IMG/VR virus record: IMGVR_UViG_3300013947_000004
DNA from: a virus
Length of the DNA stretch: 64,000 nt
Direction: 5' to 3' (one strand)
Shown here: piece after piece, positions 1 through 64,000 of the stretch
How the letters are laid out: every line of letters begins with the position of its first letter
How positions within the stretch are numbered: the stretch's first letter is position 1
Made by a program: the position numbers and the translations under genes
The notes under the pieces: generated by a model
Told to the model about the DNA's origin: nothing
Database searches by the model: none
Seen by the model: the letters and a program-made list of their open reading frames with translations, nothing else

Positions 1-46
1 AAGCCCCACCCCCACAAAGGGGCGAATGATGGGGGGGGTAGGCAAG

Positions 47-122
47 AATGGCTTAACCATGCGGTTTATGGGCTGTTTATTTATGTATAGTGGCTACAAA
101 TGGCTTAGTTATGCGGTTGATG
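47..122 (+). repeat. two 24-nt imperfect direct repeats AATGGCTTA-NNN-ATGCGGTT-N-ATG (47-70 and 99-122)
   Basis: Read directly; 20/24 identical, 52 nt apart. A partial third copy GGCTTAACCA lies at 367-376. Confidence 0.6.
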
Positions 123-129
123 CAGTTTT

Positions 130-760
130 TATGTGGTTTGATATACTGTAACCATCCCAAGCGGGACGGAAACGAAACGCAAAGGACGCCCACCGAGCTG
201 GGTTGTAGGAATACAAGGTCGGCTCGACGCAATAGTAAAAAGAAAAAAAATAAAGCCCCAGCCGTGAGGCAAACGGGTTGTTCTTTGAGAACAGAATATG
301 GTATCTTCCACCGGAAACGGTGGGAGTTGGCGACATAAAAAAGTTGCCGTGGTACCCGATGAAAACGGCTTAACCAAGCCGTTGGAGGGCTAAGCGTCAG
401 ATAGCCATGGTAGGCGGCGTGAGATTCGCGGTGTTGTTGCCTGAACTGGCTATTTAGTAGCCGGGAATGATAACGATTCTAATGGCATATTAAGTTGCAT
501 GCCTAGTGAGGGATTATCAATAATCAGAGGTACGTATGTATACTAGTCGTATCGAGGCTAAGGACCGGGAACGGTGCTTCTGGTTATGGTCGATGTGTCT
601 AGGGTATGGGAGTAGCGGATAGATACTTCTTATACTCTATATACTGTAACCAAAGGAACGGAATGTAAGTTTTTTCGCCCCGCTCGGAGTTGTGAAAAGA
701 CTTACATTTTAGACAAATAGATTGTCGTGCCGGGGGACGTTAAACACCGGCCCATGCTCA
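130..760 (+). ncRNA. candidate large structured non-coding RNA (family not identified)
   Basis: About 630 nt with no SD-preceded ORF, visibly GC-richer than the flanks. GNRA-capped stems on the + strand at 308-323 (CCACCG-GAAA-CGGTGG) and 564-575 (ACCG-GGAA-CGGT). Further hairpins at 364-383 and 729-751, and a 15-bp stem at 662-676/694-708. Confidence 0.3.
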
Positions 761-918
761 ATTAAGAGCAATTAAATGTATCCCGAGAAATCGGAGAATG
801 GAGAGGGAAAAATGAAATATTACATTTTGGAAAGTTGGGACGGGGTTCTATTTTTTGGAGGTGGTATAGAGAAAGAGGAATGTTAATCACCGAAAACAAA
901 GAAAGAGGGAATAAAAAC

Positions 919-1035
919 ATGACAACAACAAAAGAAATTAAAAACGAAGATTTGGTGCGGCTTTGGAATACATACTGTGATGTAGAGCACCGTCCCAAGG
1001 AACTTTTTGGTTTCAAAACCCGTTATGATTCTTGA
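919..1035 (+). CDS. small hypothetical protein (38 aa), N-terminal W-N-x-Y-C motif family
   Basis: ATG 919 with SD AGAGGGA 8 nt upstream. LVRLWNTYCD resembles the N-termini of 2351..2710 and 5702..5986. Confidence 0.35.
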   Translation: MTTTKEIKNEDLVRLWNTYCDVEHRPKELFGFKTRYDS

Positions 1036-1044
1036 TTTCCCGGT

Positions 1045-1079
1045 AGAGAAATCCGCAATGGATTGTCTCTATTTTCTTT
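1045..1079 (+). terminator. rho-independent terminator
   Basis: AGAGAAATCC-GCAA-TGGATTgTCTCT stem followed by ATTTTCTTT. Confidence 0.55.
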
Positions 1080-1110
1080 GGAACGGGTACTGGGAAAGGA
1101 AGTGTTAATC

Positions 1111-1239
1111 ATGACAGAATTAAAAAATTTAACCCCCCACGAAATTAATATTTTCGTGGACGGAGAACATTATATGGACATCCCTGTTTCTAGGATAATT
1201 GCAAGATGTTCCCAGGGTTTTTCTTGTAAGGGGGTGTAG
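1111..1239 (+). CDS. small hypothetical protein (42 aa)
   Basis: ORF MTELKNLTPHEINIF... with a weak SD; ends 3 nt before the next start. Confidence 0.3.
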   Translation: MTELKNLTPHEINIFVDGEHYMDIPVSRIIARCSQGFSCKGV

Positions 1240-1242
1240 AAA

Positions 1243-1896
1243 ATGAAGTACGAAGAATATATTGTTGACGGCGTTACCTATTGCCGTATCAATAAAACAG
1301 AGGCAAGAAAGATATACAATCAAGGAAGAAATGTATATCTTTGCCCTGTTCATATGAGATTAGATAGCCCATGGTCGGGAATACCTTACATAAATAATAA
1401 AAAGGATATGAGAGCAACTTTTAATGACCGTATATGCCAATACGAGATTTACAACTGCGACAGCGAACGCGGACAATACCTTAAGTACTTTAGGGAGGAA
1501 ATAATTATGAGAAAAGAACAAGTTGTAAAAAAATTGAATGAATTGTGGCTTAAAGTCTGCAACAAGCCGGGGTGGCGTCGTGGCGTATGCAAATACGCCT
1601 ACATCATTCTACGGCATGTAGATGACGATGTGGAATTACACCAGCTGGGGCTTTCAAAAGTCCTTTTAAATGGGGCGGAAAACTGGAAAGAATATTCTTA
1701 CGGGGGTTGCGCCCTTATTTATGACGGTGATATAGCGGAAGCATTATGCACCCAAAAAATGCTAGAAAAAAATAAGCACGGAGAGAAAGCCCCTAACGGA
1801 CGTGACAATTGGTTAGATGTCCAGTCCCGTGCCCTGTTCCACGCCTTTCAAAAGATATACGGAATTGTGGCTTCCGAAGCAGATGGGAAGTTATAA
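1243..1896 (+). CDS. hypothetical protein (217 aa)
   Basis: ORF track; SD GGGGGTG 6 nt upstream. No domain recognised. Confidence 0.6.
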   Translation: MKYEEYIVDGVTYCRINKTEARKIYNQGRNVYLCPVHMRLDSPWSGIPYINNKKDMRATFNDRICQYEIYNCDSERGQYLKYFREEIIMRKEQVVKKLNELWLKVCNKPGWRRGVCKYAYIILRHVDDDVELHQLGLSKVLLNGAENWKEYSYGGCALIYDGDIAEALCTQKMLEKNKHGEKAPNGRDNWLDVQSRALFHAFQKIYGIVASEADGKL

Positions 1897-1991
1897 CCCC
1901 TACTTTAATATATTTACCAAAGTTCAGAACAAAACGTTCTGAGCTTGAATAAGGGTATTAAACTCTTAAATAAAAAAATGGAGGGTTTATT

Positions 1992-2332
1992 ATGAAAAAA
2001 TTTTACTACGCTCGGTACTCCAGATTTGGAGTTAAAACGATATGGGGTGACACGGGAAATCCTACAGGGGTTTCCTAGCGTTCACCTCCAAAGCTTCACG
2101 TGATAATTGGGGAGATGACCACGAATGGGATTACTACCCGAATTGGTCAGCTTGCACGGAAACTAGGGAGAATGTTGAACAAGCTCTAGGAAAATTTATC
2201 ATCGTAAATGATAAAAGATGTGCAGATGGTGCATTGTCTGTATATAAATATAAAGGGGACTACGGAAATTTAAAAAAAATCAAAAATTGTTTGTACTGCT
2301 CGGTAAAGAAAGCCCGAGCATGGATGATATAA
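1992..2332 (+). CDS. hypothetical protein encoded in two frames (needs a -1 shift at 2054-2060, or is a frameshifted pseudogene)
   Basis: Frame 0 starts at ATG 1992 (SD GGAGGG) and stops at TAG 2076-2078 after 28 codons. The -1 frame is open 2051-2332, reads like protein, and has no start codon near its 5' end. The frames overlap at G_GGA_AAT. Confidence 0.45.
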
Positions 2333-2350
2333 AAAAGGGAGGAATTAATT

Positions 2351-2710
2351 ATGACAATTAGAGAACAGCTCTCAGAAAGTTTAGAAAATTTGGATTTCCA
2401 TAATCTCGTTACATTATGGAACCAATGCTGTATTGATTGTAACTACACGGACGATTATATCCATGAGAATAATGAGTACGAGATAGAAAACAGCTTCTCT
2501 AGTCCGTGGGAAGCATTGAGAAGTTCTTATTCTTACTCTACGGACGACGACTATTTTTCCTTTGATGGATACGGAAGATTAAATTCCTTTAGTGGAATGT
2601 GTTCTTATTGCCCAATTCAGATAGGCGATTTAGCAGACTGGTTAGAAAGTCATCCCGAATACTGGGATGAATTGGATGTAGAAGAAATGGAGGGAAACGA
2701 TAATGAATAA
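2351..2710 (+). CDS. acidic hypothetical protein (119 aa), W-N-x-C-C motif family
   Basis: ORF track; SD GGGAGGA upstream; LVTLWNQCC motif. Confidence 0.7.
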   Translation: MTIREQLSESLENLDFHNLVTLWNQCCIDCNYTDDYIHENNEYEIENSFSSPWEALRSSYSYSTDDDYFSFDGYGRLNSFSGMCSYCPIQIGDLADWLESHPEYWDELDVEEMEGNDNE

Positions 2711-3191
2711 AAAACAAATAGAAAAAATAGAAAACTTAGTACGGGAAATTATTGCTACAAATTTTCCTTGGTGGTACGTCCCTAGGGACGTAGAATATAA
2801 AACTTGTAATGCAATTCATTATTCCGGGGCTACGAAATTATGGAGAGACAACTATAGAGCAGTTATATCTTTGTCAGATAAATTTTCGCAAGAGGATGGG
2901 AATACACTAGTGCATGAATTAGTCCATGCATTCCTCCCTTTTAAGGAAATGCATGGAGAAAAGTTTCAATCCGTATGTAGGTTTATAGAAGGGCATACGG
3001 GATATAAGCCCAATATTCCGGTGGAACCTGTTCCGCCCAAGTATATAATCCGGTATTACAACAGAAATACCGGGGCTTACATAGGTTACAAAGCCCTTTA
3101 CAGAAAAGTAAAAATAGTAAAATTTTTACTATCTGTGGATTGTTTATGGAGAGACTCCGAATATATCGTGAAGCTGGAGGTGAGAAAATGA
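2703..3191 (+). CDS. SprT-like zinc metallopeptidase domain protein
   Basis: TLVHELVHAFLPF contains HExxH in an SprT-like context. Start overlaps the upstream stop. Confidence 0.55.
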   Translation: MNKKQIEKIENLVREIIATNFPWWYVPRDVEYKTCNAIHYSGATKLWRDNYRAVISLSDKFSQEDGNTLVHELVHAFLPFKEMHGEKFQSVCRFIEGHTGYKPNIPVEPVPPKYIIRYYNRNTGAYIGYKALYRKVKIVKFLLSVDCLWRDSEYIVKLEVRK

Positions 3192-3364
3192 GTAAGTACC
3201 GCAAAGATAAAAACGGGAAGCACTGGCAATCATTTGCCAGTCTTACCCCTTGGAATAAGGGTGTTTACATTCTTGAAAGTGTTGTAGACACCCTTAAAAT
3301 TGCTTTGTACTTTGTTGTAGGATGGTTCTTGTTTAGTTGTCTAATTTGCATATTAGGGGGGTAA
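3188..3364 (+). CDS. small membrane protein (58 aa)
   Basis: ATG 3188 with SD GGAGGTGA. C-terminal hydrophobic segment LYFVVGWFLFSCLICIL. Confidence 0.5.
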   Translation: MSKYRKDKNGKHWQSFASLTPWNKGVYILESVVDTLKIALYFVVGWFLFSCLICILGG

Positions 3365-3367
3365 AAT

Positions 3368-4579
3368 ATGAGAATACTGCATATTGAAAAGGACTACGCT
3401 ATAGTCCAAGGGAAAAGTAAAAAAACAGGAGGCATTATTCCCGTCGCTATCCCTACGTCGGAATTAGCCTACCCAGTTACTTACAAGGGAAATGAATATA
3501 AGAAAGAAGAAATTTCCTTTTGTTCCGATTGCGGAGATTTTATCCCAGCCGGGAATAAAGTTGTAATACAGGGCATGGTACTTTGCTCTGGCTGTTCTTG
3601 GAACTACATTCCTTGCACTAAATGCGGTGAAATCCACAACAAGAAGGTCGATATGGAATTTGTGGACGGAAGTTATATCTGCCACAAATGTATAGAGAAA
3701 GACGACTCTATACAGCTTTGCGATAGTTGCGGAGAATTTACCCATGTAGACAATCTTTCCAAAGTTGACGGTCGTTATATATGCCATGAATGCCTACATG
3801 TCATATACAGAGAATGTATAAAAGAGTATCACCTCTCCAGGAGTGTCCAATACTACTCCACACCTTATAAATCGGATACTCGGAGAAAAACAACCAAACT
3901 GTATTTAGGAATGGAGTTGGAAATGCCTTTCATCGGAGAGGATAATGGGGAACTGGCTTACAGTATCTTGAAAAATCCATACCTAAAAATAGAAAAGGAT
4001 ACCTCTATCAAGGATGGATTTGAGGTGATATCCGATGCCATGACCTTAGAAGTTTGGCAAAAAGAAGGGTTCAAAAGTATTGGTAACGCCGTATCCCTTG
4101 CCAAGAAAGAAGGGTTTAAAGAACACTTTAGTAGTGGAATTCATGTACATTTCCACAACGAGCCGTTTACACCAGAACAGCTAAAAAATATAGGGGCTTT
4201 CGTAATGCTCCATTATATCGACTGTATCAGATTTGGAAGGCGCGACCCACTCCATTTAGATTTTTGTGAGTCTATAGATGATACAGGGAGTATAATGGAA
4301 GATTGTAGAGGGCATAGAATGGCGGTTAATTTCGAACATCCTCTACATACAGAACTACGATTCTTTGCCACGTCGACAGATTTAAATCATATACAGGCAA
4401 TCTTGGAGTTTGTGTATTGCCTATGCATGACAGCTCTAAGAGTAAACAAACTATTCGAATGGGAAGACTTATACCAAACAGCGAAAAGTAGCGGAATATG
4501 CCCCCATTTTATAAAAGAATATGAAAACAACTTTAATTGCAAAGAAATAGAGGGATACGATTATACACAAGTTATGTAG
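3368..4579 (+). CDS. Zn-ribbon repeats fused to an amidoligase (Amidoligase_2-like) domain
   Basis: The N-terminus has four CxxC...CxxC pairs. The C-terminal half has LGMELEMPF, DGFEVISDAMTL and SGIHVHF, matching my recollection of the amidoligase family. Confidence 0.55.
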   Translation: MRILHIEKDYAIVQGKSKKTGGIIPVAIPTSELAYPVTYKGNEYKKEEISFCSDCGDFIPAGNKVVIQGMVLCSGCSWNYIPCTKCGEIHNKKVDMEFVDGSYICHKCIEKDDSIQLCDSCGEFTHVDNLSKVDGRYICHECLHVIYRECIKEYHLSRSVQYYSTPYKSDTRRKTTKLYLGMELEMPFIGEDNGELAYSILKNPYLKIEKDTSIKDGFEVISDAMTLEVWQKEGFKSIGNAVSLAKKEGFKEHFSSGIHVHFHNEPFTPEQLKNIGAFVMLHYIDCIRFGRRDPLHLDFCESIDDTGSIMEDCRGHRMAVNFEHPLHTELRFFATSTDLNHIQAILEFVYCLCMTALRVNKLFEWEDLYQTAKSSGICPHFIKEYENNFNCKEIEGYDYTQVM

Positions 4580-4591
4580 GGAGATGTTTAA

Positions 4592-4816
4592 ATGAAAATA
4601 AATGTAGAACAAACAGTTATATATTTGATTACAACGAGAGCATATGGGCATGGAGGGACACGTAAATCAATGCCCTGCCCTTCCCTACTCCCTTATCTGG
4701 AACACCCCGAACGGGTCGAGTGTGGTTCTAGATTTTGTGAGGAATGTATTGAGAAATATTTACTTAAGGCGGAGAAAGAATTTATAGGTAAATACGGGGA
4801 GGAATTTAAGATATGA
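4592..4816 (+). CDS. hypothetical protein (74 aa), Cys-containing
   Basis: ORF track; tightly packed in the operon. Confidence 0.5.
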   Translation: MKINVEQTVIYLITTRAYGHGGTRKSMPCPSLLPYLEHPERVECGSRFCEECIEKYLLKAEKEFIGKYGEEFKI

Positions 4817-5232
4817 GAGACGGGAAACAACTAAATAAAATAGCAAAGGAAATGATAAAGAAATTAAAGAATCACGGAATTACAATTCAGTATTACCATT
4901 CCATAACCTCTAACAGTATCTATTTAAAACTAGACTACGGGATGGCTCATTCTGTCCGCATTAGTGACCATCGAGGGAATACTAAACTAAGATACAGGTA
5001 TAATGTATCTCTAAATTTCCAGTCTACAAAAGTCGAGAGAATACCTAACAAGTTTGGGTTTAGATATTACGTATCTCCAACCAATGTGAACGAGCTAATA
5101 AAAATAATAGTTAAAGAAAGAGAGTCTAGAATACATTTTTTGACAAAGCAGAAATATGAAAAAGGAATGCAAATCAATTTTGCCCAAAATGAAGGGAGGG
5201 CTGGGTTTTGGAGTAAGTACAAATATGTTTGA
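4813..5232 (+). CDS. hypothetical protein (139 aa)
   Basis: ORF track; start overlaps the upstream stop. Confidence 0.6.
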   Translation: MRDGKQLNKIAKEMIKKLKNHGITIQYYHSITSNSIYLKLDYGMAHSVRISDHRGNTKLRYRYNVSLNFQSTKVERIPNKFGFRYYVSPTNVNELIKIIVKERESRIHFLTKQKYEKGMQINFAQNEGRAGFWSKYKYV

Positions 5233-5288
5233 CATATGTAGTTTGATGCAGTATTATTAAATCATCAAAAGATAAGGGAGGAATTTAT

Positions 5289-5684
5289 ATGGCATTTGTA
5301 AGCTTAGAAAAAGACTACTGGGATAAGATTGCACTATCCAATGGGATGTCTGACGACCATCTTACAGAAGAAATGAAGGATGAGTCGAAATCTCTCGCCG
5401 CAACTTGCGGTATTGCAGGACTTGTCGCCTTATACAGTGATGATAAGGACGTACAGTACTGCGGGAAACAGTTAAAACAAACTGCCTCCGATTTGGTGGA
5501 TAATATCATGTTTCCTGATATGATTAACCGCTATTGCGAGTTAGTCGACCGTATCGGGGGAATTATTGATGACTTAGAACAGTTTGACGAAAAAGCTCTT
5601 GCAAACTATGTCAAAGAAGAATTGGAATCAGCAAAAACAATCTATGATGATTGGAATTTATTTGGTAAATTTGCTACAATGTAA
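5289..5684 (+). CDS. hypothetical acidic protein (131 aa)
   Basis: ORF track; SD AAGGGAGGA upstream. Confidence 0.6.
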   Translation: MAFVSLEKDYWDKIALSNGMSDDHLTEEMKDESKSLAATCGIAGLVALYSDDKDVQYCGKQLKQTASDLVDNIMFPDMINRYCELVDRIGGIIDDLEQFDEKALANYVKEELESAKTIYDDWNLFGKFATM

Positions 5685-5701
5685 TTTAGGAGGAATTAAT
5701 T

Positions 5702-5986
5702 ATGGGAAAACAAGAATTAGAAAAAGTTGTCAGAAAAATTGTGCATTATTGGGATACTGACACTACTATCAGATATTGGAATCAATATTGCGATGAAATG
5801 GGATATGAAGATTCTCGAATCGTACCCGTCGGAGATTCTTTAGACGAGTATTGTAAGGAAGCTTATCCTGACGTAACTGGATATGATGTGTATGATTTAG
5901 GTTGCGACGATGGAGAAATTATAGATTGGCTCGTTAATGAAATTTATTACGGATATAAAAAATTGGAGGATTTGGATAGATTTTAA
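5702..5986 (+). CDS. hypothetical protein (94 aa), W-N-x-Y-C motif family
   Basis: SD TAGGAGGA upstream; IRYWNQYCDE motif. Confidence 0.65.
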   Translation: MGKQELEKVVRKIVHYWDTDTTIRYWNQYCDEMGYEDSRIVPVGDSLDEYCKEAYPDVTGYDVYDLGCDDGEIIDWLVNEIYYGYKKLEDLDRF

Positions 5987-6004
5987 AGAAGGAGGTACTT
6001 CCCA

Positions 6005-7273
6005 ATGGCTAGAGAATACAAGCCTTACATTTTACCAACTGAATTGCAGTTAAAAGATTACCAAAAAGATGGAGTTAAATTCTTACAATCCCATTGGGAA
6101 GCTATCTTAGCGGATGAGATGGGGCTGGGAAAGACAGTCACTATGTTAATGTCTATTAAGGATTGGATAGACAAACAGAATATGGAGGAGCAGTGCAAAC
6201 AAAAACGCTGTTTAATCATTACCCCAGCTTCCCTACAATGGACGTGGGTTAGAGAAATTCAAAGATGGTTTGGGGAGGAAAATTTCTATGACCTTTTCCC
6301 TCGTTGTGGTGATAGCTGTATCCAGCTTGATACTTATGAAAATTTAGATAAATGGATTCTCCACGAAAAAGGGAGAAGGGCACTTGTCGATATTTGGAAT
6401 ATCGACATGGTGCTATTTGATGAAGCCCATTACCTAAAAAATCCTAGCTCTAAGCGTCATTTTTACGCTAAAGAAGTTTCTAAGAGGTGTACCTATATTT
6501 ATCTACTTACCGGAACCCCCATGTCCTCTGGGCCTAAAGATTTAGCCGCATTATTAGATGTTATGTGGCAGTTAGATACTTTTGGGGGATACAAAACATT
6601 TTACCGGAAGTATTGTGACCCCTCTTGGAATGGTTTTGGATATGATTATTCTGGCGCATCCAATCAAGAAGAACTACATGAAAAATTAAAGCCTTACCTG
6701 TTAAGAAGAACAAAACAGAGCGTTGGGCTTAAGTTGCCACCTAAGACAGTCAAGAATATTTGTGTTGGGAGTATGGAACAGGAATATGCCTCCACGTTCG
6801 AAGAAATGGAAGATTATAGCCGCATGGTGAATAAAGAGAAATTCCCGTTGGCTGTAAATTTTATAGATAATTTACTAACCAACGGGAAACGACCTGTTAT
6901 ATTCGTTCATCACAAATCATTATTGAAAAAGTTTGTTAACAAGTATAAGGATAAGTGTGTAGCTATCTACGGGGGGCAGAGTAAAGACGAAAGACAGAAA
7001 TCAGTAGACAGATTCCAAGCGGGAGAAATCCCTATTATTATATGCTCCCTTATGGCATCAGCTGTAGGACTTACTCTTACAAGTAGTGATACTGCTGTAT
7101 TCCTTGAATATCTTTGGTCGCCAGATATTTCAAAACAGGCAGAAGATAGAATACACCGACTTTCACAAACAAAGCCTTGTACTATTTATAACCTGTATAT
7201 GAATTACTCAATCGAGCAACAAAAATTGCTAACAATTTATGCTAAACAATTAAGAACGGAGGGAATTTTATGA
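6005..7273 (+). CDS. SNF2-family (SF2) helicase/ATPase
   Basis: LADEMGLGKT (motif I), MVLFDEAHYLKN (DEAH box), LLTGTP, and helicase-C motif QAEDRIHRLSQ. Confidence 0.85.
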   Translation: MAREYKPYILPTELQLKDYQKDGVKFLQSHWEAILADEMGLGKTVTMLMSIKDWIDKQNMEEQCKQKRCLIITPASLQWTWVREIQRWFGEENFYDLFPRCGDSCIQLDTYENLDKWILHEKGRRALVDIWNIDMVLFDEAHYLKNPSSKRHFYAKEVSKRCTYIYLLTGTPMSSGPKDLAALLDVMWQLDTFGGYKTFYRKYCDPSWNGFGYDYSGASNQEELHEKLKPYLLRRTKQSVGLKLPPKTVKNICVGSMEQEYASTFEEMEDYSRMVNKEKFPLAVNFIDNLLTNGKRPVIFVHHKSLLKKFVNKYKDKCVAIYGGQSKDERQKSVDRFQAGEIPIIICSLMASAVGLTLTSSDTAVFLEYLWSPDISKQAEDRIHRLSQTKPCTIYNLYMNYSIEQQKLLTIYAKQLRTEGIL

Positions 7274-7488
7274 GTATGACCGCAGTATATATTATTTATT
7301 TTATTACAGCTCTTATCTACCTATTTCCTTTATGGTATGCTTTTAGATTTGCTAAACGTAAATTCAAAGAAAAGAAATATGTAAAATCTGTATTATCTGT
7401 ATTAGGTGGAATTATAGTTACAGCAATTTTAAAAGGTATCTTAAACGCAATAGTTAAAGCTTTTATTATGTCACAGGGAATCCATTAA
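7270..7488 (+). CDS. small membrane protein (72 aa)
   Basis: Two hydrophobic segments; ATGA-type overlap with the helicase stop. Confidence 0.55.
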   Translation: MSMTAVYIIYFITALIYLFPLWYAFRFAKRKFKEKKYVKSVLSVLGGIIVTAILKGILNAIVKAFIMSQGIH

Positions 7489-7504
7489 GAAATAGGAGAG
7501 TCTC

Positions 7505-7783
7505 ATGAAGAAATTAATTATCTTAATATACTTATTATTCACCCCTGTTTTACTTGTCTCCGTTGCCAATCCAGTTACCATTTATGCAAGCCAAGAAAGC
7601 TACGACGCAGGTTATCAAAGAGGTTATTTTTGTGGTAAAAATAATAGAATGATACCAGATAATTTATACGAAATGGATAGTGATTACCAACTAGGGTTCG
7701 ATAAAGGATTAAGCGATGGGAAAGATGAATTAGCCTACGAGATAAATAACCATCAGAGCAATTCTGTAGTGGTTTGGGGTTAA
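7505..7783 (+). CDS. small secreted or membrane-anchored protein (92 aa)
   Basis: N-terminal signal-like segment MKKLIILIYLLFTPVLLVSVA; SD GGAGAG upstream. Confidence 0.55.
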   Translation: MKKLIILIYLLFTPVLLVSVANPVTIYASQESYDAGYQRGYFCGKNNRMIPDNLYEMDSDYQLGFDKGLSDGKDELAYEINNHQSNSVVVWG

Positions 7784-7791
7784 AAAAAAAT

Positions 7792-7813
7792 AGCCGGGGA
7801 TTATTCCCCGGCT
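7792..7813. terminator. bidirectional terminator hairpin between convergent operons
   Basis: AGCCGGGGA-TTAT-TCCCCGGCT, flanked by an A-run on the left and TCTTTATTT on the right. Confidence 0.65.
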
Positions 7814-8259
7814 TCTTTATTTGTTTCCTCTTTTTCAAATCGGGATAATGCATCACGACTGAACCGAGATTCGATAGACACATATTTTGCCGTCTGTGTT
7901 TGATTTTTGTTAATCGGATTTAATCCAGCCCTATCAAGCATATCTTTTGTAGCTTGGAATCGGACTGATTCTGATTCGGCGTTTCTTGCCAAGTCTAGCA
8001 TGTTCTCTTTCATTTCCTGTGCTTCGTTCAAGAAGCTTTTCATCATTGCTTTCTGTCTATCTTCTATCGCCGTCTGGATTACTTTAAACTCCCCAACTTT
8101 ACTCGACGGGGCGTATCCTGCCACTTCCAGAGCTTTGGATTTAGAGCCGTGTTTCATATATTCTGTAACAAATTTATTCTGTTGCTCGGTAAGATTGCGT
8201 TTCTTCTTTTTTCTTCCGGGCTTTTTAAAAAAATCATGCTGTACACCTTTATTACCCAA
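7801..8259 (-). CDS. terminase small subunit-like HTH protein (Terminase_2-like)
   Basis: LTEQQNKFVTEYMKHGSKSKALEVAGYAPSS matches the remembered TerS P27-type N-terminal HTH. TTG start with SD AGGAGGTGA. Confidence 0.4.
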   Translation of the reverse strand: MGNKGVQHDFFKKPGRKKKKRNLTEQQNKFVTEYMKHGSKSKALEVAGYAPSSKVGEFKVIQTAIEDRQKAMMKSFLNEAQEMKENMLDLARNAESESVRFQATKDMLDRAGLNPINKNQTQTAKYVSIESRFSRDALSRFEKEETNKEAGE

Positions 8260-8280
8260 AGTATCACCTCCTAGGAATTT

Positions 8281-8309
8281 AGCCCCCGTTTGGGGGCTAT
8301 TTTTTTTTG
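8281..8309 (+). terminator. hairpin plus T-run oriented for the + strand inside a minus-strand operon
   Basis: AGCCCCC-GTTT-GGGGGCT followed by ATTTTTTTTT on the + strand only. Confidence 0.45.
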
Positions 8310-8497
8310 TTTAAATTAGACAAATACGTTGCTGGCATTACTCCAAACCGATAGGGATGTAAAGGGCATCTTCGTATTGGGCAAATATCAACACATTTAC
8401 TTGTCCCGTCACCACATTGGATACAAAATTTTCGAATTGCTTTTAGTGCTGATTGTGTTTTTGGCATATCGAAAGGAGTTGTTGGCTTCTTTTTCAT
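8297..8497 (-). CDS. small Cys-rich (zinc-binding?) protein (66 aa)
   Basis: CIQCGDGTSKCVDICPIRRCPLHP cysteine pattern. Confidence 0.55.
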   Translation of the reverse strand: MKKKPTTPFDMPKTQSALKAIRKFCIQCGDGTSKCVDICPIRRCPLHPYRFGVMPATYLSNLNKKK

Positions 8498-8499
8498 TT

Positions 8500-8949
8500 T
8501 TATCTCCTTTCTAAATACTCTTTCAGATTTCCGAACTGAGCGTAGTACAAAGGGAGGGCTTGTCCAATTTTTTTATTAATTGTTTTCAGCTTCCCAAAGA
8601 TAGAGCCTATACAAACGCCTCTTTCTTCTGCAATTTGCCTTTTAGGTTTCCCATAAATCACCGACTGACAAAATATATCCCAATCGTTTGCTCCTAGGAT
8701 TAATTGCAACCAAGTGAGGAAATGGAATATTTTTTCTTTTTCCTCCCAGCTGATAATTATATCCTCTGGTGATTTACTCAATTTTACGTACCCATATTTA
8801 CAGTCTGTAACTTTCTTTTTCTTTTTGTACTCGACTATATCTTTTGTTAATTCCTCTTTGCGGGTTATTCTTTCGATATTATCGCAAACGGATTCATCGT
8901 CAATCTCTCCATTTTCATATCTCCAGATTAATTCATCTAAGTAGTTCAT
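8500..8949 (-). CDS. sigma-70 region-4-like HTH protein (putative phage sigma factor or transcription regulator)
   Basis: The C-terminal QIAEERGVCIGSIFGKLKTINKKI resembles a region 4 HTH. ATG 8949 overlaps the upstream stop as ATGA. Confidence 0.45.
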   Translation of the reverse strand: MNYLDELIWRYENGEIDDESVCDNIERITRKEELTKDIVEYKKKKKVTDCKYGYVKLSKSPEDIIISWEEKEKIFHFLTWLQLILGANDWDIFCQSVIYGKPKRQIAEERGVCIGSIFGKLKTINKKIGQALPLYYAQFGNLKEYLERR

Positions 8950-9206
8950 AACAGGTGGTGCCTCCTGTCTATCTCTAACCCACGGGGGCAAAAACGTCCA
9001 TAGAATTTGTATTGGTACAACTCCCCGCAAGGGAGCTTTTTCGTCCCGTATCTACTTGGTTTCGCTTCTTCCGTTCCTTTGTAGCGTACCTCATTAGACA
9101 AACCTTCTAAATATTCCAACACTTTTTCTTTGCTATCGGATAAAATTCCAAACTTCCAAAAAGCTCCAAATTGTTTTACGTAAAAAACAAACATTTCCAT
9201 AAACAT
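8946..9206 (-). CDS. hypothetical protein (86 aa)
   Basis: ORF track; ATGA coupling to the downstream gene supports translation. Confidence 0.45.
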   Translation of the reverse strand: MFMEMFVFYVKQFGAFWKFGILSDSKEKVLEYLEGLSNEVRYKGTEEAKPSRYGTKKLPCGELYQYKFYGRFCPRGLEIDRRHHLL

Positions 9207-9220
9207 ATACCTTCTTTCAT

Positions 9221-9532
9221 CTACTCAACCTCCATTTCTAAATACCTAACTCCAAATTCTATTGCTGAGTTATAATCATTGAAAACAATGTCCACATGGT
9301 TATAGCTTCCATCTCCTATCCTATCTCCTACTACATACCTCTGCCCGTCTATATACACTACGGTTCCTAGAGGAAGGAAGTCACAAGCAACATAACCTTC
9401 TTGTACCCACATCCCGTTTGCCATTACCCCTCCACTCTCGTATGGAGTGTATGCCGTACACATTACGGTCATAGCGTTTGCAGGTAAGACAAAGGAGATT
9501 AGTAGGAGGAGGATTGCCAATAACTTCGGCAT
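9221..9532 (-). CDS. secreted 3D-domain (RlpA/MltA-like double-psi barrel) protein
   Basis: Signal peptide MPKLLAILLLLISFVLPANA, then CTAYTPYESGG...ACDFLPLGTVVYIDG...GDRIGDG...VDIVF, typical of 3D domains. Confidence 0.65.
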   Translation of the reverse strand: MPKLLAILLLLISFVLPANAMTVMCTAYTPYESGGVMANGMWVQEGYVACDFLPLGTVVYIDGQRYVVGDRIGDGSYNHVDIVFNDYNSAIEFGVRYLEMEVE

Positions 9533-9564
9533 CCAACCCCTCCAATCTACTTCTTAAACAAAAT

Positions 9565-11782
9565 TTACGGTTTCTGATAAAATCTTAATCCAGCTTCTTT
9601 TTGACGGTCTTTCGAGTACGAACTGATTCGTTTTAAATATCCAATAACCCGTGTTGCATAATCAACATTTTTAGACCCACACTTTGTACAATGGTCTTCC
9701 GTGTTGACATTAATGTACCCACAATCGTTACAAACAGTCATTAAGCAGTTAAATGTCCAATAATTACAACCCAATTTACCAGTGATACACATTAAACTGT
9801 AAGCCTGTTCCTTAGTAAGCAACTGAGCAATATTTAAATGACAAGCCGACCCGCCATCTAAGTATTTAACCGTATTTTCACCATGCAATGCAACTTTATC
9901 AAGCAACGTCAAATCTTGATTTTCTACAGGATAGAAATATGAGTTGTAACAGTCTCTTGGTACATCTAATCCATCATGTTTATCCCATTGTGCATTTTTA
10001 ACTCCTAATCCCTCAGCCATTCTGTTACTTTTATGACCTATGAAACTTACCCTACCAACTCTAACTCTTTATTTCTTCTCGCCTCAAGAGCTTCCTCTGC
10101 CGTTTTCGCATTTTCCTCAGCCTCACCACAAAAACAACATTTCTTCATATATTCCTCCCCCCGGAGGATAAGTTTCATAGGCGGCCACGGTTCTTCCTAA
10201 AGTGTCTTTACACTTGACCATGGCTCCAGAGTTTCATTTTGTTATATCTCTGGTTCAGACTATCGCATAACCTCACTAGGAGGCCCCCCTTTATTTAGTC
10301 GTTCACGCTACCATTACGCTTGCGCCTTGTTATCCACTTCTGGAACTTCAAGTCAATTAAAAGGAGTTTTTTATGATGGGTTATGTATTATCCCACCAAG
10401 TCCCCACTCATTTTAGGGACAAATTCTGTATTAAACATGCACCCATACGTTTCTGATGCTTTTTTATTGCAACCATGGATTACTTTTAAACACTTCGCTA
10501 CTTCTCCCTGATATTTTTTTATATCGTCCTGAGGGTTGTATCCTTTATATTCCATTGCTTCCAACATACCATTGATACCGATAGTGCAGAATTGATGGTC
10601 GAAATTTACAAACCCTGCTGTATATGCAGGAAGCATACCTTGGGAAATATACCATTTAATAACTTCCCTGTGGGCGTATAAATACTTCTGAACTCTCCGA
10701 ACAAGCTCTTCGAAATCTTCCCCATGAGTTTCATAGTTTTGTACATATCTGTTCATATTGATTGTAATAACTCGGCATGAGCCTGTACTTACTCCGCCTG
10801 CCCCTAATGTATAGGAAAATGTATTATCCGCTAATTCGTTACGTAATCGGCAACACGACGCAAGGCTATCTGCACTACTTGATTCATACAAGAAGAAAGA
10901 CAAACCTTTAGCCATATCTTCTGCACGCTTGTAAGCAAAATCTTTATCGGCAGGAGTTTTATTCTCATCAAGAAGCATAGCCGCCGTTAACACTGGGTAT
11001 GTAAGAAGTTCTTTTTCTCTTTCTTTTCGGAACCAGTCCATAAAGAAATCTTGCAAATTACTCAAGGATTCCCAATCTGGTTCTGACCCGTCTGGGAAAC
11101 GGAAACCTCTAAAAACGGAAGCGAAATAGTATTTATCGAATACAGAAATATTCCAAAACACACTTTGATTTCCCCGTGCCGCCGCTGGTTGGTTCAAAGC
11201 GTACACAACACCTTGCAACTCTTGGGCAATTTTCTTTGAATGCCGTTTCAAATAATAATTACCGTATTGCTTACGGGCGAAATAGTCGAAATACATTAAG
11301 AACTCTACGGTGGCTGTCGCTCCTGCCCAGTTCGTAGCAAGCTGATATACCAAGTTAACAAACGAGCCACAAAAGCTCTGCAAGTTCTTTGGAGCTTTGG
11401 AAGTACCTCCCAAACATTTCGTTCCTTCGAGTAGAAAGGGATACATCGTCACACTCGCACAATATGGGAGAAACGCCGCCAAGGTTTCATCATGTACGTA
11501 AATAAGGTGTTCCTCAATATCTTTCAAATATCTATTAGCTAGTTTTTCGCCGAATAGTTCTTTAATCTCATCGTAGATAATCTTACGGCTAACTTGAATG
11601 TTTTCAAACTTCCACATTTCTTCTCTTAATGTTCCCATATTCTTTTCAGAAACATTAGAATTGGAGTCTACAAGGGAAGCCGTGGCGTTATTTTGTTCTC
11701 CTACATAATACTTAATGTAATCTACTTTCTTCCCAATTTGTTCTGGTGTAAGCCAGTTGAAGTACTCTTTTTTGTTACTCAT
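9565..11782 (-). CDS. nrdD: anaerobic ribonucleoside-triphosphate reductase NrdD, interrupted by an intron (exons 11782-10415 and 10017-9565)
   Basis: Exon 2 has the Zn ribbon CNDC...CTKC and the glycyl-radical motif RVIGYL. Joining the exons gives ...NTEFVP|AEGLGVKNA..., 606 aa in total. Confidence 0.85.
10018..10414 (-). mobile_element. group I intron (ORF-less) in nrdD
   Basis: The 5' exon ends GUCCCU. Intron GGGGAC (10405-10400) can pair with it, giving U.G at the splice site. The intron ends in G (10018). There is no SD before exon 2. Confidence 0.65.
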
Positions 11783-12054
11783 AATGTCAATGTCACGCCC
11801 TTTTCTACAAATTTCTTTAAACTTTCGGGGGGGATAATACCCTCTATTCTATCAAGCTCTTCCCCATTTTTCTCGAATACAATTACTGTCGGATAAATGG
11901 TTAAGTTATATTCTTTTTCTTGTTCTGGATAATTTACCTTGAGATTATTAAATCTTGCCTTCCCTTTGTATTCTTCTGCAATCTCTTTAAAGGTGTTTTC
12001 TATATGTTTACAATGGAAACAACCATCTATGTAGAACTTAGTTATAGTGTTCAT
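11779..12054 (-). CDS. thioredoxin/NrdH-like redoxin
   Basis: CFHC active-site motif and IYPT cis-Pro motif; 91 aa; adjacent to nrdD/nrdG. Confidence 0.7.
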   Translation of the reverse strand: MNTITKFYIDGCFHCKHIENTFKEIAEEYKGKARFNNLKVNYPEQEKEYNLTIYPTVIVFEKNGEELDRIEGIIPPESLKKFVEKGVTLTL

Positions 12055-12613
12055 TTTTCTTTCCTTTCTGGAAATACTTTTCCGTCATATCCCGAAACGT
12101 AAATCTTTCCACGCAAATAAGTTCCCCATCCCCAATTGAGAGATAATTCTTCTTTTCGTAAAACTTTTGGTTTGTGTTCGGGTCATCTAGTCCTCCTCTC
12201 CCATAAAGATATCTCCCCGTTTTTATCCATTTGAGCATACAATCACACCCTTTATTGAAAATGGGATAGATATCCTCTAAAAAGGAGCCTGTGCCATCGT
12301 AAAGCCCGACGTCGTACCCCTTGTCATAAAATGTCTTAACCAAACGCCGTAATGCGATAATACTAACCCCACTATTTTGGAGTCCACCGAGGAACACTAT
12401 TGCATTAGCCCCTTTTTCCATTTGTTCTTCTGCATAATCTATAATGTCGCTTTCTTTCATATTTGGCATAGTATAAGTTTCTTCGCTATCCCATAACTCT
12501 GTACTGTGGCATCCTATACATCCACATTGACAATTACCAAATTCAAAAAATACAGAAATACGATTTGGAATTTCTGTTAAAGTAACACCTTTATGAACTA
12601 CCGGCAAAAACAT
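12038..12613 (-). CDS. nrdG: anaerobic RNR activating protein (radical SAM)
   Basis: CQCGCIGC contains CxxxCxxC near the N-terminus; adjacent to nrdD. Confidence 0.7.
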   Translation of the reverse strand: MFLPVVHKGVTLTEIPNRISVFFEFGNCQCGCIGCHSTELWDSEETYTMPNMKESDIIDYAEEQMEKGANAIVFLGGLQNSGVSIIALRRLVKTFYDKGYDVGLYDGTGSFLEDIYPIFNKGCDCMLKWIKTGRYLYGRGGLDDPNTNQKFYEKKNYLSIGDGELICVERFTFRDMTEKYFQKGKKNEHYN

Positions 12614-12706
12614 ATCTTTTCACTCCTTATCACCAAGGGAAGCTTAGTAAAAGTCCAATCGCACTAAATAGAATTATAATTACACTTTCAGTGTACTCTT
12701 TCATAA

Positions 12707-13036
12707 TCATTCCTCCCGTGGGTCAATTACTCCTACTACTCTATATTCTTCCAACCAATCACGATAACGTTCCGCTTTATCTAAATCCTCTTTTGCGGAA
12801 CCTTTCTTCCCCGCCCTCATACAATATTTAATAATATTTCCCATAAGGAAACCTTCGAACTGCTCTTTTGTAAACAATTTTTGCATTACTTCGATAGGCT
12901 CTACAATACACTGTGAGTAATGCTCGTCATACCATTCCCGCTTGGGACAATCCTGACCTAAATCATCTCTATTTGTTACTTCCGTAGAAACCTCTACAAA
13001 ACCTTTGTTTACCTTTCCAGAGTTACTCTTTGACAT
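12707..13036 (-). CDS. DUF3310-like protein
   Basis: HYSQCIVEPIEV...GNIIKYCMRAGKKG...DLDKAERY fits the remembered DUF3310 pattern. Confidence 0.5.
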   Translation of the reverse strand: MSKSNSGKVNKGFVEVSTEVTNRDDLGQDCPKREWYDEHYSQCIVEPIEVMQKLFTKEQFEGFLMGNIIKYCMRAGKKGSAKEDLDKAERYRDWLEEYRVVGVIDPREE

Positions 13037-13097
13037 GACTCTTGCCCTCCTCCTGTTTCTTCCCAGCCCTCATACAATATTTAATAATATTTCCCAT
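12803..13097. repeat. 42-nt direct duplication (12803-12844 and 13056-13097, one mismatch)
   Basis: TTTCTTCCC(C/A)GCCCTCATACAATATTTAATAATATTTCCCAT read in both places. Confidence 0.9.
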
Positions 13098-13551
13098 CGA
13101 GAGATTTTCCTAGTACTTCGCATATATACGAACTGTCGTTATGATTAATGTCTATATAATCTGCTAGTGTATACTCATAATATAAGTCGTAAACCTTATT
13201 TATTAAAGGATATACGTCTTTATGCACGGACACAATAGCTCCAATTATAGCTCTTCTAATACGTCTTTTCAGTTTCTTGAGAGCGACCTTCACCCCTATA
13301 TTCGCATTAAATGTGTCGTTCGGGTGGCATTTTGCAGTAGCCACAAAAAGAGTTTCGTTACGACGTAAGAAATAAGGATGGAGAATAAGATTTCTTAAAA
13401 AACGTTTAACTCCCAACTGGTCACAAATGCTATTAAAAATACGTTCGCTTGAGTAATCCGAGACTTTTAAAGTGACAGTTCTGTTTTCTTCGTTCACATA
13501 CGCTCTAATTCCATTCGCATATAGTTTGTCATCGAGTTTCTTATCTATCAT
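13081..13551 (-). CDS. hypothetical protein (156 aa)
   Basis: ORF track; no domain recognised. Confidence 0.6.
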   Translation of the reverse strand: MIDKKLDDKLYANGIRAYVNEENRTVTLKVSDYSSERIFNSICDQLGVKRFLRNLILHPYFLRRNETLFVATAKCHPNDTFNANIGVKVALKKLKRRIRRAIIGAIVSVHKDVYPLINKVYDLYYEYTLADYIDINHNDSSYICEVLGKSLDGKYY

Positions 13552-13553
13552 TT

Positions 13554-14216
13554 TTAGGCTCCTTCCTTATTTCCAAGTTCCCCCGTAATCCACCCACTAT
13601 TTGGTAAATATTCTATCCAGTCACAAAATTCCTGCCAATCTGGTAATCGGTGGGTACGGCGTTGGTTGTAAATTGTTTTTAACTGCATATAGTTAGTAGT
13701 CATACGAGCTGATAACAACAGTCCAGTCGGCATACTATACACCATTTTTAACCAGTTATCTCTCGTCTTGTCATTCTGGTATTCTTTCATTTTTTGTCTA
13801 AACACCTTGATTGATTCTCTATCTGTGTATTCAATAAAACAAATATCAGAGTTGGTTTCTGCTAACTTTAAAGAAGACATAGAAGATACAAAGTTTAAAA
13901 ATCCATATCTTTCAGCTTCTGTCCAGCATTTTAGTGATAAAGTCAAATCAAAAGAAACTAGGACACCTTTCAAGAAGCAGTCATGCCCACTGCCTGCCGG
14001 GGCTTGAGATAACTTCCATGCCCGATTAATATCTTTTAATTTAACCTTAGCGTCTTTTAAGCTGTCATCCATAGGCGTGTACAATTTTAGCATTGGGTAT
14101 CCAGACGCTATAACAGAATTGCTCATCTCATTTACCCAATCATTAGTGACTACTCGGTATGTCATTTCTCTATATGTATCTCTAAGACCAGTGTTTTTAA
14201 CTTCAATCCCATTCAT
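13554..14216 (-). CDS. divergent ThyX-like (flavin-dependent thymidylate synthase fold) protein
   Basis: SGHDCFLKGVLVSFDL...WTEAERYGF and TTNYMQLKTIYNQRRTHRLPDW align by eye to ThyX blocks, but the RHR motif reads ERYG. Start chosen at the ATG 9 nt after GAGGAGG. Confidence 0.4.
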   Translation of the reverse strand: MNGIEVKNTGLRDTYREMTYRVVTNDWVNEMSNSVIASGYPMLKLYTPMDDSLKDAKVKLKDINRAWKLSQAPAGSGHDCFLKGVLVSFDLTLSLKCWTEAERYGFLNFVSSMSSLKLAETNSDICFIEYTDRESIKVFRQKMKEYQNDKTRDNWLKMVYSMPTGLLLSARMTTNYMQLKTIYNQRRTHRLPDWQEFCDWIEYLPNSGWITGELGNKEGA

Positions 14217-14397
14217 TTTCATTTTCCTCCTCTTCCAATTCATTTACTAACCACGGAATAGGTACTCCTTCTTTATCTTCCCTCACATCACAATATTTCC
14301 TTATTGCACAAGATTGACAAGATTCTTGAGAATCTTGAGAATAGCAATATTGAGCGATTGTTTTTATTGCCTTCAAAGCTTCTTTGTCTGTAATCAT
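14203..14397 (-). CDS. small Cys4-motif protein (paralogue 1)
   Basis: MITDKEALKAIKTIAQYC-x8-C-x2-C-x6-C. Confidence 0.6.
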   Translation of the reverse strand: MITDKEALKAIKTIAQYCYSQDSQESCQSCAIRKYCDVREDKEGVPIPWLVNELEEEENENEWD

Positions 14398-14469
14398 TAG
14401 TCATTCTCCAATTCTTCATTCTAAATTTTTTTTAATTCGTGTATTTACGGCATATAACATCTATTTGTT

Positions 14470-14676
14470 TTATCTATCATCGTTTTTCTCCTTAAAACCT
14501 TGAAAATCTTTTAAAAATCCTTGCCCAATGTCATAGTAAACCTTATCTACTATCTGTCCACAAAAAGTCCCTAATGTGCATTCACTGCATCTCATATTGC
14601 TCCCTTTTATATTTCCTTCACGACAATATTGGATGATTGTATCTACGGCGTTCTTAGCTTCTTTATCTGTAATCAT
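14470..14676 (-). CDS. small Cys4-motif protein (paralogue 2)
   Basis: MITDKEAKNAVDTIIQYC...CSECTLGTFC. ATG 14676 lies 6 nt after GAAGGGG. Confidence 0.55.
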   Translation of the reverse strand: MITDKEAKNAVDTIIQYCREGNIKGSNMRCSECTLGTFCGQIVDKVYYDIGQGFLKDFQGFKEKNDDR

Positions 14677-14789
14677 ATTTAGCCCCTTCATTTTTGAACA
14701 TCTACAAAACCTTTTTAGTTGCATTGTTCATCCTTTCTCAAAAACTCTGTTACCCTTCTAATTACAAAATCCGCACACGGTTATCATTT

Positions 14790-15287
14790 TTAATTCTCCT
14801 GTTCTTCAAGTTCTTTTAGTGAATCAGCTATCTGGAAAAATGGCACCTTGCTATCTTGGCATTTATCGCATATTTTTCTCATTTCACACGAACAGCAATT
14901 AACTTGACAACAATACTGTGAGATGGTTTTTAATGCTTTCAATAATTTCTTGTTATACATTTTTTTTTGATTGTCTATAATAACTTTACTGTGTCGAATA
15001 AATTCCACGTCATCTGAATCTACCCACCAGAAGTTATAATTCTTATTTTTGGAATACTGGGCATAGAAAAGTCCCGGTAAGTTATTCTTGTTACTCTCTA
15101 TATCCCAGCCATAATTCTTTTCAATTCTAAGCAGAAGAGTAATTCCATCACCATTAGCAAACATTAACACAATCTGCCCAAACATACCTTCAACCCTATC
15201 GGAATATATATCTCGCTTAATTTTTACTACGTCCCCAAGAGCAGGATTATACTCTTTCTTTTTGAGTTTTGAATCTTCCATGTACAT
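14790..15287 (-). CDS. hypothetical protein with C-terminal Cys4-motif domain (paralogue 3)
   Basis: The C-terminus reads LLKALKTISQYCCQVNCCSCEMRKICDKC; SD GGGAGG upstream. Confidence 0.6.
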   Translation of the reverse strand: MYMEDSKLKKKEYNPALGDVVKIKRDIYSDRVEGMFGQIVLMFANGDGITLLLRIEKNYGWDIESNKNNLPGLFYAQYSKNKNYNFWWVDSDDVEFIRHSKVIIDNQKKMYNKKLLKALKTISQYCCQVNCCSCEMRKICDKCQDSKVPFFQIADSLKELEEQEN

Positions 15288-15303
15288 ATTCCTCCCGAAT
15301 TCA

Positions 15304-15825
15304 TTAGTCATCTTCTGAGTAAGGATTCCAATCTTCAATAAGCTTCTTTAACTCCCCAAGATGATATCGCAAAACCACAATTTGGTTCTGTAAAGCTGTT
15401 CTCGTGCAATTTCTCGGACATTCCGAAAAGTTATAAACTAATCCATTCGCAATATTATTTGAAAGATTTTTGGCTTCCAATTCAACAAGTTCTCTTTGTT
15501 GTTCTATTTGTCTGGCTTCTACCATACTATTAGCACCTCTCTTGGCATTTTTGTTTTCCTTTTCTAACATACATTCTGGCACCCATCTTACATACTCCCC
15601 ACAATGAGTACATGCCACACTTTTAGGAACATAGAGATATGTGCCTTTGCGCAAAACCCAAGCTCTGTGGATACTCGCTGTACTATTTTTCCTTCCAAAG
15701 GAGCATAAATAAGGAAGCATATCGCTATCTTTGCTTACGAGAATAATCCGACCTACATGTTTTTTATATTTTTCATCTGTGAAGGTGACTGTATCTCCAA
15801 CTTTGAATTTATATTTGGATTTCAT
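15304..15825 (-). CDS. hypothetical protein (173 aa)
   Basis: ORF track; Cys pairs CTHCGEY...ECPRNC. Confidence 0.6.
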   Translation of the reverse strand: MKSKYKFKVGDTVTFTDEKYKKHVGRIILVSKDSDMLPYLCSFGRKNSTASIHRAWVLRKGTYLYVPKSVACTHCGEYVRWVPECMLEKENKNAKRGANSMVEARQIEQQRELVELEAKNLSNNIANGLVYNFSECPRNCTRTALQNQIVVLRYHLGELKKLIEDWNPYSEDD

Positions 15826-15827
15826 AC

Positions 15828-16325
15828 CTATACCCCCGTACTTCCAAAACCACCTTCACCACGCTCAGTTTCTGGAAGTTTATCGACCTCTGAAAATGTT
15901 ACTTTAATTTTGGGAATTAAAAACCCTTGAGCGATTCTATCTCCCTCCGCAATCGTTCGGGAACCAATCGCATCAGGTTTGTTCTCATACATCGCCATAA
16001 TCTCACCACGGTAATCACTGTCAATTAATCCGACGCTATTAGATAACCGTAATGGTGTTTTAGAACCAATAGAGCTCCTCGGGATAATTAACATCATATA
16101 TTCAGGAGGAATAGCGACTTTTACACCTAATGGAATTTTAGCCACTCCCCGTGGGGGAACCGTCATAGAAACATTAGAATAAAAATCAAAGGCTCCACTA
16201 CCATCCGTTGCGTAGGTGGGGATTTTAGAACTCGGAGTTGTTTTCACATACTGAATTACGACCGCTGTATCTTTCTTTGTTTCTGTCGTTTTTTTAGTTG
16301 TAGCACTTGTACTTTTTCTTGGCAT
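15828..16325 (-). CDS. dut: dUTP diphosphatase
   Basis: GAFDFYS, GLIDSDYRGEI, DRIAQ and RGEGGFGSTG motifs. Confidence 0.9.
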   Translation of the reverse strand: MPRKSTSATTKKTTETKKDTAVVIQYVKTTPSSKIPTYATDGSGAFDFYSNVSMTVPPRGVAKIPLGVKVAIPPEYMMLIIPRSSIGSKTPLRLSNSVGLIDSDYRGEIMAMYENKPDAIGSRTIAEGDRIAQGFLIPKIKVTFSEVDKLPETERGEGGFGSTGV

Positions 16326-16399
16326 CTTTTTCTATCTCCTTTTTGCATAACATATAAAGAAATAAATCAACCAATGAGAATTTAGGCTTCTCGTTTGGG

Positions 16400-16849
16400 T
16401 CAATCTTGTTTTTCCTCACCAAGGTCTTCTTTAACTCCATTTCCATCTCCTACTATAAATACATACACATAATACGATTCAATTTGACTACGTTTGATTA
16501 TCAGTACTGGGAATGTAAGGTCTTGGAAATGTTCACGAACTTTCTTGGCAACTTCTTTGTTTTTGACGGTAGTAACTACAAAAACGTCACCACCATCGGT
16601 TTGCTGAAAATCACCGTCTATCATCATTTCTGAAATTACGTTAATATGAGCTTCCGACACCTTGGAAATGGAATCTCTGTACAATTCCCTAGCTTCATCT
16701 TTTGTAATGTTGGTAAAATCAATATCCTTCTTCTTCAACTTCCGATACACAATGCTAATAAAGTAATTAATATAAGGAGCGATTAAATAACCAGTTACGC
16801 AACCGAGGAACATATCAATAAACACTAACACATAATTGCTATTGAGCAT
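16400..16849 (-). CDS. membrane-anchored hypothetical protein (149 aa)
   Basis: N-terminal hydrophobic segments; ORF track. Confidence 0.55.
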   Translation of the reverse strand: MLNSNYVLVFIDMFLGCVTGYLIAPYINYFISIVYRKLKKKDIDFTNITKDEARELYRDSISKVSEAHINVISEMMIDGDFQQTDGGDVFVVTTVKNKEVAKKVREHFQDLTFPVLIIKRSQIESYYVYVFIVGDGNGVKEDLGEEKQD

Positions 16850-16850
16850 C

Positions 16851-17282
16851 CTAGCACCTCCCGACCATTTTATTGTCCCCCACCGGGGGGCGTTCTTTCT
16901 TGTAACACTGTTCTACAATTAACTTCGAATCAAAATAGACCCGGCTTAGGAACCTAGCATTAGCTTCTATATACTTTTGCTGAGTAACTCTTTCTGCCAG
17001 CTTTTTGTATGCTCCCGTAACATCAGGGTCACACATTGCTTTTCTAGCACCTTCAGTTACCTTGGGAGATAGTTCCAAGCTTTTCTTCGCTTCCAATGCT
17101 TTCGCATCACGCTCGGTCAAAGCCGTTAACTTTAAGGCGTCCGCAGACATTTGCTCGTAAGAAGCTAAGAGAGAGGAGGAGTCTCTCATCAAAGAGAAAG
17201 CCTCCAACACATCACTATCATTCAGCTCTTCATACCGATACTTTATGTCGTCGAAGTTCTGTAGAATTTCTTCGTAGTTCAT
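16851..17282 (-). CDS. hypothetical protein (143 aa)
   Basis: ORF track; ATGA overlap with the upstream gene. Confidence 0.6.
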   Translation of the reverse strand: MNYEEILQNFDDIKYRYEELNDSDVLEAFSLMRDSSSLLASYEQMSADALKLTALTERDAKALEAKKSLELSPKVTEGARKAMCDPDVTGAYKKLAERVTQQKYIEANARFLSRVYFDSKLIVEQCYKKERPPVGDNKMVGRC

Positions 17283-17509
17283 TCTATATCCCCGCCATCG
17301 AGAACGTTGTTGTGAAATTTACGCCCCACACGGAAAAGAAACATCAGTGCTTCGTATTCTTCTTCGAATGTTTTTACTGTAATAGGACTCCGACGACCTT
17401 CTCCAGACGCTTTTACTTTATAGAGGGTCTTGCCGTCGATGTCATCTTGTTTTATATAGAGAGAACTTACTTTAATAATTACCTTCCCATTTTCACTTCT
17501 TGCGTACAT
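17279..17509 (-). CDS. hypothetical protein (76 aa)
   Basis: ATG 17509 lies 7 nt after GGAGGG. Confidence 0.55.
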   Translation of the reverse strand: MYARSENGKVIIKVSSLYIKQDDIDGKTLYKVKASGEGRRSPITVKTFEEEYEALMFLFRVGRKFHNNVLDGGDIE

Positions 17510-17510
17510 T

Positions 17511-18161
17511 TTAAATCCCTCCAAATAGTTTGTACGTATCCTCTTTTAAGAAAAACAATGGTTCGTGATACGGTCTTGTCACAACCACAATATCGCTGTC
17601 GTCTTGGTCGAAATATTTGTGCAATAACTTAAATTTATTATCTGGCAACGATTCTGGTTCAACCTCTAGGAGCCCATTTAAGAGATATTCAAATACTTCT
17701 TTTCGGAGACCGTAACAAAATCCTTCTATATGTACAACTCCCGTATCTAAGAGTTTGTACCAAGAGTCGGAGTGGATATTTCGCTTGCATTCAACAATAA
17801 GCTCTTTATCCTTGTACTGGATTCTAATATCCCCAGACACATGGTCTTTTAGTTGGGGAATTAAATGCCCAGTTTTTAATGCTCCGGATAACGGAGTCCG
17901 AGAAGCATTTAACCCCATATCTTTCAACATAGTTTCAACTTCTCGTTCTGCCCGTCTTCCGTTGCGCCGATTAGATTTCCCACGTTTATGGGCATCACTA
18001 ATCTTTTTGACTTTCCGTTCTTTTTTCTTTTTTTCTTTGTTTTCCAACTGTCGTGGAGATTTGATTGATAAGTCTACCGGGCTATACTCTTCGTAATCCT
18101 TGCACCAGTCGCAATCGTATCTGTTAAGACAGTTGTAAAACACAACGCATTTAGTTATCAT
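17511..18161 (-). CDS. Hjc/archaeal-type Holliday junction resolvase-like PD-(D/E)XK nuclease
   Basis: GRRAEREVETMLKDMGL...R...SGDIRI...LIVECK pattern, with an N-terminal Cys cluster. Confidence 0.5.
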   Translation of the reverse strand: MITKCVVFYNCLNRYDCDWCKDYEEYSPVDLSIKSPRQLENKEKKKKERKVKKISDAHKRGKSNRRNGRRAEREVETMLKDMGLNASRTPLSGALKTGHLIPQLKDHVSGDIRIQYKDKELIVECKRNIHSDSWYKLLDTGVVHIEGFCYGLRKEVFEYLLNGLLEVEPESLPDNKFKLLHKYFDQDDSDIVVVTRPYHEPLFFLKEDTYKLFGGI

Positions 18162-18573
18162 CTTTTACTTTTTCAGTGTATAAATCTAATAAAGTGTCTA
18201 ACTTTTTGTATAAAGATGCAATATCAACTTCTTCATCTTTGTCTGTTTTCGGGAGTTTTACTTGAGATTCCTTCTCTTTTTCTTTTTCAAAAAACGTACT
18301 CGGACTTTTTGAAACTTCTTTAAGGAAATCCTCAAATTTAGCTTCGTCAAAATCCTCGTCAGGGGATTCTTTACCGATAAGTTCAGAAGTATACAATAAA
18401 GCCATGGCTAGTGTATCAGGGTCTACATCAATAACTTGGCTCAAACCCAACAGTAGGCACGTTACATTCATATCTTTATTAGATTCCGTCGAGGAAACCA
18501 TAACAGCGACGTTATCTTCATCCTTAGTTAATTTAATAGTAATCTTCATATCTTTTGTTTGTTTTTCTTCCAT
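18151..18573 (-). CDS. acidic hypothetical protein (140 aa)
   Basis: ORF track. Confidence 0.6.
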   Translation of the reverse strand: MEEKQTKDMKITIKLTKDEDNVAVMVSSTESNKDMNVTCLLLGLSQVIDVDPDTLAMALLYTSELIGKESPDEDFDEAKFEDFLKEVSKSPSTFFEKEKEKESQVKLPKTDKDEEVDIASLYKKLDTLLDLYTEKVKDDN

Positions 18574-18575
18574 TG

Positions 18576-19466
18576 TTATTTTTCTCCTTTTGTATACGCA
18601 TCACAATAAATATTAACTGGGCAAAAATCTTTGCACTTTCTTCCATGCCATGACTCTCTGCATTTGCACGGAGGTGGCATTTTACCAGTTTCTACAGCCT
18701 TTATCAAATCCATGGATTTCTTTTTCATATATAGCTCCATCCAATGGTCTGATATTTTACCAACAGGAACTAAATAAGCATTTTCTGTAACTCCTCTGCT
18801 CCCCGCCATATATGTATTTCCATCTCTCACGATGACTTCACATACCATATTGGCAACAGGTTTTCCAAGGACTTTTTTCAACTTCATCCTATAATCGTTC
18901 ATCTGAACCGCCAAATCGAACATATGCTTGGCGTTACCACGGGTAATTGTTGTTTTGTATCTTGGTTTACCGTTTTTATACCAACCTACCTGTACCCTTT
19001 TTGTCCCCATCCCCATGGTTTTTGCCGCTACATAACTTCCATAGGTCTTGTAGTCGAATAATGTCCCACCGTTTTCGGGAGAATAGAAGTCGAAAGCTCC
19101 AGTGCTTATCCCATCATCCAGTCTTTGTTCTCCTAAGTCGTCTTCACTCATACCATCTTCTAAGTTCGCATGAGTCTGAGTCCCTAAGAGGGCAAACATC
19201 ATTGACCTTGGGTCAACAGCATAATCTTTTGTAATTGTTAGAAAGGCTTCCCTAGTTCCTCTTAGACATTGGGTGGTACTTGGTTTGCCTGTCCACTCTC
19301 TTTGTTTGGAGAGTTTACGGAGTGTTGGAGTGGACAGGCAACGTCCGCATGGAACGTAATAGTCCCCAGTTACCGGGTTTATCTTACCCACTAACCTGCA
19401 TTTTTTTAAACATTCCTCGATAGGGATTTCTCCACCGTCAGGGCATTTCCATCTAGTATAAGGCAT
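18576..19466 (-). CDS. RecB/Cas4-family PD-(D/E)XK exonuclease with Cys cluster
   Basis: FDFYS...LFDYKT (D...DxK), QMNDY (QxxxY), and C-terminal CKC...C...C cysteines. Confidence 0.6.
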   Translation of the reverse strand: MPYTRWKCPDGGEIPIEECLKKCRLVGKINPVTGDYYVPCGRCLSTPTLRKLSKQREWTGKPSTTQCLRGTREAFLTITKDYAVDPRSMMFALLGTQTHANLEDGMSEDDLGEQRLDDGISTGAFDFYSPENGGTLFDYKTYGSYVAAKTMGMGTKRVQVGWYKNGKPRYKTTITRGNAKHMFDLAVQMNDYRMKLKKVLGKPVANMVCEVIVRDGNTYMAGSRGVTENAYLVPVGKISDHWMELYMKKKSMDLIKAVETGKMPPPCKCRESWHGRKCKDFCPVNIYCDAYTKGEK

Positions 19467-19519
19467 ATCTTGACTTTCCTTTCCTACATCAAACCTACAT
19501 TAAACTAATATTTTAGTTT

Positions 19520-19560
19520 AAAAAAAAGTCTCAATATGGGAAGTCCGGCTCTTCCCATAT
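19520..19560 (-). terminator. hairpin plus T8, downstream of promoter 19576-19603
   Basis: Minus strand reads ATATGGGAAG-AGCCGGA-CTTCCCATAT, then TGAGAC, then TTTTTTTT. Confidence 0.5.
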
Positions 19561-19575
19561 CCCTTTCATGCTTTT

Positions 19576-19603
19576 ATTATAGCACTTTTATGATGTTTGT
19601 CAA
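19576..19603 (-). promoter_or_regulatory. sigma-A type promoter
   Basis: Minus strand reads TTGACA, 16 nt, TGcTATAAT (extended -10). Confidence 0.6.
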
Positions 19604-19632
19604 GCACTTTAATGCACTTTTATTTAATTTTT

Positions 19633-22600
19633 CTACATATAATTTTCTTCTAACCTTGACGTATCTTTATTGTACGTAAATTCAGCAATATTAGGGCCAT
19701 ACATCCCATCACGTGCCTTATCTATCTTAATCCGGGTCACATTCTCTAACTGTTGCTTTTCTTCTAAAGATAAGTTAGGGTCTTTCCCCGGACGCCAAAG
19801 CAACATGATAATATCAGCTGATGCTTCCAAATCTCCGGTTAGTTTGAGTTGGGTCATATTTGGTTCCCCATATGGGTTCCCCCCACGGTTTAACTGAGAT
19901 AACATAACAAAAATAATATTATTTTCTTTTGCTATTGCTTTCATTTTAGTAGCTGATGCAGATGCACCTTCAAAATCAGAAGTCCCTTTTAAATAGCCAA
20001 AATAATCGACAAAAACCATGTCAACGGGGGCACCCATTAAGTTTTTAGCATTAACTAACCGAATCCGTTTTTCAATATCATTTATAGTATAATTGTTGTT
20101 GTCAAAAATAAGCAGGTGATTTTGTAACTTTGATATAATGTTTTGAACTTGAGTATCACTGCTTCTAATATACCCTTCTACTTCTGCCATTGAACATCCG
20201 ATAAGTTTCGCTACACATCGTTCTATAAGTTTTCCTTTTGGCATTTCTAGTGAGAAAAATACAACCCTCATTTTATCTTGACAAATAGCACGAAGCATAG
20301 CTTCGATAGCGAAATCCGTATTATGAGTTACGATGTAATTATTGCATAGATATGTATGTTTTGGACTGTCAACAGTAATACACTGCATTTCTTTCTTTTC
20401 TTTTAGTTTTTCTATAGAAACAATAGCCATTTTACTCCTATCTACCCTACGGGAAATATTCCGACGTTTATTCCATCTTTCAATATGCTTTTTACTAGAG
20501 AACCAAACGTCTGAAATTTTTTGTATTACCAAAGTGTATTCGGGGATACTCGATTTACCTTTCCTTACATGATAATGCATTTCACATCTTACACCTAAAG
20601 AATTTAAAAGCGTGTTCAGCCCATCTATTAATCTTTTTGATTTGCTAGAGAATTGGGTAAAACCCCTGTCGTTAACACATCCGTCCGTGTCGATAAGGCC
20701 ACGAACTAATTCTATGCGATTTTCTATAGAGTCGAACAAATATTCATCAGGAATAAATTTTTCGCAACTCTTTGCCCCGTGAAATGTTTCTCTGAGGTAA
20801 TTAACAAAAGGATTATTTTTCCCTCCGCAAAAACACATTTGATTGGGTTGTCCTTTATGAAGGTGCCAATGGCCGAAACTAGCCGTTAAATAGGAAAGCT
20901 TCTCTTGAATGTCCACCTCTGGGTTGGTAAATGTGATTTGCCTTTGAGATAATCCACCATCTCCCAACATAAGCCCTATGACATAAGGGGAAATAATGTG
21001 TTCTCTCTTTTTGTAATTAACTTCTGAGCAAACGGGTATATACAAATTCCACCCCTGTTGCCCTGCCGTTCCTCTTTTTAATTTATACTCAGACATAATA
21101 TCCTTCAAGGGTTTAACAAGCCAAGATTTACCTTTCATTATGCGATTTTGAGTACTGAATTTCCATAAATGGTCTTCGCAACAATCAACATAACTACCAT
21201 CCTTAAATGTTACTCGGTACACATCTTTTTCCCCTTGGGGAAACACATGAGTAACTTTCGTTTCTTTTCCATCTTCATCAAAGACTATATCCCCAACTTT
21301 TATGTCCCCCATTTTAACAAACCCAAAGGGCGTTGCAATCAAAGAGTCTAAAGTTAGAGCTTTACCTACACCACTATAAGCTCCGATAACAACAACCTGC
21401 TTCTTTTCAACTCTACGGATGCAATTATCTATTTGTTCAAAATGGGTTTTAAAACCCCCGGTAGTGTATATCTGACGCAAGTCATTCAAACATTCGCCAA
21501 TGTCTGACGCTTCTTTTAAAATATCGTCGGAATCCTGCCCAATAGTGTTAAAGTATTTCTTCAAATCTTCTGTATCTTTGTGCCATCTTTCAGCCAAGAA
21601 TTTAATAATATCAAGCCGAATCATTTCAGAACGGACGGTTGGAAGGTAATTTTCTGCTTTTTGATATTCTTCTTCTATGGTAGAACACCCCGCTAAGAGC
21701 AATCTCATGACGTACTTGTCGATATGCTCCGTTGGGAGAGTCTTAGGATTAACCCCGGCAAGGAGGAGGTCATTCATGTCTTTAAATTCTTCTGGGACAA
21801 TCCCTACCCGAACTTGCCTTCCACTATCAATAGAACGGAAGTAATCACGGACTCTAGGTAAACGTTTTTTGCCCGGTTCGTCATTATCCGGGAATATAAC
21901 AATAGACGTTTCCCTCCGTAAGTATCTACTCAAAGCCTTTATTTGGTCACGATGTATTTCATTTGAGCAATAAGCAACCGTTGGGAGTCCCATTTGATAA
22001 CCACTGATAGCGTCCATGTACCCTTCAACCACGTACACACTATCTTTGATTAAACGTCTCGCCTTATCAAGCCCATACAGGAAAGAGGATTTGTCAAAGA
22101 GAATGTTGTTCCGGCTGTTAATGTATTTCGGCTTTCCGTCAAATCTACGTACAGCAATCCCAACAGTTCTTCCGTTTGGGTCAATAAGAGGAATTGTGAC
22201 CTTCCCTTCATACCCTCCGAGTTCGAACGTTTTGATTGTTTCGGCTGTAAAACCACGTTTTTCTGTAAGATATGAACGGACATCTTCTACCCCAGCTACC
22301 CCTTTCTGCTTTTTACTGTCCATTTTCGCTTCTAAAGCTTTTTCATTCTGGTAGGTAGCATCATCTACCAAGCTAATGTTAAGCATGTTAGCAAGCTTCT
22401 CAATAGCCATATTGTACGTAATGTGGTCATAGTCTGCCACAAAATTAATGACATCGCCACTGGAATTGCACGAAAAACAATAGTACATTCCTTTGTTATC
22501 AACGAGCATCGACGTAGGATTACTTGAACCATGGATGGGGCAAGCACATCTCCACCCATTACCACTTCTTGTTAATTCGATGTTCGCATATTCTTGAATA

Positions 22601-22662
22601 AATTGGGGAAAATCTATCTTCTGTCTGATAATATCTTTAATGTCCATTTCTAATTCCTCCAA
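19633..22662 (-). CDS. DnaG-type primase fused to DnaB-like helicase, interrupted by an intein
   Basis: CHC2 zinc finger CPIHG...CFSC, and TOPRIM VVEGYMDAIS...FPDNDEPG. Walker A GAYSGVGK|T is split by the intein. A DnaB-like C-terminal domain follows. Confidence 0.9.
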   Translation of the reverse strand: MEELEMDIKDIIRQKIDFPQFIQEYANIELTRSGNGWRCACPIHGSSNPTSMLVDNKGMYYCFSCNSSGDVINFVADYDHITYNMAIEKLANMLNISLVDDATYQNEKALEAKMDSKKQKGVAGVEDVRSYLTEKRGFTAETIKTFELGGYEGKVTIPLIDPNGRTVGIAVRRFDGKPKYINSRNNILFDKSSFLYGLDKARRLIKDSVYVVEGYMDAISGYQMGLPTVAYCSNEIHRDQIKALSRYLRRETSIVIFPDNDEPGKKRLPRVRDYFRSIDSGRQVRVGIVPEEFKDMNDLLLAGVNPKTLPTEHIDKYVMRLLLAGCSTIEEEYQKAENYLPTVRSEMIRLDIIKFLAERWHKDTEDLKKYFNTIGQDSDDILKEASDIGECLNDLRQIYTTGGFKTHFEQIDNCIRRVEKKQVVVIGAYSGVGKALTLDSLIATPFGFVKMGDIKVGDIVFDEDGKETKVTHVFPQGEKDVYRVTFKDGSYVDCCEDHLWKFSTQNRIMKGKSWLVKPLKDIMSEYKLKRGTAGQQGWNLYIPVCSEVNYKKREHIISPYVIGLMLGDGGLSQRQITFTNPEVDIQEKLSYLTASFGHWHLHKGQPNQMCFCGGKNNPFVNYLRETFHGAKSCEKFIPDEYLFDSIENRIELVRGLIDTDGCVNDRGFTQFSSKSKRLIDGLNTLLNSLGVRCEMHYHVRKGKSSIPEYTLVIQKISDVWFSSKKHIERWNKRRNISRRVDRSKMAIVSIEKLKEKKEMQCITVDSPKHTYLCNNYIVTHNTDFAIEAMLRAICQDKMRVVFFSLEMPKGKLIERCVAKLIGCSMAEVEGYIRSSDTQVQNIISKLQNHLLIFDNNNYTINDIEKRIRLVNAKNLMGAPVDMVFVDYFGYLKGTSDFEGASASATKMKAIAKENNIIFVMLSQLNRGGNPYGEPNMTQLKLTGDLEASADIIMLLWRPGKDPNLSLEEKQQLENVTRIKIDKARDGMYGPNIAEFTYNKDTSRLEENYM
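20320..21360 (-). mobile_element. intein (347 aa) with LAGLIDADG homing endonuclease, class-3-like
   Basis: Begins ALTLDS right after GVGK and ends VTHN before T+1. Has LMLGDGG and LVRGLIDTDG motifs. Block B reads CEDHLW, block F has C, block G reads THN. Confidence 0.85.
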
Positions 22663-22711
22663 AAATTGCTCTCAGAGCCGTTTTAAGGCTCTTTAATCTC
22701 TCGCAGGTCAA

Positions 22712-22740
22712 ATTATACCTAGAATTGATGTTACCCCCAA
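22712..22740 (-). promoter_or_regulatory. promoter box copy B (TTGGGG-17-TATAAT) upstream of the primase-helicase
   Basis: Minus strand reads TTTTTTGGGGGTAAC-N12-TATAAT, about 45 nt before the start codon at 22662. Confidence 0.55.
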
Positions 22741-22789
22741 AAAACATGCTCTGGAGGGCTGATTTTAACAAAAAACAGCATTTTGTGAT

Positions 22790-23005
22790 TTATCCGCTGG
22801 GCGGTTTCTTCACTTTTCGTGGGAAAGGAATTAATTTTCCTTTGAGGTTCATCATTTTAGTAATTTCATCAACCATCTTTTCTTCTATGCCATTTAAAAT
22901 TTCCAATTCCCATTCATTCGCTCCAGCTCTCTTTTTGTCAAGGCGGGACTTTGCGTTAATGTACAATCCTAAGAGTGCTTGGTGGACTTTATAATCTGTG
23001 TTCAT
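22790..23005 (-). CDS. hypothetical protein (71 aa)
   Basis: ORF track. Confidence 0.5.
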   Translation of the reverse strand: MNTDYKVHQALLGLYINAKSRLDKKRAGANEWELEILNGIEEKMVDEITKMMNLKGKLIPFPRKVKKPPSG

Positions 23006-23018
23006 AATCTCGACCTCC

Positions 23019-23312
23019 TTATAACTCTAATAGCATGTCAACCGAATACGGGATTTTGTTGCTTAACGGTTTCCTGACTTTATTCTTGTAGGAATCAATG
23101 TTCCTCCATACTGAGTTCCTATGGAACAATTCACTAAGAGGAGAACCATATGGGAGAGGATGCTCTTTCATGTAATTTAACAACTCCGCCTGTTCTTCTT
23201 GTGGATGTTCCCCTATTTGTCTGGAGACCCTATCATAGTTTTGTTGAGACCAGTGTCTCTGTCCCATCGTTTGGTCAAGAAACAGCTTAACCAAGGAATC
23301 CTGTATGTTCAT
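23019..23312 (-). CDS. hypothetical protein (97 aa)
   Basis: ORF track. Confidence 0.55.
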   Translation of the reverse strand: MNIQDSLVKLFLDQTMGQRHWSQQNYDRVSRQIGEHPQEEQAELLNYMKEHPLPYGSPLSELFHRNSVWRNIDSYKNKVRKPLSNKIPYSVDMLLEL

Positions 23313-23328
23313 TTAAAACTTCCTTTCT

Positions 23329-23835
23329 TAATTAATTAATATCTACGCAGTACGTCATTCCTGCGTAGATACATCTTACTTAAATGCAAGCCGTGATAAA
23401 TGCATTTGTTGGATTAAAACCTAACCAAGGAAAACATTAATTAAATAATATCCATTGCCGAGGTAACTCGGCTTGGGATAACCCGAATGAACCGAAGGTG
23501 AATGAGGGTAGGGATTTTAAAAACTTAGCCAAGAAAAAAATTAAGTAATTAATATCCCCCGCTCAAAGCTGGGGGATACTATTCTTTTAATTAATAAGGT
23601 ACGTAGTACCTAATCCTAATTTCTTCCTTGGTTAATTAATTAAGTAATATCCCAAGCCAAGGTAACTTGGTAAGGGATATACCTTACGAATGAGCGAAGC
23701 GAATGAGTAAGGTTAGGATTAAATAAATAACTAAAAAAATAATTAATTAAATAATATCCATCACCGGGTTTAACCCGGTTTGGGATATACCGACCGAATG
23801 AACGAAGTGAATGAGGAAGGTTTTTCTTTACATTC
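23329..23835. repeat. array of five ~105-bp units, each with an ATATCC...GGATAT-based hairpin (possible origin or sRNA array)
   Basis: Hairpins at 23340-23371, 23448-23480, 23553-23578, 23647-23680 and 23754-23788. TTAATTAA blocks separate the units. Units 2, 4 and 5 carry a conserved GAATGA..CGAAG..GAATGAG box. Confidence 0.85.
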
Positions 23836-24043
23836 TCTTTTCCCAATTCTCTTAAAAGATTCTTTTATAGGTTTCTTTTTTAAAGATTCTCTTTTAGTGC
23901 GTAATCCTTAATACCATTTGAAGCAGGTCGTTTTATACCAATTTTTAAAAATTAGTATATCTTTGCAAAAATTAATTCATATCAAAAGGTGGTTAAAGTT
24001 ACGTTTTCTGTTATGTCTAGTGCGTAACTTTTTACACCACTTT

Positions 24044-24526
24044 TTAGTCAAGTACAGCGGCCGGAGAATCCGGTTCCTCTTGATAATAATCGTATCCCAG
24101 AGTGCAATATTTATTCGGAGGAAGAGTCCATTTTTTGTCTTGGTTTATATAGTACTGATAACTAACATTATTCCCGGTGTATATCTTCATCTTGCAAATA
24201 GCATTTGCGGCTATTAAATCGTCCAGAGCTTTCTTGATGGTCTTCTCCGCCATTCCTACCATCTTGGCTATATTCCCATTTCCATACAAACATACAGGCG
24301 TATCACCAAACCTATTTAGTGTTAAGAAATAAAAAACAACTTTTGCAGACGTTGAAAGTCCAGAGTTGGTAACACGTCGCAACGAAGTTATACTTGGTTT
24401 GTATTTTACAAATGGGGCTTTCGTTGATATTAACCACTCGAATTTTTCCCCGTTATTGTATAACACCCATTTATCTAGCCATTTACTGTAATTGTATTTT
24501 TCGATTTTCATATGCATCTTCTCCAT
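24044..24526 (-). CDS. winged-helix DNA-binding protein (replisome-organiser/initiator-like)
   Basis: NIAKMVGMAEKTIKKALDDLIAANAI is HTH-like; next to the repeat-rich gap. Confidence 0.45.
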   Translation of the reverse strand: MEKMHMKIEKYNYSKWLDKWVLYNNGEKFEWLISTKAPFVKYKPSITSLRRVTNSGLSTSAKVVFYFLTLNRFGDTPVCLYGNGNIAKMVGMAEKTIKKALDDLIAANAICKMKIYTGNNVSYQYYINQDKKWTLPPNKYCTLGYDYYQEEPDSPAAVLD

Positions 24527-24768
24527 TTCTTATGCCCAACAAAAAACTTACTTTCTATAAGACTATTTTCCTCTAGTATTTTCAAAGCTCTAACAATAGT
24601 TCTTTCTGAGATAAAGTCAACTTCTTTGTGTATGTCATGTGCGGATATTTGAATGAAGGGGTGACCTTCGAAAGACACCCCTCTATCTTCAATACCCTGT
24701 TTAATTGCAGCATAGACAATAGCACAATTAAGACCGACTCTTTTTGCTATATTGATGTCTATCTCCAT
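24508..24768 (-). CDS. winged-helix DNA-binding protein (86 aa)
   Basis: DFISERTIVRALKILEENSLIE is wHTH-like. Confidence 0.45.
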   Translation of the reverse strand: MEIDINIAKRVGLNCAIVYAAIKQGIEDRGVSFEGHPFIQISAHDIHKEVDFISERTIVRALKILEENSLIESKFFVGHKKWRRCI

Positions 24769-24777
24769 AATCTTCTC

Positions 24778-25518
24778 CTATGCTGGTTCGTCGTACATGT
24801 TCATTTGCTGGTCGGCAATCACTTTCGATGCGGCTTGTTTTATATCTTCCGAGAAATTAGAACGGTCAGCTACCCAGCTTAAATATCCCATATCCGTAAC
24901 GGAACTTACTGGTTTCCCAGCATATTTACCTTTCGGGAAGATTACTTCTCCATTACTTGCCTGCGTAGCTGGTGTATCTTCTGAGCCATGATGTTGCTGT
25001 ACTGGGGACTGAGATTCCTGTGTAACCCCTTCTGGCAATGCCCAAGATGGAAGATTTGGTTTTTTGAAATTCCCCCACTGGTCAAGTTCGACCCAAATAG
25101 CTGGCAAGCTGTATAGATAACGACCAATTCCGAAAGCGGAACCTACACGACGGAACGCTCCAGAGATACCTCCCTTGAACGGTTCAAAGTCTGTACAGTT
25201 TGCCCCGTCTGTTTTTTGTACTGTATACCCTTCGGGAAGATTAATTGTAAGAGTTGCCAAAAAACCTTTTACAGAAGTTACTTCTACTTCCCCTTTGTAG
25301 TTGGTACGCTTTTTATCACCAAAATCTACAGGGGTGTATTCTACAGACCATTTATCTGCCCCCACAACTTCGTCTAATCGTTCCTGTACAGCACGGGCGG
25401 AGATGTATGCTAAAACTTCCCCCTTGCTTTTGTCTTTTGTTTTGCGCCCCACACGCCATTCCACATCTTCTGGCTTAAACGGAGCTTTCAATGCGTCGAA
25501 CAATTCTTTGTTTGTCAT
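24778..25518 (-). CDS. Rad52/Sak-like single-strand annealing protein
   Basis: FKPEDVEWRVG...AYISARAVQERLDEVVG fits the Rad52_Rad22-type SSAP N-terminal domain. The C-terminal tail is acidic. Confidence 0.65.
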   Translation of the reverse strand: MTNKELFDALKAPFKPEDVEWRVGRKTKDKSKGEVLAYISARAVQERLDEVVGADKWSVEYTPVDFGDKKRTNYKGEVEVTSVKGFLATLTINLPEGYTVQKTDGANCTDFEPFKGGISGAFRRVGSAFGIGRYLYSLPAIWVELDQWGNFKKPNLPSWALPEGVTQESQSPVQQHHGSEDTPATQASNGEVIFPKGKYAGKPVSSVTDMGYLSWVADRSNFSEDIKQAASKVIADQQMNMYDEPA

Positions 25519-25530
25519 AAAATTTCCTCC

Positions 25531-25692
25531 TTATTCTTTGCTAACTTGTAGTAGCTTTTCCACATCTTCTATGCGGAATCGTAAAATTCTCGGAGAGATT
25601 CGATAACAAGTTAGACTACCGTTTTCTACCAGCCGTCTTACTTGCTGTGTACTTATTTTTAAGTACTTTGCTACATCCTTAGTGTCTAACAT
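25531..25692 (-). CDS. excisionase/MerR-like HTH protein (53 aa)
   Basis: Own translation gives MLDTKDVAKYLKISTQQVRRLVENGSLTCYRISPRILRFRIEDVEKLL. SD GAGAGGAG upstream. First gene after the promoter at 25754-25782. Confidence 0.6.
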   Translation of the reverse strand: MLDTKDVAKYLKISTQQVRRLVENGSLTCYRISPRILRFRIEDVEKLLQVSKE

Positions 25693-25753
25693 CGTCCATA
25701 CTCCTCTCTGGTTTTTAAAGTACTCTATGTTGTTTGATGTACTTTATATTAAT

Positions 25754-25782
25754 ATAATATTACTTATATGTGGTTTTGTCAA
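25754..25782 (-). promoter_or_regulatory. sigma-A type promoter of the leftward early operon
   Basis: Minus strand reads TTGACA, 17 nt, TATTAT. The inverted repeat AAAGTAC-N15-GTACTTT (25717-25745) lies just downstream. Confidence 0.6.
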
Positions 25783-25841
25783 GCATCAAACTAAAAATAT
25801 GTTCTCTGACAAACTGTCATATACCAATTATGTAGTTTGTA

Positions 25842-25850
25842 TGATATAAT
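25842..25850 (+). promoter_or_regulatory. extended -10 element (TGaTATAAT) upstream of int
   Basis: Read directly; no good -35. Confidence 0.35.
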
Positions 25851-25871
25851 TAGGTAAAGGAGTTGGAGGAC

Positions 25872-26975
25872 ATGGGAAAACGGGGAAATGGAGAGGGAAC
25901 CTTATACCAAAGGAAGGATGGTAGTTGGTGTTCGCAGGCTACAATAAACAGACGCAGGATTACCGCTTACGGGAAGACAAAAACCGAAGCTAGGGCTAAA
26001 TTACGCAAGAAAATAGAAGGTTTCATGGTTGGTGGTTCAATAAATAAGGCAAAAATAACAATCTCTAAAGGGATTCAAATATTTACAAAGGAACACAAAG
26101 AAACAAATGAAAGAACCTCTACTTCATACAGAGAGCGTCTAGATATAGTAAACAAATATTTGGGAGAGGAATTGCTAAATAACTTAGATACAGACATGGC
26201 GGAAAAGTTGGTGTCCGATATGATAGAGTTTGGGTATTCTAGGAATACAATTAAGTTGGTTCTAACCCAAGTCAAGAAATTGTTTTACTTTGCAAAGAAA
26301 ACTGGATACATTGAGAAGAATAGATATCTTGGAAAGATACGGATAAATAAAAAGACACCGAAATTCATTCTTCCAAAACTTGAAGATGTTGTCCAAGTTA
26401 TCCAAGAAATAAAATCGGTGCCACTGAAATATTTGGCTATGTTCGGTATTTATACTGGTCTTCGTAGAGGAGAATTATGTGGTTTGCAATGGAAAGACAT
26501 TTCAGAAGATGGTGTTATAACCGTGATGAGAGAATATGTCGGGTATAAGAGAAGTAATTGTGAATTAGCACCGCCTAAAAATGGGATTGTTGGTCAAAAA
26601 GTTCAATCCCCAGAAGAAGGAATTGAACTATTAAAAGAATTACAAGAATATTATAAAGAGAAAAGAATAGAAAGCGAATTTGTATTCTGCAAAAAAGATG
26701 GCAGACCTCTTTTACCAAAAACAGTGTCCACCGAACTTGGCAGGAGGATAAAAAAAATAGCCCCTCACGGGGCTGTCCATATTTTAAGACATTTAAATGC
26801 TACTTTCTTAGCGTCACGGAATATTCCAATTAGAACAATTTCTATGCAGTTAAGACATAGCAATGTTTCTATTACAGACAAATATATAAATGAATTGATT
26901 GGTGAAAACAGGGATGATATAAAAAATCTTTCATTGGGTTGCAGTAAGGTTGCAGTAACTAAGAAAGAACCCTAG
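25872..26975 (+). CDS. int: tyrosine recombinase/integrase
   Basis: N-terminal GNGEGTLYQRKDGSW, plus GLRRGELCGLQW (Arg), HILRHLNATF (HxxR) and ITDKYINE (Tyr). Confidence 0.9.
   Translation: MGKRGNGEGTLYQRKDGSWCSQATINRRRITAYGKTKTEARAKLRKKIEGFMVGGSINKAKITISKGIQIFTKEHKETNERTSTSYRERLDIVNKYLGEELLNNLDTDMAEKLVSDMIEFGYSRNTIKLVLTQVKKLFYFAKKTGYIEKNRYLGKIRINKKTPKFILPKLEDVVQVIQEIKSVPLKYLAMFGIYTGLRRGELCGLQWKDISEDGVITVMREYVGYKRSNCELAPPKNGIVGQKVQSPEEGIELLKELQEYYKEKRIESEFVFCKKDGRPLLPKTVSTELGRRIKKIAPHGAVHILRHLNATFLASRNIPIRTISMQLRHSNVSITDKYINELIGENRDDIKNLSLGCSKVAVTKKEP
26937..26958 (+). repeat. tandem 11-nt repeat GGTTGCAGTAA x2
   Basis: Read directly, in the 3' end of int. Related pair at 27134-27156. Confidence 0.8.
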
Positions 26976-27133
26976 CATTCATCAGCTATTACGGGCATAA
27001 TGACATATCAAGACTGATAGGGATACATTCCCTCACAAGAATCTAGGAATTAAGCCGTTTACCGGGTTTACACCGAATTTTCTTTAGCTTATTATACAAC
27101 ATAAACAACATGAAATACTAAGAATGATAGCTC

Positions 27134-27156
27134 GGTTGCAGTAGTTATTGCAGTAG
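27134..27156 (+). repeat. tandem repeat GGTTGCAGTAG / TTATTGCAGTAG
   Basis: Read directly; abuts the -35 of the XRE-gene promoter. Confidence 0.75.
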
Positions 27157-27159
27157 AGT

Positions 27160-27188
27160 TTGATTTATAAGAAATGCTATGATATTAT
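27160..27188 (+). promoter_or_regulatory. sigma-A type promoter for the XRE gene
   Basis: TTGATT, 17 nt, TATTAT, about 20 nt before the SD. Confidence 0.5.
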
Positions 27189-27209
27189 GTGTATAAGAGG
27201 TGATTCAAA

Positions 27210-27545
27210 ATGATTGACTCGGTGGGAAGGAGAATAGCGGAGTTAAGGGTTAAAAAAGGGATGACACAAAGGGATTTAGCAAACGCCACTGGGATTGGGC
27301 AGGCTCTTATTTCTAGATATGAAGCTGGGCATTACAAATCTTTGAGGCTAAGTACGGCTGTAAAATTAGCAAAGGCATTAGGAACAACCCCAGATTATTT
27401 ACGCAGTCCTGACAGCAATCTGCCATATCCTTCCGAAGTATTAAATTGGTTAGCAGACGAAAAGAATTACTCAAAGGTTATGGAAATATACTATGAGGAT
27501 ATGACAAGAAGAATGAAAGAAAGAAATAAAAAAGAAGCCCCCTAA
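27210..27545 (+). CDS. XRE-family HTH transcriptional regulator (repressor candidate)
   Basis: RIAELRVKKGMTQRDLANATGIGQALISRYEAG is a classic HTH_3 sequence. Confidence 0.85.
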   Translation: MIDSVGRRIAELRVKKGMTQRDLANATGIGQALISRYEAGHYKSLRLSTAVKLAKALGTTPDYLRSPDSNLPYPSEVLNWLADEKNYSKVMEIYYEDMTRRMKERNKKEAP

Positions 27546-27554
27546 TCGGGGGCT
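27536..27554. terminator. bidirectional terminator between the XRE gene and Pol III alpha
   Basis: AGCCCCC-TAATC-GGGGGCT. T-rich on the + side and TCTTTTTTATTT on the minus side. Confidence 0.65.
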
Positions 27555-27558
27555 TTTG

Positions 27559-30500
27559 TTATGCTTGCTTTGCTTCCATAAACTCAAATATTCTGTTGTT
27601 TTTTACTTTCATAATATAAACTTTGTGTTTTTCAAATTGTTTGTATTTGTCGTTGAAAATGACCAAGTCTTTTACATAATCGTTATCTCTAACTTTCACA
27701 AAAGCCATTGGTTTGCCAGTTTTGGTCTTTCTTGCTTTTACGTCTAGAACTTCGTACCCAAAAATAGTTACATTATTCACTAAAGACATGTTGTAATTTT
27801 GAAAAATATTCCCAAAACTGACACCTAAAACCTTCGACTCTTCCTCTTGCTCGTTATACGAACCTTGTGTATATTTAAACAAACCTTTAGATTTTCTTTT
27901 ATCTTTCGCCCATTCAATGAATTGTAACATTTCTTCACGATTTCCTTTAAAAACTCCAGCTTTTACTAAGTTTGACAAACAAGTTTTATTTACAGATATA
28001 AACCGTTCTATAAATTGCTTAAATTCAGTTGGGGCATCTTTAGGGAACTCATTTTTCCCCACGCCTGCGATACAATTTAAACCAAGGGTGATTGTTGGGC
28101 CATCTTCGTCATAGTCCGAGAAACAATTCTTATGCTTGAGCGTCGGGGGGAGAATTTTAATTCCATCCTTCTTGGCTTCCATTACATATCCTGCTAGCTT
28201 CCCCTTGTCCTTACAGTTGGAGTCTATAACAGACGCCCAAAATGCGGCAGGGTAATGACATTTGAGGTACGCTGTAACCCAAGCTGTCATCCCATATGCG
28301 GCAGAGTGGGAATTACTAACAATAATCCCGTTATTCACAAGGACTGTATGGTATGGATGTTCCATTTCTATATCATAAACGCTTTCCATTCCTATAAGTT
28401 TTATAGATACAATTTTATCTTCTTCTAGTTCGTATCCATTCCCGCCTTGTCTTGTTCTTCCCATTTTATAATGCTCCTTTTTATGACAGGAAGTACATAA
28501 CCATTCTAAATTTTCTGGAGAATTATCTTTTCTATCCCCGTTTTTGTGGTGCATTTCAAATCTAGTTTCTCCATCGTAGGATTTACCGCATACAGCACAA
28601 GGGTACTGATTGTAAATTGCAACCTTTTTAGCTTCTTCGAATAAGTACCAATTACTGTCCATTTTTTCTTGGAATCCCTTTTGTCCTTTTTTGGGAATAT
28701 TATCTGAGATACATTCTCTGTTTGTGAGTCGGTAATCATGGCTAACCTTCACTCTATCCCCTTTTATATAGACGAGTTCTCCTACCTTTAAATCCTTTAA
28801 CATTTTCTTACCTTTTCTTGTTGGGAATTTATGATTGGCCGTGCATTTTACATATTTCCCAGACTCTGTTCTTACTTCGTACACGTAGTTCTTCCCAGAA
28901 TAAAAAATGTCAACAATTTTATTTCGTTTGATTTTCCCATCTATAATAGATAACCCATATCCGTAACCATATCTATTGTACTTTTCCCACAAACTGAGGT
29001 GCTTATTTTCTTTTGCCCACTTTTTATCTGTTTTTGTTTTATACATTTCTTCGAGAGTTAAGGGTTTCCTTTCATTTATATTCCTATACAGGGTTGTTTC
29101 TCCAGACAAGCAATGGTTAAATCCATAGGAGGCAAATGTGACTATGTTATCCGTGAGGTCTTTCATTTGTTTTTCTGTATACCCTCTCTGGACACCTCTT
29201 TTAATCATATCTGCTATGACTGGTTGCATTTCATCTTTAACCTTTCTCCCTATGATACGTCGTAGATTGTCAGCTTCTCCGAGTGAGTATCCGCATATCT
29301 TTTGTGCAATCTGCATGATTTGTTCTTGGTACACGATAACCCCTTCTGTATCTTTTAAGATTGGTTCAAGGTCTGGAATATCGTATATAGTCGGCTCTTG
29401 ATGATTTCTGCGACGGAGGAACGTTTCTGCCATTCCACTATCGAGAGGCCCCGGTCTGCCCAAGGCTACCACTGAGGACAAGTCCTCTACGTTCTTTATC
29501 CCCATCCTCAGAACTATTCCTGTCATAACATTTGATTCAATCTGGAAGCAACCTGCAGTGTTCCCCCGACGCAACATTTCTGCTGTATCTTTGTCATCAA
29601 TGGGAATATTGGCTATATTTAAAGAATCAATTCCAGCTCTATGTTTTGTTTTTTCTATAATGTCAAGAGTTTCTAGCCCAAGTATATCAAGTTTTAATAA
29701 ACCTTGAGCTTCTAGCTGATGAAAGTCATGGCACACAACCATATTATCTTTCTGTTTTTCAATAGCTGTCCAATTAGTAACATCTTCTGGGCATACAAGA
29801 ACAGCCGATGCGTGGCAACCATAGGAGATTATGTGGCCTTTAAATTTGAGGGCAAGCTCTTTCCATTCTTTTTCCTCTTTGGTTTTGGCACCCATATCCT
29901 CTACATTAACTATGTTTTTGGATTTGGCTATACGGATTTTGGGTTCAATTCCCAAAGCCTCTCCAGCTCTCTGTATTGCTGATTTATCTTGGATATAGTT
30001 AATAGTACGGGCTTGGTATACTTCCCCATATTTGCTCTTGATATATTCTATTAATTCTTGTCTTCTTGGTGTAGATACATCGGAATCGATGTCAGCTGGA
30101 GTTACACGTTCTGGATTAGCAAAACGTTCAAATACGAGATTGTATTTGATTGGGTCGAGTTGCGTAATCCCCATTAGATAGGCTGTTAAACTCCCAACAA
30201 CAGACCCCCTACCTAACCCCATAGGAATGCCGGATTCTCGGCAATGTTTTAACATGTCGTCAATAATGCAAAAATAGTTGAGGTAGTTTAGTTTATTTAA
30301 TACGTCAAATTCATGCCGTACTTGCTTTATGTATTGGTTACTATTGGGAAGTTTAGAAATTCCCAGTCTCTTAAATCCCTCGTTACACCTCTTCTTTACG
30401 TAAGTTGCAGGGTCATCACAAAATACGGGGTAGTGTTGTCCCCCGAACTCAATTTCCACATTACATTTATCAACAATTTCTTGCACATTTTCAAGAGCTT

Positions 30501-31206
30501 TAGTAATGTCCATGCTATTGCTTTTAAACCATTTCACAATATCTTCTTCACTTTGGAGATAATAGTCATCAGATACATAGTACTGAGAATCATCACCTAA
30601 ACCTAGCCACATCTTATGTACTGGAATATCTTCCTTGTTCACATAGTGACTGTCAAGAGTAACAATCGTCTTCCCTAAATTTTCCCATTTTTTATTGTAC
30701 TCTAATTGCTCTGGAAAATTATGGGGCTGAATTTCTACATATAAATCATCACCAAAAATAGATAATAGGCGGGAATACATTTCATCTGCGTTTTCTGCAC
30801 TAAGTGGCCCAGCTACACACGCTGTTGTACATACCAAACCTTCGTGGTACTGTTCCAGAGCTTCAAAACTAATTCTCGGCTTACGGTAGAAATGTTCATG
30901 GGCGTATGTGTCCAACTTCATCATATTTCTGTAGCCTTTAATATCTTTGGCTAAGATTACGAGATGGTACGTGTCACACCCATTTACCGTGATTTCAGAA
31001 GCTAAATAAAATTCACACCCCAAGATAGGTTTTACTCCTTGTTTTTTGCACTCTTGGTAAAAATCTATTATCCCTGTGCATGTCCCATGGTCGGTTATTG
31101 CTAAAGCCGGGTATCCAAGGTCTTTAGCTCTACCAACTAGGTCGGGAATTGTACAAAATGCATCATGGAGGCTATAGTCCGTATGCTGATGTAAGTTAGA
31201 AAACAT
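27559..31206 (-). CDS. dnaE: DNA polymerase III alpha subunit (DnaE-type) interrupted by an intein
   Basis: PHP domain HQHTDYSLHDA...ITDHG, then GLGRGSVVGS and ADIDSD. The conserved YGFNH|SHSAAY motif is split by the intein. Confidence 0.9.
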   Translation of the reverse strand: MFSNLHQHTDYSLHDAFCTIPDLVGRAKDLGYPALAITDHGTCTGIIDFYQECKKQGVKPILGCEFYLASEITVNGCDTYHLVILAKDIKGYRNMMKLDTYAHEHFYRKPRISFEALEQYHEGLVCTTACVAGPLSAENADEMYSRLLSIFGDDLYVEIQPHNFPEQLEYNKKWENLGKTIVTLDSHYVNKEDIPVHKMWLGLGDDSQYYVSDDYYLQSEEDIVKWFKSNSMDITKALENVQEIVDKCNVEIEFGGQHYPVFCDDPATYVKKRCNEGFKRLGISKLPNSNQYIKQVRHEFDVLNKLNYLNYFCIIDDMLKHCRESGIPMGLGRGSVVGSLTAYLMGITQLDPIKYNLVFERFANPERVTPADIDSDVSTPRRQELIEYIKSKYGEVYQARTINYIQDKSAIQRAGEALGIEPKIRIAKSKNIVNVEDMGAKTKEEKEWKELALKFKGHIISYGCHASAVLVCPEDVTNWTAIEKQKDNMVVCHDFHQLEAQGLLKLDILGLETLDIIEKTKHRAGIDSLNIANIPIDDKDTAEMLRRGNTAGCFQIESNVMTGIVLRMGIKNVEDLSSVVALGRPGPLDSGMAETFLRRRNHQEPTIYDIPDLEPILKDTEGVIVYQEQIMQIAQKICGYSLGEADNLRRIIGRKVKDEMQPVIADMIKRGVQRGYTEKQMKDLTDNIVTFASYGFNHCLSGETTLYRNINERKPLTLEEMYKTKTDKKWAKENKHLSLWEKYNRYGYGYGLSIIDGKIKRNKIVDIFYSGKNYVYEVRTESGKYVKCTANHKFPTRKGKKMLKDLKVGELVYIKGDRVKVSHDYRLTNRECISDNIPKKGQKGFQEKMDSNWYLFEEAKKVAIYNQYPCAVCGKSYDGETRFEMHHKNGDRKDNSPENLEWLCTSCHKKEHYKMGRTRQGGNGYELEEDKIVSIKLIGMESVYDIEMEHPYHTVLVNNGIIVSNSHSAAYGMTAWVTAYLKCHYPAAFWASVIDSNCKDKGKLAGYVMEAKKDGIKILPPTLKHKNCFSDYDEDGPTITLGLNCIAGVGKNEFPKDAPTEFKQFIERFISVNKTCLSNLVKAGVFKGNREEMLQFIEWAKDKRKSKGLFKYTQGSYNEQEEESKVLGVSFGNIFQNYNMSLVNNVTIFGYEVLDVKARKTKTGKPMAFVKVRDNDYVKDLVIFNDKYKQFEKHKVYIMKVKNNRIFEFMEAKQA
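28312..29112 (-). mobile_element. intein (267 aa) with HNH endonuclease domain
   Basis: Starts CLSGETT and ends IIVSN before S+1. Internal CAVCG...HHKNGDRKDNSPENLEWLCTSCH is an HNH motif. Confidence 0.85.
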
Positions 31207-31249
31207 AAAATCATTCCTTTCCTTTCTTTTTAAAAGTATATCTAACTAC

Positions 31250-31278
31250 ATTATACATACTTAAAACCACATAGTCAA
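31250..31278 (-). promoter_or_regulatory. sigma-A type promoter for the Pol III alpha gene
   Basis: Minus strand reads TTGACT, 17 nt, TATAAT. Confidence 0.6.
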
Positions 31279-31309
31279 TTGGGGACATTGGGGATTTGAG
31301 TATGTAAAC

Positions 31310-31338
31310 AAAAAAAAAGCCACCCGTAATGGGTGGCT
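31310..31338 (-). terminator. rho-independent terminator ending the late/lysis operon
   Basis: Minus strand reads AGCCACCC-ATTAC-GGGTGGCT followed by T9. Confidence 0.8.
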
Positions 31339-31390
31339 GTAATCACAAAATGCTGTTTTTTGTTAAAAATGGCTATTGGGAGGGCTGTTT

Positions 31391-31419
31391 TTGGGTATAA
31401 CTATACTTCCACGTATAAT
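31391..31419 (+). promoter_or_regulatory. promoter box copy A (TTGGGT-17-TATAAT), antisense to the lysis genes
   Basis: Same architecture as 22712-22740 and 40458-40486. Preceded by a 28-nt block (31341-31368) identical to 22763-22790 in reverse complement. Confidence 0.45.
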
Positions 31420-31466
31420 TTAACCTAGAGGATACGATAGGGGTAAAAAATGGGCTTGAGAACATG

Positions 31467-31895
31467 TTATTTCGACATTGCAATAGCAGTTACGACTCCT
31501 GTTACTATCCAAGCCAATTTATTTTGTCTTTCTTTAATTGCTATCTTGTGAGTTAGGGAGTTTATTTGCTCTGTCAATGTCTGCAAATTCTCTTTCGATG
31601 TTTCCAATGAGTTGTTTGCATTCTGTAATGAGCTGTCCGCTCTCTCGATTTGATTCCTCAAGATTTCCAATTGTTTCTTGTCCGTCTGAGAGTTCTCCTC
31701 TAGCATTTCCAATTTCGTCTTGAGCAGATTGAACTGATTTCTCAGTTGATTGTACTGTTCGTATGACATCTCTACTTTCTGACTTGGCTGTTCTGTTACT
31801 GTCGTAGAGGATGCTTGCGAAAAGAATCCCGGAGATAGCAAAAAGAACGAGAACAATATAAAGAAAAACCTTTTTTGAAATATAATTGTCCACAT
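31467..31895 (-). CDS. membrane-anchored coiled-coil protein (142 aa), lysis-associated candidate
   Basis: ATG lies 6 nt after AGGAGG. Hydrophobic N-terminal and C-terminal segments with a heptad-rich centre. Competes with the overlapping frame 31534..31893. Confidence 0.45.
   Translation of the reverse strand: MWTIIFQKRFFFILFSFFLLSPGFFSQASSTTVTEQPSQKVEMSYEQYNQLRNQFNLLKTKLEMLEENSQTDKKQLEILRNQIERADSSLQNANNSLETSKENLQTLTEQINSLTHKIAIKERQNKLAWIVTGVVTAIAMSK
31534..31893 (-). CDS. alternative-frame ORF (119 aa) with N-terminal TM segment
   Basis: GTG start 2 nt after the ATG of 31467..31895, sharing the same SD. A/T-ending codon pattern and an IGN-x3-E repeat. It is unclear which frame is expressed, or whether both are. 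Confidence 0.35.
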   Translation of the reverse strand: MDNYISKKVFLYIVLVLFAISGILFASILYDSNRTAKSESRDVIRTVQSTEKSVQSAQDEIGNARGELSDGQETIGNLEESNRESGQLITECKQLIGNIEREFADIDRANKLPNSQDSN

Positions 31896-31905
31896 GGAAC
31901 CCCTC

Positions 31906-32535
31906 CTATAATTTAGCTAATGCTTCGTGGCATTCACTATCAAAACGGTTATTTAAACTTTCTCTGAGTGACGAGCTATTCCACTCTGGAGTTTTGCATA
32001 CATTATAGATAGCTACAATAAAATCATAGTCATACTGAGGGTCATCAATATAAGACATATTTGGGTAGCCGCTATAATCATTATTGGCTTTGTTGTACAT
32101 CGTATGACAAGCTTCTGTAAACATATTGAGGATTTCTCCCGGCCCATACTGAACGGAACGGCTCCACACAACATCCTTCATAACCTCTGCGTGGTTTTCG
32201 ATATGAAAATAGTTATCTGCTAATATTCTAATGGCGGGGTCATAGTATGCGTGTTTAATATATTCGTATTGTGCTTCCCTAAATTCTTCTGTGTGGAACT
32301 CTGCAATATCTTTCCACTTCTGGTCAAATTCATCAGAGCATAATTCACAACCTGCAAGTTCGTCAGCAAACCAATACCCTTGGGACTGGCACCATTGTAC
32401 AAAAGCCTGTAAACTGCCAGCGTTTGAAGATAATTGGTATTCCCCATACGATTTACCACCGGGGTCGCCCCAACCAGACGAGATACAGCCTACATCCCCA
32501 TTAGATTCGTACTTAGATGATAATTCTCCTAACAT
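31906..32535 (-). CDS. putative endolysin or peptidoglycan hydrolase (lysozyme/chitosanase-like)
   Basis: N-terminal KYESNGDVGCISSGWGDPGGKSYGEYQL resembles muramidase-like phage and T6SS domains as I recall them. It sits after the holin-like gene. Confidence 0.4.
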   Translation of the reverse strand: MLGELSSKYESNGDVGCISSGWGDPGGKSYGEYQLSSNAGSLQAFVQWCQSQGYWFADELAGCELCSDEFDQKWKDIAEFHTEEFREAQYEYIKHAYYDPAIRILADNYFHIENHAEVMKDVVWSRSVQYGPGEILNMFTEACHTMYNKANNDYSGYPNMSYIDDPQYDYDFIVAIYNVCKTPEWNSSSLRESLNNRFDSECHEALAKL

Positions 32536-32852
32536 TTATCTTCCTCCTTTTTCTTCTGTTGCGGACAATATGTAACTACTGGTGGTGGAGTTGGAAATTG
32601 CCCTCTAGGGCTGTTTTTCGTGGAATCAACCAACCACTTCATTAAGCCTACCAACCCCATCCCGCAAGCACTAATCCCTTGCCAACAGGAGTCTATCTGG
32701 AAGTGGGTTCCATAGAGTCCATTACTCCAATAACCAAAAGTCCAAGAAAATAATACAACCATAGCCGCAACGATACCAAATGTCATACAGATGTGACCAA
32801 TGTTCTTTTTTACTGTTCTAAAAAACTTCTGTGTCCTAGTTATTTCTATCAA
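32529..32852 (-). CDS. holin candidate (two TM segments)
   Basis: Two hydrophobic helices and a charged C-terminus; overlaps the endolysin-candidate start. Confidence 0.45.
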   Translation of the reverse strand: MIEITRTQKFFRTVKKNIGHICMTFGIVAAMVVLFSWTFGYWSNGLYGTHFQIDSCWQGISACGMGLVGLMKWLVDSTKNSPRGQFPTPPPVVTYCPQQKKKEEDKC

Positions 32853-33201
32853 CTCTTTCCTGTAAAGAATCTATGCGGGTCTCAATAGAATCAAATCTTG
32901 CGTCAAAACGAGCTTCGTCAATTTTCATCTGCTGTTGCCCCGCTCTTAAATCTTCCACCAATTTTGATAATGCTGTGATGCTATTGACTAGTTGGTCATA
33001 TTTAGAGGAGAGAATCTTCGTCCTTTCGTTCTGATGTTCTTCTCTCTCTTTTTCTTTTTCTTCTTTTACCTTTTCCAGTTTTTCCTTCCATTCACGCTCC
33101 TGGTCACGGTGGTCGAAATAAGGTTTTAAAATGTACTGCCTAAAACCCCCTAGGGCTGTGCAGAGAAGGATTAGTCCTTCTACAACCAAAGTAAATTCCA
33201 T
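32836..33201 (-). CDS. N-terminally anchored coiled-coil protein (XhlA-like?)
   Basis: One N-terminal TM segment, then a charged coiled coil. Confidence 0.4.
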   Translation of the reverse strand: MEFTLVVEGLILLCTALGGFRQYILKPYFDHRDQEREWKEKLEKVKEEKEKEREEHQNERTKILSSKYDQLVNSITALSKLVEDLRAGQQQMKIDEARFDARFDSIETRIDSLQERVDRNN

Positions 33202-33243
33202 AATTCCCCCCTTGAAAGGAAAGCCCCCATAAGGGGGCTTATA

Positions 33244-36200
33244 CTACTCACTAAATGCTTTAGCTGATTTAGCCAAACTCTGAAGTTCTTTATTGTTCTT
33301 CGGGATAGATTTCATCTTCATGTCTATGGAAGTCGTATCTTTTGTTTTTAGAACTTTCACAATTTGGGAATCTGTCATACCATAAATTTTAAGAGCATCG
33401 TAATTTTCCCCATTCGGGTTTTTTATATACTCTTGTTTAGCTTTAGCGACTTCTGCTGTATACTTTTTCTTCATAACCCCTAAAACTTTATTGGCGTCAG
33501 CGGCGTTATTTTCGCTAACAGGTTTAAATCCTAAGAGCTTCATGAATCTGTCCGTTGCCGAATAATGGGAAACTGTATCCCCGTAGCTATTTTTGTAGTC
33601 CCCAGAAATGGCACTTTGGATTTGCCCTGCACGAGGAGCTATCTGTTTGAGGACTCCAGTGAATGCGGCAGGAACACTTTCCGCTCCCATAATAGCTTGA
33701 CCAACACCTTTTGCTGTACTGTACGTCGGGCCTAAACTTGGAGTAAGGGCATCACCCATCCCGATACGAGAGGATAAGTTAACTCCCGCTAATGTGGGAG
33801 CTCCATACAGAGCTACGTTTACGAGTGCTTTCTTAGAAGCACTTCCCCCTGCCCAGTCAATCATAGCTTTTCGCATCATAAGCCCCGGGCTTGTCCCAGT
33901 AACAGAGTCGATGACATCATCAAATAAATCAGCCGCTGGTGCCCCTGTCGCCCCTGTAAGAATCAACATTGGAACGAGGAATTTCACATTCTCTTTCAAT
34001 GTATTATTTCTCATAAAGTTGATTGTAAACAGAGGATATTTCTGGAACTGTAAGAGTAGTTTACCAGTCTGCCCCGCCATAGCAAACGCCTGAGGGGAAT
34101 TAACAGGGCTATAGTCAAAGTTCGTTTCTGTTACAGTTTTCTTCGCATAATCCATTGCGTACTTTTCTTTTACATCTTCCATACTAATCTTTCCGTTAGA
34201 TTTCTTTACAATGGATTTATAGAGAGCATCTTTTTTATCTTTTGGTAACGCATCGAAGTTATCTTTGCCTTTTATATATGCTCCAATAGCCGTGGCTTTA
34301 CGAGCAAAAATATCACCTTTGTTGAAGAAATACATGGACTTTTCTGCAACATCTTCGAGGGAATGCCCACCGAGTACTTTCCGTTTCTTTTCAAATGCTC
34401 CCGGTGTATGTCCAATATCTTCAGCCTCTATTGCAATGCTTCTATCATTAATCCCGACGTGCTTAAATAACTTGTCATACGTATCTTTCTTTCCTTGGAG
34501 CTTAATCCCTTGAAGCAGGTACTTTTCGCCAATTTTAGCGTTGGCATTCAAGAGCTGTGCCGCCTGCACAATCATAGCAGATGGGTTTGCCATACCTAGT
34601 TTTGTGTAGTTCTGTGTACGAATAACTTTTCTTGTAAGGTCAAAATACGGGGTGTCTGTGTGATGGCGTCTAGCAAATCTCCCAATAGCCCCCGTCCTAT
34701 TTTCTATCTTTCCAATAAAGTCTGTCATGACACTGTTAACAAGATTATCAAAAGCAGAGACGGAACGAGGAGCTTCTATCGTCTTAATATATGTTTTCAA
34801 GAATTTCTGTTCGTTTGTAGCAGGAGGGTCGTTTACATCTCTTCCGTACATTTCTTTGTAAGCCGCTGTTGCTTCCGCCTTAAACTTAGCTTTAGCTACA
34901 TAGTTAGCCATTGTGCCAAGGTATCTCCATGTAGAGTCTTCGACATTTTTACTAAACCCATTCATCGTTTCGGGGTTATCTAACCGACCTTGGAAGTAGG
35001 GGTTAAACTTTGCTTTCATATTGGCATTGTTAATTAACATAGATAATTCATCTTTACTAATTGTTTCAGAGGTTCTTCTGCGTAGTTTATCTATAAGCTT
35101 GGTATTTTTCATTTGAGCTTTTACCATCTCTACAACTCGGTTATGAATCGCATTCTTGGTATTTGAGTTCCATTTCTTCATAATCGTATTTGCTCTATCC
35201 ATAACATCTTTGACGGGGATAACATCTTTATCTTTGAAGATTTTAGACAACATAGCTCGCTTTAACTGATTGTTATATTCTCCTTCTGCAACATCATCGC
35301 TGTCTTTTAAATAACCTTCTTCTCTCAATTCTTCTATTTGCTTTGGGGTGAGCCGCTCTGAGCTATTAAGTTTTGTAGATAATGCGACTGTGTCCATGGG
35401 AGTCATTTTGAAAGATTTAGCTTTTATTTCTCCATCCTCTGCCCCCTTATTAATATTCTGAACGTATTCTTCTGCGTCCAAAGCGTTGTAGAAAGAATTT
35501 GTTCTTACCCAGCTACCGTCGGAATCTTTTTCCATAACGACGTAGGGCAAGTGGACGTGTGGGAAATATCCATTACGTTTCTTAGGTAGTTTCGTAGCCG
35601 CACCTGCGTCTATTGCCGCACGGACAGAATCGTTATAAATATCGTCAAAGAATTTTTCATTCTTCGCAAATGCATTAATTACACTCTTGATATTTTCTGG
35701 TTTGTACGAGGAATCCCCGTATCTCCCGTCAATCTGGTTTAACATTCCAGTAACAGCCCGTGCATAATTTCGTTTAGCGAAACTGTTAGCGGACTCTTCG
35801 CTCCTGAATGCGGAACTCCCTTTGGAGAGGGCATATACAGTAAAGCCACGGTTTCTTTCGGAGCCAGCATCTTCCAAAGAATCTCGGAGGGAGCCGACCA
35901 TTTTATATTCCCCAGATTTTTTAAGCTCTGCTACTTTTTTAGCGGCTTCCACACTTGACTTGTAATGTTCTATGTACCCGTTATGGTCTAAGGCTAAGTA
36001 TACATTGCCAATCTTCTGTACCTGCATAGGAGAACGACCCATTTTATCTGCGTGCAGAATAAGTCTATCTAATGCCGCTATCTGGGATTTGTTCAATCCT
36101 TTACGGATGTCAAGGTATTTCTGCGTATATTCTAATGTCTTGTCCCGACTCTTCCTATACGCTTCATCAGCTAATTCATAGATGTGTCTTGCCTTCTTCG

Positions 36201-39200
36201 GTAGGTATTTTTCAAAAATTTCTTGCGGATTTTTTAAGAATCTGCCGATAGTCCCCAACTTGTTATCAGACTTAATTTTACTGCCAATAATGGAATCTAA
36301 AGCTCCACGGATAATGGCACTTTTTGTGGCGTCATTAGCATCTTTCACTCCGTGTTTCCGTACTTGTTTTCCGACGATTTCTTGTTTTTCCTTCTTTAAC
36401 TGAGCTTTACCAACCTGTTGCATTGGGGAGCTTTCTCTTTCATATACTTCTCCAGATTTGATTTTACTAAATACTTCCTGCACCGATGGTGTGCGTTCGG
36501 AAATAATGCCAAGTTTGGATGCCATATCTTTAATCTTATTCCAAATGCTCTTGAATATGCCAGATTTCGGAATTTCAGATTTGCCTAACGCCCAATCACG
36601 GTATGCGTCAGCTTGCACTTCTTCATTAGTCCCAAAAGCTTTTTCGAGAGCTTTTATTTCGGAATCTTTCAACCCCATCATTTTGGCCACATGGAACGCT
36701 TCGTGGAAAGCCGTTCCTTTCCCTGTACCATTAGCCAACTGAACATAGATATTATCCCCCTTGTTTTGAGTGTATCCGAGGACTGTTACATTCTCCGACC
36801 CTTTAATTCCATGTTCTTCTTTTGCTCTTTGTAACTGCTCCCCAGTAAGGAATACCTTGTTAACAATATCAAAGGTTATCTTTCTACCGTTAGGCATTGT
36901 AAATTCTACAGAAGTGTTTGTCACGTTGGTTATTTTGGCGTTGGGGATTATATCTCGGATTTCTTTTTTTGTATTTTCCATGTGAGATTGTGGCACATCC
37001 CCAAGTTGGGATTTGCCAAAAATTCCATCAAGGACTTCTTTTTCTTCTTTGGAGATTTTCTTCCCTCTTTGTCTTATATTCTTTCTTGCTTCTAATGCCT
37101 TTTCATCATCCGCTTTTTTTATTTCTTCTGATTTTTCAGACTCTTTTCTTTGTATGTCGTAAGCAAGTTTTTCTTTCCCTGTCAGGGATTCTCTAAATCC
37201 GTCAGGCTCCTTCCCCCCAGTAGCGAGGGCGTTTTTGATAGTGACGGTTTTCCCATCTTTGCCAATTTCTATAGAAGTCTTCGAGCTGGATGTAATCTTA
37301 TGTTCCTTTTCGAGGTAGTCCAACACATCATCTTTTTCCGCTTTGCTTAAAGGGACGTCTTTCCCGTGCCAATCTTTTACTTTCCCAGAGGGGATGGTTA
37401 CTTTTGCGTCGAAACTGCCTTCCCCGTCTTTGAATTTAGAATTGGAAATAGTAACAGGATTCGATTTCTTCGATTCCAATCCCTCTACTTTAATTCCCAT
37501 GCTTTCTAACTTAGCTAATTCTTCTTTGGAGTATGTCTCCAACTGTCTCTTTTGTAAGGCAATCTTCCCAGATTTTTTAGCCTTTTTAATTTCGTTTTCT
37601 GCGTCATAGTATTCTTTTACACTGTTAGGGATAACGTCAGGATTATTCAGTCCTTTATCATTTACTTTTTGTCCTTTGAATTTATCGTAAAGAGGTTGGA
37701 ACTCTTTCTTAATTTTAGCAACTTCATCCGGATATAAGAGAGAGTCTATAACAGCGTTACGGTTTCTGTTAGTGGGAACTTTGTCTCCATGGATAGCTTC
37801 ATGCACTCTCTGAATAAACCCTTTCACCTTTTTAGTCCCGCTCATAGCCATACGTGCATTTTTTCTATCTTTAACCGATGTCTTGGGGGTAGGTGTAATC
37901 TGTTCACTAACTTTCGGTGTATTCTGAGGTAGTTGTTCTACTTTCTGAGCTTTGGGAGTTTTTTGAACTTTCCCACCATCTTTAACAGTATTGATTGCAT
38001 CAATAACCCGTTTACGGTCTTTAAGAGAAAGTTTCTTTAATTCTGCGCTAACTGAAGCTCTATTTTCAGGAGTGCTAGGGTAACTACTGGAATCCTTTCC
38101 ATTTTCTTTCAGGTCTTTAATCATAGCATTAGCTGATTTTTTAGACTCTTTCATTACCTTAGCTCTTGCATTTTTTAACTGCTGTTTTTGGTTAACGGAA
38201 ATGGGTAAGGAAACAATTTCTTTGTTATTTTCGTCCATGTATTGAGACTGGACACCGTTCTTCTCTAAATCTTCTTTAATGGATGCTACCTTGTTGAATA
38301 CCTGTTTCCGTTGCATTTTTTTGCTTTGTTTTGTAGCTCTATTTGTTTCAGCCGTGATAACGTTCTGAATTTTTTCATGAGAAGCATCTACCCCAAGTTC
38401 GGATAATTTCTGTTGTGCCGTTTCGGATAATTTACCGTCTGGGGCGTAGTAAATAGAATTAGTGCCATTTTCCCGCAAATCTTTTTTGATTTCGTTTTTA
38501 ACGTCCTTTACTTTAGCTTCTTGGTTAGTTCTTGCTTCTCTAGCCCTTTTTTCTTTTTCTCTTACTTGTTCCCCATATTGGTTAATAAGAGCTACATCAG
38601 GGGACGGAGATGTTGCATTGGAAACGTATATTTCGGGGGGAGTATTCCCCAAAGCTTTATCACGAGCAATTAAATCGTTTGCACTGGCTCGGTTAGCTTC
38701 GTCTACTGCCCGTTTATTGATAATATCAATAACTCCTTTTGCATCTGCTGGAGTTTGGATTTCTGGGAAGTCTGGGGATTTAATTAAACCTTCAATAGCC
38801 TGTTTACGTTCTTGTCCTTTTAATTCGTGTGGGGATTCAGACACTGGGTTTACAGAAAGGCTACGGAAATTTCCGTCAGCATCGGTTGTACCTGCTAACT
38901 GCAAAGCCATATTAGCCAAAGTTTGATTCTTTTCGAACGTGGGGTCAACATTTCCATTTTCGTCTGTAAAGAGAGTTCTTTCGTAAGTGTCACGAGGAGA
39001 TACTGTGCTTAATGTATTTGTTAATTCGTTTACCCTTGCGTCAGTAGGCAAATCAGCTTCACTTGTAATTTCATCATTTACAGTTATTGGACTATTTGTG
39101 ACAAGGTTGTTGTAGAGAGTAGTCGCATCTTCGTTGCTTAAACCCGCTAAAGAATCCCCTTCTGCATTTTCTCGGAGTTCTTCTCTTGCTATATTTATTT

Positions 39201-40365
39201 CTGGGTTTTGGATTTCCCCGATACTGCTTTGTTCTTTGCTATCCTCAATAGATTCGCTAATACGCCCACGTCGATGACCAACCGAACCAAGAAATGCAAG
39301 AGGCCCGAACCCAATAGCGGCTTGTGCCATTTGGTCTTTAGAAGAATCCTGCATATCGAATGGATTGTATTCTATCGGCGTATCGTTGATAGAATAGTTT
39401 TCCAACTCATTCTGCAATCCTTCCGTGTAAGATTCGGCGGCAATACCCGGAATACCACGGGTAGCAAACCGTTTAAGTAATCCCGTATCTGACCAGTCGG
39501 CAACCTTTTCACCTGCATTAGCAATGGCATTTACAAGTCCCGAACCTTCTTTTTCTGCAATCCGTTCACCAGAAGACAATAATCTGCCGGGGGCTTTCAT
39601 AACCCCTTTAACCATACCCATTTCGATACCGTTTTGGATTGTACCTAAGAGCATGTTTACGCCGAAGTCGGTCATTGCGCTATCCATTGCAGAATCTCTA
39701 TCCATCCCTTGAGAGATAGCATCTTGGTATGTCTGTCCAGTTTCCCTAGTAGCATCAATAAAGCCGCCGATGGCGTTCTTGGCGGCAAATTCTCCAACAA
39801 CCTTACCGCCATCAGCTAAAGCTCCAAGAAGTTTACTTCCACCCGATACAGCTCTGCCTACTTCGCTAGCTTTTTCTGCGAGAGAAGCCGCACGCCCTGC
39901 CATGCCTACTGCACGGACGGCACCTCTAGCACTAAGACTTGCAACAGAACTCATCCCGCCAGTAATAGCTAATGCGGCTAAATCAGGAGCTACATTACCA
40001 ACAGTCATACCTATTGTGCTTGTTAAACCTTGCGGGTCGGTAACATATTCCCAAGGATTGCTCTTTATATCTTCCCAAGAATATTCTTTTGTGGGTGCTC
40101 TGCCATATTCTAAACTCCGCCCAAGGTTAGAGAGTCCCTCCCCGATACCAATATCGGGAGTGCCTAATTTATCGCCAAGGACATCTAAGCCAGCACCAAA
40201 AGTGTCTAAAGTTCCGCCGAGTCCGTATATTGCTGAATTTAAATAACTGTCAAGGAATCCCCCATCCCCGTAATGGGGGGTAGGGGCTAAGTCTGGATTA
40301 AGGGCGTCATTTCCGAACGCTGAACTTACAGCATAACTATATGGGTATGCACCTAAAAGTGCCAA
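33244..40365 (-). CDS. giant virion or ejected protein (2373 aa), tape-measure/internal-core-like, with HExxH zincin motif
   Basis: TTG start. Gly/Ala-rich hydrophobic N-terminus, a K/E-rich region with three ~55-aa KDLxENG repeats, FHEAFHV at nt 36691-36705, and hydrophobic segments near the C-terminus. Confidence 0.6.
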   Translation of the reverse strand: MALLGAYPYSYAVSSAFGNDALNPDLAPTPHYGDGGFLDSYLNSAIYGLGGTLDTFGAGLDVLGDKLGTPDIGIGEGLSNLGRSLEYGRAPTKEYSWEDIKSNPWEYVTDPQGLTSTIGMTVGNVAPDLAALAITGGMSSVASLSARGAVRAVGMAGRAASLAEKASEVGRAVSGGSKLLGALADGGKVVGEFAAKNAIGGFIDATRETGQTYQDAISQGMDRDSAMDSAMTDFGVNMLLGTIQNGIEMGMVKGVMKAPGRLLSSGERIAEKEGSGLVNAIANAGEKVADWSDTGLLKRFATRGIPGIAAESYTEGLQNELENYSINDTPIEYNPFDMQDSSKDQMAQAAIGFGPLAFLGSVGHRRGRISESIEDSKEQSSIGEIQNPEINIAREELRENAEGDSLAGLSNEDATTLYNNLVTNSPITVNDEITSEADLPTDARVNELTNTLSTVSPRDTYERTLFTDENGNVDPTFEKNQTLANMALQLAGTTDADGNFRSLSVNPVSESPHELKGQERKQAIEGLIKSPDFPEIQTPADAKGVIDIINKRAVDEANRASANDLIARDKALGNTPPEIYVSNATSPSPDVALINQYGEQVREKEKRAREARTNQEAKVKDVKNEIKKDLRENGTNSIYYAPDGKLSETAQQKLSELGVDASHEKIQNVITAETNRATKQSKKMQRKQVFNKVASIKEDLEKNGVQSQYMDENNKEIVSLPISVNQKQQLKNARAKVMKESKKSANAMIKDLKENGKDSSSYPSTPENRASVSAELKKLSLKDRKRVIDAINTVKDGGKVQKTPKAQKVEQLPQNTPKVSEQITPTPKTSVKDRKNARMAMSGTKKVKGFIQRVHEAIHGDKVPTNRNRNAVIDSLLYPDEVAKIKKEFQPLYDKFKGQKVNDKGLNNPDVIPNSVKEYYDAENEIKKAKKSGKIALQKRQLETYSKEELAKLESMGIKVEGLESKKSNPVTISNSKFKDGEGSFDAKVTIPSGKVKDWHGKDVPLSKAEKDDVLDYLEKEHKITSSSKTSIEIGKDGKTVTIKNALATGGKEPDGFRESLTGKEKLAYDIQRKESEKSEEIKKADDEKALEARKNIRQRGKKISKEEKEVLDGIFGKSQLGDVPQSHMENTKKEIRDIIPNAKITNVTNTSVEFTMPNGRKITFDIVNKVFLTGEQLQRAKEEHGIKGSENVTVLGYTQNKGDNIYVQLANGTGKGTAFHEAFHVAKMMGLKDSEIKALEKAFGTNEEVQADAYRDWALGKSEIPKSGIFKSIWNKIKDMASKLGIISERTPSVQEVFSKIKSGEVYERESSPMQQVGKAQLKKEKQEIVGKQVRKHGVKDANDATKSAIIRGALDSIIGSKIKSDNKLGTIGRFLKNPQEIFEKYLPKKARHIYELADEAYRKSRDKTLEYTQKYLDIRKGLNKSQIAALDRLILHADKMGRSPMQVQKIGNVYLALDHNGYIEHYKSSVEAAKKVAELKKSGEYKMVGSLRDSLEDAGSERNRGFTVYALSKGSSAFRSEESANSFAKRNYARAVTGMLNQIDGRYGDSSYKPENIKSVINAFAKNEKFFDDIYNDSVRAAIDAGAATKLPKKRNGYFPHVHLPYVVMEKDSDGSWVRTNSFYNALDAEEYVQNINKGAEDGEIKAKSFKMTPMDTVALSTKLNSSERLTPKQIEELREEGYLKDSDDVAEGEYNNQLKRAMLSKIFKDKDVIPVKDVMDRANTIMKKWNSNTKNAIHNRVVEMVKAQMKNTKLIDKLRRRTSETISKDELSMLINNANMKAKFNPYFQGRLDNPETMNGFSKNVEDSTWRYLGTMANYVAKAKFKAEATAAYKEMYGRDVNDPPATNEQKFLKTYIKTIEAPRSVSAFDNLVNSVMTDFIGKIENRTGAIGRFARRHHTDTPYFDLTRKVIRTQNYTKLGMANPSAMIVQAAQLLNANAKIGEKYLLQGIKLQGKKDTYDKLFKHVGINDRSIAIEAEDIGHTPGAFEKKRKVLGGHSLEDVAEKSMYFFNKGDIFARKATAIGAYIKGKDNFDALPKDKKDALYKSIVKKSNGKISMEDVKEKYAMDYAKKTVTETNFDYSPVNSPQAFAMAGQTGKLLLQFQKYPLFTINFMRNNTLKENVKFLVPMLILTGATGAPAADLFDDVIDSVTGTSPGLMMRKAMIDWAGGSASKKALVNVALYGAPTLAGVNLSSRIGMGDALTPSLGPTYSTAKGVGQAIMGAESVPAAFTGVLKQIAPRAGQIQSAISGDYKNSYGDTVSHYSATDRFMKLLGFKPVSENNAADANKVLGVMKKKYTAEVAKAKQEYIKNPNGENYDALKIYGMTDSQIVKVLKTKDTTSIDMKMKSIPKNNKELQSLAKSAKAFSE

Positions 40366-40457
40366 ATTAAACCACCGCCTTGTCTAAATAAAAACATTAG
40401 AATGTCACGTCATAGAATGCTTAAAATTGTCAAAATCACCCTTCTGGAGGGCATTTT

Positions 40458-40486
40458 TTAGGGGTAACTATCTCTCTAGGTATAAT
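40458..40486 (+). promoter_or_regulatory. promoter box copy C (TTAGGG-17-TATAAT), antisense to the late operon
   Basis: TTTTTTAGGGGTAAC-N12-TATAAT, in the gap between 40523..41893 and the giant gene. Confidence 0.45.
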
Positions 40487-40522
40487 TGCCCTAAAGAAAA
40501 AGTTACTCTTTAAAAATAGCTT

Positions 40523-41893
40523 CTACAGCCCGTAATCGCTCCAATTAATACCGTTGTTTACGTCGTCGTAGTTGTCACCATAAGCCGCTTGCATAAGAGC
40601 CTGTAATGCCTCTTTATTCTTAGCGGTTGGGTCACCGTTAGCTATAGCTGTAGCATTTTTTTGGAGGAGAGAGGTTGCATCACTCATATCTGCATAGTAA
40701 TCATCTGGGTCATAGGACTGTCCAAAGGTAGAGTTGAGTATCTGTACAGCTTTCCCGTAAGCCGCTGATGTGACTGGGTTATCTTCTCCCGGATGGTTCT
40801 TTTCCCAATTATCGTGAAGCTCAATAATAGTTTTCGCATTACTAAACGTTGCTCCTTTGGCACCACCAGAGCTCCCAGAGCCTCCGGAACTCCCACCACC
40901 TCTTGATAATGCGGCGGCAAGTTTTTGTTGTGATAACTGGAACTGTTTATCAGCCAAATCCTTCTTGAGGTCAAATTCTTTTTGTTTCCATTCATCCGCT
41001 TTCTTCTGTTTTTCGACTTCGAAGTTGTAATTCCGTTCTGCATTATTAAGGGCAATTTGTTTCCCAAGCAAGTCAGAGGAACTGATAAACTGGTCGGAGT
41101 CATCTGGAACCCCAATCCCAAACATCTTGCCGAGAGCGGAATAGGCACGGCGATTATCTACGCTCCCAGATTGGTTGATAAGATTAGCCAACTGGATAGC
41201 TTGGTTCAATCTCTGCTGTTTAGTTTCTGCATCTACACGAGCTTTGAGGTCTGCGTCACGTAGAGCCATTAATTTGTCGGAGTGTGGTTTAAGATATTGG
41301 TATACGTCTACGCCATGGGACAAAGCGTCTAGGCTGTAATCTTCATGAGTAAGGAAGTCATTCAAACGTTGGTTTTCATAACTTGGAGTACTCTGACCGA
41401 GGATACTTTGGATGGATTGCTGGTCGAATCGTTCATTAGGATTGCTTACTCTAAGGTATGCTTTTAAGTTTAAAAACGGATTACCCTGAGAATCCTTCGC
41501 TTGGAAGTTAAATCCTCCGTTCTGTCCTCCACCTGTCTTGATAATTGCCGTAGGTTGTAAATTTCCCATTGATTCTGCGTCACTCCCTCTCACGATTTGG
41601 TTTTGGGAACTCGAATTTCCCCAATAACCGCCTGACCCATCTGCTAATGTAGCGTGGTCATTGTTTCCATATATATATACGTCGTTAGGACTAGCCGCAC
41701 CTTTAGCATACGGGATAATAGGTATTCCCGCATTACGGGCGTCTGAAACTAATCCTTCAACTGAAAATTGTCCGTTATTATATTCATTAGCCAAGAAGGG
41801 GGAGTTACCAGCCCCCATCAAACCAACAGCTTCAACGCAACCGTTAGTTCCATTTCTCATTGTCTGTCCTAAAAATTGGTCTGCGTAACTCAT
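40523..41893 (-). CDS. virion protein with putative N-terminal Cys-peptidase-like domain and a shared C-terminal module
   Basis: NGCVEAVG...NNDHA may be a Cys/His pair. From FNFQAKD onward it is homologous to 41890..42861. Confidence 0.45.
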   Translation of the reverse strand: MSYADQFLGQTMRNGTNGCVEAVGLMGAGNSPFLANEYNNGQFSVEGLVSDARNAGIPIIPYAKGAASPNDVYIYGNNDHATLADGSGGYWGNSSSQNQIVRGSDAESMGNLQPTAIIKTGGGQNGGFNFQAKDSQGNPFLNLKAYLRVSNPNERFDQQSIQSILGQSTPSYENQRLNDFLTHEDYSLDALSHGVDVYQYLKPHSDKLMALRDADLKARVDAETKQQRLNQAIQLANLINQSGSVDNRRAYSALGKMFGIGVPDDSDQFISSSDLLGKQIALNNAERNYNFEVEKQKKADEWKQKEFDLKKDLADKQFQLSQQKLAAALSRGGGSSGGSGSSGGAKGATFSNAKTIIELHDNWEKNHPGEDNPVTSAAYGKAVQILNSTFGQSYDPDDYYADMSDATSLLQKNATAIANGDPTAKNKEALQALMQAAYGDNYDDVNNGINWSDYGL

Positions 41894-42861
41894 TTCCCAC
41901 CTCCATACATTGATAAGAATTTATTAGTCTGGTCTATCTTCTGTTGTAATAAACCAAGGTTTTGATTTTCCTGCTGTTCGGCACTATTTAATTTCTGCTG
42001 TGCTAAATTCCATTTTCTTTCATTTTGCCAATCCTTCATTTTGGCGTCAAACAACTGATTACCAGTTACGTATTGGTCAGTATTACTCGGTACATTAATA
42101 CCTATCTGCTTCATAATAGACGCATATGCATTTTTATTATATATATTGTTACTGTTATTAATAAGGTTGACTGCCGCCATTCCCTTTTGTAAATTATTTT
42201 GCAGTATATTGCTTGCATTGTCACGGGCTATATTTTCCATTCTATACTGCATTAATTTTTCTGCGTGTGGTCGAACATATTGAGCCACATCATATGGGAG
42301 AGAACCCAATGATTTCGTATAGTCTTCATTGGTAAGCCTGTCATTTTCAATAGCTTGTCTGAGGTTTGGGTCTTGCTTGGATAAAATATCGGCAATACCT
42401 TGATAATCAAATTTCTCGTTTGGGTTATTTATCCTAAGATTGGCAATTAAATTAACAAAAGGGATGTTATTAACGTCTTTAGCTTGGAAGTTAAAAGAAG
42501 TCTGTCCTCCCTGCCCCATTTTATCCATAACCTGCTGTACATAACTGGATACTGTGGGATAATTCCCTTCATCAGAGTTAACCGTATAATCGGGGCTACC
42601 AGAGTACCACATAGACGCTACAGCCCGTGGGTCATGATACTTTTCCCAATATTCATTAATAAGGCCCAGAGCCATAGCGTCTTGGTTCTCTGGGCTTTTA
42701 TCGTTCGGGTCTAAACCATAGCGGGAAGCTGTATCTTCCCATGTACTTGGCATGAACCCATATGCACCAAAAGCTCCGGAATCGGAGTTTAGGGCGTTAT
42801 AATTGCCACTAGATTCCTGATTCCGGATAGCATTTGCCAAGAGTTGAACTTGGTTATCCAT
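41890..42861 (-). CDS. virion-associated lytic transglycosylase (SLT domain) with shared C-terminal module
   Basis: NQESSGNYNALNSDSGAFGAYGFMPSTW is an SLT-like catalytic Glu motif. Confidence 0.6.
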   Translation of the reverse strand: MDNQVQLLANAIRNQESSGNYNALNSDSGAFGAYGFMPSTWEDTASRYGLDPNDKSPENQDAMALGLINEYWEKYHDPRAVASMWYSGSPDYTVNSDEGNYPTVSSYVQQVMDKMGQGGQTSFNFQAKDVNNIPFVNLIANLRINNPNEKFDYQGIADILSKQDPNLRQAIENDRLTNEDYTKSLGSLPYDVAQYVRPHAEKLMQYRMENIARDNASNILQNNLQKGMAAVNLINNSNNIYNKNAYASIMKQIGINVPSNTDQYVTGNQLFDAKMKDWQNERKWNLAQQKLNSAEQQENQNLGLLQQKIDQTNKFLSMYGGGK

Positions 42862-42865
42862 TCAA

Positions 42866-43621
42866 TCACCCCTTTACGTAAGGCTGTAAATCATTGGGGT
42901 TATAGTAATTTGTATTTAGGGGGGATGCCTGCGGGAGGGTAAATGTAGGCAGTGTCGGAGTTTGCATTTGAGAAAACATATTTGGATTTAACGCTCCTGC
43001 CTGCTGAGTGGTATTCGGGGCGTTTTTAATGTAATCTGTCCATTCGGTATACTTATTGTCCCCCTTGCCATTGAAAGTCTTCCCTTTATTGGAATTTTCA
43101 AAGTTTCGGTAATAGCCTGCCGTATCTAATCCCATTTTATATGTATCTGTCCCCCAATTGCTAGATTGGAAATCCACATTTGGGTTAATAGTCTGGGCAG
43201 AAGCCATAGCCGCATTCCTAGTAGGTTGTAAATAAGAGGCTTCGCCGCTATGGATTCTATTTAAGGTATTTGTAACACCCATAGAATCAGAAGAGTCAAA
43301 TTTATCATCGTATTTTTTAGCGGCGGCAATCATAGCATCCCAATTCCCTTGAGATTGCTCTTTATTATACTTATCAGCCAATCCTTTAAGGTCGTTGTAT
43401 GCGTCATTTTTTGTTTTGTCGTAAAGGTTATAAGAAGACTGGAATCCTTGATTTGTCTTATCCTGCATAGAAGCCTTCTCACGAGAGTCTTGGTATTGAC
43501 CCTGTTTTTTAGCCTCTCTCATATTCAAATTTTTGTACTGTTTCCCCAATCCCCAACCTAGCATTTTACCCAAGTTATACCAAGGGTCTGTGGATGTATT
43601 GTTTGTGTTTACATAAAACAT
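42866..43621 (-). CDS. N/Q/Y-rich virion protein (251 aa)
   Basis: ORF track; sits in the structural operon. Confidence 0.55.
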   Translation of the reverse strand: MFYVNTNNTSTDPWYNLGKMLGWGLGKQYKNLNMREAKKQGQYQDSREKASMQDKTNQGFQSSYNLYDKTKNDAYNDLKGLADKYNKEQSQGNWDAMIAAAKKYDDKFDSSDSMGVTNTLNRIHSGEASYLQPTRNAAMASAQTINPNVDFQSSNWGTDTYKMGLDTAGYYRNFENSNKGKTFNGKGDNKYTEWTDYIKNAPNTTQQAGALNPNMFSQMQTPTLPTFTLPQASPLNTNYYNPNDLQPYVKG

Positions 43622-43631
43622 GCTTTACCCC

Positions 43632-44327
43632 CTACTTCCTGTTTGCAAAATAACCTGCGGCTCCACTAGTTACACCACCGAGCAAGTTCCCAAGGAAACT
43701 ACCTCCAGAAGAAGTTACGTAACCTCTATTATTGTTGTTGTTGCCAATAGCTGTGAGGGCATCAGTATTTGATTTTTGCGTACCAGTAGCCGCATTGAAA
43801 TAGTCTGTAGCCTGTTGTCTACTTTGGCTCGCCGCCTGCCCAAGAACAGAGAACCCTCGGTTGAGCCAGCTTTCACGTGTGTTCAAGAGATTATTATATG
43901 TATTAACGTCATTGGTATAATCTTTGCTCATTTGGCTACTTAAATTCTTTTGCCAATCGTTAGTAGCGGTATTCATTCGGGAGCTACTAATTACACCATT
44001 CTTCGCTAAGCTTTGCAGTCCAGACCCCATCGTGTTTTCATACAGCCGGTTGTAGTAATTCTGTTTAGCATCCTGCCACTGTTGTGGCAAATTTCCGTCC
44101 AATAATGTGGTCTGTCTATCAAGAATGTCTTGAATATTGTCTTTGTACGTTCCGTATTCTTTATTCCAGTCGGGGTCGAAAGTTTTATTAAGATTGGACA
44201 TTCCTTTATTAATAAGAGCATCAATCCCCGGCTGAATAGACTGCATATACTGAACTTGCTGAGCGTATAGCTGTTTTTCTTCTGGGGAAAGCTCCCTTTC
44301 GTGATACTCTGTTTTACTTTTTCCCAT
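43632..44327 (-). CDS. virion protein (231 aa)
   Basis: ORF track; preferred over the overlapping ORF 44006..44377. Confidence 0.55.
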   Translation of the reverse strand: MGKSKTEYHERELSPEEKQLYAQQVQYMQSIQPGIDALINKGMSNLNKTFDPDWNKEYGTYKDNIQDILDRQTTLLDGNLPQQWQDAKQNYYNRLYENTMGSGLQSLAKNGVISSSRMNTATNDWQKNLSSQMSKDYTNDVNTYNNLLNTRESWLNRGFSVLGQAASQSRQQATDYFNAATGTQKSNTDALTAIGNNNNNRGYVTSSGGSFLGNLLGGVTSGAAGYFANRK

Positions 44328-44684
44328 CTATACCTCCATTCTAAAAACATATTCCGTGGGAGAGTCGTTGTACACATTTGTTTTTATTAACGTAGCCCCA
44401 CTTAATCTAGCATAAGCTTTTGGATTCCTCGTGGTTGTTGTTAGCAAGTAATGCAACCCTACCTTTTTAGCTATCATCTTTATAGCTTTAATAAGCTTTT
44501 TAAAATTTCCCGTTGTGGGGCCTATTACAATCGTGTCGTATAACATTCCATAAGTTGCTATAGAACCATCAGAGAGAAGTATAGCCCATGGATATACATA
44601 TATATCCCAATCATCGAAAAACTTACTTCCAAGTTTCTTTTCGTATTTGTCGATGTGGTCTATCACATCTTTTGTATTAGCCAT
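44328..44684 (-). CDS. hypothetical structural-module protein (118 aa)
   Basis: ORF track. Confidence 0.55.
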   Translation of the reverse strand: MANTKDVIDHIDKYEKKLGSKFFDDWDIYVYPWAILLSDGSIATYGMLYDTIVIGPTTGNFKKLIKAIKMIAKKVGLHYLLTTTTRNPKAYARLSGATLIKTNVYNDSPTEYVFRMEV

Positions 44685-46122
44685 ATGGACTTCCTCCCGA
44701 ATCGGTATTTGTATAGTCGAATGTTCCCTGTCCCCATTTACTACTGCTCCATCCTTTGCCGCTACTAGACCCAGAGGATGTCGTGCTTGTCATTGTTACA
44801 TATTGAAGGACAACAACCGCAAGCCAAAAGTGCCATGTAATAATATCATCTGTTTCAAATGTGAACGTCATATTATCAGCACGGATTTGAGTTTTAAATT
44901 CTTCTTTTTGTTTGTCCATTGTCCAATCCCAAGTCCACGTAACATCATTTACTCTAAGGTGGGCGGTGCCGGGCTGTTTACTTTCAATCATTAAATGGGA
45001 ACGGTACAAGGTCATTAAGTTTTGATTCCAAAGAATAGCAGATATAATCTTTTGGTGGATTTTATTTTCTTTTCCGTTTACAACGTCAGTATGGTTTTCT
45101 TCTGACAAAGAAAACAATTCCTTACCACATCCAACGAGAGTTTTCTCTATCCCCTCTGCTATTGTCTGAATTGGGCTTGGAAAAATCCATTTAGTAAATG
45201 CTTTTAGTTGGTAGTGATAAACATACAGGTTGTTTCCGTTGTTCGGGTTGATGAATAACTGATGTGTTCTTTGGCTTTTAAATAACCACGGGTCGCTCGT
45301 ATCAGATTTCATTTCTGGGTTCATAGCTTCCCCGATTTCATCATTAGTAAAGTTCCCATATGTTTCCGTTGTAGCAAGAGAACGTAACCCTTGACGAGAA
45401 AAGTACACTACATCATTCCCAAGGTTTGTAATGGCGTCACGAGAAATAAAATCACTATCCGTACCAATTAAGCTAACATTCCAGTCCTCTGGTTCATTGG
45501 CCACTTTATAGATGCGTCCGTTAGATTTGAAGATAATCAATTCGGAAGCCAAAGGATAAATCCCAGTAACAGAAGCTACATCCCCAACATCCAAGTCCTT
45601 CATAGCGGATGCATCATTGCTGTTTTCTGTCCAGTTGAACGGGTCAGCAATGCCAGAGTATTTAATATTATTCGTACTGGCGTCAGTTACAAGCATTCTG
45701 GAGAACCGTTCCATTACCGTATCACATACTGGGTATTTATCATCTGTGTTAATACTTGTTCCTGAATAGTCGTAGGATTGTAAGGTTCCCCCAGAAGCGA
45801 TTAAAAGCTTAGTTCCGTTTGCATTTGTATATCTTGCTAAATACGGTCTATGGGTTGTATCACCGTTTATCGTCCCTATAAATACTGGGGTTTTACCGTA
45901 CTCGTAAGTGTACACATTTTTATTTTTGAGAAAAACTATATAGTTATTAAGCCCATAGTCGTACCATATATAAAGAATATCAGCTGGGAATGTATATAAT
46001 GGCTTACCAAGCCCCCGTCTTGTTTTGAGCCTATTCCCTTCTGCGTCAAATTCCATATTCTCGATGGACTGAGCCATGTTCTTCTTCTCGTATAGGCTCC
46101 AAGGGTCTATAGCCACATTCAT
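44677..46122 (-). CDS. structural protein (481 aa; may start upstream at AUA 46188)
   Basis: ORF track. The ATG at 46122 has no SD. The frame stays open for 22 more codons back to an ATA 5 nt after GGGGGTGA. Confidence 0.6.
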   Translation of the reverse strand: MNVAIDPWSLYEKKNMAQSIENMEFDAEGNRLKTRRGLGKPLYTFPADILYIWYDYGLNNYIVFLKNKNVYTYEYGKTPVFIGTINGDTTHRPYLARYTNANGTKLLIASGGTLQSYDYSGTSINTDDKYPVCDTVMERFSRMLVTDASTNNIKYSGIADPFNWTENSNDASAMKDLDVGDVASVTGIYPLASELIIFKSNGRIYKVANEPEDWNVSLIGTDSDFISRDAITNLGNDVVYFSRQGLRSLATTETYGNFTNDEIGEAMNPEMKSDTSDPWLFKSQRTHQLFINPNNGNNLYVYHYQLKAFTKWIFPSPIQTIAEGIEKTLVGCGKELFSLSEENHTDVVNGKENKIHQKIISAILWNQNLMTLYRSHLMIESKQPGTAHLRVNDVTWTWDWTMDKQKEEFKTQIRADNMTFTFETDDIITWHFWLAVVVLQYVTMTSTTSSGSSSGKGWSSSKWGQGTFDYTNTDSGGSPYG

Positions 46123-46202
46123 GCCGCCTACAAGGGATGTTATATCGAAATTCCCTATTCGTTTTGATTTACCTACCTGTTTGGCTATTTATCTCACCCC
46201 CT

Positions 46203-46235
46203 CTTTATAAAAGAGCCCCTGCCGTTTGGCAGGGG
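46203..46235 (-). terminator. rho-independent terminator
   Basis: Minus strand reads CCCCTGCC-AAAC-GGCAGGGG followed by CTCTTTTAT. Confidence 0.6.
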
Positions 46236-46301
46236 TATCATTTTTCCATTAATATGCAGGAAATTAAGAAAATTTGGCAATAAACAAAGCCAATATGTCT
46301 G

Positions 46302-47321
46302 TTAGGTAGAAGAAGTCCCTATTTCTTTTATAAAGGCATATGGGTCTTCGTATTTGGAGCCTTCAAGAGCTATAAAATTAGTAACAAAATTTGGCCAACC
46401 CTCACCTCCCTTATACGCAGATAAGAGAGATGAGGGGACGTACAAGTTTTTTATTTCAACCGATTCGTAAAAGTTTATTGATTCATCAGTAAGAGGGACT
46501 ATAGATTCCGTGTTTCTAAGAATAAGAGTTTCCAAATTAACTCCTCTTAGATGAAATTCTTTGAACCCTTTTATAAACCCAAAGTCTGCGTATTTTAACT
46601 TTCGAAAGGCCACAGCCCTATAATAGCCAAAAGCAAAATTATTTACCTCGAAATTCGGGAGAGATATATACTCAAGGAATTCATTCCCTGCATTATCACT
46701 GGGTGGAGTTATCCCCCCATAAATATTTGTACTTACGGGGTCAAAATACACTTGAATATTCGGTGAGAAATATATACGCGAAGGGGGGGAAGTCTGTGTT
46801 GATTTAGACCCAGCAATAAAGATTTTCCCGGAGGCAGACATTAGGTCGGTTTTCTCCCCACTATACGTCTTTAGAGGATAGAGGTATGCACTGTAGGTTG
46901 AAATCTCAGCGTACATCCTCGCAAACCCATTGTCATCAATTACACTGGTCGGAGATGCCGCTGTACCTGTTACAATATATAAATTAGTATCTTTATTAAA
47001 ACTACGTAAAATAACACCTGGGTCGTAGCCAGTATTTGGCGTATACGTAGAATTATCAGTAAGACCAACGCTGATAGTACCGTCCGAGTTGTTTATAGCC
47101 TTCCCTTGTAAGGAAGAAGTAATTTCTCCATTAGTTGGGTCAATTACTTTTAAGGTATATTTATCTCCCGTTGTAACTACTATCTTATCTCCTTCTATAT
47201 CTTTAATAGCCTGTGCCATTTCGGATGGACTGTATTGCGTGGTTGTTTTATTCTTTTCCCTAATCGCATCCCCTATAGCCGTAAGAGATGCCTTAGAAAC
47301 TAATCCTTTATTAGCGGACAT
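46302..47321 (-). CDS. structural protein (339 aa), receptor-binding or tail-accessory candidate
   Basis: ORF track; follows the fibre gene. Confidence 0.5.
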   Translation of the reverse strand: MSANKGLVSKASLTAIGDAIREKNKTTTQYSPSEMAQAIKDIEGDKIVVTTGDKYTLKVIDPTNGEITSSLQGKAINNSDGTISVGLTDNSTYTPNTGYDPGVILRSFNKDTNLYIVTGTAASPTSVIDDNGFARMYAEISTYSAYLYPLKTYSGEKTDLMSASGKIFIAGSKSTQTSPPSRIYFSPNIQVYFDPVSTNIYGGITPPSDNAGNEFLEYISLPNFEVNNFAFGYYRAVAFRKLKYADFGFIKGFKEFHLRGVNLETLILRNTESIVPLTDESINFYESVEIKNLYVPSSLLSAYKGGEGWPNFVTNFIALEGSKYEDPYAFIKEIGTSST

Positions 47322-47332
47322 GTAAACCCTCC

Positions 47333-49879
47333 TTAAAATTTAGTACTGTCGTAATCAGCAATGGCGGCAATGGCATTTGCCACGTACTCTTTTGTCGCAT
47401 ACGAGGTTAAATCAGGAACTGTATCCGTAAACTTAGCATTAGCAGGAACGGTAGCATTAAGTTCATATGTCGTACCTACTGGTTTGCCGTCAGCGAAGTA
47501 TATGGGGTGTGTTGCAGAGCCAGCATTTACTGTTAATTTTCCTGCCGCTACGGCGTTCTGCGTTTTGCCAAGGTACAGATTAGCCGCATTTTTAGATGTA
47601 AGGTAACCAGACAAGTCTTGATGGGAAGTTATTGGGGTAATAGTATTTTCCCCAATGGTAATTGTACCATCTTCTATTTTGGCGTCAGTAATACCATAAC
47701 CCTTTAAAGTTGTTGCAGAGTTAGCTTTCCCATCTAGAGCTGTTTTAATTCCCCCAGAGGTGACTGGATTGTTACTATCAGCAGTAGGAGCCGTGTCAAA
47801 GGTTAGTTTATCCTGTTTTGCGTTTATCTGATTTTGGAAAGATTGGTGTATAGTAGAAGCGTCTGATTTCTTGTAATACGTCTCTGTGATAACATTACCA
47901 TCACCATCTTGGTCAGCCTGTGTAGCGTGGGAAGTGTCACCAATCGTAGCCGTAGATTTAGTACCGTCTTTATGAATAAAGGTGATTGTACCTCCAGAGT
48001 ACGTCGTATCAACTACTGCTTTTGCTACATCTGCATTTGTTGGGTAGTTAGACAAGTCTACAAATCCAGACAGATTATCCCAATCTGTACCGTTCCAGAT
48101 AACATTGTCCCCAGCTTTAATTTGGTGTTCTGTGTCCGCATTTACGATATTCCATACGTCGCCTACATTCCGCCCAGAGTCTGGGAGTTCGGAATAATTA
48201 TCTACAGAACCAGCATACTTAGCAAAGCCCGTCACTTTTGTTAAAGCAGATTCTACCTCTTTCTGGATTTTTTGTGCTTCAGCTAATGCCTGTTTAGCAT
48301 TTGTTTCACTAGTTGCCGCATGTTCTTCGGAAGTAGCGGCATTGGTGGCAGACGTACTTGCAGAAGTAGCAGAGGTAGCCGCAGAGTTCATACTAGCTTT
48401 TGCATTAATTTCTGATTTAGATGCGTTACTTGCAGAAGTTTCAGAAGCCGTCTTGCTTTCAAGAGCGGAATCTTTATACTGCAAAGCATTGGCTTCAGAG
48501 TTGCCCGCATTGGTTTCTGAAGTCTTTGCCTTAGTGGCAGATTCGGAAGCTTCACTTGCGGAAGTCGCCGCCGACGTGGCAGATGCACTTGCATTTGTTT
48601 CAGATTCTTTTGCCTTGTTGGCAGACGCTGTTGCCGCTACGTTAGAACTATTAGCTTCTGTTGCCTTCTGCTTAGCGATATTTGCCTGTTCTGTAGCCGT
48701 TGTAGCAGATGAGCTTGCGGAAGTAGCACTCTGAGCAGACTCTCCCGCTTTTGTTTTAGCTAATAATGCCCATGTACGGGAAGACTGAGTCTTACCCGTA
48801 GAACTTTCTGTATCCTCCGCGCCATCGGGTGATACAATGGACACTGCCCAATTCTTAGAAGATACAGCGTTAGCAGATGCTTCACTTGCCTTTGTGAGTA
48901 CCGTTGTTTCGCTAGCTTTTGCATTAGTTTCGGATGTTTTAGCTTTGGTGGCACTCTCAGCGGAATTAGTTTCGCTTACTTTAGAGGCATCTTCGCTAGC
49001 CTTGGCATTTGTTTCAGACGTTTTAGCCGCCTTAGCGGATGCCCCTGCATTGTCTTGATACCCTTTAGCTGTAGTAGATGCTGTGGTAGCTGTTTCCGAA
49101 CTCTGTAATGCGCTGGAAGCACTGTTAGACGCATTTGTTTCAGATAATTTAGCGGCGGTGGCAGATTCTTCCGCTTTGGTCGCACTTGCCGCAGAATTGG
49201 TCTCAGATGTTTTCGCCGCTGTAGCTGATTTTTCTGCGTTAGTCGCACTGGTTGTAAAACTTTCTTCCAAAGCTTTTGTATTAGCTTCACTCGTAGCCGC
49301 TTTGGTCGCCGATTCTGCCGCCGCTGTAGCGGAACTGTCAGCATTAGTTTCAGATGTTTTAGCGTTCGTGGCGGACGTTTCACTTGCTTTCGCATTTTCC
49401 GCAGATGCTGTTTCACTTGCTTTTGCGTTAGTTTCGGAGAGCTTAGATGCATCTTCTGACTTCTTCGCATTAGTAGCGTAGGTAGAAGCATTAGATTCTG
49501 ATGTACTTGCCTTCTTGGCAGATTCGGCACTGGCTGTAGCACTGGTAGCAGAATTAGCTTCGGAAGTTGCCGCTTTATCAGCAGAAATTTTCGCATCATC
49601 GGCAGATTTGGATGATTTCGTTGCCGACTCCGCACTTTCAGTGGCGGATGTTTTACTTGCGTCAGCTGATTTCTGTGAAGCGTCAGCGGATTCTTTGGCA
49701 GTCAGGGCGTACTTAGAAGCGTCAACGAACGCTGTAAGACCAGTATCCTTTACTGTACCATCTTCGTACGTGACAATTAAATGGCCATCTTCACGCAATA
49801 CAGTATCTACAATACCCGCACCTCGTAAACCTTTATCTCCTTTTAACCCTAAATTTACTTCAATTAGTTCTATTGCCAT
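47333..49879 (-). CDS. tail fibre protein with long A/S/T/E-rich repeat shaft
   Basis: N-terminal GLKGDKGLRGAGI, degenerate 11-aa repeats (SETNAKASE-like) over about 48300-49700, and C-terminal NPVTSGGIKTALDGK typical of fibres. Confidence 0.65.
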   Translation of the reverse strand: MAIELIEVNLGLKGDKGLRGAGIVDTVLREDGHLIVTYEDGTVKDTGLTAFVDASKYALTAKESADASQKSADASKTSATESAESATKSSKSADDAKISADKAATSEANSATSATASAESAKKASTSESNASTYATNAKKSEDASKLSETNAKASETASAENAKASETSATNAKTSETNADSSATAAAESATKAATSEANTKALEESFTTSATNAEKSATAAKTSETNSAASATKAEESATAAKLSETNASNSASSALQSSETATTASTTAKGYQDNAGASAKAAKTSETNAKASEDASKVSETNSAESATKAKTSETNAKASETTVLTKASEASANAVSSKNWAVSIVSPDGAEDTESSTGKTQSSRTWALLAKTKAGESAQSATSASSSATTATEQANIAKQKATEANSSNVAATASANKAKESETNASASATSAATSASEASESATKAKTSETNAGNSEANALQYKDSALESKTASETSASNASKSEINAKASMNSAATSATSASTSATNAATSEEHAATSETNAKQALAEAQKIQKEVESALTKVTGFAKYAGSVDNYSELPDSGRNVGDVWNIVNADTEHQIKAGDNVIWNGTDWDNLSGFVDLSNYPTNADVAKAVVDTTYSGGTITFIHKDGTKSTATIGDTSHATQADQDGDGNVITETYYKKSDASTIHQSFQNQINAKQDKLTFDTAPTADSNNPVTSGGIKTALDGKANSATTLKGYGITDAKIEDGTITIGENTITPITSHQDLSGYLTSKNAANLYLGKTQNAVAAGKLTVNAGSATHPIYFADGKPVGTTYELNATVPANAKFTDTVPDLTSYATKEYVANAIAAIADYDSTKF

Positions 49880-49888
49880 TTACTCACC

Positions 49889-50281
49889 TCAATCAAAAGA
49901 AACTCCGGGGCTTACATAACAAGTGCCATTCATGATACGGATGGTATCTCCTTCTGGCTCTGTTGCGTATACGTCCCAAACAAATTTAGACGTCGCATCA
50001 TACGTCTGACCGTCTGTTTCTATTTTCCCAGTAATAGAGTCGTCGAAAAATACTTCCATCAAACCATTTTCTGCGTCTACGATATGCGCATCAGCTTCTG
50101 CTAATGTTTCATCGCTATCCGCAGTTTCTCTAATCTTACATTTAAATACATAGCCAGTTATATCAATAGGTGTGTGATTTTCTTTAGTCCCAGTGCATAG
50201 ACGTAACTGTAGCCGATAATCAGCACCTTGGTTAACTAAGATATCCTTAGTCGCCGCGGTTTGTTTTATTTTAGTCGCCAT
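49889..50281 (-). CDS. structural protein (130 aa)
   Basis: ATG 50281 follows SD GGAGGTAGT. Confidence 0.55.
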   Translation of the reverse strand: MATKIKQTAATKDILVNQGADYRLQLRLCTGTKENHTPIDITGYVFKCKIRETADSDETLAEADAHIVDAENGLMEVFFDDSITGKIETDGQTYDATSKFVWDVYATEPEGDTIRIMNGTCYVSPGVSFD

Positions 50282-50294
50282 ACTACCTCCTAAC

Positions 50295-50963
50295 TTAAAG
50301 TCCATCTAAATTTACAACAAGTACATATATTTCTCGATTACAACTAGACGGAGGAGAGGTTACTAAGCTTTTGTCCTGGATTCTATAGAAACCAAAAGAG
50401 TTCGACGTTGGGAACCCTATAGAAAATATACTATCAGTTTCCGTCACCCAAGCGTTTTCATTCCCTGCATTAAAGACTGTGCTAACTGGAATTATTCCTA
50501 TTTTGTGGCTGTACGCTCTTATCCCATAGTTTATAGATGATGCATGGCCTTTTATAACATCTATAATCCTTAGATATTTAAGGTTACTATTAAATATTTG
50601 TGTTCCATCCGCACCTGTGACTTCTAATCCCCCTGTTTCAGAGGTCTTCTGGAAGTTAAAAAGATAAAAATAAGTGTCTGAACTACCTCTGGGAGTGTTT
50701 TGTGCGTAATAATCCCACCCGCTTGGTCCAGACATATAGGAATTTTTATAAAAAAGAAAACTTGTTGAGTTCCCTGCCAAACACACAATGTCTCCATTAA
50801 TCACTGGAGGGTGGCAGAAATAACATAATTCCCCGTGGTCGGTTTCATAAACATATGACTGTATACATTGGTTAGTTTGTATAACATTACGTAAACTAAC
50901 ATTTTTAAAACTATCATTAACCAAAATAGACCTACTGTTTTTTATTTCTATATAATTACTCAT
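50295..50963 (-). CDS. structural protein (222 aa)
   Basis: ATG 50963 lies 4 nt after GGTGA. Confidence 0.5.
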   Translation of the reverse strand: MSNYIEIKNSRSILVNDSFKNVSLRNVIQTNQCIQSYVYETDHGELCYFCHPPVINGDIVCLAGNSTSFLFYKNSYMSGPSGWDYYAQNTPRGSSDTYFYLFNFQKTSETGGLEVTGADGTQIFNSNLKYLRIIDVIKGHASSINYGIRAYSHKIGIIPVSTVFNAGNENAWVTETDSIFSIGFPTSNSFGFYRIQDKSLVTSPPSSCNREIYVLVVNLDGL

Positions 50964-50967
50964 TTTA

Positions 50968-51387
50968 TCACCATGTACCATAATAAACTGTGCCTGTTAC
51001 TTTATCCCAACTCCCGATGTCCTGAGAAGCTGTGGAATAAGACATTAGCCAATTAATGGTTCTCCCTGAAATTTCAATACTGCAAGACGGACAAACGTAA
51101 TACTGGATAATACTCCAGCTATACCAAATAGGGTCCACAATAACAATCGCAAATAGCTCTCCTGTATCATCTTGAGGAATAGCTACTGTCTGTGACCCTG
51201 ACTTTCCATTTATTCGAAAGCTCCCATATAGTCTACACAAACTGTCTGTGTAATCTAGTTGCAAATTCCCGTTTTTATCCCAAATTTGAACTCCGCTAGG
51301 CATTTTAGATTTTTCACCCTTCTTTTTCTCTCTATAGTATAAAAAAAAAGCAATTAACATGATAGAAATTAAGATTAGACCCCACAT
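50968..51387 (-). CDS. hypothetical protein with N-terminal TM segment (139 aa)
   Basis: ORF track. Confidence 0.5.
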   Translation of the reverse strand: MWGLILISIMLIAFFLYYREKKKGEKSKMPSGVQIWDKNGNLQLDYTDSLCRLYGSFRINGKSGSQTVAIPQDDTGELFAIVIVDPIWYSWSIIQYYVCPSCSIEISGRTINWLMSYSTASQDIGSWDKVTGTVYYGTW

Positions 51388-53382
51388 TTACCATACCCCC
51401 ATCCTTACACGCAAAGTATTGTTCCAATCATACACGACAATTAAATTGTCGTGTATTTCTACCCTAGCCCCAGAAGTTTTAGTTCTAAGAGTTCCTATTG
51501 TAGAAGATACAGCATCCAAAGAATTTACATTAATCTTTTCGGAGGTTATAGCCCCGTTTTTAATAGAACTAGCTTCAATAGATTCTGCTTTTATTTTTTC
51601 GGAGGTTATAGCCTCAGATTTTATTTCGTCAGCCCCAACTGCATTTGCCGCTATCTTTCCAGCCGTTACTGCTCCACCAGTAATTTTATCGGCGGTAACA
51701 GCTCCTGTAGCCAAACTAGCAGAAGTAACAGCCCCAGCTTTAATTTTCTCTGCAGTGACGGCATTGGCATCCAATTTGTCTGTTGTAACTGCGTTAGTTG
51801 CTATCTTACCCGCTGTTACAGCATTAGCGGCTAACTTGTCGGTTTCTATTGCCCCATCTGCTATTTTGGTTCCTACAACCTGCTTATCTCCTATATAACT
51901 AGAGACAATAACTCCTTTGTCGAAAACTGTATCCCCAGTAATATGAACTTTATTCCCGTCAATTCGGACACCTTCTTTGGATATATTAATCTGATTAATA
52001 ATATCGTCAGATTTAACTCGGAGGGCTATATCCTTTTGGTTTTGTAGAATGGCAGAGTAGTTGGACTCCACTTTTTTGTTCGTATTGTCCACGCTAGTTA
52101 CTACTGAAGTTATACTGTCACTATTTTGTTTTATTTGAGAAATGAAGGTTTGATTTTGTTTATCTTGAGAGGCTTTGTTTGACGCTACAGTAGAAGTGAT
52201 ATTTTCATCTGTCTTCTTTAATTCGGAAATACTTCCATTAATCGTATTAATTTTCCCAACGCTATCTTGAGCATCCTTTACAGCAGATTTAATTATAGTA
52301 TCCACTTTTTCTAGAGTAATAGACTCATTTTTTAACCAAGTAGGGTCAATCTCGGTATATACCTCAATAGAGGTTTCTTGTGTGTAAGTGCCTTCTCCAA
52401 AAATATCATAATAACAAGCTTTGACAACAAAATTTCCCATTGAGCAGTAATACGTCCAAGAGTCATCTTGTGTGTAATGTTTTTCCCCATTGATTGAGAT
52501 AACAATACCGATACAATCTTCTGGGATTTTACTGTAAGTGAAAAGAATCCCCCTAAATGTTTTTTCTGCCTTAAAGGTTTGGGGAGACGCAGGTACTGGC
52601 TTAGACCATTGTGTGTCTATTGGTATAGAATATTTACTTCCATACCCTTTATTGTAAAGATAAGCAGTACCTTCACGGGTAGGAGGGAGAACAGTTGACC
52701 GAGTATCTTGAGTTACTTCAAGTAAACCTACTTTATTACCAACATCTTGATTTGTACGAAGTTCTGAATAAGAATAATCTAAGTTGTCTGGCTGTTTCCA
52801 TTTCCACAAAGCCCCGTCTCGGTTAAAGTATACTTCAAATTCAAGGGGCGGGTCAGGAACATTGTTTAACGAACTTACCACATAAGTAAGGACTGGGGCA
52901 TTGTCTTTCTTAGAAAGGCTTCCCATATTGTTCTTTCCCACAAAGGTTATTTGATATACATACCCAGCATTAATCCCATCTACCGTATACGTGTTTGTCT
53001 TAGTAGTTCGGATAGTACGAGAAACATCTACAGAAGACCAATTAATGGCAGTAGATATATCCCCCTTATGTTCTTTAATATATATCTCTGCCGACTCGTA
53101 ATTTTTTATATCAGAAGAATCCCAAGTGAGAACAAGGGAGATAGCTGTCCCCACACGGACTTCCTTGATTTTGCAATTCTTTAACTGCTCATCTATGGTT
53201 TCTGGCGTATCCGTTACATAGTTTGAGAGTTTACTAATCTCTTCAAATTTGCTATTGAGTTCTGTGGTTAAATCACCCAGCAATTCCTTCAATAAGAAGA
53301 TAAAGTTCTGCCCGTTCCCATTCATGGCATTAGGGAGCTTTTTCCAAGCTGTTTCTAATTTTTCTGATATAGAGTTTGCCAT
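51388..53382 (-). CDS. tail fibre or host-specificity protein with 11-aa AVTxxKI repeats
   Basis: Residues ~505-620 repeat (A/G)AVT(A/S)xKIxxx about ten times (nt ~51500-51880). SD AGGAGGG upstream. Confidence 0.6.
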   Translation of the reverse strand: MANSISEKLETAWKKLPNAMNGNGQNFIFLLKELLGDLTTELNSKFEEISKLSNYVTDTPETIDEQLKNCKIKEVRVGTAISLVLTWDSSDIKNYESAEIYIKEHKGDISTAINWSSVDVSRTIRTTKTNTYTVDGINAGYVYQITFVGKNNMGSLSKKDNAPVLTYVVSSLNNVPDPPLEFEVYFNRDGALWKWKQPDNLDYSYSELRTNQDVGNKVGLLEVTQDTRSTVLPPTREGTAYLYNKGYGSKYSIPIDTQWSKPVPASPQTFKAEKTFRGILFTYSKIPEDCIGIVISINGEKHYTQDDSWTYYCSMGNFVVKACYYDIFGEGTYTQETSIEVYTEIDPTWLKNESITLEKVDTIIKSAVKDAQDSVGKINTINGSISELKKTDENITSTVASNKASQDKQNQTFISQIKQNSDSITSVVTSVDNTNKKVESNYSAILQNQKDIALRVKSDDIINQINISKEGVRIDGNKVHITGDTVFDKGVIVSSYIGDKQVVGTKIADGAIETDKLAANAVTAGKIATNAVTTDKLDANAVTAEKIKAGAVTSASLATGAVTADKITGGAVTAGKIAANAVGADEIKSEAITSEKIKAESIEASSIKNGAITSEKINVNSLDAVSSTIGTLRTKTSGARVEIHDNLIVVYDWNNTLRVRMGVW

Positions 53383-53383
53383 T

Positions 53384-53848
53384 CTACCCTCCTATCATAC
53401 CAGCAATAGACTGGGCAAAGTCTGATTCTGTCTGCATGTCAAAACCATGGTTACTCATTGCAAGAACAATCATAATCTGTACCGCCAAATCAAGAAGACC
53501 CCAGTTCTGCAAAGGAATTTCGCTTCCCTCATTTTCTATAAGTGGAGGTTTTTTATAATAACGTACTGTCTGTGGTAGAGTACCATAGCATTCAATTTTG
53601 CCTTCTCTAGGGATAATGGGAGCCATATTAGACACTTTATACCAATCGTCGGGCATAGCAGTGCTCTTTTCTGTCAAAGTTAAATCTCCAATTACCTCGA
53701 AGTACTTTTTATTGATAAGAACGTGCCAGATGAAGTTTACAGCGTCATTCAAATAAGCAATTAACTCGTTAGTATTGTACCCTGTTTCTAAACTATCACT
53801 AAGCCTGTCCTGTACTGCCCCTTGATTTAGAAGTTCCTTGACCTTCAT
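53384..53848 (-). CDS. head-tail connector-region protein, paralogue 3
   Basis: ATG 53848 lies 6 nt after GGGGGTG. Shares the ELIAYLNDA...MPDDW pattern with the two upstream genes. Confidence 0.5.
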   Translation of the reverse strand: MKVKELLNQGAVQDRLSDSLETGYNTNELIAYLNDAVNFIWHVLINKKYFEVIGDLTLTEKSTAMPDDWYKVSNMAPIIPREGKIECYGTLPQTVRYYKKPPLIENEGSEIPLQNWGLLDLAVQIMIVLAMSNHGFDMQTESDFAQSIAGMIGG

Positions 53849-54278
53849 TATCTGCACCCCCTTTTACCTGTTGTACGCAGAGTTTCATTAATCTCTGTTG
53901 CTGGTTTAATGTTCTAAAAGGAATTATCTGAGTAAGGGTAGTAAAATGGGGTTTTGATGCAAAGTACTTGAGAGTAGGAGTATCACCATCCCAGCTTGGC
54001 CCCATCATTGTTACGTTCGTTTGGTTGTCGGCATCTGTTACATAATTCAAAGGGTACTGCCCCTGCCAAGAAATGAAATCGTCTGGCAATTTAAAGGTGC
54101 CGTCTTCGTTTACTTTTAATTCTTTTAAAATCTCTGGCGATAATTGGTCAGCCAACTCTATACATAGCTCATCCATTGCATTATTAAGACAATACAAAAG
54201 CTCAGCGTCGCTAAATGTGAGCTTGTTCATATCATTAAGCCGCTGTCGTACAAGGACGAGAATATCGTTCACGGTCAT
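53799..54278 (-). CDS. head-tail connector-region protein, paralogue 2
   Basis: AELLYCLNNAMDEL...KLPDDF. Confidence 0.5.
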   Translation of the reverse strand: MTVNDILVLVRQRLNDMNKLTFSDAELLYCLNNAMDELCIELADQLSPEILKELKVNEDGTFKLPDDFISWQGQYPLNYVTDADNQTNVTMMGPSWDGDTPTLKYFASKPHFTTLTQIIPFRTLNQQQRLMKLCVQQVKGGADNEGQGTSKSRGSTGQA

Positions 54279-54290
54279 TTATTTTCCCTC

Positions 54291-54824
54291 CTACACATAA
54301 AATTGCATGGGACGTTCAATAACAGGATAATTGGCTGAATTGCTAAGGGAATTTACCTCATCTGAGATGAGAGAAGAAAGACTGCTTTTCCCAAATGTTC
54401 CGTCCAATAAACCTGTTGCAAAGTTAATAAATAATTCAAGGAAGATACTAGGCAAATCTATTTCATCTTCCATCGTTTCTACTTCTGGGACTACATAGAA
54501 ATAATCCATGGTTCCCGATTCGTCTATATAAATAGTATCTTTTACAATCCGATACTCACCGTCATAGCTCTGTAGTTCGCCATCTTTGGTTACAAAAATG
54601 CTTTTCATCTTGGCAAAATCTTCTGGTAAAGTCGCCTTGCCATTCCGAGTTTTTATTTTCTGTTCCTTGACAATCCAGTTGCTATCACGGTTAATTAAAA
54701 TCATATTAAGTACCCGTAATACCGTATTAATAGCTTCTATAAGTTCTGGGTCGCTATGTTTGCGGGCATACATTTCTTCTAAGTTGAATAGTATAGCTCT
54801 TGCTACGTCGCTGACTTCTATCAT
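54291..54824 (-). CDS. head-tail connector-region protein, paralogue 1
   Basis: ELIEAINTVLRVL...TLPEDF. Confidence 0.5.
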   Translation of the reverse strand: MIEVSDVARAILFNLEEMYARKHSDPELIEAINTVLRVLNMILINRDSNWIVKEQKIKTRNGKATLPEDFAKMKSIFVTKDGELQSYDGEYRIVKDTIYIDESGTMDYFYVVPEVETMEDEIDLPSIFLELFINFATGLLDGTFGKSSLSSLISDEVNSLSNSANYPVIERPMQFYV

Positions 54825-55144
54825 TAGTTCACCCCGCTACGGGAACCCGGATTGCATGTCCGGTACTCTGGGTGTTTCCAAAGCCATCTATCTAATACAT
54901 TTTTAGCTTCTATATCATCCACGCCACGCAACTGCATATAGCGTTTAAGTTCAATGTCAGTATAGAATAAAGGTTTGGGGATAGAAGCAATTCGTTTACC
55001 TTTCTTCCCATCAATCCAACCTTCTTTACCAGACATTCTTGATTCGTAACATTCACGAAGAACAGCCCCCTCATCCCAACTATGTTTTATTCTGAAGGCG
55101 TGGGTCTTTTTATCAATTTCCACGTCACTGTGAATCAATGCCAT
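54824..55144 (-). CDS. hypothetical head-associated protein (106 aa)
   Basis: ORF track; first gene after the MCP terminator. Confidence 0.5.
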   Translation of the reverse strand: MALIHSDVEIDKKTHAFRIKHSWDEGAVLRECYESRMSGKEGWIDGKKGKRIASIPKPLFYTDIELKRYMQLRGVDDIEAKNVLDRWLWKHPEYRTCNPGSRSGVN

Positions 55145-55182
55145 TTAATCACCCCTTACGCAAAACCTACAGTTTGTTTTTA

Positions 55183-55213
55183 TACAAAAATAAGGGGCTT
55201 CCGAAGAAGCCCC
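55183..55213 (-). terminator. rho-independent terminator after the capsid gene
   Basis: Minus strand reads GGGGCTTC-TTCG-GAAGCCCC followed by TTATTTTTGT. Confidence 0.75.
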
Positions 55214-55219
55214 ACTAAA

Positions 55220-57191
55220 CTATTTAGAAATGCCTTTGATACGTGCAGAAGCAATCGGGGCTGTACATTCCAATGTAACAGAACCAGTAATTACTTTCTG
55301 ACGATAAGTACCAGTACGAGGCGGATTTTCCGTGTGGAACGGAATAAGGTAGCCTAATTTCCAATACTGGAACTCAATCAAATCGACAACATCGTCAGTA
55401 TACATACGATGTGCGTTTACGTCAACTCTGCCAAAATCGGTTTCTATCCATTACCTTTGGCTATACCCCATATTACTATGGGAACTGACTATCCCTTAAC
55501 CTAGGCAACATTCGGAGCTTTTAACATTTCCTCTAAGGGCATAGCTCTTTTATGTTTTCTTACGGACGCTATTTCCACAATCAACTCTTTGGGGTACTTA
55601 TTCCTAACAATTCTCCCCTTACTATCTCTTGTAAATAAGTTTTCTTCTCTTTCTTTTATAAAGTTGAGAACAACTTCTGCATTATGCTGTTTTACAGAAT
55701 TGAGATAAGGGTAAACCATAGGAATAACACCTTTTACTCTCGCAAATCTATCTATTCTGATATTACATCTTTTTAGATGCTCTGGGTGGTTTTTATCTAT
55801 TACCCAACTTGCTTTATATCCAACCCCAATATCATCAAGGACTTGCATTACTTTGTTTATTACTCCTTCGTCTGTATTTGTAATACTAACAAAAGGAACA
55901 ATTACAAGGTTTCCTGTCTTACGAGTTGTTACTTGGAAGGATATGCTCCCTTCCCCATCCATAATTCCACCTAACCAAGCCAAATCTATCGGGTCTGGTT
56001 TGTGGAAGTCTAGGTTGTCTGCATTATAATATTTATAATCTATTGATACGTTTTTTGCTTTCAAATATTATACAACTCCTTCGTTATTTAGAAATATCCA
56101 AACATAGAAGTAATGTTAGTCGATAGCGAGCTGTTGGCTCACGCCACATACCCGACGGGATTACCCTTAGCATTACCTGTAGGGCTTCCCCGTTTGAGCA
56201 GACTTAATTTATCCGTCTATCACTAGGCGGCGACGCAATAGAACCAGTTTACGTCAATGACTTCGACAAGGTCTTTACTTTCCATCGGACGAGTTTTCTG
56301 TACACCCTGCGTCCATCCGGAGATTTTACGTTTGTTCTTCCCGGAGCAAACAACGGTATCAATACTGCCACCACGTTTCCAAACTGTCTGCATTGCATCA
56401 TTCAGAAGGTCAAATGTGAGTTCACCTTTTGTAGATGCTGTTGCGGCATCAATCAAGTTCTGGTTAGTCAAAACCATTTTAGAAGCGGCAACTGCGGCAG
56501 ACGGTTTAATAGCAGTTTCAGAAGTATTAGACATCATAGTCTCCTGCGGTGTGCTATGTACGGTAAAAGAGTTTGCGTCAATTACATGAACATAATATGT
56601 GGTATTTGCTTTATAATTGGAATCCAATACACCACCAGATGCCGCCGCAAAGATAACAGGGTCACCGTCAAATAATTCATGACCAGTTACGGTTACTTTA
56701 CCATCTGTGTCAATGCTAACTACTGGTTTTGTAGCTTCCAAGAAGTACGCAATACCGCCAAAACGTGCAGGCTGTGTATCTTCAGCCTTAGCTACTTTGT
56801 TGTTTACGATAGCGTATTCCAAGTCACGGGCAGTTTCTTTGCCGCACTTAACAAACTGGTAGGACAGTTCATCTCGTACACCATATTTCTTAACTGCCTG
56901 TGTGGTATCGGTCGTACTATAACCGTTGAGGAACTGTTGACAGTAGTTAGCAGAGCGTGTACGGGGACGTGCTTTCTGTACATCGAAATCAACAGCTTCA
57001 AGTGTAGCGTTGTCACGTGCAGGACGAAGGTTATCGTTCAACCATTCGTGTTTAGTGGATGTTACGGAAGTATTTCCGAATCGTTTAGAGTAGAACGTTT
57101 CGTCCGGGTCAAGAGCAGTGATGAAGTCACTAACATCTTCGATTTTCCCTACAATAGTCCCGGATTTCACGGTTTTATCAATAATTGCCAA
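55220..57191 (-). CDS. major capsid protein (HK97-fold type), interrupted by an intron (exons 57191-56251 and 55448-55220)
   Basis: Sits after the scaffold gene. Exon 2 (IETDFGRVDVNAHRMYTDD...ASARIKGISK) has no start or SD and reads like an MCP C-terminus. The joined product is 389 aa. Confidence 0.7.
55449..56250 (-). mobile_element. group I intron carrying a LAGLIDADG homing endonuclease gene
   Basis: The 5' exon ends UGACGU. Intron GCGUCG (56236-56231) can form P1 with U.G at the splice site. The intron ends ...GGUAAUG. Boundaries are inferred and may be off by a few nt. Confidence 0.6.
55501..56064 (-). CDS. LAGLIDADG homing endonuclease (intron-encoded)
   Basis: LAWLGGIMDGEGSISF motif; TTG start after AAGGAG. 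Confidence 0.75.
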   Translation of the reverse strand: MKAKNVSIDYKYYNADNLDFHKPDPIDLAWLGGIMDGEGSISFQVTTRKTGNLVIVPFVSITNTDEGVINKVMQVLDDIGVGYKASWVIDKNHPEHLKRCNIRIDRFARVKGVIPMVYPYLNSVKQHNAEVVLNFIKEREENLFTRDSKGRIVRNKYPKELIVEIASVRKHKRAMPLEEMLKAPNVA

Positions 57192-57206
57192 ATATATTCC
57201 TCCTCA

Positions 57207-58274
57207 TTAACCAAGCCCTAATTTTGTAGCAACTTGTGCCTGTTGGGCAAGGGTCATTTTACCTAATTTTGTATAATCTAAATTTTTCTGTGTTGGTTTT
57301 TGTGGTTCTTTCGTTGCTCCTGTATTTTCAACAAAAGGCGGTTTTACATTCGGTACTGGTTTTGCAGGACTTGCCATCGGCTGATTCTGTTGAACTGCAC
57401 GTTCACTAGCCGGGATATATCCTCTATTCCGATAATATTCATCACGTACCGCCGCCATGTATGCATCAATTACACGAGCATCGTTTTCACGGAGGGCTTT
57501 CTGAATCTTAACCGCCGCTCCATAAGGAAGCTGATTTAACCGCTGTGCGGCGTAAGTATCAATTTCCTTGATATTTGGGTCTTGGGCATATTTGCTATAT
57601 ACCTGCTGAAGTTCCTGCTGTTTTGCGTTCCGTTCATACATCTGGGCTTTGATAGTGGAAATTTCATCCGCTAAAGCCGCCTGATGAACTGGGTTGTATT
57701 CGTCGAAATCTTCTCCCAAATTGCGTTGTACCTGATTAATTGCATAATCAGATAAGGTCTTGTAGTATGCTTTCGGGTCTACTTGAGGCTGTACTGGTTT
57801 CTGTTGCTGTGCAGGTTGTCCCTGTTGGGGATTCTGTTGTTGATTATACTTCTGTTCCAAAGCTCTGCGTTCATTAGCGAGAGCTTGAGTTTTTTTCGTA
57901 TAATCAGCTTGCATCATATAACCACGCTGAAGTTCTTCAAGTGTGACCTGTCTGTCCACACCATCAACCTTGACAGTAAATGTCTGAGGTTTCGGAGGTT
58001 CCGGAGGTTGTTCCGCTGGCTGTTCTGGCTCATCAGAATCCTGTTCCCCGCCATCTGCATCGTCAAACATTTTTGGGTCGAATTTTACATCTCCCGTGTC
58101 TGGGTCGATTGACCAATCGTAATTACCGTCGTTCTGCTGATTAGAGCTATCGGCGGTATCCACTGAGGGGTTCTGAGTACCAGATTGTCCCTGTGTGTCT
58201 ATATTTCCATCAGAAGGCTGTTCACCGTCTGCGAAAAGCTGAATATTCATTTTTAATTCTTTTGTTTCTTCCAT
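57207..58274 (-). CDS. scaffolding protein candidate
   Basis: N-terminal MNIQLFADG-type motif, Q/P/E-rich, immediately upstream of the MCP gene. Confidence 0.5.
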   Translation of the reverse strand: MEETKELKMNIQLFADGEQPSDGNIDTQGQSGTQNPSVDTADSSNQQNDGNYDWSIDPDTGDVKFDPKMFDDADGGEQDSDEPEQPAEQPPEPPKPQTFTVKVDGVDRQVTLEELQRGYMMQADYTKKTQALANERRALEQKYNQQQNPQQGQPAQQQKPVQPQVDPKAYYKTLSDYAINQVQRNLGEDFDEYNPVHQAALADEISTIKAQMYERNAKQQELQQVYSKYAQDPNIKEIDTYAAQRLNQLPYGAAVKIQKALRENDARVIDAYMAAVRDEYYRNRGYIPASERAVQQNQPMASPAKPVPNVKPPFVENTGATKEPQKPTQKNLDYTKLGKMTLAQQAQVATKLGLG

Positions 58275-58333
58275 TTGTTTCTCCTTTCACTCCCGTTAAT
58301 CGGGTTGGTGAGTAAATTATAGGATTTCTTTAT

Positions 58334-59254
58334 TTAGTCCCCCCATAACCAAGCAAAGAGTTTTGGAGGCGTACCATCCCCTACAGGACTCGGATATGTT
58401 CCTGTACGGTAGTAATAATCTTTGGAGTACTGGTCATCCAAAGCCGCTGATTCTTCTGGGGTAGCCTCCCGAATAGTTGGGGTGTCGTCACTATAATCAG
58501 AAGAATAACTGTCTCCCGATGAGTAATCGCCGTAATCACTATAGCCAGAATCGTAATATCCACTATCCCCGTCGGAGTAATCACCACCGGAATAATAGCT
58601 ATTGTCATAACCACCGCCGGAGCTAGCCTGCTGTGCCGCAAGTGCCGCCTGTCGACGGGCTTCTGCTTCCATACGTGCTTTTTCTGCCAAATATGCAGTC
58701 CAATCACGGGATGCTTGGTTCGGTTGGATAGCCCCAGCATTAACTAAAGCATTATATGCCTGGTAATTAAACCGCCGTTTCATATACTGGTTAATCATGT
58801 CATCCGACCAGTCTGGATGTAACTGTTTCAGTTTATCCACATTCCATTCCTGTGCCTGTACAACGTCAGAGGGGTTCATCAAAGTGGAACCATCCCCTAA
58901 ATTAGCTGTCTGAGCTTGGAAGGCAGGGGAGTCCATTTTAGTATTGTTGGGAACATACTGCGGCAAACTTGGCTGTAAACTATTCAATTTATCAAGCAAT
59001 TCTTGCCGACGTACGTTAAATCCATTAAATCCAGCCGCTTTATCCATCGCCTGTGCTTGGGCTAATTTCTGATTAACGGCGGCACCTACTGGACTATTCA
59101 AAATATTCTGTTTCTGTCCCTGCCCCGTAGCTATCTGCTGTGGAGTAGTAGACATCGGTGGAGCATTAACAGCCGCTAGATACTGTGAGTAATTAGCTTG
59201 TGGCTGATTAATCTGTTGGTCTTCTTTGTAAGAAATTCTGTTCTGTTTTGCCAT
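58334..59254 (-). CDS. Q/N-rich protein with Y/S/D/G low-complexity acidic tail (306 aa)
   Basis: ORF track; head module. Confidence 0.55.
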   Translation of the reverse strand: MAKQNRISYKEDQQINQPQANYSQYLAAVNAPPMSTTPQQIATGQGQKQNILNSPVGAAVNQKLAQAQAMDKAAGFNGFNVRRQELLDKLNSLQPSLPQYVPNNTKMDSPAFQAQTANLGDGSTLMNPSDVVQAQEWNVDKLKQLHPDWSDDMINQYMKRRFNYQAYNALVNAGAIQPNQASRDWTAYLAEKARMEAEARRQAALAAQQASSGGGYDNSYYSGGDYSDGDSGYYDSGYSDYGDYSSGDSYSSDYSDDTPTIREATPEESAALDDQYSKDYYYRTGTYPSPVGDGTPPKLFAWLWGD

Positions 59255-59273
59255 TAAATTTTATGATTCCCCC

Positions 59274-59570
59274 TTATAAAGTATAACTATTAGCTGGTTC
59301 TTTATTATCGGAAAGAGCTTCAAATTCATTTTTTGCAATTTCAGCATTTGTTACTTTGGCTTCAAGCCAGCTTTTAAAATCCTCCAATGCCACCAGCTTG
59401 TTGCGAAGGCCCATTACCTCGCGGTCTTGGCACGTTTTGAGGTGTTCGATTGTCAGTTCTTGATAATCCTCCAACCATTTGGCTGTTAGGGTCTTGACTA
59501 GCTCCGCTTTGTCCCCCAATTCCATTGCCGAGCATAGAGCCTGTCTGTACTCCAATTCCGTTTTGTCCAT
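59274..59570 (-). CDS. coiled-coil protein (98 aa)
   Basis: ATG 59570 follows GGGGAGGAGG. Lies out of frame inside the 3' end of the portal ORF. Confidence 0.55.
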   Translation of the reverse strand: MDKTELEYRQALCSAMELGDKAELVKTLTAKWLEDYQELTIEHLKTCQDREVMGLRNKLVALEDFKSWLEAKVTNAEIAKNEFEALSDNKEPANSYTL

Positions 59571-61530
59571 TATTTGAACCTCCTCCCCACATAGTTCTTG
59601 TTGCTGTAGAGCTATTGAACAGAGCTTGTAACTCAGGCGGCAACTGCATCATAATTTCTGGAGGGAGAACCCCAGTTTGCATGTATAACTGTGCCGCTTG
59701 CGGCGGTAACGAAGCCAAAACCTGCATTTTTAGTTGTTCTTCCATAACCATCCTCTGCTGAACAAGAGCAGGGTCTGTAATATAATCCGCATAATTCTTA
59801 AAGCCAGCGGCTTCAATCCATTTCTTAAAGAGATTGTATACATTGTCAGGCGTTACAATTGGGATACCTGCCGCCCGCACTTGCATCAAAGCTGTAAGCA
59901 TGGACTGTAGCATCATCTGAGTGGACTCTTTGGAGGCGATACTGATTCCAGCATTGACAACCAAATCGAAATTCCCCTGTAAATCATCTGGGCTGATGGC
60001 TAATTCTTGGTTGGTCAAGCGGATAACCGTTTCTTGGTCTATGAATTTTTGGTTTAACCCAATCATAAAACGGAACAGTTCATACACGCCAGTTTCAGCA
60101 AACATTCTCGCAATCAACTCAAGTCTTTGGGTAGACGCACCCATTATCTGAGAAATACCTGTAGCCGTTTTATTGAGCGTGTTCGCATCTAGACCTTGGT
60201 TATACCGAGTAATACCGGTCCGGTTTTCTTTTTGTGCTTCTATGTATTCAAGGAATTGATATGTATATGGGCTTAACTGGTTTACAGGCATTGACATAGC
60301 AACGTCCTGCATAGCGTGGTTGGCTTTTTTCCGAATAACAGCTCTGCCTTTGACATAATCGTCGATATTGATAGCATCTTCTGCCAAAATCATCTTTGGG
60401 TCATTGGTAAGGGCGATATTCTGTACAATCTGCCGAGTTAATGCAACTTTTAAATCCTGTAATTCCCCAATTAACTCTGCATAAGAGCGTTTTACCCAAA
60501 TTCTATGCGGGTCTTTTGTAGGGCTGATAGAGAAAAACGGATGTCTGCCCATATAATTGGGTTCCACCCGTAAAATAGTGTCATCAACAATGGTTACTAT
60601 CATATCTTCAAGCACACCATCGTTATCCCAGTCTATTTTTGTATAACATTCGTATAAGGTAACTTCCGCCCGCGCATCATCGGCTTCTTGACTCATTCCT
60701 TGGTAGTTATCACCAATAACCTGTTCGACGATATCATCATCTAAGATGCCAGTCATCGGCTTTGGCGTGATTTGGTCTACGTTTGCGTAAATGCCTTGCT
60801 GTTCCTTCTCCCGCAAATATGACATTGTCACCTTTTTCTTATGGGCTACAAAGTTTGCTTCATCAAGAGTCTTCGCATCGGAAGAATAAAGCAATTCCGA
60901 TACTAGAATATTCTCAATAACGGGAGCGTTCTTCACGTAATATGGGCTTAAATACTGTACCCTCATAATACCAAACTCATCAGGACCTTCGACGCTCTGG
61001 ATTTTAACATTCTGTTGCTGTAATTCTTGGAAAGCTCTCATGTTCATAGACTGTTCCAAGAGCTGGCAATCTTCTTTTCTGTCCCAGTAGCATTTAATAA
61101 TGCCCATCCCAGTTATCAGGGCATCTTTCATCCAGTTATATAAGATAGGGAAGAAACGATTCTGCCGTTGTAACTGATAAACGAGCAATTCCTGCATGAT
61201 TTCGGCATTTTTATCGTCTTCTTCTGATGCCCCCTGTACGGTAACAACTTCGTCACCGCCAGTAAAGACTTTAATCAGAGAAGGTAACGCCCATTCAATC
61301 GTATCTGTAACGTCTGTAGATACCAAAGACGAAACCTTGGACAGGCGAGGAAATTTGCGGGCGTAGTAATCCTTGTCGGCGTAGTAAATTTCGTAACGTT
61401 CTTTTACTGTTGGAAGGATTACAGAATCTTGGTAATTTTCAGCATCAGAAATATCTCTCTGAATAGCAGTTACTAAGCTTTTGTCAATATCATCTATTGA
61501 CGGATTTTCTTTATTCTGAAGAAAACTCAC
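59374..61530 (-). CDS. portal protein
   Basis: 718-aa ORF between TerL and the scaffold/MCP genes. GTG start after GGGGGGA. Called mainly by size and position. Confidence 0.65.
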   Translation of the reverse strand: MSFLQNKENPSIDDIDKSLVTAIQRDISDAENYQDSVILPTVKERYEIYYADKDYYARKFPRLSKVSSLVSTDVTDTIEWALPSLIKVFTGGDEVVTVQGASEEDDKNAEIMQELLVYQLQRQNRFFPILYNWMKDALITGMGIIKCYWDRKEDCQLLEQSMNMRAFQELQQQNVKIQSVEGPDEFGIMRVQYLSPYYVKNAPVIENILVSELLYSSDAKTLDEANFVAHKKKVTMSYLREKEQQGIYANVDQITPKPMTGILDDDIVEQVIGDNYQGMSQEADDARAEVTLYECYTKIDWDNDGVLEDMIVTIVDDTILRVEPNYMGRHPFFSISPTKDPHRIWVKRSYAELIGELQDLKVALTRQIVQNIALTNDPKMILAEDAINIDDYVKGRAVIRKKANHAMQDVAMSMPVNQLSPYTYQFLEYIEAQKENRTGITRYNQGLDANTLNKTATGISQIMGASTQRLELIARMFAETGVYELFRFMIGLNQKFIDQETVIRLTNQELAISPDDLQGNFDLVVNAGISIASKESTQMMLQSMLTALMQVRAAGIPIVTPDNVYNLFKKWIEAAGFKNYADYITDPALVQQRMVMEEQLKMQVLASLPPQAAQLYMQTGVLPPEIMMQLPPELQALFNSSTATRTMWGGGSNNGQNGIGVQTGSMLGNGIGGQSGASQDPNSQMVGGLSRTDNRTPQNVPRPRGNGPSQQAGGIGGF

Positions 61531-61541
61531 TAAATCCCCCC

Positions 61542-61820
61542 TTACACCTGTCTATTTACAATCGTCGGTGGCTTAAACGCAGAACCAAATATCTCCCCAT
61601 TATCTAAAAGCACCAAAGAGCGTTTCCCCCGACCACGTGTAGCGTCATGGTATTTGCCCTCATCTCTAGCTTTTAAATATAAAGTATGGGTGTATTTACC
61701 AATATATGGAAGGATGGAAGTTACACGGTTTACATTAACCATAAAACCAAAACCTATACCTAAAAAGGGGCCGTTTTCATTATTTAAGCCTATCCTTGTT
61801 TCTAAAGCTCCTTTTGACAT
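61542..61820 (-). CDS. RemA/DUF370-family protein
   Basis: GIGFGFMVNVNRVTSILP...KARDEGKYHDATRGRGKRSLVLLDNGEIFGSAFKPPTIVNR parallels B. subtilis RemA (IGFGN..ANR..SIVSP...ARD.G.LIDAT.GRRTRAV...SA.QPET...R). ATG 61820 follows GAGGAGGAG. Confidence 0.7.
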   Translation of the reverse strand: MSKGALETRIGLNNENGPFLGIGFGFMVNVNRVTSILPYIGKYTHTLYLKARDEGKYHDATRGRGKRSLVLLDNGEIFGSAFKPPTIVNRQV

Positions 61821-62083
61821 AACTCCTCCTCTATTACAAATAAATACCTCCCCGCCACGAGGAGGCCCCCTTTTGCAAATGAAAACAAGGAAAACCTTAT
61901 TTAGCATAGGAAAAGCAGGGTATATTTTAAGAAGTCCCCGTAGAGATACTTCCTTGGCTGTTAAAATTTCAGGCTTATGCAGTCACGTCTGACCAAACCA
62001 ACCTTAAAAAGTATGCCCGTCCGTTTAGGATAGAGCTACTTTCGAGGGTCTACCCTCCCAGCATAATTTAATGGTTTCTTTCT

Positions 62084-62157
62084 TGGCGAGGACTGATAGA
62101 TTCGAACTACCATTAAGGGTTTTGGAGACCCCTGTTCTTCCATTAAACTAAATCCCC
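62084..62157 (-). tRNA. trnW: tRNA-Trp (anticodon CCA), CCA end encoded
   Basis: Folded by hand: 7-bp acceptor, 4-bp D stem with GG loop, anticodon stem GGGGU/ACCCU, loop CUCCAAA, T arm GGTAG-TTCGAAT-CTATC, discriminator G, then CCA. Confidence 0.85.
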
Positions 62158-62292
62158 AAGATATTCTCTTACCAAACTCTCCTGCCGTAGGATACAAAGT
62201 TCAGAGAAAAGCTTTAATCACCTCCTTTCAACTACGGCAAAGTAATATTTGCTTTAGTTGTCAAAAGGTATCACCTCTTTCAAAGTGTTTAT

Positions 62293-64000
62293 TTACATAC
62301 TCCCGGCGAATGGGATATCTTCCCCACCGACTTTTTCATAACTGCTAACGGGAGCAAAGTATACTTGGTCTTGGTATGCCAAAGCATCAATTAAATCATC
62401 GTGTAAAGATTTAGGGAAAGCAAGAAGTTCTCCTTCTAATTCTCCGAGAAAGGAAGCTCCCATGGGGAACCATACCGTACCTGCTTTAAATCTTGGCTGG
62501 ATGGCTTTAATACGTTCTTCCTTCTTTTCTTTTGCTTCCAAATCTTTTACCGTGAACCAGACATTCCTCTTAGGCATTTCCTTTTCTACAAAGTGGGATA
62601 ACGCCGCTTGGTACGCAACCTTTTCCATTCCTACATATACTGGCTTATATCGAACCACGGCATCAAAGATGGCATCAATCGTATCGGAAGGATTCCACCG
62701 TCCGTAGTTGATATCGAGGATAAACCAATGGTTATCGGAATTAACTCCTACCGTACATACAACCGTGTAGTCGGCAGTTTCTTTTTGGGAAATAGCCAAG
62801 TCAACCGTAGTGAATATATTCATATCCTTTGTAGTTACTTCTTCCGGCTTGTAGTATTTAAAATATTCCTTTTTGAATAATTGGCTTTCGGGGGAAATAG
62901 CAATACACATTTTTTCTCTTTCCCACACATCCAAGTTACCGATACGACGAAAGGCTTCCCGTTCAGCTTTGATTTCGTCTGAACTCCATCGTTCGGGCCA
63001 TACGGAATTTCCTTCTGCGTCTAAAATAGGAATGCGGACGCCAATAAACTTCAAATCCTTCTGATTTTCAATAACCCTCTCTATTAAGCATTTCTCACCT
63101 AAGTTATTGCCAATCATAAAAATTCTTGTTTTCTTACCAAGGAAGTTTACATCGGATAAAAACCATTCCCAGTCGGATTCTTGTACTGTATCCGATTTAG
63201 CATCTTCAATATCCTGCGGGTCATCTATTAATACAATAGACGGACGGCAGTCATGTACATTCAAACCACGGATAGAAGCCCCTTTGCCATAGGCTTCAAA
63301 GCGCACCCACATCTCCTCTTGGTTTTCGTCTGTTACCACTACTTCAAACCCAGTCTGGGATTGTTCTACAATCTTAACCAAATTCATAGATAATAGTTCG
63401 TTACTCAGCCATTCATCTTCTATTTCTTTTAATCTCTTGCTAGCCAATCTTTGGTTAGCCATAATAAAGACTACGTACCGTTTGTCTCTAGAAGGGAATG
63501 TAAGGCAATGGAAGGGGAAAGCTCTAAGCACGACCCCGGAATTATGAGTTGGGATACATCCTGTACCGCATAAAAATAATCCCGTAGGACTGTCAACCTT
63601 AATACACATGGTTGGGACAGATTTGCAAGGGGTTACTTTCTTTACGGTTCTCATTTTTGACCGGGCATCTTGTTTCTCTTGGATTAAATAATTCTTCCTC
63701 TTTAACCTTAGGAATTTATTTGTTGTTTTAAAGGAAATGTCAAAATGTGGAAAACATTCTTTCCCATATAAATAGGTTTTGCTTTCCGTCATAGTACATT
63801 TAAGCCCAAGGCTTTTAATTAAATAAAATGTTCCTTCGGCTAATCTTTTATTCGTATTAGTAAAGGTGATAGTCCCTTTCTTCGTCCCCGTCTTAGCAAT
63901 AGTCCCATCACTATCAACAAGTCCCGCCAATAAATCCCATCGGTTTGCCTCGCTATCGTAAAAATATTCCTCTGGGATATGTTTGTCGTGGAATAATTTT
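62293..64000 (-). CDS. terL: terminase large subunit (5' end outside the window), interrupted by an intein
   Basis: The C-extein begins at 63540 (SGVVLRAF...), with IVLIDDPQD and a C-terminal nuclease-like region. The frame stays open to nt 64000. Confidence 0.8.
   Translation of the reverse strand, partial: KLFHDKHIPEEYFYDSEANRWDLLAGLVDSDGTIAKTGTKKGTITFTNTNKRLAEGTFYLIKSLGLKCTMTESKTYLYGKECFPHFDISFKTTNKFLRLKRKNYLIQEKQDARSKMRTVKKVTPCKSVPTMCIKVDSPTGLFLCGTGCIPTHNSGVVLRAFPFHCLTFPSRDKRYVVFIMANQRLASKRLKEIEDEWLSNELLSMNLVKIVEQSQTGFEVVVTDENQEEMWVRFEAYGKGASIRGLNVHDCRPSIVLIDDPQDIEDAKSDTVQESDWEWFLSDVNFLGKKTRIFMIGNNLGEKCLIERVIENQKDLKFIGVRIPILDAEGNSVWPERWSSDEIKAEREAFRRIGNLDVWEREKMCIAISPESQLFKKEYFKYYKPEEVTTKDMNIFTTVDLAISQKETADYTVVCTVGVNSDNHWFILDINYGRWNPSDTIDAIFDAVVRYKPVYVGMEKVAYQAALSHFVEKEMPKRNVWFTVKDLEAKEKKEERIKAIQPRFKAGTVWFPMGASFLGELEGELLAFPKSLHDDLIDALAYQDQVYFAPVSSYEKVGGEDIPFAGSM
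63541..64000 (-). mobile_element. intein C-terminal part with LAGLIDADG domain (partial, continues beyond the window)
   Basis: LLAGLVDSDG motif (the track's M is a TTG Leu). Ends CIPTHN before S+1. Blocks F/G closely resemble the DnaB intein. Confidence 0.8.

Follow-up and report, generated by a model that had tools for sequence, protein, structure and literature searches.

What does an otherwise densely coding phage genome keep in hundreds of bases that carry no gene? The question arises at the left end of the window, the stretch of 64,000 nt analysed here, which is most of the genome of an uncultured gut phage of ~65 kb. The phage has an SU10-type portal and capsid and carries ordinary TerL and TerS. 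The gene-free stretch lies between the large terminase gene, which runs leftward on the minus strand, and the rightward early genes. The two diverge around a gene-free gap of 1.3-1.7 kb in each of six 65-kb contigs that are nearly identical. The terminase gene is complete, with its start codon ~560 nt to the left of window base 1, while the small terminase gene is found at 7801-8259 and the sole tRNA of the window at 62087-62157. Further along, 1992-2332 is a frameshifted version of a gene that is intact in the relative L002. When homologues of the neighbouring 217-aa protein were sought, the matches covered only 42-60% of the query and included no full-length relative, and exact look-up of a 42-aa early ORF gave no record. 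A 2373-aa ORF, considered under the idea of a virion RNA polymerase and hairpin promoters, showed no similarity in PHROGs, Pfam or PDB.

An earlier note on this DNA had described positions 130-760 as ORF-free and GC-richer than their surroundings, and both statements were borne out. Positions 130-760 have a GC content of 0.471 and the window as a whole 0.393, which places the stretch at the 98th percentile of 600-nt windows; in the purine-rich body at 155-712 the value is 0.48. No credible ORF was found: in 90-760 only five reach 30 aa, namely the three that the note had seen overlapping one another on both strands (90-338 on the plus strand, 109-336 and 129-377 on the minus strand) and two of 31 aa, and the open frames had no match in Pfam or PHROGs. 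The longest frame (80-478, minus strand, 133 codons) yielded two weak repetitive matches in a phmmer search of 1.84 billion representative proteins. Tblastn with the first early proteins of relatives gave no match in the stretch, and reading each single stop codon as sense opened no consistent plus-strand frame. Could coding sequence nevertheless hide here, as small proteins, under a recoded stop codon or in a gene on the minus strand? Stop-free minus-strand frames of 86-133 codons are present, a 28-codon ORF with a weak SD lies at 536-622, and TAG read as sense gives minus-strand frames of 143-184 codons in four of the lineage-specific inserts at this place. We consider hidden coding very improbable, since few stop codons are to be expected in C-rich minus strands and since six-frame blastp among these unrelated inserts revealed no shared protein similarity. 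In addition, gene callers left the region blank in five contigs, the late genes are normal in the standard code, and a T620A variant removes the stop of the 28-codon ORF.

We then considered known RNA families. Membership of ROOL or GOLLD, which the earlier note had thought plausible, was not borne out: no Rfam covariance model matched window 1-1200, either at gathering threshold or at E up to 10, and nothing was found at this locus in the equivalent region of 29 relatives. ROOL (RF03087, gathering score 99.1 bits) had no match at either setting, and its usual context next to tRNA genes is absent from a stretch that lies between the terminase start and the early genes. As a positive control, the identical search found genuine ROOL at 205-218 bits at the tRNA locus of the sister phages L089, L090, L091, L092, L098 and L099. 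The GOLLD model (RF01998) had no match on either strand. An ORF-less intron of the gene to the left, the alternative offered at the time, can be set aside as well. On the left the flanking gene is a complete terminase encoded on the opposite strand, on the right there are independent SD-preceded ORFs, none of these neighbours is an interrupted gene, and no group I or group II catalytic-core model matched in the stretch, while Intron_gpI was detected in the relatives L088 (84.5 bits) and L103 (78.3 bits), which shows that the models work. The ROOL genes and group I introns of these related phages make it conceivable that a diverged member of a known family (ROOL, GOLLD, group I/II intron, riboswitch or T-box leader) was missed by the models, but the empty searches, the clear ROOL control and the uninterrupted flanking genes make this most improbable.

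Table 1. Features in and around the gene-free stretch (window coordinates).
Feature	Position	Strand	Remark
3' part of family-invariant 18-nt box, (AT)GCGAAGCCCCACCCCC	1-13	+	exact 12-mer match and alignment
Operator-like near-palindrome AATGGCTTAACCATGCGGTT (D1 copy 1)	47-66	.	
D1 copy 2, AATGGCTTAGTTATGCGGTT	99-118	.	abuts -35-like TTGATG at 117-122
Block 1: extended -10-like TGATATACT (139-147) and start region GTAACCA	139-154	+	
Candidate structured leader or ncRNA: ORF-free, GC-rich, purine-rich body	155-712	+	
5'-proximal hairpin UCCC-AAGC-GGGA	155-166	+	mean pair probability 0.95
8-bp helix around 5-bp stem with GGAA cap (203-216)	194-226	+	pair probabilities 0.98, 0.88
A-rich tract and hairpin 255-270	231-270	-	terminator-like on minus strand: GCCUCA-CGGC-UGGGGC then UUUAUUUUUUUU
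Motif 2, GTTCTTTGAGAACAGAATA	279-297	+	family consensus (G)TTCTTTGAnAACTGAATA
9-bp hairpin, GAAA tetraloop	305-326	+	pair probability 0.99
6-bp hairpin GGCGAC/GUUGCC	329-348	+	pair probability 0.98
8-bp hairpin AACGGCTT-AACC-AAGCCGTT, third degenerate D1-like palindrome	364-383	.	
Extended stem-loop, 9 + 8 + 4 bp, including ATAGCCA/TGGCTAT	399-455	+	
4-bp stem, GGAA tetraloop	564-575	+	
11-bp helix AGGGUAUGGGA/UCUUAUACUCU	601-638	+	pair probability 0.81
Copy 2 of 14-nt repeat, duplicate of block 1 without upstream TG	639-652	+	
15-19-bp AU-rich hairpin then UUUU	660-712	+	stem extendable to 19 bp at 660-710
Three short hairpins: 729-751, 755-770, 783-794 (GAAA loop)	729-794	+	
First SD-preceded small ORF, 24 codons	813-886	+	GGAGAGGG-N5-ATG; opens translated early region
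Further SD-preceded early ORFs	919-1035, 1111-1239, 1243-1896	+	

The upstream part of the locus is built of conserved elements (table 1). Of the first 88 loci, 50 contained the exact 12-mer of the invariant box, among them relatives whose terminase identity is only 55-64%, and L001 has a second copy of the box 226 nt further left. The box adjoins a terminase-proximal AT-rich region and is followed 3' by a G8 run at 31-38. D1 copy 1 is kept in L009, L011, L017, L091, L092 and L095, just upstream of the promoter-like block. That block, TGn(T/G)ATAGTGTARYC, lies at a fixed distance from the invariant box and is conserved throughout the family. It lacks a good -35 and was not called by a simple consensus promoter scan; we take it as a putative early promoter with a predicted start near 150-156. 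The 14-nt direct repeat ATATACTGTAACCA noticed earlier occurs exactly at 141-154 and 639-652, and allowing up to two mismatches gives three matches in the window, both exact copies included, against 0.62 expected. Related segments follow the two copies, as had been described: GGAACGGAA 3' of copy 2 resembles GGACGGAA 3' of copy 1. The repeat is a duplicate of the family's -10/start block and not an RNA motif. Its second copy, which lacks the TG and has no -35, marks the right edge of a lineage-specific segment of ~498 nt.

These elements raise the alternative that the locus works as DNA, with tandem early promoters, operator palindromes (D1 at 47, 99 and 364) and, close to a genome end, perhaps also signals for replication, packaging or injection; the hairpins would then be palindromes bound by proteins, or cruciforms. 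The duplicated promoter-like block and the three D1-like near-palindromes agree with this, as does the A377T polymorphism, which breaks the RNA stem at 364-383 while shifting the sequence nearer to D1. So does the position of the invariant box beside the AT-rich region, with two independent assemblies starting within 30 nt of it (the window at base 1, L006 at window 31). Phage T7 offers a precedent, with a non-coding left end of ~900 nt that carries the tandem promoters A1-A3. We nevertheless regard a purely DNA-level control region as unlikely. Its elements account for window 1-154 and a few further sites but not for the body at 174-640, the second block has neither the TG nor a -35, the G8/C-rich run can explain the contig breaks at the box, and the small terminase gene, the usual neighbour of pac, lies some way off at the position given above. 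Better folding and an excess of tetraloops on the plus strand, described next, are also unlike what DNA palindromes would give.

Most of the stems proposed earlier were recovered in the body. The GNRA stems claimed at 308-323 and 564-575 are the 9-bp GAAA stem and the GGAA stem of table 1, the hairpin at 364-383 forms with 8 bp, and the 15-bp stem 662-676/694-708 can be extended to 19 bp. Two claims stood in part. The pairing of ATAGCCA with TGGCTAT at 447-453 is present, but its first arm lies at 401-407, one base off; for 729-751, a 5-bp GCCGG/CCGGC stem is possible, but the bases pair elsewhere in the global fold. The hairpin at 305-326 sits where relatives have a hairpin after motif 2. The hairpin at 660-712 ends in just four U, is non-canonical and was not called by a terminator scan; it is possibly a weak or conditional terminator, and looks like a diverged form of the hairpin with a T-run that relatives carry (GGAACGTG..TTTCCCCGCT..CACGTTCC).

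Minimum-free-energy z-scores of the plus strand against shuffles were -4.8 to -5.8. The plus strand also folded better than the minus strand (-193/-218 versus -149/-172 kcal/mol; z -5.4 versus -3.5). Coding windows of the same size from this phage had a mean z of -1.7 (sd 2.1), and in 3 of 40 the value was -5 or below. The folding z-score alone is not decisive because the phage's own coding windows reach -5 too, and we downgraded it as main evidence after this control. A scan for stems capped by GNRA or UNCG gave a clearer result: the plus strand has seven GNRA-capped stems, against 0.93 (sd 0.92) expected, a count reached in 0 of 500 shuffles, and the minus strand has none. Their density ranks first among 2536 sliding windows and is the highest on either strand; the background on coding sense strands is 1.2-1.5 per kb. 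This density is the strongest piece of RNA evidence and is decisive for strand-specific structure.

Covariation could not be used in the same way. A covariation test was impossible for the body because no homologue below 99% identity was found. Collecting homologues, as had been proposed, returned no diverged relative of the body: beyond copies more than 99% identical there were none for ~174-640, motif 2 aside. Blastn of the window's region and two sister inserts against GenBank phages gave no match, and nhmmer against 179 fetched loci gave only the >99% copies, plus similarity confined to window about -280 to +173. A terminase-based locus collection from IMG/VR and JGI metagenomes contained many relatives, none with the window's insert. 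In exact scans of IMG/VR, a 19-mer of the GAAA hairpin had one unrelated chance match in a high-GC prophage, and a 19-mer of the L011-type insert returned known contigs only. Polymorphism of the body among the >99%-identical copies is 1.19%, versus ~0.24% in coding DNA, and looks roughly neutral; one of the SNPs breaks a predicted stem and none is compensatory.

The relatives instead revealed a conserved skeleton and a variable filling. The skeleton, consisting of the invariant box, block 1, the 5' hairpin and motif 2, was found in ~100 distinct relatives, with motif 2 at a comparable position in ~40. The 5' hairpin forms in L011, L017, L091 and L095, and its equivalent covaries in relatives (pairs CG:16/AU:4 and GC:17/CG:4). 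Within the window's sub-clade, each lineage has a different, unalignable, ORF-free and GC-rich insert. Such an insert occupies the same place in six of six sub-lineages, with 450-700 nt in five and up to ~1 kb in L093, and the six types share no k-mers beyond the flanks of L017 and L095. Between these two phages the insert is swapped wholesale while the flanks are 85-91% identical. Plus-strand z-scores of the sister inserts were -5.2 to -6.1 in three of five lineages and -2.3 and -3.8 in the other two, and an excess of tetraloops was seen in L011 (P 0.004) and L093 (P 0.018). The L011-type insert has long invariant runs broken by variable hairpins that still pair. Its alignment gave 13 pairs changed on both sides, versus 5.9 in shuffles and 0-2 in slid controls; RNAalifold counts of this kind are inflated, as the alignment of the adjacent early coding block gave 9-13, and they were downgraded after the control alignments. 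Among these control alignments we also met another ORF-poor stretch, downstream of the terminase.

This turnover can also be read without any RNA function. The ~498-nt segment between the 14-nt copies would then be filler, a recombination product tolerated in a recombination-prone spot, and may stem from two phages that exchanged DNA unequally or illegitimately at the conserved promoter block, from captured foreign DNA or from the decay of an early gene. Exact direct repeats of a conserved block flank the segment, and the wholesale replacement between L017 and L095, the near-neutral polymorphism, the decayed gene nearby at 1992-2332 and a GC content compatible with foreign origin all agree with this. 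Against it, protein similarity was absent in every frame, and an ORF-free insert is retained at this position by six of six sub-lineages in a genome that is otherwise densely coding. Decaying DNA is also not expected to give a strand-specific excess of GNRA stems, or the invariant runs and still-pairing variable hairpins of the L011-type insert. We consider filler a possibility, although a doubtful one.

The reading we prefer, to which we give about an even chance, is that ~154-712 is the long untranslated, structured head of the phage's rightward early transcription unit. As a candidate large structured RNA the stretch survives, on the strength of its lack of ORFs, its GC content, its GNRA enrichment on the plus strand only and its position downstream of a conserved promoter-like block. 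It is a probable, though unproven, unclassified structured early leader or ncRNA, for which we infer the promoter, the transcript ends and any function. In this model, host RNA polymerase would start at the family-conserved extended -10 block (139-147) and the nascent RNA would fold into the 5' hairpin, then motif 2 with its hairpin, and then the lineage-specific body, a GC-rich series of hairpins spanning ~350-500 nt with many GNRA tetraloops. At the AU-rich hairpin (660-712) and its U-tract, transcription could read through into the small early ORFs from 813, or could stop or be processed; the latter would release a stable 5'UTR-derived RNA of ~550 nt. Candidate functions are stabilization or regulation of the early mRNA in cis, or action in trans as a host-directed decoy. 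A broader and more tentative suggestion is that a clade of ~65-kb gut phages keeps a slot at the head of the early operon for interchangeable, unrelated structured RNAs, mostly of ~0.5-0.7 kb ('RNA morons' on a shared skeleton of promoter block, 5' hairpin and motif 2). The window's insert would be one of them. Such RNAs would be the first to be made when infection begins, and their action in trans on a host factor or a defence system would account for inserts being exchanged like cassettes. To our knowledge, this pattern of turnover has so far been linked to protein anti-defence or host-takeover genes, not to RNAs.

Other virulent phages are known to produce short non-coding RNAs from 5'UTRs through premature termination (PMC10914365). 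ONT-cappable-seq of Pseudomonas phages yielded 29 candidate 5'UTR-derived ncRNAs or structured leaders, which are short (~90-210 nt where sized), are reported to be conserved in sequence within a genus and were seen as transcripts (PMC10914365). The present stretch resembles them in lying between a host-type promoter, here putative, and the first gene of the unit, in being ORF-free and hairpin-rich with no translated ORF before that gene, and in having a hairpin with a U-tract at which a short transcript could stop ahead of the coding part. It differs from the RNAs of that study in its length of ~550 nt, in a body unique to one lineage and in being known from sequence alone. With ROOL and GOLLD it shares the size class of ~500-600 nt, a phage-borne location, a GC content above that of the genome and many GNRA-capped stems, and members of the same phage clade bear genuine ROOL. 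Unlike these RNAs, it stands at the head of an early operon and not in a tRNA array, matches no covariance model and has no conserved family of homologues.

Two well-studied genome ends also invite comparison. The left end of T7 has the tandem promoters A1-A3 and a leader of ~400 nt with the R0.3 RNase III site; this leader is conserved and is not enriched in GC. In both loci the first early gene is separated from the genome-end or packaging side by hundreds of non-coding bases, with repeated host-type promoter elements and a structured leader (both candidates here), but our phage has a weak-looking second 'promoter' copy and a hypervariable body. The pRNA of phi29 is an ncRNA driven by an early promoter beside the packaging side and has strongly diverged in sequence among related phages. 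It has ~120-174 nt and one conserved fold, and serves a terminase-less, protein-primed packaging motor. The stretch is likewise a candidate early ncRNA encoded near the packaging side with strong divergence among relatives; in contrast to phi29, the phage has an ordinary terminase, and no fold common to the inserts could be shown.

Should the fold turn out not to exist, what remains is a map of the early-control skeleton conserved in an abundant uncultured family of gut phages, together with the finding that folding z-scores, taken alone, overcall structure in this genome. If it does exist, the stretch encodes a large phage RNA that belongs to none of the curated families and is made as soon as infection begins, at a locus where related phages bear different RNAs of similar size. 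It would then enlarge, by one class or several, the small group of large RNAs from bacteria and phages whose function is unknown (ROOL, GOLLD, OLE and raiA), and the sister phages would provide a natural swap experiment.

The leader, the gene-free and strongly folding + strand region at about window 130-760, lies within a gene-free gap of 1.3-1.7 kb, whose left 560 nt (outside the window) are AT-rich and whose GC-rich part starts at, or very near, window base 1. The window makes up most of a ~65-kb phage genome, and the same gene set occurs in six public contigs (64.7-65.4 kb). It includes an SU10-type portal and capsid, a family-A-like DNA polymerase, a primase-helicase, an anaerobic ribonucleotide reductase (NrdD), tail fibres and a tyrosine recombinase. 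Portal identity to the nearest cultured phages is only about 30%. The terminase (window 62293-64000, minus strand, continuing left of the window; 5849-8269 in the near-identical L001) contains an intein with a LAGLIDADG homing-endonuclease domain directly after the Walker A GK, and many relatives carry an intein-free 471-aa form. In the structural module, a 2373-aa ORF (33244-40365, minus strand) has no sequence similarity in PHROGs, Pfam or PDB; its product is possibly an injected protein or a virion polymerase.

An earlier note, made from the sequence alone, had described the leader as ORF-free, GC-richer and rich in stems. We confirmed that 90-377 holds only overlapping ORFs, all without ribosome-binding sites, and that GC content is 0.471 compared with 0.393 for the window, which puts the leader at the 98th percentile among 600-nt windows. 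Both the minimum-energy and the partition-function folds contained the stems at 305-326 (9 bp, GAAA), 564-575 (GGAA), 364-383, 660-710 and 399-455. The proposed ATAGCCA pairing forms part of the predicted 399-455 stem, with the segment at 401-407, one base from where it had been placed. The 14-nt direct repeat was found as exact copies at 141-154 and 639-652; it is block 1, the extended -10-like element, which the window carries in two copies.

The folding z-score of the leader + strand, -4.8 to -5.8, is less impressive because the phage's own coding windows reach -5 or lower in 3 of 40 cases (equal-length sense-strand windows; mean -1.7, s.d. 2.1). The + strand folds better than the minus strand. 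Between 155 and 800, GNRA- or UNCG-capped stems of at least 4 bp numbered seven on the + strand and none on the minus strand, with loops 510 and 665 on weak AU/GU stems and the 322 stem overlapping the 314 hairpin. Dinucleotide shuffles gave 0.93 (s.d. 0.92) and none of 500 reached seven; coding sense strands carry 1.2-1.5 per kb, and the leader ranked first in capped-stem density among 2536 sliding windows on both strands. Sister inserts contained 4 (P 0.004), 4 (P 0.018), 2, 2 and 1. Neither DNA palindromes nor decaying DNA would readily produce such a strand-specific excess of RNA-hairpin-stabilising loops; the raised GC against an AT-rich genomic background and the better + strand fold point the same way. 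A DNA-level control region would account for window 1-154 and for the site at 364-383, which resembles the near-palindrome family D1, but not for the GC-rich body (about 174-640) or the strand asymmetry, and we regard it as distinctly improbable. Among three sequences of the L011-type insert (identity about 86-90%), 13 pairs were altered on both sides, against 5.9 (s.d. 1.7) in column shuffles and 0-2 in slid controls; given that an RNAalifold-derived structure on the neighbouring coding block yielded 9-13 such pairs, this covariation is suggestive only. The second-highest capped-stem density in the window (five) was seen at 55101-55850 (minus strand), where the intergenic gap at 55145-55500 holds a UUCG-capped terminator and the fold z-score is only -2.1.

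The proposal of a large structured RNA survives in part: the leader (candidate RNA 155-712) is a credible candidate for an unclassified structured early leader or non-coding RNA, and is not ROOL, GOLLD or the ORF-less intron that the note had put forward. It matched no Rfam family, either at the gathering threshold or with E relaxed to 10; the corresponding region in 29 relatives likewise gave no match at the leader locus, and the leader is not flanked by an interrupted gene. As the same searches recovered full-length ROOL in six sister contigs, at a different locus in the tRNA array downstream of the terminase, and group I introns in L088 and L103, a known family missed by the models is extremely unlikely. 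Searching the first early proteins of relatives against the leader and comparing different inserts in six frames revealed no similarity, alternative stop-codon readings opened no consistent sense-strand frame, and open frames of the leader had no relatives in Pfam, PHROGs or a large protein database. With protein-, frame- and database-level searches all empty, we rejected a coding sequence or recognisable pseudogene, and consider hidden coding very unlikely.

ROOL occurs in one sister lineage, between the terminase and RemA-like/portal genes; at the corresponding locus (61908-62292) the window has just one tRNA (62087-62157, minus strand). At the site holding ROOL in the L091 lineage, the terminase stop and the tRNA array of L011 are separated by about 900 nt (6416-7349) whose only ORFs are small and overlap one another. 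This region had no Rfam match, showed 5-8 both-side pair changes in three relatives, and is possibly another unclassified RNA. In L103 the intron falls within the terminase match, whose span is 1705 nt versus about 1413.

We gathered about 170 relative loci via the terminase, anchored on an 18-nt box and read in window orientation. They share a common order of tandem repeats, box, block 1, hairpin, motif 2, hairpin and first gene, and in most relatives this gene begins 100-200 nt past block 1. The box GCGAAGCCCCACCCCC (site at window 1-38, with its G8 run, and L001:8604-8615) is nearly invariant down to 55% terminase identity and occurs twice in the window lineage, 226 nt apart, with the G8 run behind it. 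The window and contig L006 (at window 31) both begin at this box/G8 site; it may mark a genome terminus or serve as a packaging signal, or assemblies may break here just because of the G/C runs.

Coordinates of features at the leader locus and in relatives
Feature	Position	Strand	Remarks
Tandem repeat elements	ahead of box		first skeleton element
Box ATGCGAAGCCCCACCCCC	window 1-13 (its 3' part)		close to invariant at terminase identities as low as 55-64%
Operator-like near-palindromes AATGGCTTAACCATGCGGTT	window 47-66, 99-118		one or two; window's sub-clade
Block 1, TGn(T/G)ATAGTGTARYC	window 139-154		extended -10-like element and start region
First hairpin	immediately past block 1		both-side changes in relatives: CG:16/AU:4, GC:17/CG:4
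Motif 2, (G)TTCTTTGAnAACTGAATA	window 279-297
Second hairpin	window 305-326		after motif 2
Capped-stem loops	window 208, 314, 322, 510, 568, 665, 787	+
Large terminase gene	left of gap; start codon ~560 nt left of window base 1	minus	intein-containing
Early genes	right of gap; first SD-preceded ORFs start at 813, 919, 1111, 1243		rightward
Hairpin GGAACGTG..ATTTCCCCCGCT..CACGTTCC + T-run	early regions of L009, L011 (e.g. about 3350-3390, minus strand), L017, L093, L095, L176	
ROOL RNA (RF03087), full-length	L089:5693-6272, L090:5693-6272, L091:3806-4383, L092:2513-3089, L098:4922-5499, L099:3193-3770		205-218 bits
Group I introns (RF00028)	L103:4732-5062; L088:7660-7895		78 and 84 bits

Members of the sub-clade with terminase identity of about 83% or more have an ORF-free, GC-rich (0.42-0.53) insert between skeleton and first gene; it is 450-700 nt long in most lineages but reaches about 1 kb in L093. 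It comes in six or more versions that cannot be aligned with one another (window/L001, L009/L011/L176, L017, L095, L093 and L089-L092/L098). The flanks of L017 and L095 are 85-91% identical while their centres are unrelated, and inserts have therefore been exchanged, not merely diverged. For the window insert, all sequence sets searched returned only copies >99% identical. Its lineage-specific material is bracketed by both block 1 copies, which suggests an origin by recombination at this conserved block. Among the near-identical copies, polymorphism is 1.19% in the body versus about 0.24% in genes; of the eight body variants none is compensatory, and A377T disrupts the 364-383 stem. Non-functional recombination filler would fit with repeats on both sides, replacement of whole inserts, polymorphism at a neutral level and the pseudogene nearby, but it leaves the tetraloop excess unaccounted for and every sub-lineage retains an ORF-free insert despite a dense genome; we consider it rather unlikely. 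A more novel reading, which we consider less likely than not, is that the inserts are interchangeable RNAs at the early-operon head; it builds on their cassette-like turnover, a pattern known from anti-defence or host-takeover loci. The leader is moderately interesting as it stands and would be highly interesting if so.

The pseudogene (window 1992-2332) carries a 1-nt deletion in a 113-aa early gene, intact in L002 (10750-11091), and this frameshift explains an apparent 450-nt gap at 1897-2350. The small-ORF region at 893-1040 is mosaic even among >99% identical genomes: after 893 the sequences of L001, L002 and L005 differ from the window, and L003 has an extra 111-aa ORF.

Host polymerase would probably initiate at block 1 shortly after DNA entry, and the transcript would fold co-transcriptionally through the 5' hairpin, motif 2 with its hairpin, and the insert. 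At the AU-rich hairpin and UUUU of 660-712, polymerase might read through into the early ORFs, or an RNA of ~550 nt might be ended or processed, which would match the 5'UTR-derived RNAs reported in other virulent phages (PMC10914365). The 660-712 element looks like a diverged copy of the T-run hairpin that recurs between early genes of relatives with a conserved loop. The body could act either in cis (stability, regulated read-through) or in trans (host-factor decoy). The leader also contains a canonical-looking intrinsic terminator for leftward transcription (245-270, minus strand; 6-bp stem, then UUUAUUUUUUUU) and weak promoter-like minus-strand sites at 542-513 and 505-476; an antisense RNA may be made here.

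Follow-up and report, generated by a model that had tools for sequence, protein, structure and literature searches.

A tandem array of conserved stem-loop units with a putative function beside the replication genes of a temperate gut phage

Organisation of the locus

The DNA analysed here (the window, 64 kb; IMG/VR record IMGVR_UViG_3300013947_000004) belongs to a temperate gut phage, assigned to the podoviruses from its portal protein. The phages that carry the array described below are probably phages of Negativicutes, with Megasphaera, or a relative of about 39% GC, as the candidate host. The gap under study has two parts, an array of structured units (23329-23835) and a separate initiator-proximal module (23836-24043). 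Directly downstream of the array the minus strand encodes a 97-aa protein (23019..23312) of no recognised fold. It had no family match, and its predicted model (pLDDT 77) had no match in the PDB; homologues were present in every examined clade with the gap. On the other side, also on the minus strand, lie the genes of a 160-aa initiator-like protein (24044..24526; winged-helix, DnaD-like; phrog_428, E = 3.7e-5), which varies between strains, and of an 86-aa initiator or helicase-loader-like protein (24508..24768; phrog_11233, E = 4.3e-6), whose position is taken by a protein of 86-91 aa in related phages. The original prediction had regarded these two as replisome-organiser-like, and they did match the PHROG annotations 'replication initiation protein' and 'DnaD-like helicase loader', weakly (E 4e-6 to 1.3e-3). 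The gene order initiator with iterons, array, primase-helicase is common to three clades. The only transcription source detected to run through the gap was a consensus-like promoter on the minus strand, TTGACA-17-TATTAT (25754..25782), a site also found in L076 (L numbers denote related phages). The claim that the gap is free of open reading frames needs qualification, as mechanical ORFs of 43-99 aa overlap it. One of them, of 68 aa (23640-23846), overlies units 4 and 5 and would be disrupted by the unit-4 indel of relatives.

A search of the whole window placed five tandem units of about 105 bp each in 23329-23835, as had been predicted, and pattern and covariance-model searches of the window outside 23328-23822 found no further units. 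The array is real; its function is putative. Each unit consists of an AT block and a hairpin with the foot TATC...GATA, to which a box hairpin is added in three of the five. The foot and its flank ATATTAMTTAATTAA are conserved and the distal stem is free. The units are 64-75% identical to each other over 56 nt, and the array has a GC content of 34.5%. Hairpins of the form ATATCC...GGATA occurred seven times on the two strands against 1.2 expected, a number equalled by none of 100 shuffles, and all matches except one were inside the gap, in agreement with the conserved hairpin base that had been proposed. Similarly, TTAATTAANTAATATC had six matches against 1.0 expected, five of them inside the gap. 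AT blocks of the AATTAATTAATATC family were present in five copies with a spacing of 109/104/95/107. This regularity had been read as phasing by ten helical turns, but it reflects nothing more than the length of a unit, and the phasing is not conserved, as some relatives are without unit 4 or part of it.

Unit 1 (23328..23371, no strand assigned) is composed of the AT block TTAATTAATTAA and a hairpin (23340-23371) in which TATCTACGCAG and CTGCGTAGATA enclose the loop TACGTCATTC; on the gene-sense strand the unit ends 11 nt ahead of the ribosome-binding site that serves the 97-aa gene. The interval from unit 1 to unit 2 holds an accessory hairpin, AAATGCA...TGCATTT (23382..23407, no strand assigned), and the linker 23422-23432 repeats TTCCTTGGTTA, which is found at 23288-23298 in the first codons of the downstream gene. 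Unit 2 (23436..23509, plus strand, 66.4 bits) has an AT block, a hairpin (23448-23480) with the distal stem CCGAG GTAA CTCGG and a box hairpin (23481-23509) of the sequence ACCC / GAATGA / ACC-GAA-GGT / GAATGAG / GGT. Unit 3 (23540..23611, no strand assigned) combines an AT block with a GC hairpin (23553-23578, TATCCCCC...GGGGGATA) and a small hairpin, AGGTAC GTA GTACCT (23597-23611). Units 4 (23632..23713, 98.1 bits) and 5 (23740..23830, 102.5 bits) are both on the plus strand. In unit 4 the AT block and a hairpin (23647-23680, distal stem CCAAG GTAA CTTGG) are followed by the box hairpin ACCTTAC / GAATGA / GC-GAA-GC / GAATGAG / TAAGGT (23681-23713), and in unit 5 an AT block and a hairpin (23754-23788) are followed by a box hairpin (23789-23821) with its box at 23796-23815 on the plus strand and the T run TTTTTCTTT behind it. 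The box had been ascribed to units 2, 4 and 5. It is exact in the last two, where it starts at 23688 and 23796, and that of unit 2 (23485-23506) is a variant longer by 2 nt. The arms around it do pair as ACCC/GGGT and ACCTTAC/GTAAGGT, while those of unit 5 pair imperfectly (ACCGACC/GGAAGGT).

The initiator-proximal module (23836..24043, no strand assigned) is very AT-rich and contains repeats, which makes it a candidate origin or operator. The repeat TAGTGCGTAA was found twice, as originally noticed (23895-23904 and 24018-24027), together with TGGTATWAA on the gene-sense strand (23932-23940 and 23908-23916) and AAGAGAAT-type repeats. Of all 200-bp stretches in the 64 kb, 23817-24016 ranks second from the bottom in GC content (26%). 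In phages of the L076, L320 and L329 types the module is swapped as a block for other repeat sets, and the swap accompanies an initiator variant of 58-59% identity. The array is constant across the four iteron/initiator types, that of the window and these three. Because only the repeats of 23836-24043 change with the initiator, the iteron role is assigned to the module and not to the array. The module is the likelier origin or operator, and the original idea of an origin built from phased hairpin/iteron units finds no support in the form proposed. The hairpin feet resemble TTATCCACA, yet no DnaA-box cluster is present: the gap had no match at <=1 mismatch, and 18 matches were scattered elsewhere in the window. 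A rolling-circle nick site was considered for GATATTAAT, which we take to be a match to the phiX174 origin core, and was rejected since none of the scanned ORFs had a HUH/Rep domain.

Selection on pairing and turnover of units

To assess covariation, 46 distinct units, taken from related phages as well as from the window, were placed in a model-derived alignment. Among these paralogues and relatives, 18 of the 21 modelled pairs showed compensatory double changes. Paired cells amounted to 86.6%, against 30-45% with slid partners, and none of 500 shuffles matched the observed covariation score. Double changes were also present between orthologues of units 1 and 4. One stem position of unit 1 is G-C, A-T or T-A with pairing kept, and L077 has three more double changes in this unit; in L320 both stems of unit 4 carry compensatory changes, with one outer-stem pair broken. 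In L076-type phages and L077 the first hairpin of unit 2 is replaced by unrelated sequence that still pairs. As had been proposed from the array units alone, selection maintains structure here, not coding. The loop GAATGACGTR of unit 1 is conserved in orthologues, the loops of unit 3 are inverted or freely variable in relatives, and the loop inversions among relatives include TAC/GTA and TTAAA/TTTAA.

Compared with shuffled sequence the array folds with a z of about -10 on each strand. Folding energy showed no asymmetry between the strands in any clade and was discarded as a means of choosing the strand. The stems are nearly all Watson-Crick, with about 1% G.U. The wobbles of the sense strand are a U.G pair of the accessory hairpin (in 8 of 11 relatives), a G.U in the foot of unit 3 and four in the L057 clade. 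The scarcity of G.U and the equal folding of the strands fit RNA no better than they fit DNA hairpins or a function on both strands.

Natural genomes show gain and loss of units. Unit 4 is missing from L076-type phages, L329 has lost the unit 4 box by a 37-nt deletion, and L067 is without two modules. In L329-type genomes of high assembly coverage the G of the unit 2 GAA loop is lost (CAAAG). Types of unit 1 and types of unit 2 assort independently by recombination, and copies lie at the indel and mosaic joints between close relatives, as do PeSLs (promoter-early stem-loops), the composite promoter/terminator cassettes of T4-type phages. Unit 5 hardly varies in any relative, even in those with replaced upstream DNA, and 5-7 T of the plus-strand run behind it are kept. 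In L072 an insertion sequence lies within the array; the apparent junction that might have indicated attP is the end of this IS66-family element. Contig breaks fall at unit 5, L075 ending just past it and L326 and L327 beginning within it. Such short contigs do not reveal transcript ends, as branch points between strain variants in the assembly explain them. In L077 an inserted consensus promoter, TTGACC-17-TATAAT, separates unit 1 from the downstream gene.

Relatives at 46% identity have no gap at all; among the remoter primase relatives, neither those at 46% nor those at 26-30% identity have a comparable one. A search of IMG/VR for close relatives with the two flanking small proteins found none, and a DNA search against isolated phages gave no match.

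The box hairpin in other phages

The box hairpin consists of a stem, GAATGA, N-CGAAG-N', GAATGAG and the returning stem. Its 20-mer was present in 56 viral contigs of IMG/VR, and the two N were complementary in all 56 (A/T 42, G/C 13, C/G 1). In an alignment of 22 contexts (18 from IMG/VR and four units of the window clade) the mini-stem pair was AU in 11, GC in 10, CG in one and never unpaired. The flanking stem covaries and differs between phage groups; 72% of the cells in this alignment were paired against 19-37% with slid partners, and none of 500 shuffles reached the score. A control scan with the 22-nt variant shows what chance matches look like: they were mostly coding, with a non-complementary NN. 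Carriers of the box include myovirus-like and jumbo phages, and a variant is found in jumbo phages of E. coli. Rfam 15 gave nothing for the gap at the gathering threshold or at E <= 10 and, at 14 loci of other phages, no match covering the motif. The 20-mer was not found in the searchable literature, and degenerate box patterns returned only noise from viral and genome collections.

Elsewhere the box lies in intergenic contexts, past terminators, before genes or between convergent genes, and its sites include one between capsid and tail-tube genes and others beside tRNAs. GAATGA was on the coding strand in eight of nine clear contexts of other phages, a placement that favours RNA. In these phages the hairpins next to the box carry, on the strand with GAATGA, loops of the form C-GTA-G or C-GTAA-G. 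GTA and GTAA loops are likewise found on the window's plus strand, where C-GTA-G occurs once, GTAA twice and C-GAA-G three times. As modelled, the purine-rich halves of the box can face each other (G.A, A.G, A-U, U-A, G.A, A.G), so that a continuous irregular helix results.

A strongly constrained motif usually marks a specific molecular partner, and such a box-binding partner may exist. Our suggestion, which is tentative, is that the boxed hairpin may be an uncatalogued structured motif whose invariant purine-rich internal loop is recognised by a single conserved partner, either a factor of the host or a protein that phages share, and that the three-copy array of the window, on the strand opposite to the operon, could act as a decoy, sponge or antisense RNA cluster. 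If the partner were identified, it would represent new and widely used phage regulatory or replication machinery. Annotators of intergenic phage DNA would then also have a new feature to look for.

Possible roles of the array and comparison with known systems

The reading that we favour, although with less than even confidence, is that the array is a set of stable stem-loop cassettes with two roles, folded RNA and joints for recombination, comparable to the PeSLs of T4-type phages. All the cassettes have an AT-rich block and a hairpin whose TATC/GATA foot is conserved and whose distal stem is free, and three of them add the box hairpin. They lie in the non-coding spacer of a recombination/replication operon and are distinct from the adjoining iteron-like module. 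We infer that the acting molecule is RNA, and likewise the strand on which the cassettes act. Folded, they might form transcript ends and resist or direct RNases, and the purine-rich box loop might be a docking site for a conserved partner. Because the cassettes are repeated, they could also provide joints for homologous recombination, by which the initiator module would be swapped and units added or removed.

A sigma-70-type promoter scan of the two strands of the gap found no promoter and no -35. Only -10-like TAATAT or TATTAT are present, and TAATATC is invariant before each hairpin on the plus strand. The box motif of the window is antisense to the sole predicted transcript; this and the lack of a promoter in the gap weaken the reading as RNA cassettes. 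A terminator scan of the gene-sense strand flagged only two structures, the small AGGTAC hairpin and the inner stem of unit 4. Terminators elsewhere in the phage have T6-T9 immediately past the stem. The array hairpins are without such tails, which also weakens that reading, and on the gene-sense strand they do not have the layout of an intrinsic terminator, a GC-rich stem with a U run directly behind it. Plus-strand T runs follow units 3 and 5 only, and unit 3 has a terminator-like score on this strand, which is strong in L076.

The array might instead assist the origin as single-stranded DNA, a possibility to which we give rather low probability. The initiator would melt the iterons, the AT blocks would unwind, and the folded hairpins, as extruded cruciforms or as hairpins on the exposed strand, would mark the site of primase-helicase loading or priming like signals of the G4 type or the ssi of RSF1010. 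The position of the array between initiator genes with iterons and the primase-helicase gene, kept in three clades, is consistent with this. So is the conserved foot and flank with a free distal stem, as expected if a protein reads the hairpin base. G.U is nearly absent and the strands are equally stable, the loop inversions are typical of DNA palindromes, and the plus strand has GCGAAGC as well as CCGAAGG, the mini-hairpin of RSF1010 ssiA. Firmicute DnaG primases initiate at CTA/TTA, and TTA triplets are available in the TTAATTAA blocks. However, the box of other phages occurs at sites unrelated to replication, the loop G is lost in unit 2 of the L329 type, individual units are dispensable and relatives at 46% identity do without the gap. 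We know of no precedent for five tandem priming signals. If the array were merely an ornament of the origin side or the spacer, it would still refine our picture of how gut-phage replication modules are built and exchanged.

It is doubtful that the units are multicopy trans-acting small RNAs, each a gene in which a weak AT-rich promoter precedes one or two hairpins and a U-rich end, with the box as a seed or a protein sponge directed at targets of the host or the phage. Their length of about 105 nt and their divergence resemble tandem sibling RNAs, and both the invariant TAATATC before the hairpins and the T runs past units 5 and 3 are on the plus strand. In other contexts -10-like hexamers precede the box in 20 of 30 cases and lie on its far side in 9 of 27, a contrast confounded by AT content and by the relatedness of the contexts. 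Against small RNAs stand the missing -35 and promoter calls, the lack of matching Rfam families and the unconvincing targets in the phage: the best duplex of the box within the phage (-27.5 kcal/mol, in a 71-aa gene) is about the extreme expected from roughly 12,800 windows, and the candidate targets were dropped. The minus-strand version of the original prediction, with a CU-rich seed, is not supported, as it is GAATGA and not CTCATTC that is on the coding strand of other phages, and no promoter was found.

About as doubtful is the view that the units are elements of the sense-strand mRNA only, weak attenuators or hairpins for RNase processing or stabilisation that would set the ratio of erf and initiator to primase-helicase. 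The sole predicted transcript does cross the array on the minus strand, an AU-rich tract always comes after the hairpin in this direction, and what wobble pairs there are speak for the sense strand; the promoter inserted in L077 would be expected if the array blocks read-through. On the other hand, the tails differ from the phage's own terminators, termination does not require a conserved foot sequence, and the box would be read as its complement whereas elsewhere GAAUGA is on the coding strand.

That the array is a decaying tandem duplication, the fallback of the original prediction, or a set of selfish palindromic repeats without function for the phage is very unlikely. The resemblance of the linkers to the first codons of the downstream gene, the turnover of units and the tolerance of an insertion sequence would fit decay. 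It is contradicted by conservation with compensatory changes that keep the stems, and also by the near-invariance of unit 5 across clades with unrelated neighbouring DNA, the conservation of the box in unrelated phages and the confinement of the copies to the gap with no sign of mobility. Least probable by far are N4-type hairpin promoters, used by a virion RNA polymerase on single-stranded template DNA: GAA-loop mini-hairpins are binding sites of the N4 enzyme (PMC13037366) and this podovirus encodes a 2373-aa protein without assigned function, but that protein matches no polymerase (no PHROG at E <= 1e-5, no Pfam above cut-off, no PDB sequence below E = 0.19), so the required enzyme was undetectable, no genes lie amid the units, and the box is also in myovirus-like and jumbo phages.

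The array differs from ToxI-like type III toxin-antitoxin loci, where near-identical repeats precede a gene for an endoribonuclease toxin, in that its units are 64-75% identical and the downstream 97-aa protein has no family or fold match. Another parallel is with tandem sibling small RNAs, such as LhrC1-4 of Listeria. These too have tandem units of about 100 nt, conserved loop motifs and compensatory divergence, but each has its own promoter and canonical terminator, neither of which is evident in the array.

The lambda ori is laid out as iterons, an AT-rich region and a palindrome. Like iteron-type origins, the locus has an adjacent initiator gene (by the weak PHROG matches), initiator-specific repeats, an AT-rich stretch and inverted repeats in sequence. 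Unlike in such origins, the iteron-like repeats lie outside the array, whose five units vary in number and are not linked to the initiator. REP/BIME and REPIN elements (PMC3116915) share with the array imperfect palindromes, a conserved foot and a location in intergenic spacers of operons. They are dispersed in hundreds of copies and associated with a RAYT transposase, whereas the array is a single locus without such a gene, no HUH or transposase domain being found among the 40 ORFs scanned.

The G4 complementary-strand origin and RSF1010 ssiA/ssiB (PMC13037366, PMC8567376) have, as here, a conserved foot and flank and lie beside a primase gene. C-GAA-G and C-GTA-G triloops are extra-stable DNA mini-hairpins that occur in priming sites and in phage N4 promoters (PMC13037366), a point against the reading as RNA cassettes; CCGAAGG is common to ssiA and unit 2, and unit 4 has GCGAAGC. 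Unlike ssi signals, the array consists of five copies in tandem and does not strictly keep the loop G, and the motif is found elsewhere far from replication genes.

In T4-type phages promoter/stem-loop cassettes are clustered at variable joints (PMC4122927). These PeSLs are scattered across the genome, flanking ORFs, and their -35/-10 promoters are close to consensus. The array, in contrast, has no -35, no ORFs amid its units and an added box hairpin, and its confinement to a single gap, unlike the dispersed PeSLs, weakens the reading as RNA cassettes. What the two have in common is a short repeated cassette made of an AT-rich promoter-like block and a stem-loop (PMC2839356, PMC4122927), clustered at the most variable regions of the genome, where indels, module swaps and degraded copies are found.

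Setting of the gap and its two modules

The window covers almost all of a phage genome of about 65 kb. Among the products encoded are a portal protein similar to podovirus portals, a large terminase, tail fibres, an integrase, an Erf/Rad52 annealing protein and an anaerobic ribonucleotide reductase. The large terminase gene is adjoined by one gene for a tRNA-Trp (CCA; 62084-62157, minus strand). Replication enzymes are a DnaE-type polymerase (27559-31206, minus strand) and a primase-helicase (19633-22662, minus strand), each with an intein; that of the polymerase has an HNH domain, and the LAGLIDADG-type insert of the primase-helicase brings it to 1009 aa, where its counterparts from some 30 close relatives have 657 aa. 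The minus strand holds nearly all genes between 8 kb and 64 kb. Enclosing the gap (23313-24043) is an operon transcribed from a consensus-like promoter, TTGACA-17-TATTAT (25782-25754, minus strand), and comprising a small HTH gene, erf, the 86-aa and 160-aa initiator-like genes, the gap, the 97-aa and 71-aa genes and the primase-helicase gene. One primase relative was recorded from Megasphaera elsdenii, and the ribosome binding sites (RBS) before the downstream gene, identified by eye, read AAGGAAG in the window and AGGAGG in the related locus L057. For these reasons the host is probably a member of the Negativicutes, a lead rather than a result.

Relatives with primases about 90% identical supplied 17 distinct gap versions, and comparing these separated two modules. 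The initiator-proximal third (23836-24043), the second most AT-rich 200 bp in the window, had at least four versions unrelated to one another, which each carried short repeats of their own and were paired with a 153-160-aa initiator-like protein just 58-59% identical to that of the window, compared with 73% for the 97-aa neighbour and about 90% for the primase. This is the signature of a specificity module of initiator and iterons (or repressor and operator), and of the two modules this one is the better origin candidate. The hairpin array was identical in kind across all four versions. Its units are therefore not iterons, and the suggestion in the original prediction that they might be was not borne out: the array is unchanged while the initiator-proximal repeats and the initiator are swapped.

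In relatives with 46% primase identity there was no gap; in L336 and L337 (2201-5480) Erf, two small proteins and the primase were tightly packed, with no integrase within that stretch. Among the loci examined, the combination of initiator, iterons, array and 97-aa gene was found only in integrase-carrying clades.

Structure and variation of the array

The array is real. The five AT blocks, five hairpins and three boxes that had been described from the sequence were all found at their positions (23329-23835), confined to the gap and far above chance frequency. Its folding gave a z of about -10 for each strand. A covariance model with six units as input was run over the window plus 27 further loci, either related or controls. 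It matched units 5, 4 and 2 in all close relatives (64-102 bits) and units 1 and 3 more weakly, found a unit of equivalent architecture in the clade at 70% identity (L057, 3783-3843) and had no match in the window outside the array. In the resulting alignment, itself a fit to the model and with some reverse-strand matches in it, 18 of 21 pairs had double changes, 86.6% of cells were paired, as against 30-45% with partners slid by 1-3 columns, and none of 500 shuffles reached the observed pairing score.

Comparisons of orthologous units are without this fitting bias. Three phages differed at one stem position of unit 1 (G-C, A-T or T-A), and three more pairs of this unit were compensated in L077. 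Unit 4 of L320 showed compensation at three pairs of the TATC-footed hairpin; in the stem enclosing the box one pair was compensated and a second broken. The hairpin of unit 2 had been swapped twice for unrelated sequences that still pair. With compensated changes in several units, a duplication devoid of function is unlikely.

The linker word TTCCTTGGTTA / CTTGGCTAAG is repeated between units and again in the opening codons of the 97-aa gene (23288-23298, 23422-23432, 23529-23538, 23624-23634); gaps of the L069 clade hold related words (CTCGGTTAGG). The best complement of the unit 4 box within the window (GGAGCGAATGAATGGG; 22891-22945, minus strand) was inside the 71-aa gene, which follows a short way downstream of the array; its -27.5 kcal/mol is about the extreme expected from roughly 12,800 windows.

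The units behaved as cassettes. Unit 4 was absent from L076-type phages, and in L329 (a 65.5-kb genome with 211-fold coverage) a 37-nt deletion removed its box. The types of units 1 and 2 assorted independently of units 3-5, and unit 5 was the break point of several independent contigs. In the 70% clade, two modules were missing from L067, and in L072 (about 2300-2578) an IS66-family element, with a transposase C-terminus and the terminal repeat ...CCGCTTAC, had inserted within one hairpin, so at least one natural genome tolerates a disrupted array. In L077 a TG-extended, near-perfect promoter (TTGACC-17-TATAAT; 241-269) was inserted between unit 1 and the RBS of the 97-aa gene; it was absent from the window and from L076.

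The box in other phages

Scanning IMG/VR for GAATGANCGAAGNGAATGAG gave 56 matches, one each, which the covariance model scored at 30-38 bits. The two N of the box were complementary in all 56 (A/T 42, G/C 13, C/G 1), and the stem enclosing the 20-mer varied by phage group (AATTAC/GTAATT, CCC/GGG, ACATC/GATGT, ATACC/GGTAT, AATTGC/GCAATT, GCC/GGC). Three of the 56 loci (L017, L021, L052) were satellite-like tandem arrays of GAATG / CGAAGCGAA words, whose 20-mers appear to belong to simple repeats and not to the hairpin motif. In an alignment of 22 contexts (18 from IMG/VR and four units of the window clade) the mini-stem pair was AU in 11, GC in 10, CG in one and never unpaired; the closing pair was C-G in 21 and U-A in one, and the pair after it AU in nine, CG in seven, GC in two and UA in one. 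Here 72% of cells were paired versus 19-37% when slid, with the score reached in none of 500 shuffles. A 22-nt form gave 12 matches, mostly in coding DNA with non-complementary NN; these have the appearance of chance hits, and two or three look real.

Carriers include contigs of 260-500 kb. L002, from the largest carrier group, has SbcC-like, RusA-like, baseplate-hub and tape-measure genes; its box hairpin ends about 400 nt of hairpin-rich non-coding DNA between convergent genes (7300-7700), which, having no Rfam family match, may be a larger uncatalogued RNA. The box of L027 is flanked by the major-head and tail-tube genes. Jumbo phages of E. coli and Salmonella, including 121Q, have a variant with GAGAGA as first half (GTTAC-GAGAGA-ACGAAGT-GAATGAG-TAAC); in Escherichia phage 121Q (248109-248135) the ATG within GAATGAG is the annotated start of hypothetical gene 517. 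Rfam 15 holds no family covering the box, and a literature search found no paper containing the 20-mer or its complement. The array is more than a local oddity, because one part of it, the box, is a conserved, uncatalogued phage motif.

Tandem sheared G.A pairs are the basis of the folding proposed for the two half-boxes. On the GAATGA strand these can oppose as G.A, A.G, A-U, U-A, G.A, A.G, which would extend the outer stem into a two- or three-pair mini-stem capped by a GAA loop; the same positions on the complementary strand would give pyrimidine-pyrimidine mismatches. In other phages a plain hairpin follows the box on the same strand, often with a C-GTA-G or C-GTAA-G loop, and the plus strand of the window has these loop types. 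Because of these matching loops we assign the box, provisionally, to the plus strand, which is antisense to the operon.

Possible roles of the array

Tentatively, we rank first the reading that the units are cassettes working as folded stem-loops at the RNA level and serving also as joints for recombination. For RNA speaks the orientation of the motif elsewhere: it is intergenic, and in eight of nine clear contexts its GAATGA strand is also the coding strand for the neighbouring genes. So do plus-strand T runs after unit 5 in the window (T5-T7, conserved) and after unit 3, which has a terminator score, a strong one in L076. The array hairpins are without the T6-T9 tails typical of the phage's own terminators.

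A role as single-stranded DNA on the origin side is possible and ranks second. For DNA speak the nearly all Watson-Crick stems, the equal folding of the two strands, loops merely inverted among relatives and the box cores GCGAAGC and CCGAAGG, which are extra-stable DNA mini-hairpins documented at priming sites of G4 and RSF1010 and at N4 promoters (PMC13037366). The loop G of unit 2 was lost in one variant. The coding-strand bias would be compatible with DNA too, the coding strand being the lagging-strand template if genes are co-oriented with the fork.

Small RNAs acting in trans from the array seem doubtful; a promoter scan of both strands of the gap called none. Equally doubtful are elements of the sense mRNA; in their favour are a few wobble pairs, in other hairpins, that suit the gene-sense strand better. 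N4-type promoters, with which the box shares its mini-hairpin cores, are very improbable. Relevant to that idea is an ORF of 2373 aa located with the virion genes (33244-40365, minus strand), for which sequence searches of PHROG, Pfam and PDB gave no match.

The nearest described kind to the array cassettes is the promoter-early stem-loop (PeSL) of T4-type phages (PMC4122927). Unlike PeSLs, the array cassettes have no consensus promoter and are not dispersed.

Follow-up and report, generated by a model that had tools for sequence, protein, structure and literature searches.

Small phage proteins such as p6 of phi29 and TF1 of SPO1 wrap or bend phage DNA for replication, transcription, or packaging. 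RemA has so far been known solely as an activator of biofilm formation in bacteria, and the ring with which it wraps DNA is unusual in its architecture. It is the sole characterized member of its family, a transcription activator that wraps upstream DNA, and its orthologues occur in Firmicutes (PMC8481266). The octameric ring of RemA is set by an inter-subunit salt bridge between R18 and D59, and its DNA-binding arginines are R50, R51, and R53, with R51 essential for DNA binding (DNA shift) in GtRemA (PMC8481266). Four residues of helix α1 (P29, R32, D36, and D/E39) are needed for a 16-mer and for activation, and this 16-mer is functionally required (PMC8481266).

The literature we searched contained no report of a phage DUF370/RemA protein, and the matches for RemA combined with phage terms that could be judged by title concerned the Flavobacterium/Cellulophaga group. 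RemA in that group is a gliding adhesin. One ylzA mutation has been reported in a phage-resistant Paenibacillus isolate. Here we analyze a RemA-like gene within the window, by which we mean the whole 64,000-nucleotide stretch of IMG/VR virus record IMGVR_UViG_3300013947_000004, together with its neighborhood, its relatives, and the roles it might play. Automated annotation already labels copies of this protein "DUF370 domain-containing protein" (RefSeq WP_204903949.1) or "regulator of extracellular matrix RemA" (IMG). The gene adds a viral form to a known family, in a setting that has not been reported earlier.

Results

The RemA-like (DUF370, PF04025) gene occupies positions 61542 to 61820 on the minus strand (279 nt), as read from its open reading frame and from profile and structure matches. 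Its product has 92 amino acids followed by a TAA stop, a pI of 10.0, and a layout in which a variable 18-residue N-terminal extension precedes the RemA core. Upstream of the ATG at 61820 stands AGAGGAGGAGTT, which contains a Shine-Dalgarno sequence, GGAGGAG (61824 to 61831, minus strand, read from the sequence), 4 nt 5' of the start. Longer starts giving 121 residues (ATG at 61907) or 105 residues (the gene call in relatives) were rejected, the extra residues being unconserved. Further upstream, 25 nt 5' of the RemA-like start, lies a terminator-like, G+C-rich hairpin of 9 pairs followed by ATTTATTTGT (61846 to 61866, minus strand), recognized by pattern match only. A search for a promoter of the gene's own found none, and because there is no promoter space 3' of the hairpin, late transcription must pass through it.

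The gene order here is terL, tRNA, RemA-like gene, portal. The terL gene (Terminase_6C) is represented by its 3' part, encoding the C-terminal nuclease domain preceded by the last portion of a LAGLIDADG intein (62293 to 64000, minus strand), and continues past the window end; the full protein has 813 residues in near-identical relatives. A tRNA-Trp (CCA) found by ARAGORN lies between terL and the RemA-like gene (62084 to 62157, minus strand; Rfam tRNA, 60.3 bits). The SU10-type portal of 718 residues (59374 to 61530, minus strand; 511.7 bits) is encoded in the same orientation as the RemA-like gene and at tight spacing, with its GTG start 11 nt past the RemA-like stop and a GGGGGGA ribosome site that begins directly after that same stop. 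The sequence-only reading had placed the gene between terL and portal with a tRNA adjoining, which is correct, and the position is conserved across one phage clade.

Family membership is well supported by profile, alignment, and fold. PF04025 is the sole Pfam match of the protein, at 50.5 bits (gathering cutoff, 26 bits; E = 2.3e-13) over profile positions 1 to 72 of 73, and the four signature motifs on which the homology to RemA/DUF370 had first been proposed are all present (IGFG, NRVTSILP, ARDEGKYHDATRGRGKR, and SAFKPPTIVNR). By phmmer, the protein matches in the PDB Geobacillus thermodenitrificans RemA (7BM2; E = 1.9e-8), which aligns without gaps to residues 19 to 90 at ∼32% identity. An AlphaFold2 model built from an alignment of nine clade sequences has a pLDDT of 86.8, with low confidence in the N-terminal extension of ∼18 residues, which is also variable in the clade. 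In a Foldseek search of the PDB with this model, the significant matches were RemA chains only (7BM2, 7BME, and 7P1W), superposing with target-normalized TM scores of 0.86 to 0.94 and rmsd values of 0.7 to 1.3 Å; the next match was a LytTR domain at E = 0.6, a likeness expected from the RemA paper (PMC8481266). The homology thus stands, and the profile search that had been proposed as a check favors DUF370. Against the NCBIfam RemA equivalog NF046064 the protein scores 44.4 bits, below the cutoff of 140, and since it falls so far short we treat it as a family member and not as a RemA orthologue. No PHROGs v4 family matches the protein, and the BFVD viral structure library holds no match to its model at E ≤ 1e-3.

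We mapped the functional residues of RemA through the ungapped 7BM2 alignment (offset of +14), using published mutational data (PMC8481266). Both partners of the ring salt bridge are found, R18 corresponding to R32 (retained in 8 of 9 clade representatives) and D59 to D73 (invariant in the clade). Among the DNA-binding arginines, R50 corresponds to the invariant R64 and R53 to R67, which is mostly retained, while R51 is replaced by G65, a position that is Lys in most relatives. Positive charge is added nearby: H48 corresponds to R62, invariant in the clade, and T52 to K66, mostly Lys in the clade. These extra basic residues, R62 and K66, may compensate for the missing R51 equivalent. Helix α1 is less similar. 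P29 at its start corresponds to Y43 and is not retained, and the 16-mer contacts R32, D36, and E39 correspond to T46 (Arg in most relatives), K50, and D53, the last two variable in the clade. All clade members checked have a pI of 9.5 to 10.1. The acidic C-terminal tail seen in the clade B proteins described below and in two fecal bacterial copies is absent from clade A, the group to which the window belongs. From these residues, ring formation and DNA binding by the RemA-like protein appear plausible.

The arrangement is strictly conserved in clade A. All 39 loci fetched have terL, then 0 to 2 small open reading frames and/or a tRNA, then the RemA-like gene and portal, with 11 to 70 nt between the RemA-like stop and the portal start. 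Between lineages the RemA-like protein is 37 to 61% identical to that of the window, compared with 73 to 90% for portal and 72 to 87% for TerL; the lowest value, 37%, comes from a locus (L101) whose portal is still 79% identical. Within lineages, dN/dS is 0.02 to 0.04 at dS of 0.8 to 1.15, and dN is 0 at dS of 0.06 to 0.12, which indicates strong purifying selection on the gene. This is a real, functional, fast-diversifying gene, and slow change within lineages combined with fast change between them is what one would expect of a specificity determinant. A search of a library of representatives returned eight clusters, defined at 50% identity, with E ≤ 1e-10; seven are ∼90-residue clade proteins and one is a 531-residue tandem-domain protein (P0008). 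Below these, scores fall to the remaining family members, including bacterial RemA-like proteins. Individual clade members are each borne by tens to hundreds of metagenome contigs, and metagenomes from gut and rumen contain clade A in abundance.

One locus (L001) joins the window end to its start, giving a total of 64,000 + 1,263 = 65,263 bp, and because it bridges both ends the assembly is circular or permuted. The structural genes (portal, major capsid protein, and adaptor) are of SU10 type. Replication genes include a DnaG-DnaB fusion with an intein and a DNA polymerase III alpha that carries both an intein and an HNH endonuclease, and the genome further encodes a SNF2 helicase, a split NrdD, a dUTPase, an Erf/Rad52-type annealing protein, thioredoxin, HTH repressor-like proteins, and a tyrosine integrase (25863 to 26975). 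Upstream of terL, a stretch of ∼1.6 kb is devoid of genes; it contains repeats, and transcription diverges there. No Rfam family matched the structured terL-upstream region, whether by the gathering threshold or with the limit relaxed to E ≤ 1.

By portal, the nearest cultured phages reach only ∼30% identity; first come Photobacterium phage PhCF1.2 together with the LUZ24-like Bruynoghevirus group, and N4-like phages and Kuravirus rank after them. A megablast of positions 59000 to 64000 against INPHARED found no close DNA relative among cultured phages. Much closer is a portal from Megasphaera elsdenii (WP_204903948.1, GCA_016899685.1), 90% identical to that of the window, which sits midway in a 152,693-bp contig with a 91-residue RemA-like gene directly 5'; other copies lie on contigs of 137 to 365 kb, and relatives are found within bacterial contigs of 150 to 365 kb. 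Given that relatives sit inside long bacterial contigs and that the window encodes an integrase, we consider the phage group temperate. Its hosts are probably Megasphaera, which inhabits gut and rumen, or related Negativicutes, and the source phage is best explained as a temperate SU10/LUZ24/N4-related podophage whose relatives are Megasphaera prophages. Among GTDB species representatives the RemA-like profile found no match, and the sole GTDB match to the portal profile was a fragment, 33% identical, from a Thiopseudomonas MAG.

The sequence-only reading had noted that no canonical terS is visible beside terL and had raised a TerS-like role for the RemA-like protein. Beside terL this is literally true, but a canonical small terminase gene of the Terminase_2 type (152 residues) is present elsewhere in the window, at 7801 to 8259 on the minus strand. 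It was traced by Pfam and PHROGs profiles from a batch scan of 54 small proteins, in which it was the single Terminase_2 match and the single TerS-PHROG match (PF03592, 27.6 bits against a cutoff of 26.1; phrog_2538, E = 8.9e-12; phrog_51, E = 4.3e-8), and is the final gene of a minus-strand array, ∼8.3 kb from the terL start via the circular junction. An hhalign comparison with the PaP3-type TerS of LUZ24-like relatives gave E = 3.9e-4 over an alignment that spans the HTH and an R..A....L...G motif. A single-sequence AlphaFold model predicts an HTH followed by long helices, and its top two Foldseek matches are small terminases, but at an insignificant E of 3. This terS was found by profile methods only: phmmer with the window TerS alone found no match in the PDB, and tblastn with the TerS of PhCF1.2 and Pa222 found none in the window. 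A 128-residue open reading frame lying 3' of terL in some relatives was rejected as a candidate, having no PHROG match and no homologue in the window.

One genome that allows comparison of both proteins, IMGVR_UViG_3300045988_106038, carries a terS 66% identical and a RemA-like gene 61% identical to those of the window, so that TerS divergence is similar. A search with a shallow two-sequence HMM, which is weak for the more distant clades, detected no terS homologue in the 3- to 10-kb flanks of terL and portal; the result was the same for every related clade, with a RemA-like gene, GroES, or nothing between the two (see below). As the flanks lack terS whatever lies between terL and portal, its distance from terL characterizes the group as a whole, independent of whether the RemA-like gene is present. 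Since a canonical terS is present, this phage does not need a TerS substitute.

The position between terL and portal is a variable slot. Among 63 IMG/VR loci recovered by portal profile, it holds a RemA-like gene, directly 5' of portal, in every locus whose portal is at least 73% identical to that of the window. Where the portal is 64 to 70% identical (35 loci), the slot holds a Cpn10/GroES gene of ∼88 to 90 codons (PF00166, 62 to 66 bits), and in 12 loci with portals 46 to 66% identical it is empty, with a terL-portal gap of 13 to 68 nt, as it also is in cultured relatives. The two occupants occur together in none of the 63 loci, and no GroES gene was found in the window, where a weak HMM match at 9224 to 9553 was unconfirmed by Pfam. 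Packing around the GroES gene is just as tight as around the RemA-like gene. In both loci checked (L064 and L057) the terL stop is overlapped by the GroES ATG, and in L064 the portal ribosome site lies directly 3' of the GroES stop. Because the content of the slot varies, the position between terL and portal is no evidence for a terminase role. By analogy with GroES, it suggests a late, head-stage accessory function for the occupant. The terL-portal junction also gathers a tRNA, the 128-residue open reading frame, and homing-endonuclease-type insertions.

RemA-like genes also occur in a second phage-type lineage, which we call clade B (P0138, P0154, and P0162, at loci L034 to L036, on contigs of 34 to 110 kb), whose RemA-like proteins show 30 to 36% identity. 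Two of these loci (L035 and L036) show the gene in overlap with the DNA polymerase III alpha stop codon, and the third (L034) has it ∼1.4 kb downstream; all three place it in a module of primase-helicase, PD-(D/E)XK nuclease, DNA polymerase III alpha, RemA-like gene, ThyX or RNR, NUDIX, RuvC, and integrase; the DNA polymerase III alpha is ∼23% identical to that of the window. We conclude, from these sequences, that phages acquired the RemA-like family on at least two occasions, each time in a different module. Bacterial remA lies in a yicC-remA-gmk-rpoZ-priA neighborhood (seen at L014, L015, L037, and L038), which is absent around the phage gene. Two INPHARED records matched by tblastn, MT835883 and MT835604, carry yicC-remA-gmk-priA-def-fmt and, being bacterial contigs, were not counted as phage; genuine INPHARED phage records yielded no RemA-like protein. 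Because the two phage lineages use different modules, a general DNA-architectural or regulatory activity is favored over a packaging-specific one, and since clade B sits in a replication module, position alone does not tie the family to packaging.

Discussion

We tentatively propose, as a possibility that we rate a little short of even, that the RemA-like protein is a late-made, putative ring-forming, DNA-wrapping architectural protein that acts at the stage of head assembly and packaging, as a cofactor and not as a terminase subunit. Under this hypothesis the small basic protein would assemble into a RemA-type ring and bind DNA on the outer basic loops of that ring. It would be made late in infection alongside portal and the head proteins, and the ring would act on phage DNA when heads assemble and package. 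By bending or wrapping DNA it might, for example, allow assembly of the canonical TerS/TerL complex; alternatively, it might compact the DNA substrate. Ring formation, DNA binding, late expression, and any link to packaging are all steps that we infer. We lean this way because the ring and DNA-loop residues are conserved, the protein is basic, and it is tightly spaced from, and probably cotranscribed with, portal, and because the same slot holds a head-stage accessory in a sister clade and the gene diverges in a specificity-like pattern. Against it, the R51 equivalent is Gly65 and the residues of the 16-mer are not retained. A genome-wide scan of the reconstructed 65,263 bp, by autocorrelation at lags of 9 to 12 and 21, found no 10/11-bp periodic repeat arrays of the kind bound by RemA, with nothing above a z of ∼4 to 5 and no peak in the terL-upstream region.

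A regulatory role alone fits the same data. The ring could wrap promoter-upstream DNA and thereby control host genes or the late, lysis, or lysogeny functions of the phage, in which case it would be by chance that its gene lies in the late operon; this is unlikely in our estimation, yet it has points in its favor. The only family member characterized to date is just such an activator (PMC8481266), the clade B homologues in replication or early-type modules suit a general regulator, and the gene-free repeat region with divergent transcription lies 5' of terL. The gene, however, lies downstream of terL, inside the operon that would need activation, and has no promoter of its own that we could find; no periodic AT-rich array was detected, and the 16-mer interface needed for activation by RemA is not conserved. 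The same missing residues count against a mimic or antagonist of host RemA, which would replace the host protein, or poison it through mixed rings, and thereby alter matrix and biofilm genes. Such a protein would find a suitable setting here, the probable host Megasphaera being a Firmicute (a group in which RemA orthologues occur; PMC8481266) and the phage temperate, with an integrase and relatives in bacterial contigs, and it retains the ring-interface residues R32 and D73. But late-operon placement leaves little time before lysis. Identity to solved RemA is no more than ∼32%, with 44 bits reached against an equivalog cutoff of 140, and the 37 to 61% identity between lineages is unlike recent capture of a host gene. 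We regard this as improbable, and the reprogramming of host matrix genes put forward in the sequence-only reading is disfavored by the late-operon placement and the deep divergence.

Were the RemA-like protein the functional small terminase, its ring would be the DNA-recognition subunit for packaging. A putative DNA wrapper that forms rings and whose gene lies between terL and portal comes conceptually near the TerS rings, and its quick divergence between lineages recalls that of specificity subunits. Yet a canonical Terminase_2 TerS is present and conserved alongside it, sister clades, whose terL and portal genes are the same, do without it (their slot holding GroES or nothing), its fold is that of RemA, and it matches no PHROGs family, terminases included. 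The TerS architecture is absent too, the model being β-rich, with no N-terminal HTH plus helical oligomerization core. The TerS-like role suggested earlier is therefore weakened and very unlikely. A function that does not involve DNA is less probable still: the protein could replace GroES, as a ∼10-kDa ring in the folding or assembly of head proteins or in portal binding. Both genes use the same slot in sister clades and never co-occur, no GroES homologue was detected in the window, and the RemA-like gene is tightly coupled to portal. The folds are unrelated, though, RemA rings are 8-fold whereas GroEL/GroES are 7-fold, and the conserved basic loop indicates nucleic-acid binding, so that we give this substitution hardly any weight.

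An architectural cofactor at head assembly and packaging, the role that we prefer, admits a bolder form that we think rather doubtful. RemA-type rings may constitute an unrecognized class of phage DNA-wrapping proteins, of nucleoid-associated type, recruited independently by at least two lineages, in one of them beside DNA polymerase III alpha in the replication module and here in the packaging module, wrapping packaging-start DNA as a lineage-specific cofactor of TerS/TerL. Such a cofactor would parallel IHF for lambda, but would be supplied by the phage. Were this true, the RemA fold would be in use outside host gene regulation, through a deeply diverged, constrained viral branch, and would be a new fold among the few phage-encoded DNA-architectural proteins. 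A viral role would also make this phage a compact system, of ∼65 kb, for finding the targets of a RemA-type protein. The present data give no evidence of a new mechanism, and if the protein is an ordinary accessory regulator, what the analysis chiefly offers is an improved annotation for a common group of Megasphaera-type prophages. What is documented in either case is a swappable accessory slot between terL and portal, filled by GroES in one clade and by a RemA-like gene in another.

Comparison with known systems

The closest described relative is RemA itself (YlzA of B. subtilis and G. thermodenitrificans; 7BM2; PMC8481266), with which the phage protein shares PF04025, a fold matching to an rmsd of ∼1 Å, a similar size, the R18-D59 salt bridge, R50, R53, and the C-terminal Arg. 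Unlike RemA, to which it is ∼32% identical, it has an N-terminal extension, Gly in place of R51 with extra basic residues nearby, and neither the 16-mer interface nor P29, and it is encoded by a phage late-operon gene. The TerS rings (PaP3 TerS, 6W7T; SF6 G1P, 3ZQP) are similar in being small rings proposed to wrap DNA and encoded in a packaging module; their fold is unrelated, however, and the phage protein has no HTH plus coiled-coil architecture. Phage GroES (Cpn10, of the T4 gp31 type) occupies the same slot in a sister clade, is of ∼90 residues, and belongs to a ring-forming family, but its fold is nonhomologous and its partner is GroEL, where that of the RemA-like protein is presumably DNA. 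The clade B genes differ from that of the window in encoding acidic C-terminal tails and in lying within a replication and nucleotide-metabolism module. Finally, p6 of phi29 and TF1 of SPO1, although of different folds and products of early or middle genes, represent the functional class that we propose for the RemA-like protein.

The terL-portal slot and the small terminase

The sequence-only reading had proposed a TerS-like role or host reprogramming for the RemA-like gene between terL and the portal gene. The genome encodes a canonical Terminase_2-type small terminase at 7801-8259 on the minus strand, ∼8 kb from terL when measured across the circular junction. This gene ends the minus-strand array and faces the convergently transcribed plus-strand gene block at 1243-7783. 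In sister phages (L050-L100), whose portal proteins are 64 to 70% identical, the same slot is filled by a Cpn10/GroES co-chaperonin gene (e.g., L064, 4701-4973; L050, 4731-4997), and many of these GroES-carrying phages come from Human Microbiome Project samples. GroES and RemA-like genes were never found together in the slot.

RemA-like genes elsewhere

RemA-like genes also occur in a second, unrelated phage-type lineage (L034, 8001-8396; L035, 7001-7306; L036, 7001-7306), where the proteins carry an acidic tail and the genes lie within a replication and nucleotide-metabolism module. The RemA-like gene overlaps the stop of the DNA polymerase III alpha gene in L035 and L036 and lies ∼1.4 kb downstream of that gene in L034. 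The representative search recovered a 531-amino-acid protein, P0008, with five tandem RemA-like domains detected on one polypeptide, although the true count is probably six, and this protein matches the phage RemA-like protein (E value of 3.8e-13) better than does every single-domain bacterial RemA-like protein. Proteins with two and three RemA-like domains were also found (P0011, P0012, P0018, and P0036). Two records of the phage collection labeled "UNVERIFIED Bacteriophage sp." (MT835883.1 and MT835604.1) were rejected as phages and are, by gene content, fragments of bacterial chromosomes, encoding glmS or pfkA, yicC, remA, gmk, rpoZ, priA, def, and fmt.

A structured region upstream of terL

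A stretch of ∼1.6 kb that contains no genes separates terL from the first genes on the plus strand, and within it lies a G+C-rich region with many GNRA-type hairpins (130-670, plus strand). The RNA fold z-score of this region is -4.4 for the plus strand and -2.9 for the minus strand. Eleven base pairs are maintained through double changes between the type in the window and that in locus L010, and exact 14-nt direct repeats (ATATACTGTAACCA; 141-154 and 639-652) flank the region. No family in Rfam matched it, and we consider it a candidate large structured RNA or mobile insertion. The repeats placed at 1-130 by the sequence-only reading are a 34-nt hairpin-containing unit in three copies (47-80, 99-132, and 364-397).

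Lifestyle, selfish elements, and structural proteins

The genome encodes a tyrosine integrase (25863-26975, plus strand), and relatives sit inside bacterial contigs of 137 to 365 kb. These observations mark the group, which is related to the SU10, LUZ24, and N4 podophages, as temperate, with Megasphaera elsdenii as one host. Selfish elements are abundant in this genome. LAGLIDADG inteins are present in terL (62293 to beyond 64000) and in the DnaG-DnaB protein (19633-22662), DNA polymerase III alpha contains an intein with HNH (27559-31206), and NrdD is split in two (10388-11782 and 9565-10020). The major capsid gene (56223-57191, 55501-56064, and 55220-55405) is split by an insertion with a LAGLIDADG open reading frame (ORF) and is intact in locus L002. 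Portal inteins also occur in some relatives (P0176 and P0275, ∼1,059 amino acids).

The portal C terminus (about 59374-59600) is a Gly/Gln-rich tail, and the portal gene is followed by a 306-amino-acid protein (58334-59254, minus strand) that had no family match and whose C-terminal half is of low complexity, rich in Ser, Gly, Tyr, and Asp; both the tail and this protein are positionally conserved among relatives. The structural region also contains a 2,373-amino-acid ORF (33244-40365, minus strand) with no Pfam match, which could be an internal virion protein comparable to the giant proteins of N4-type phages.
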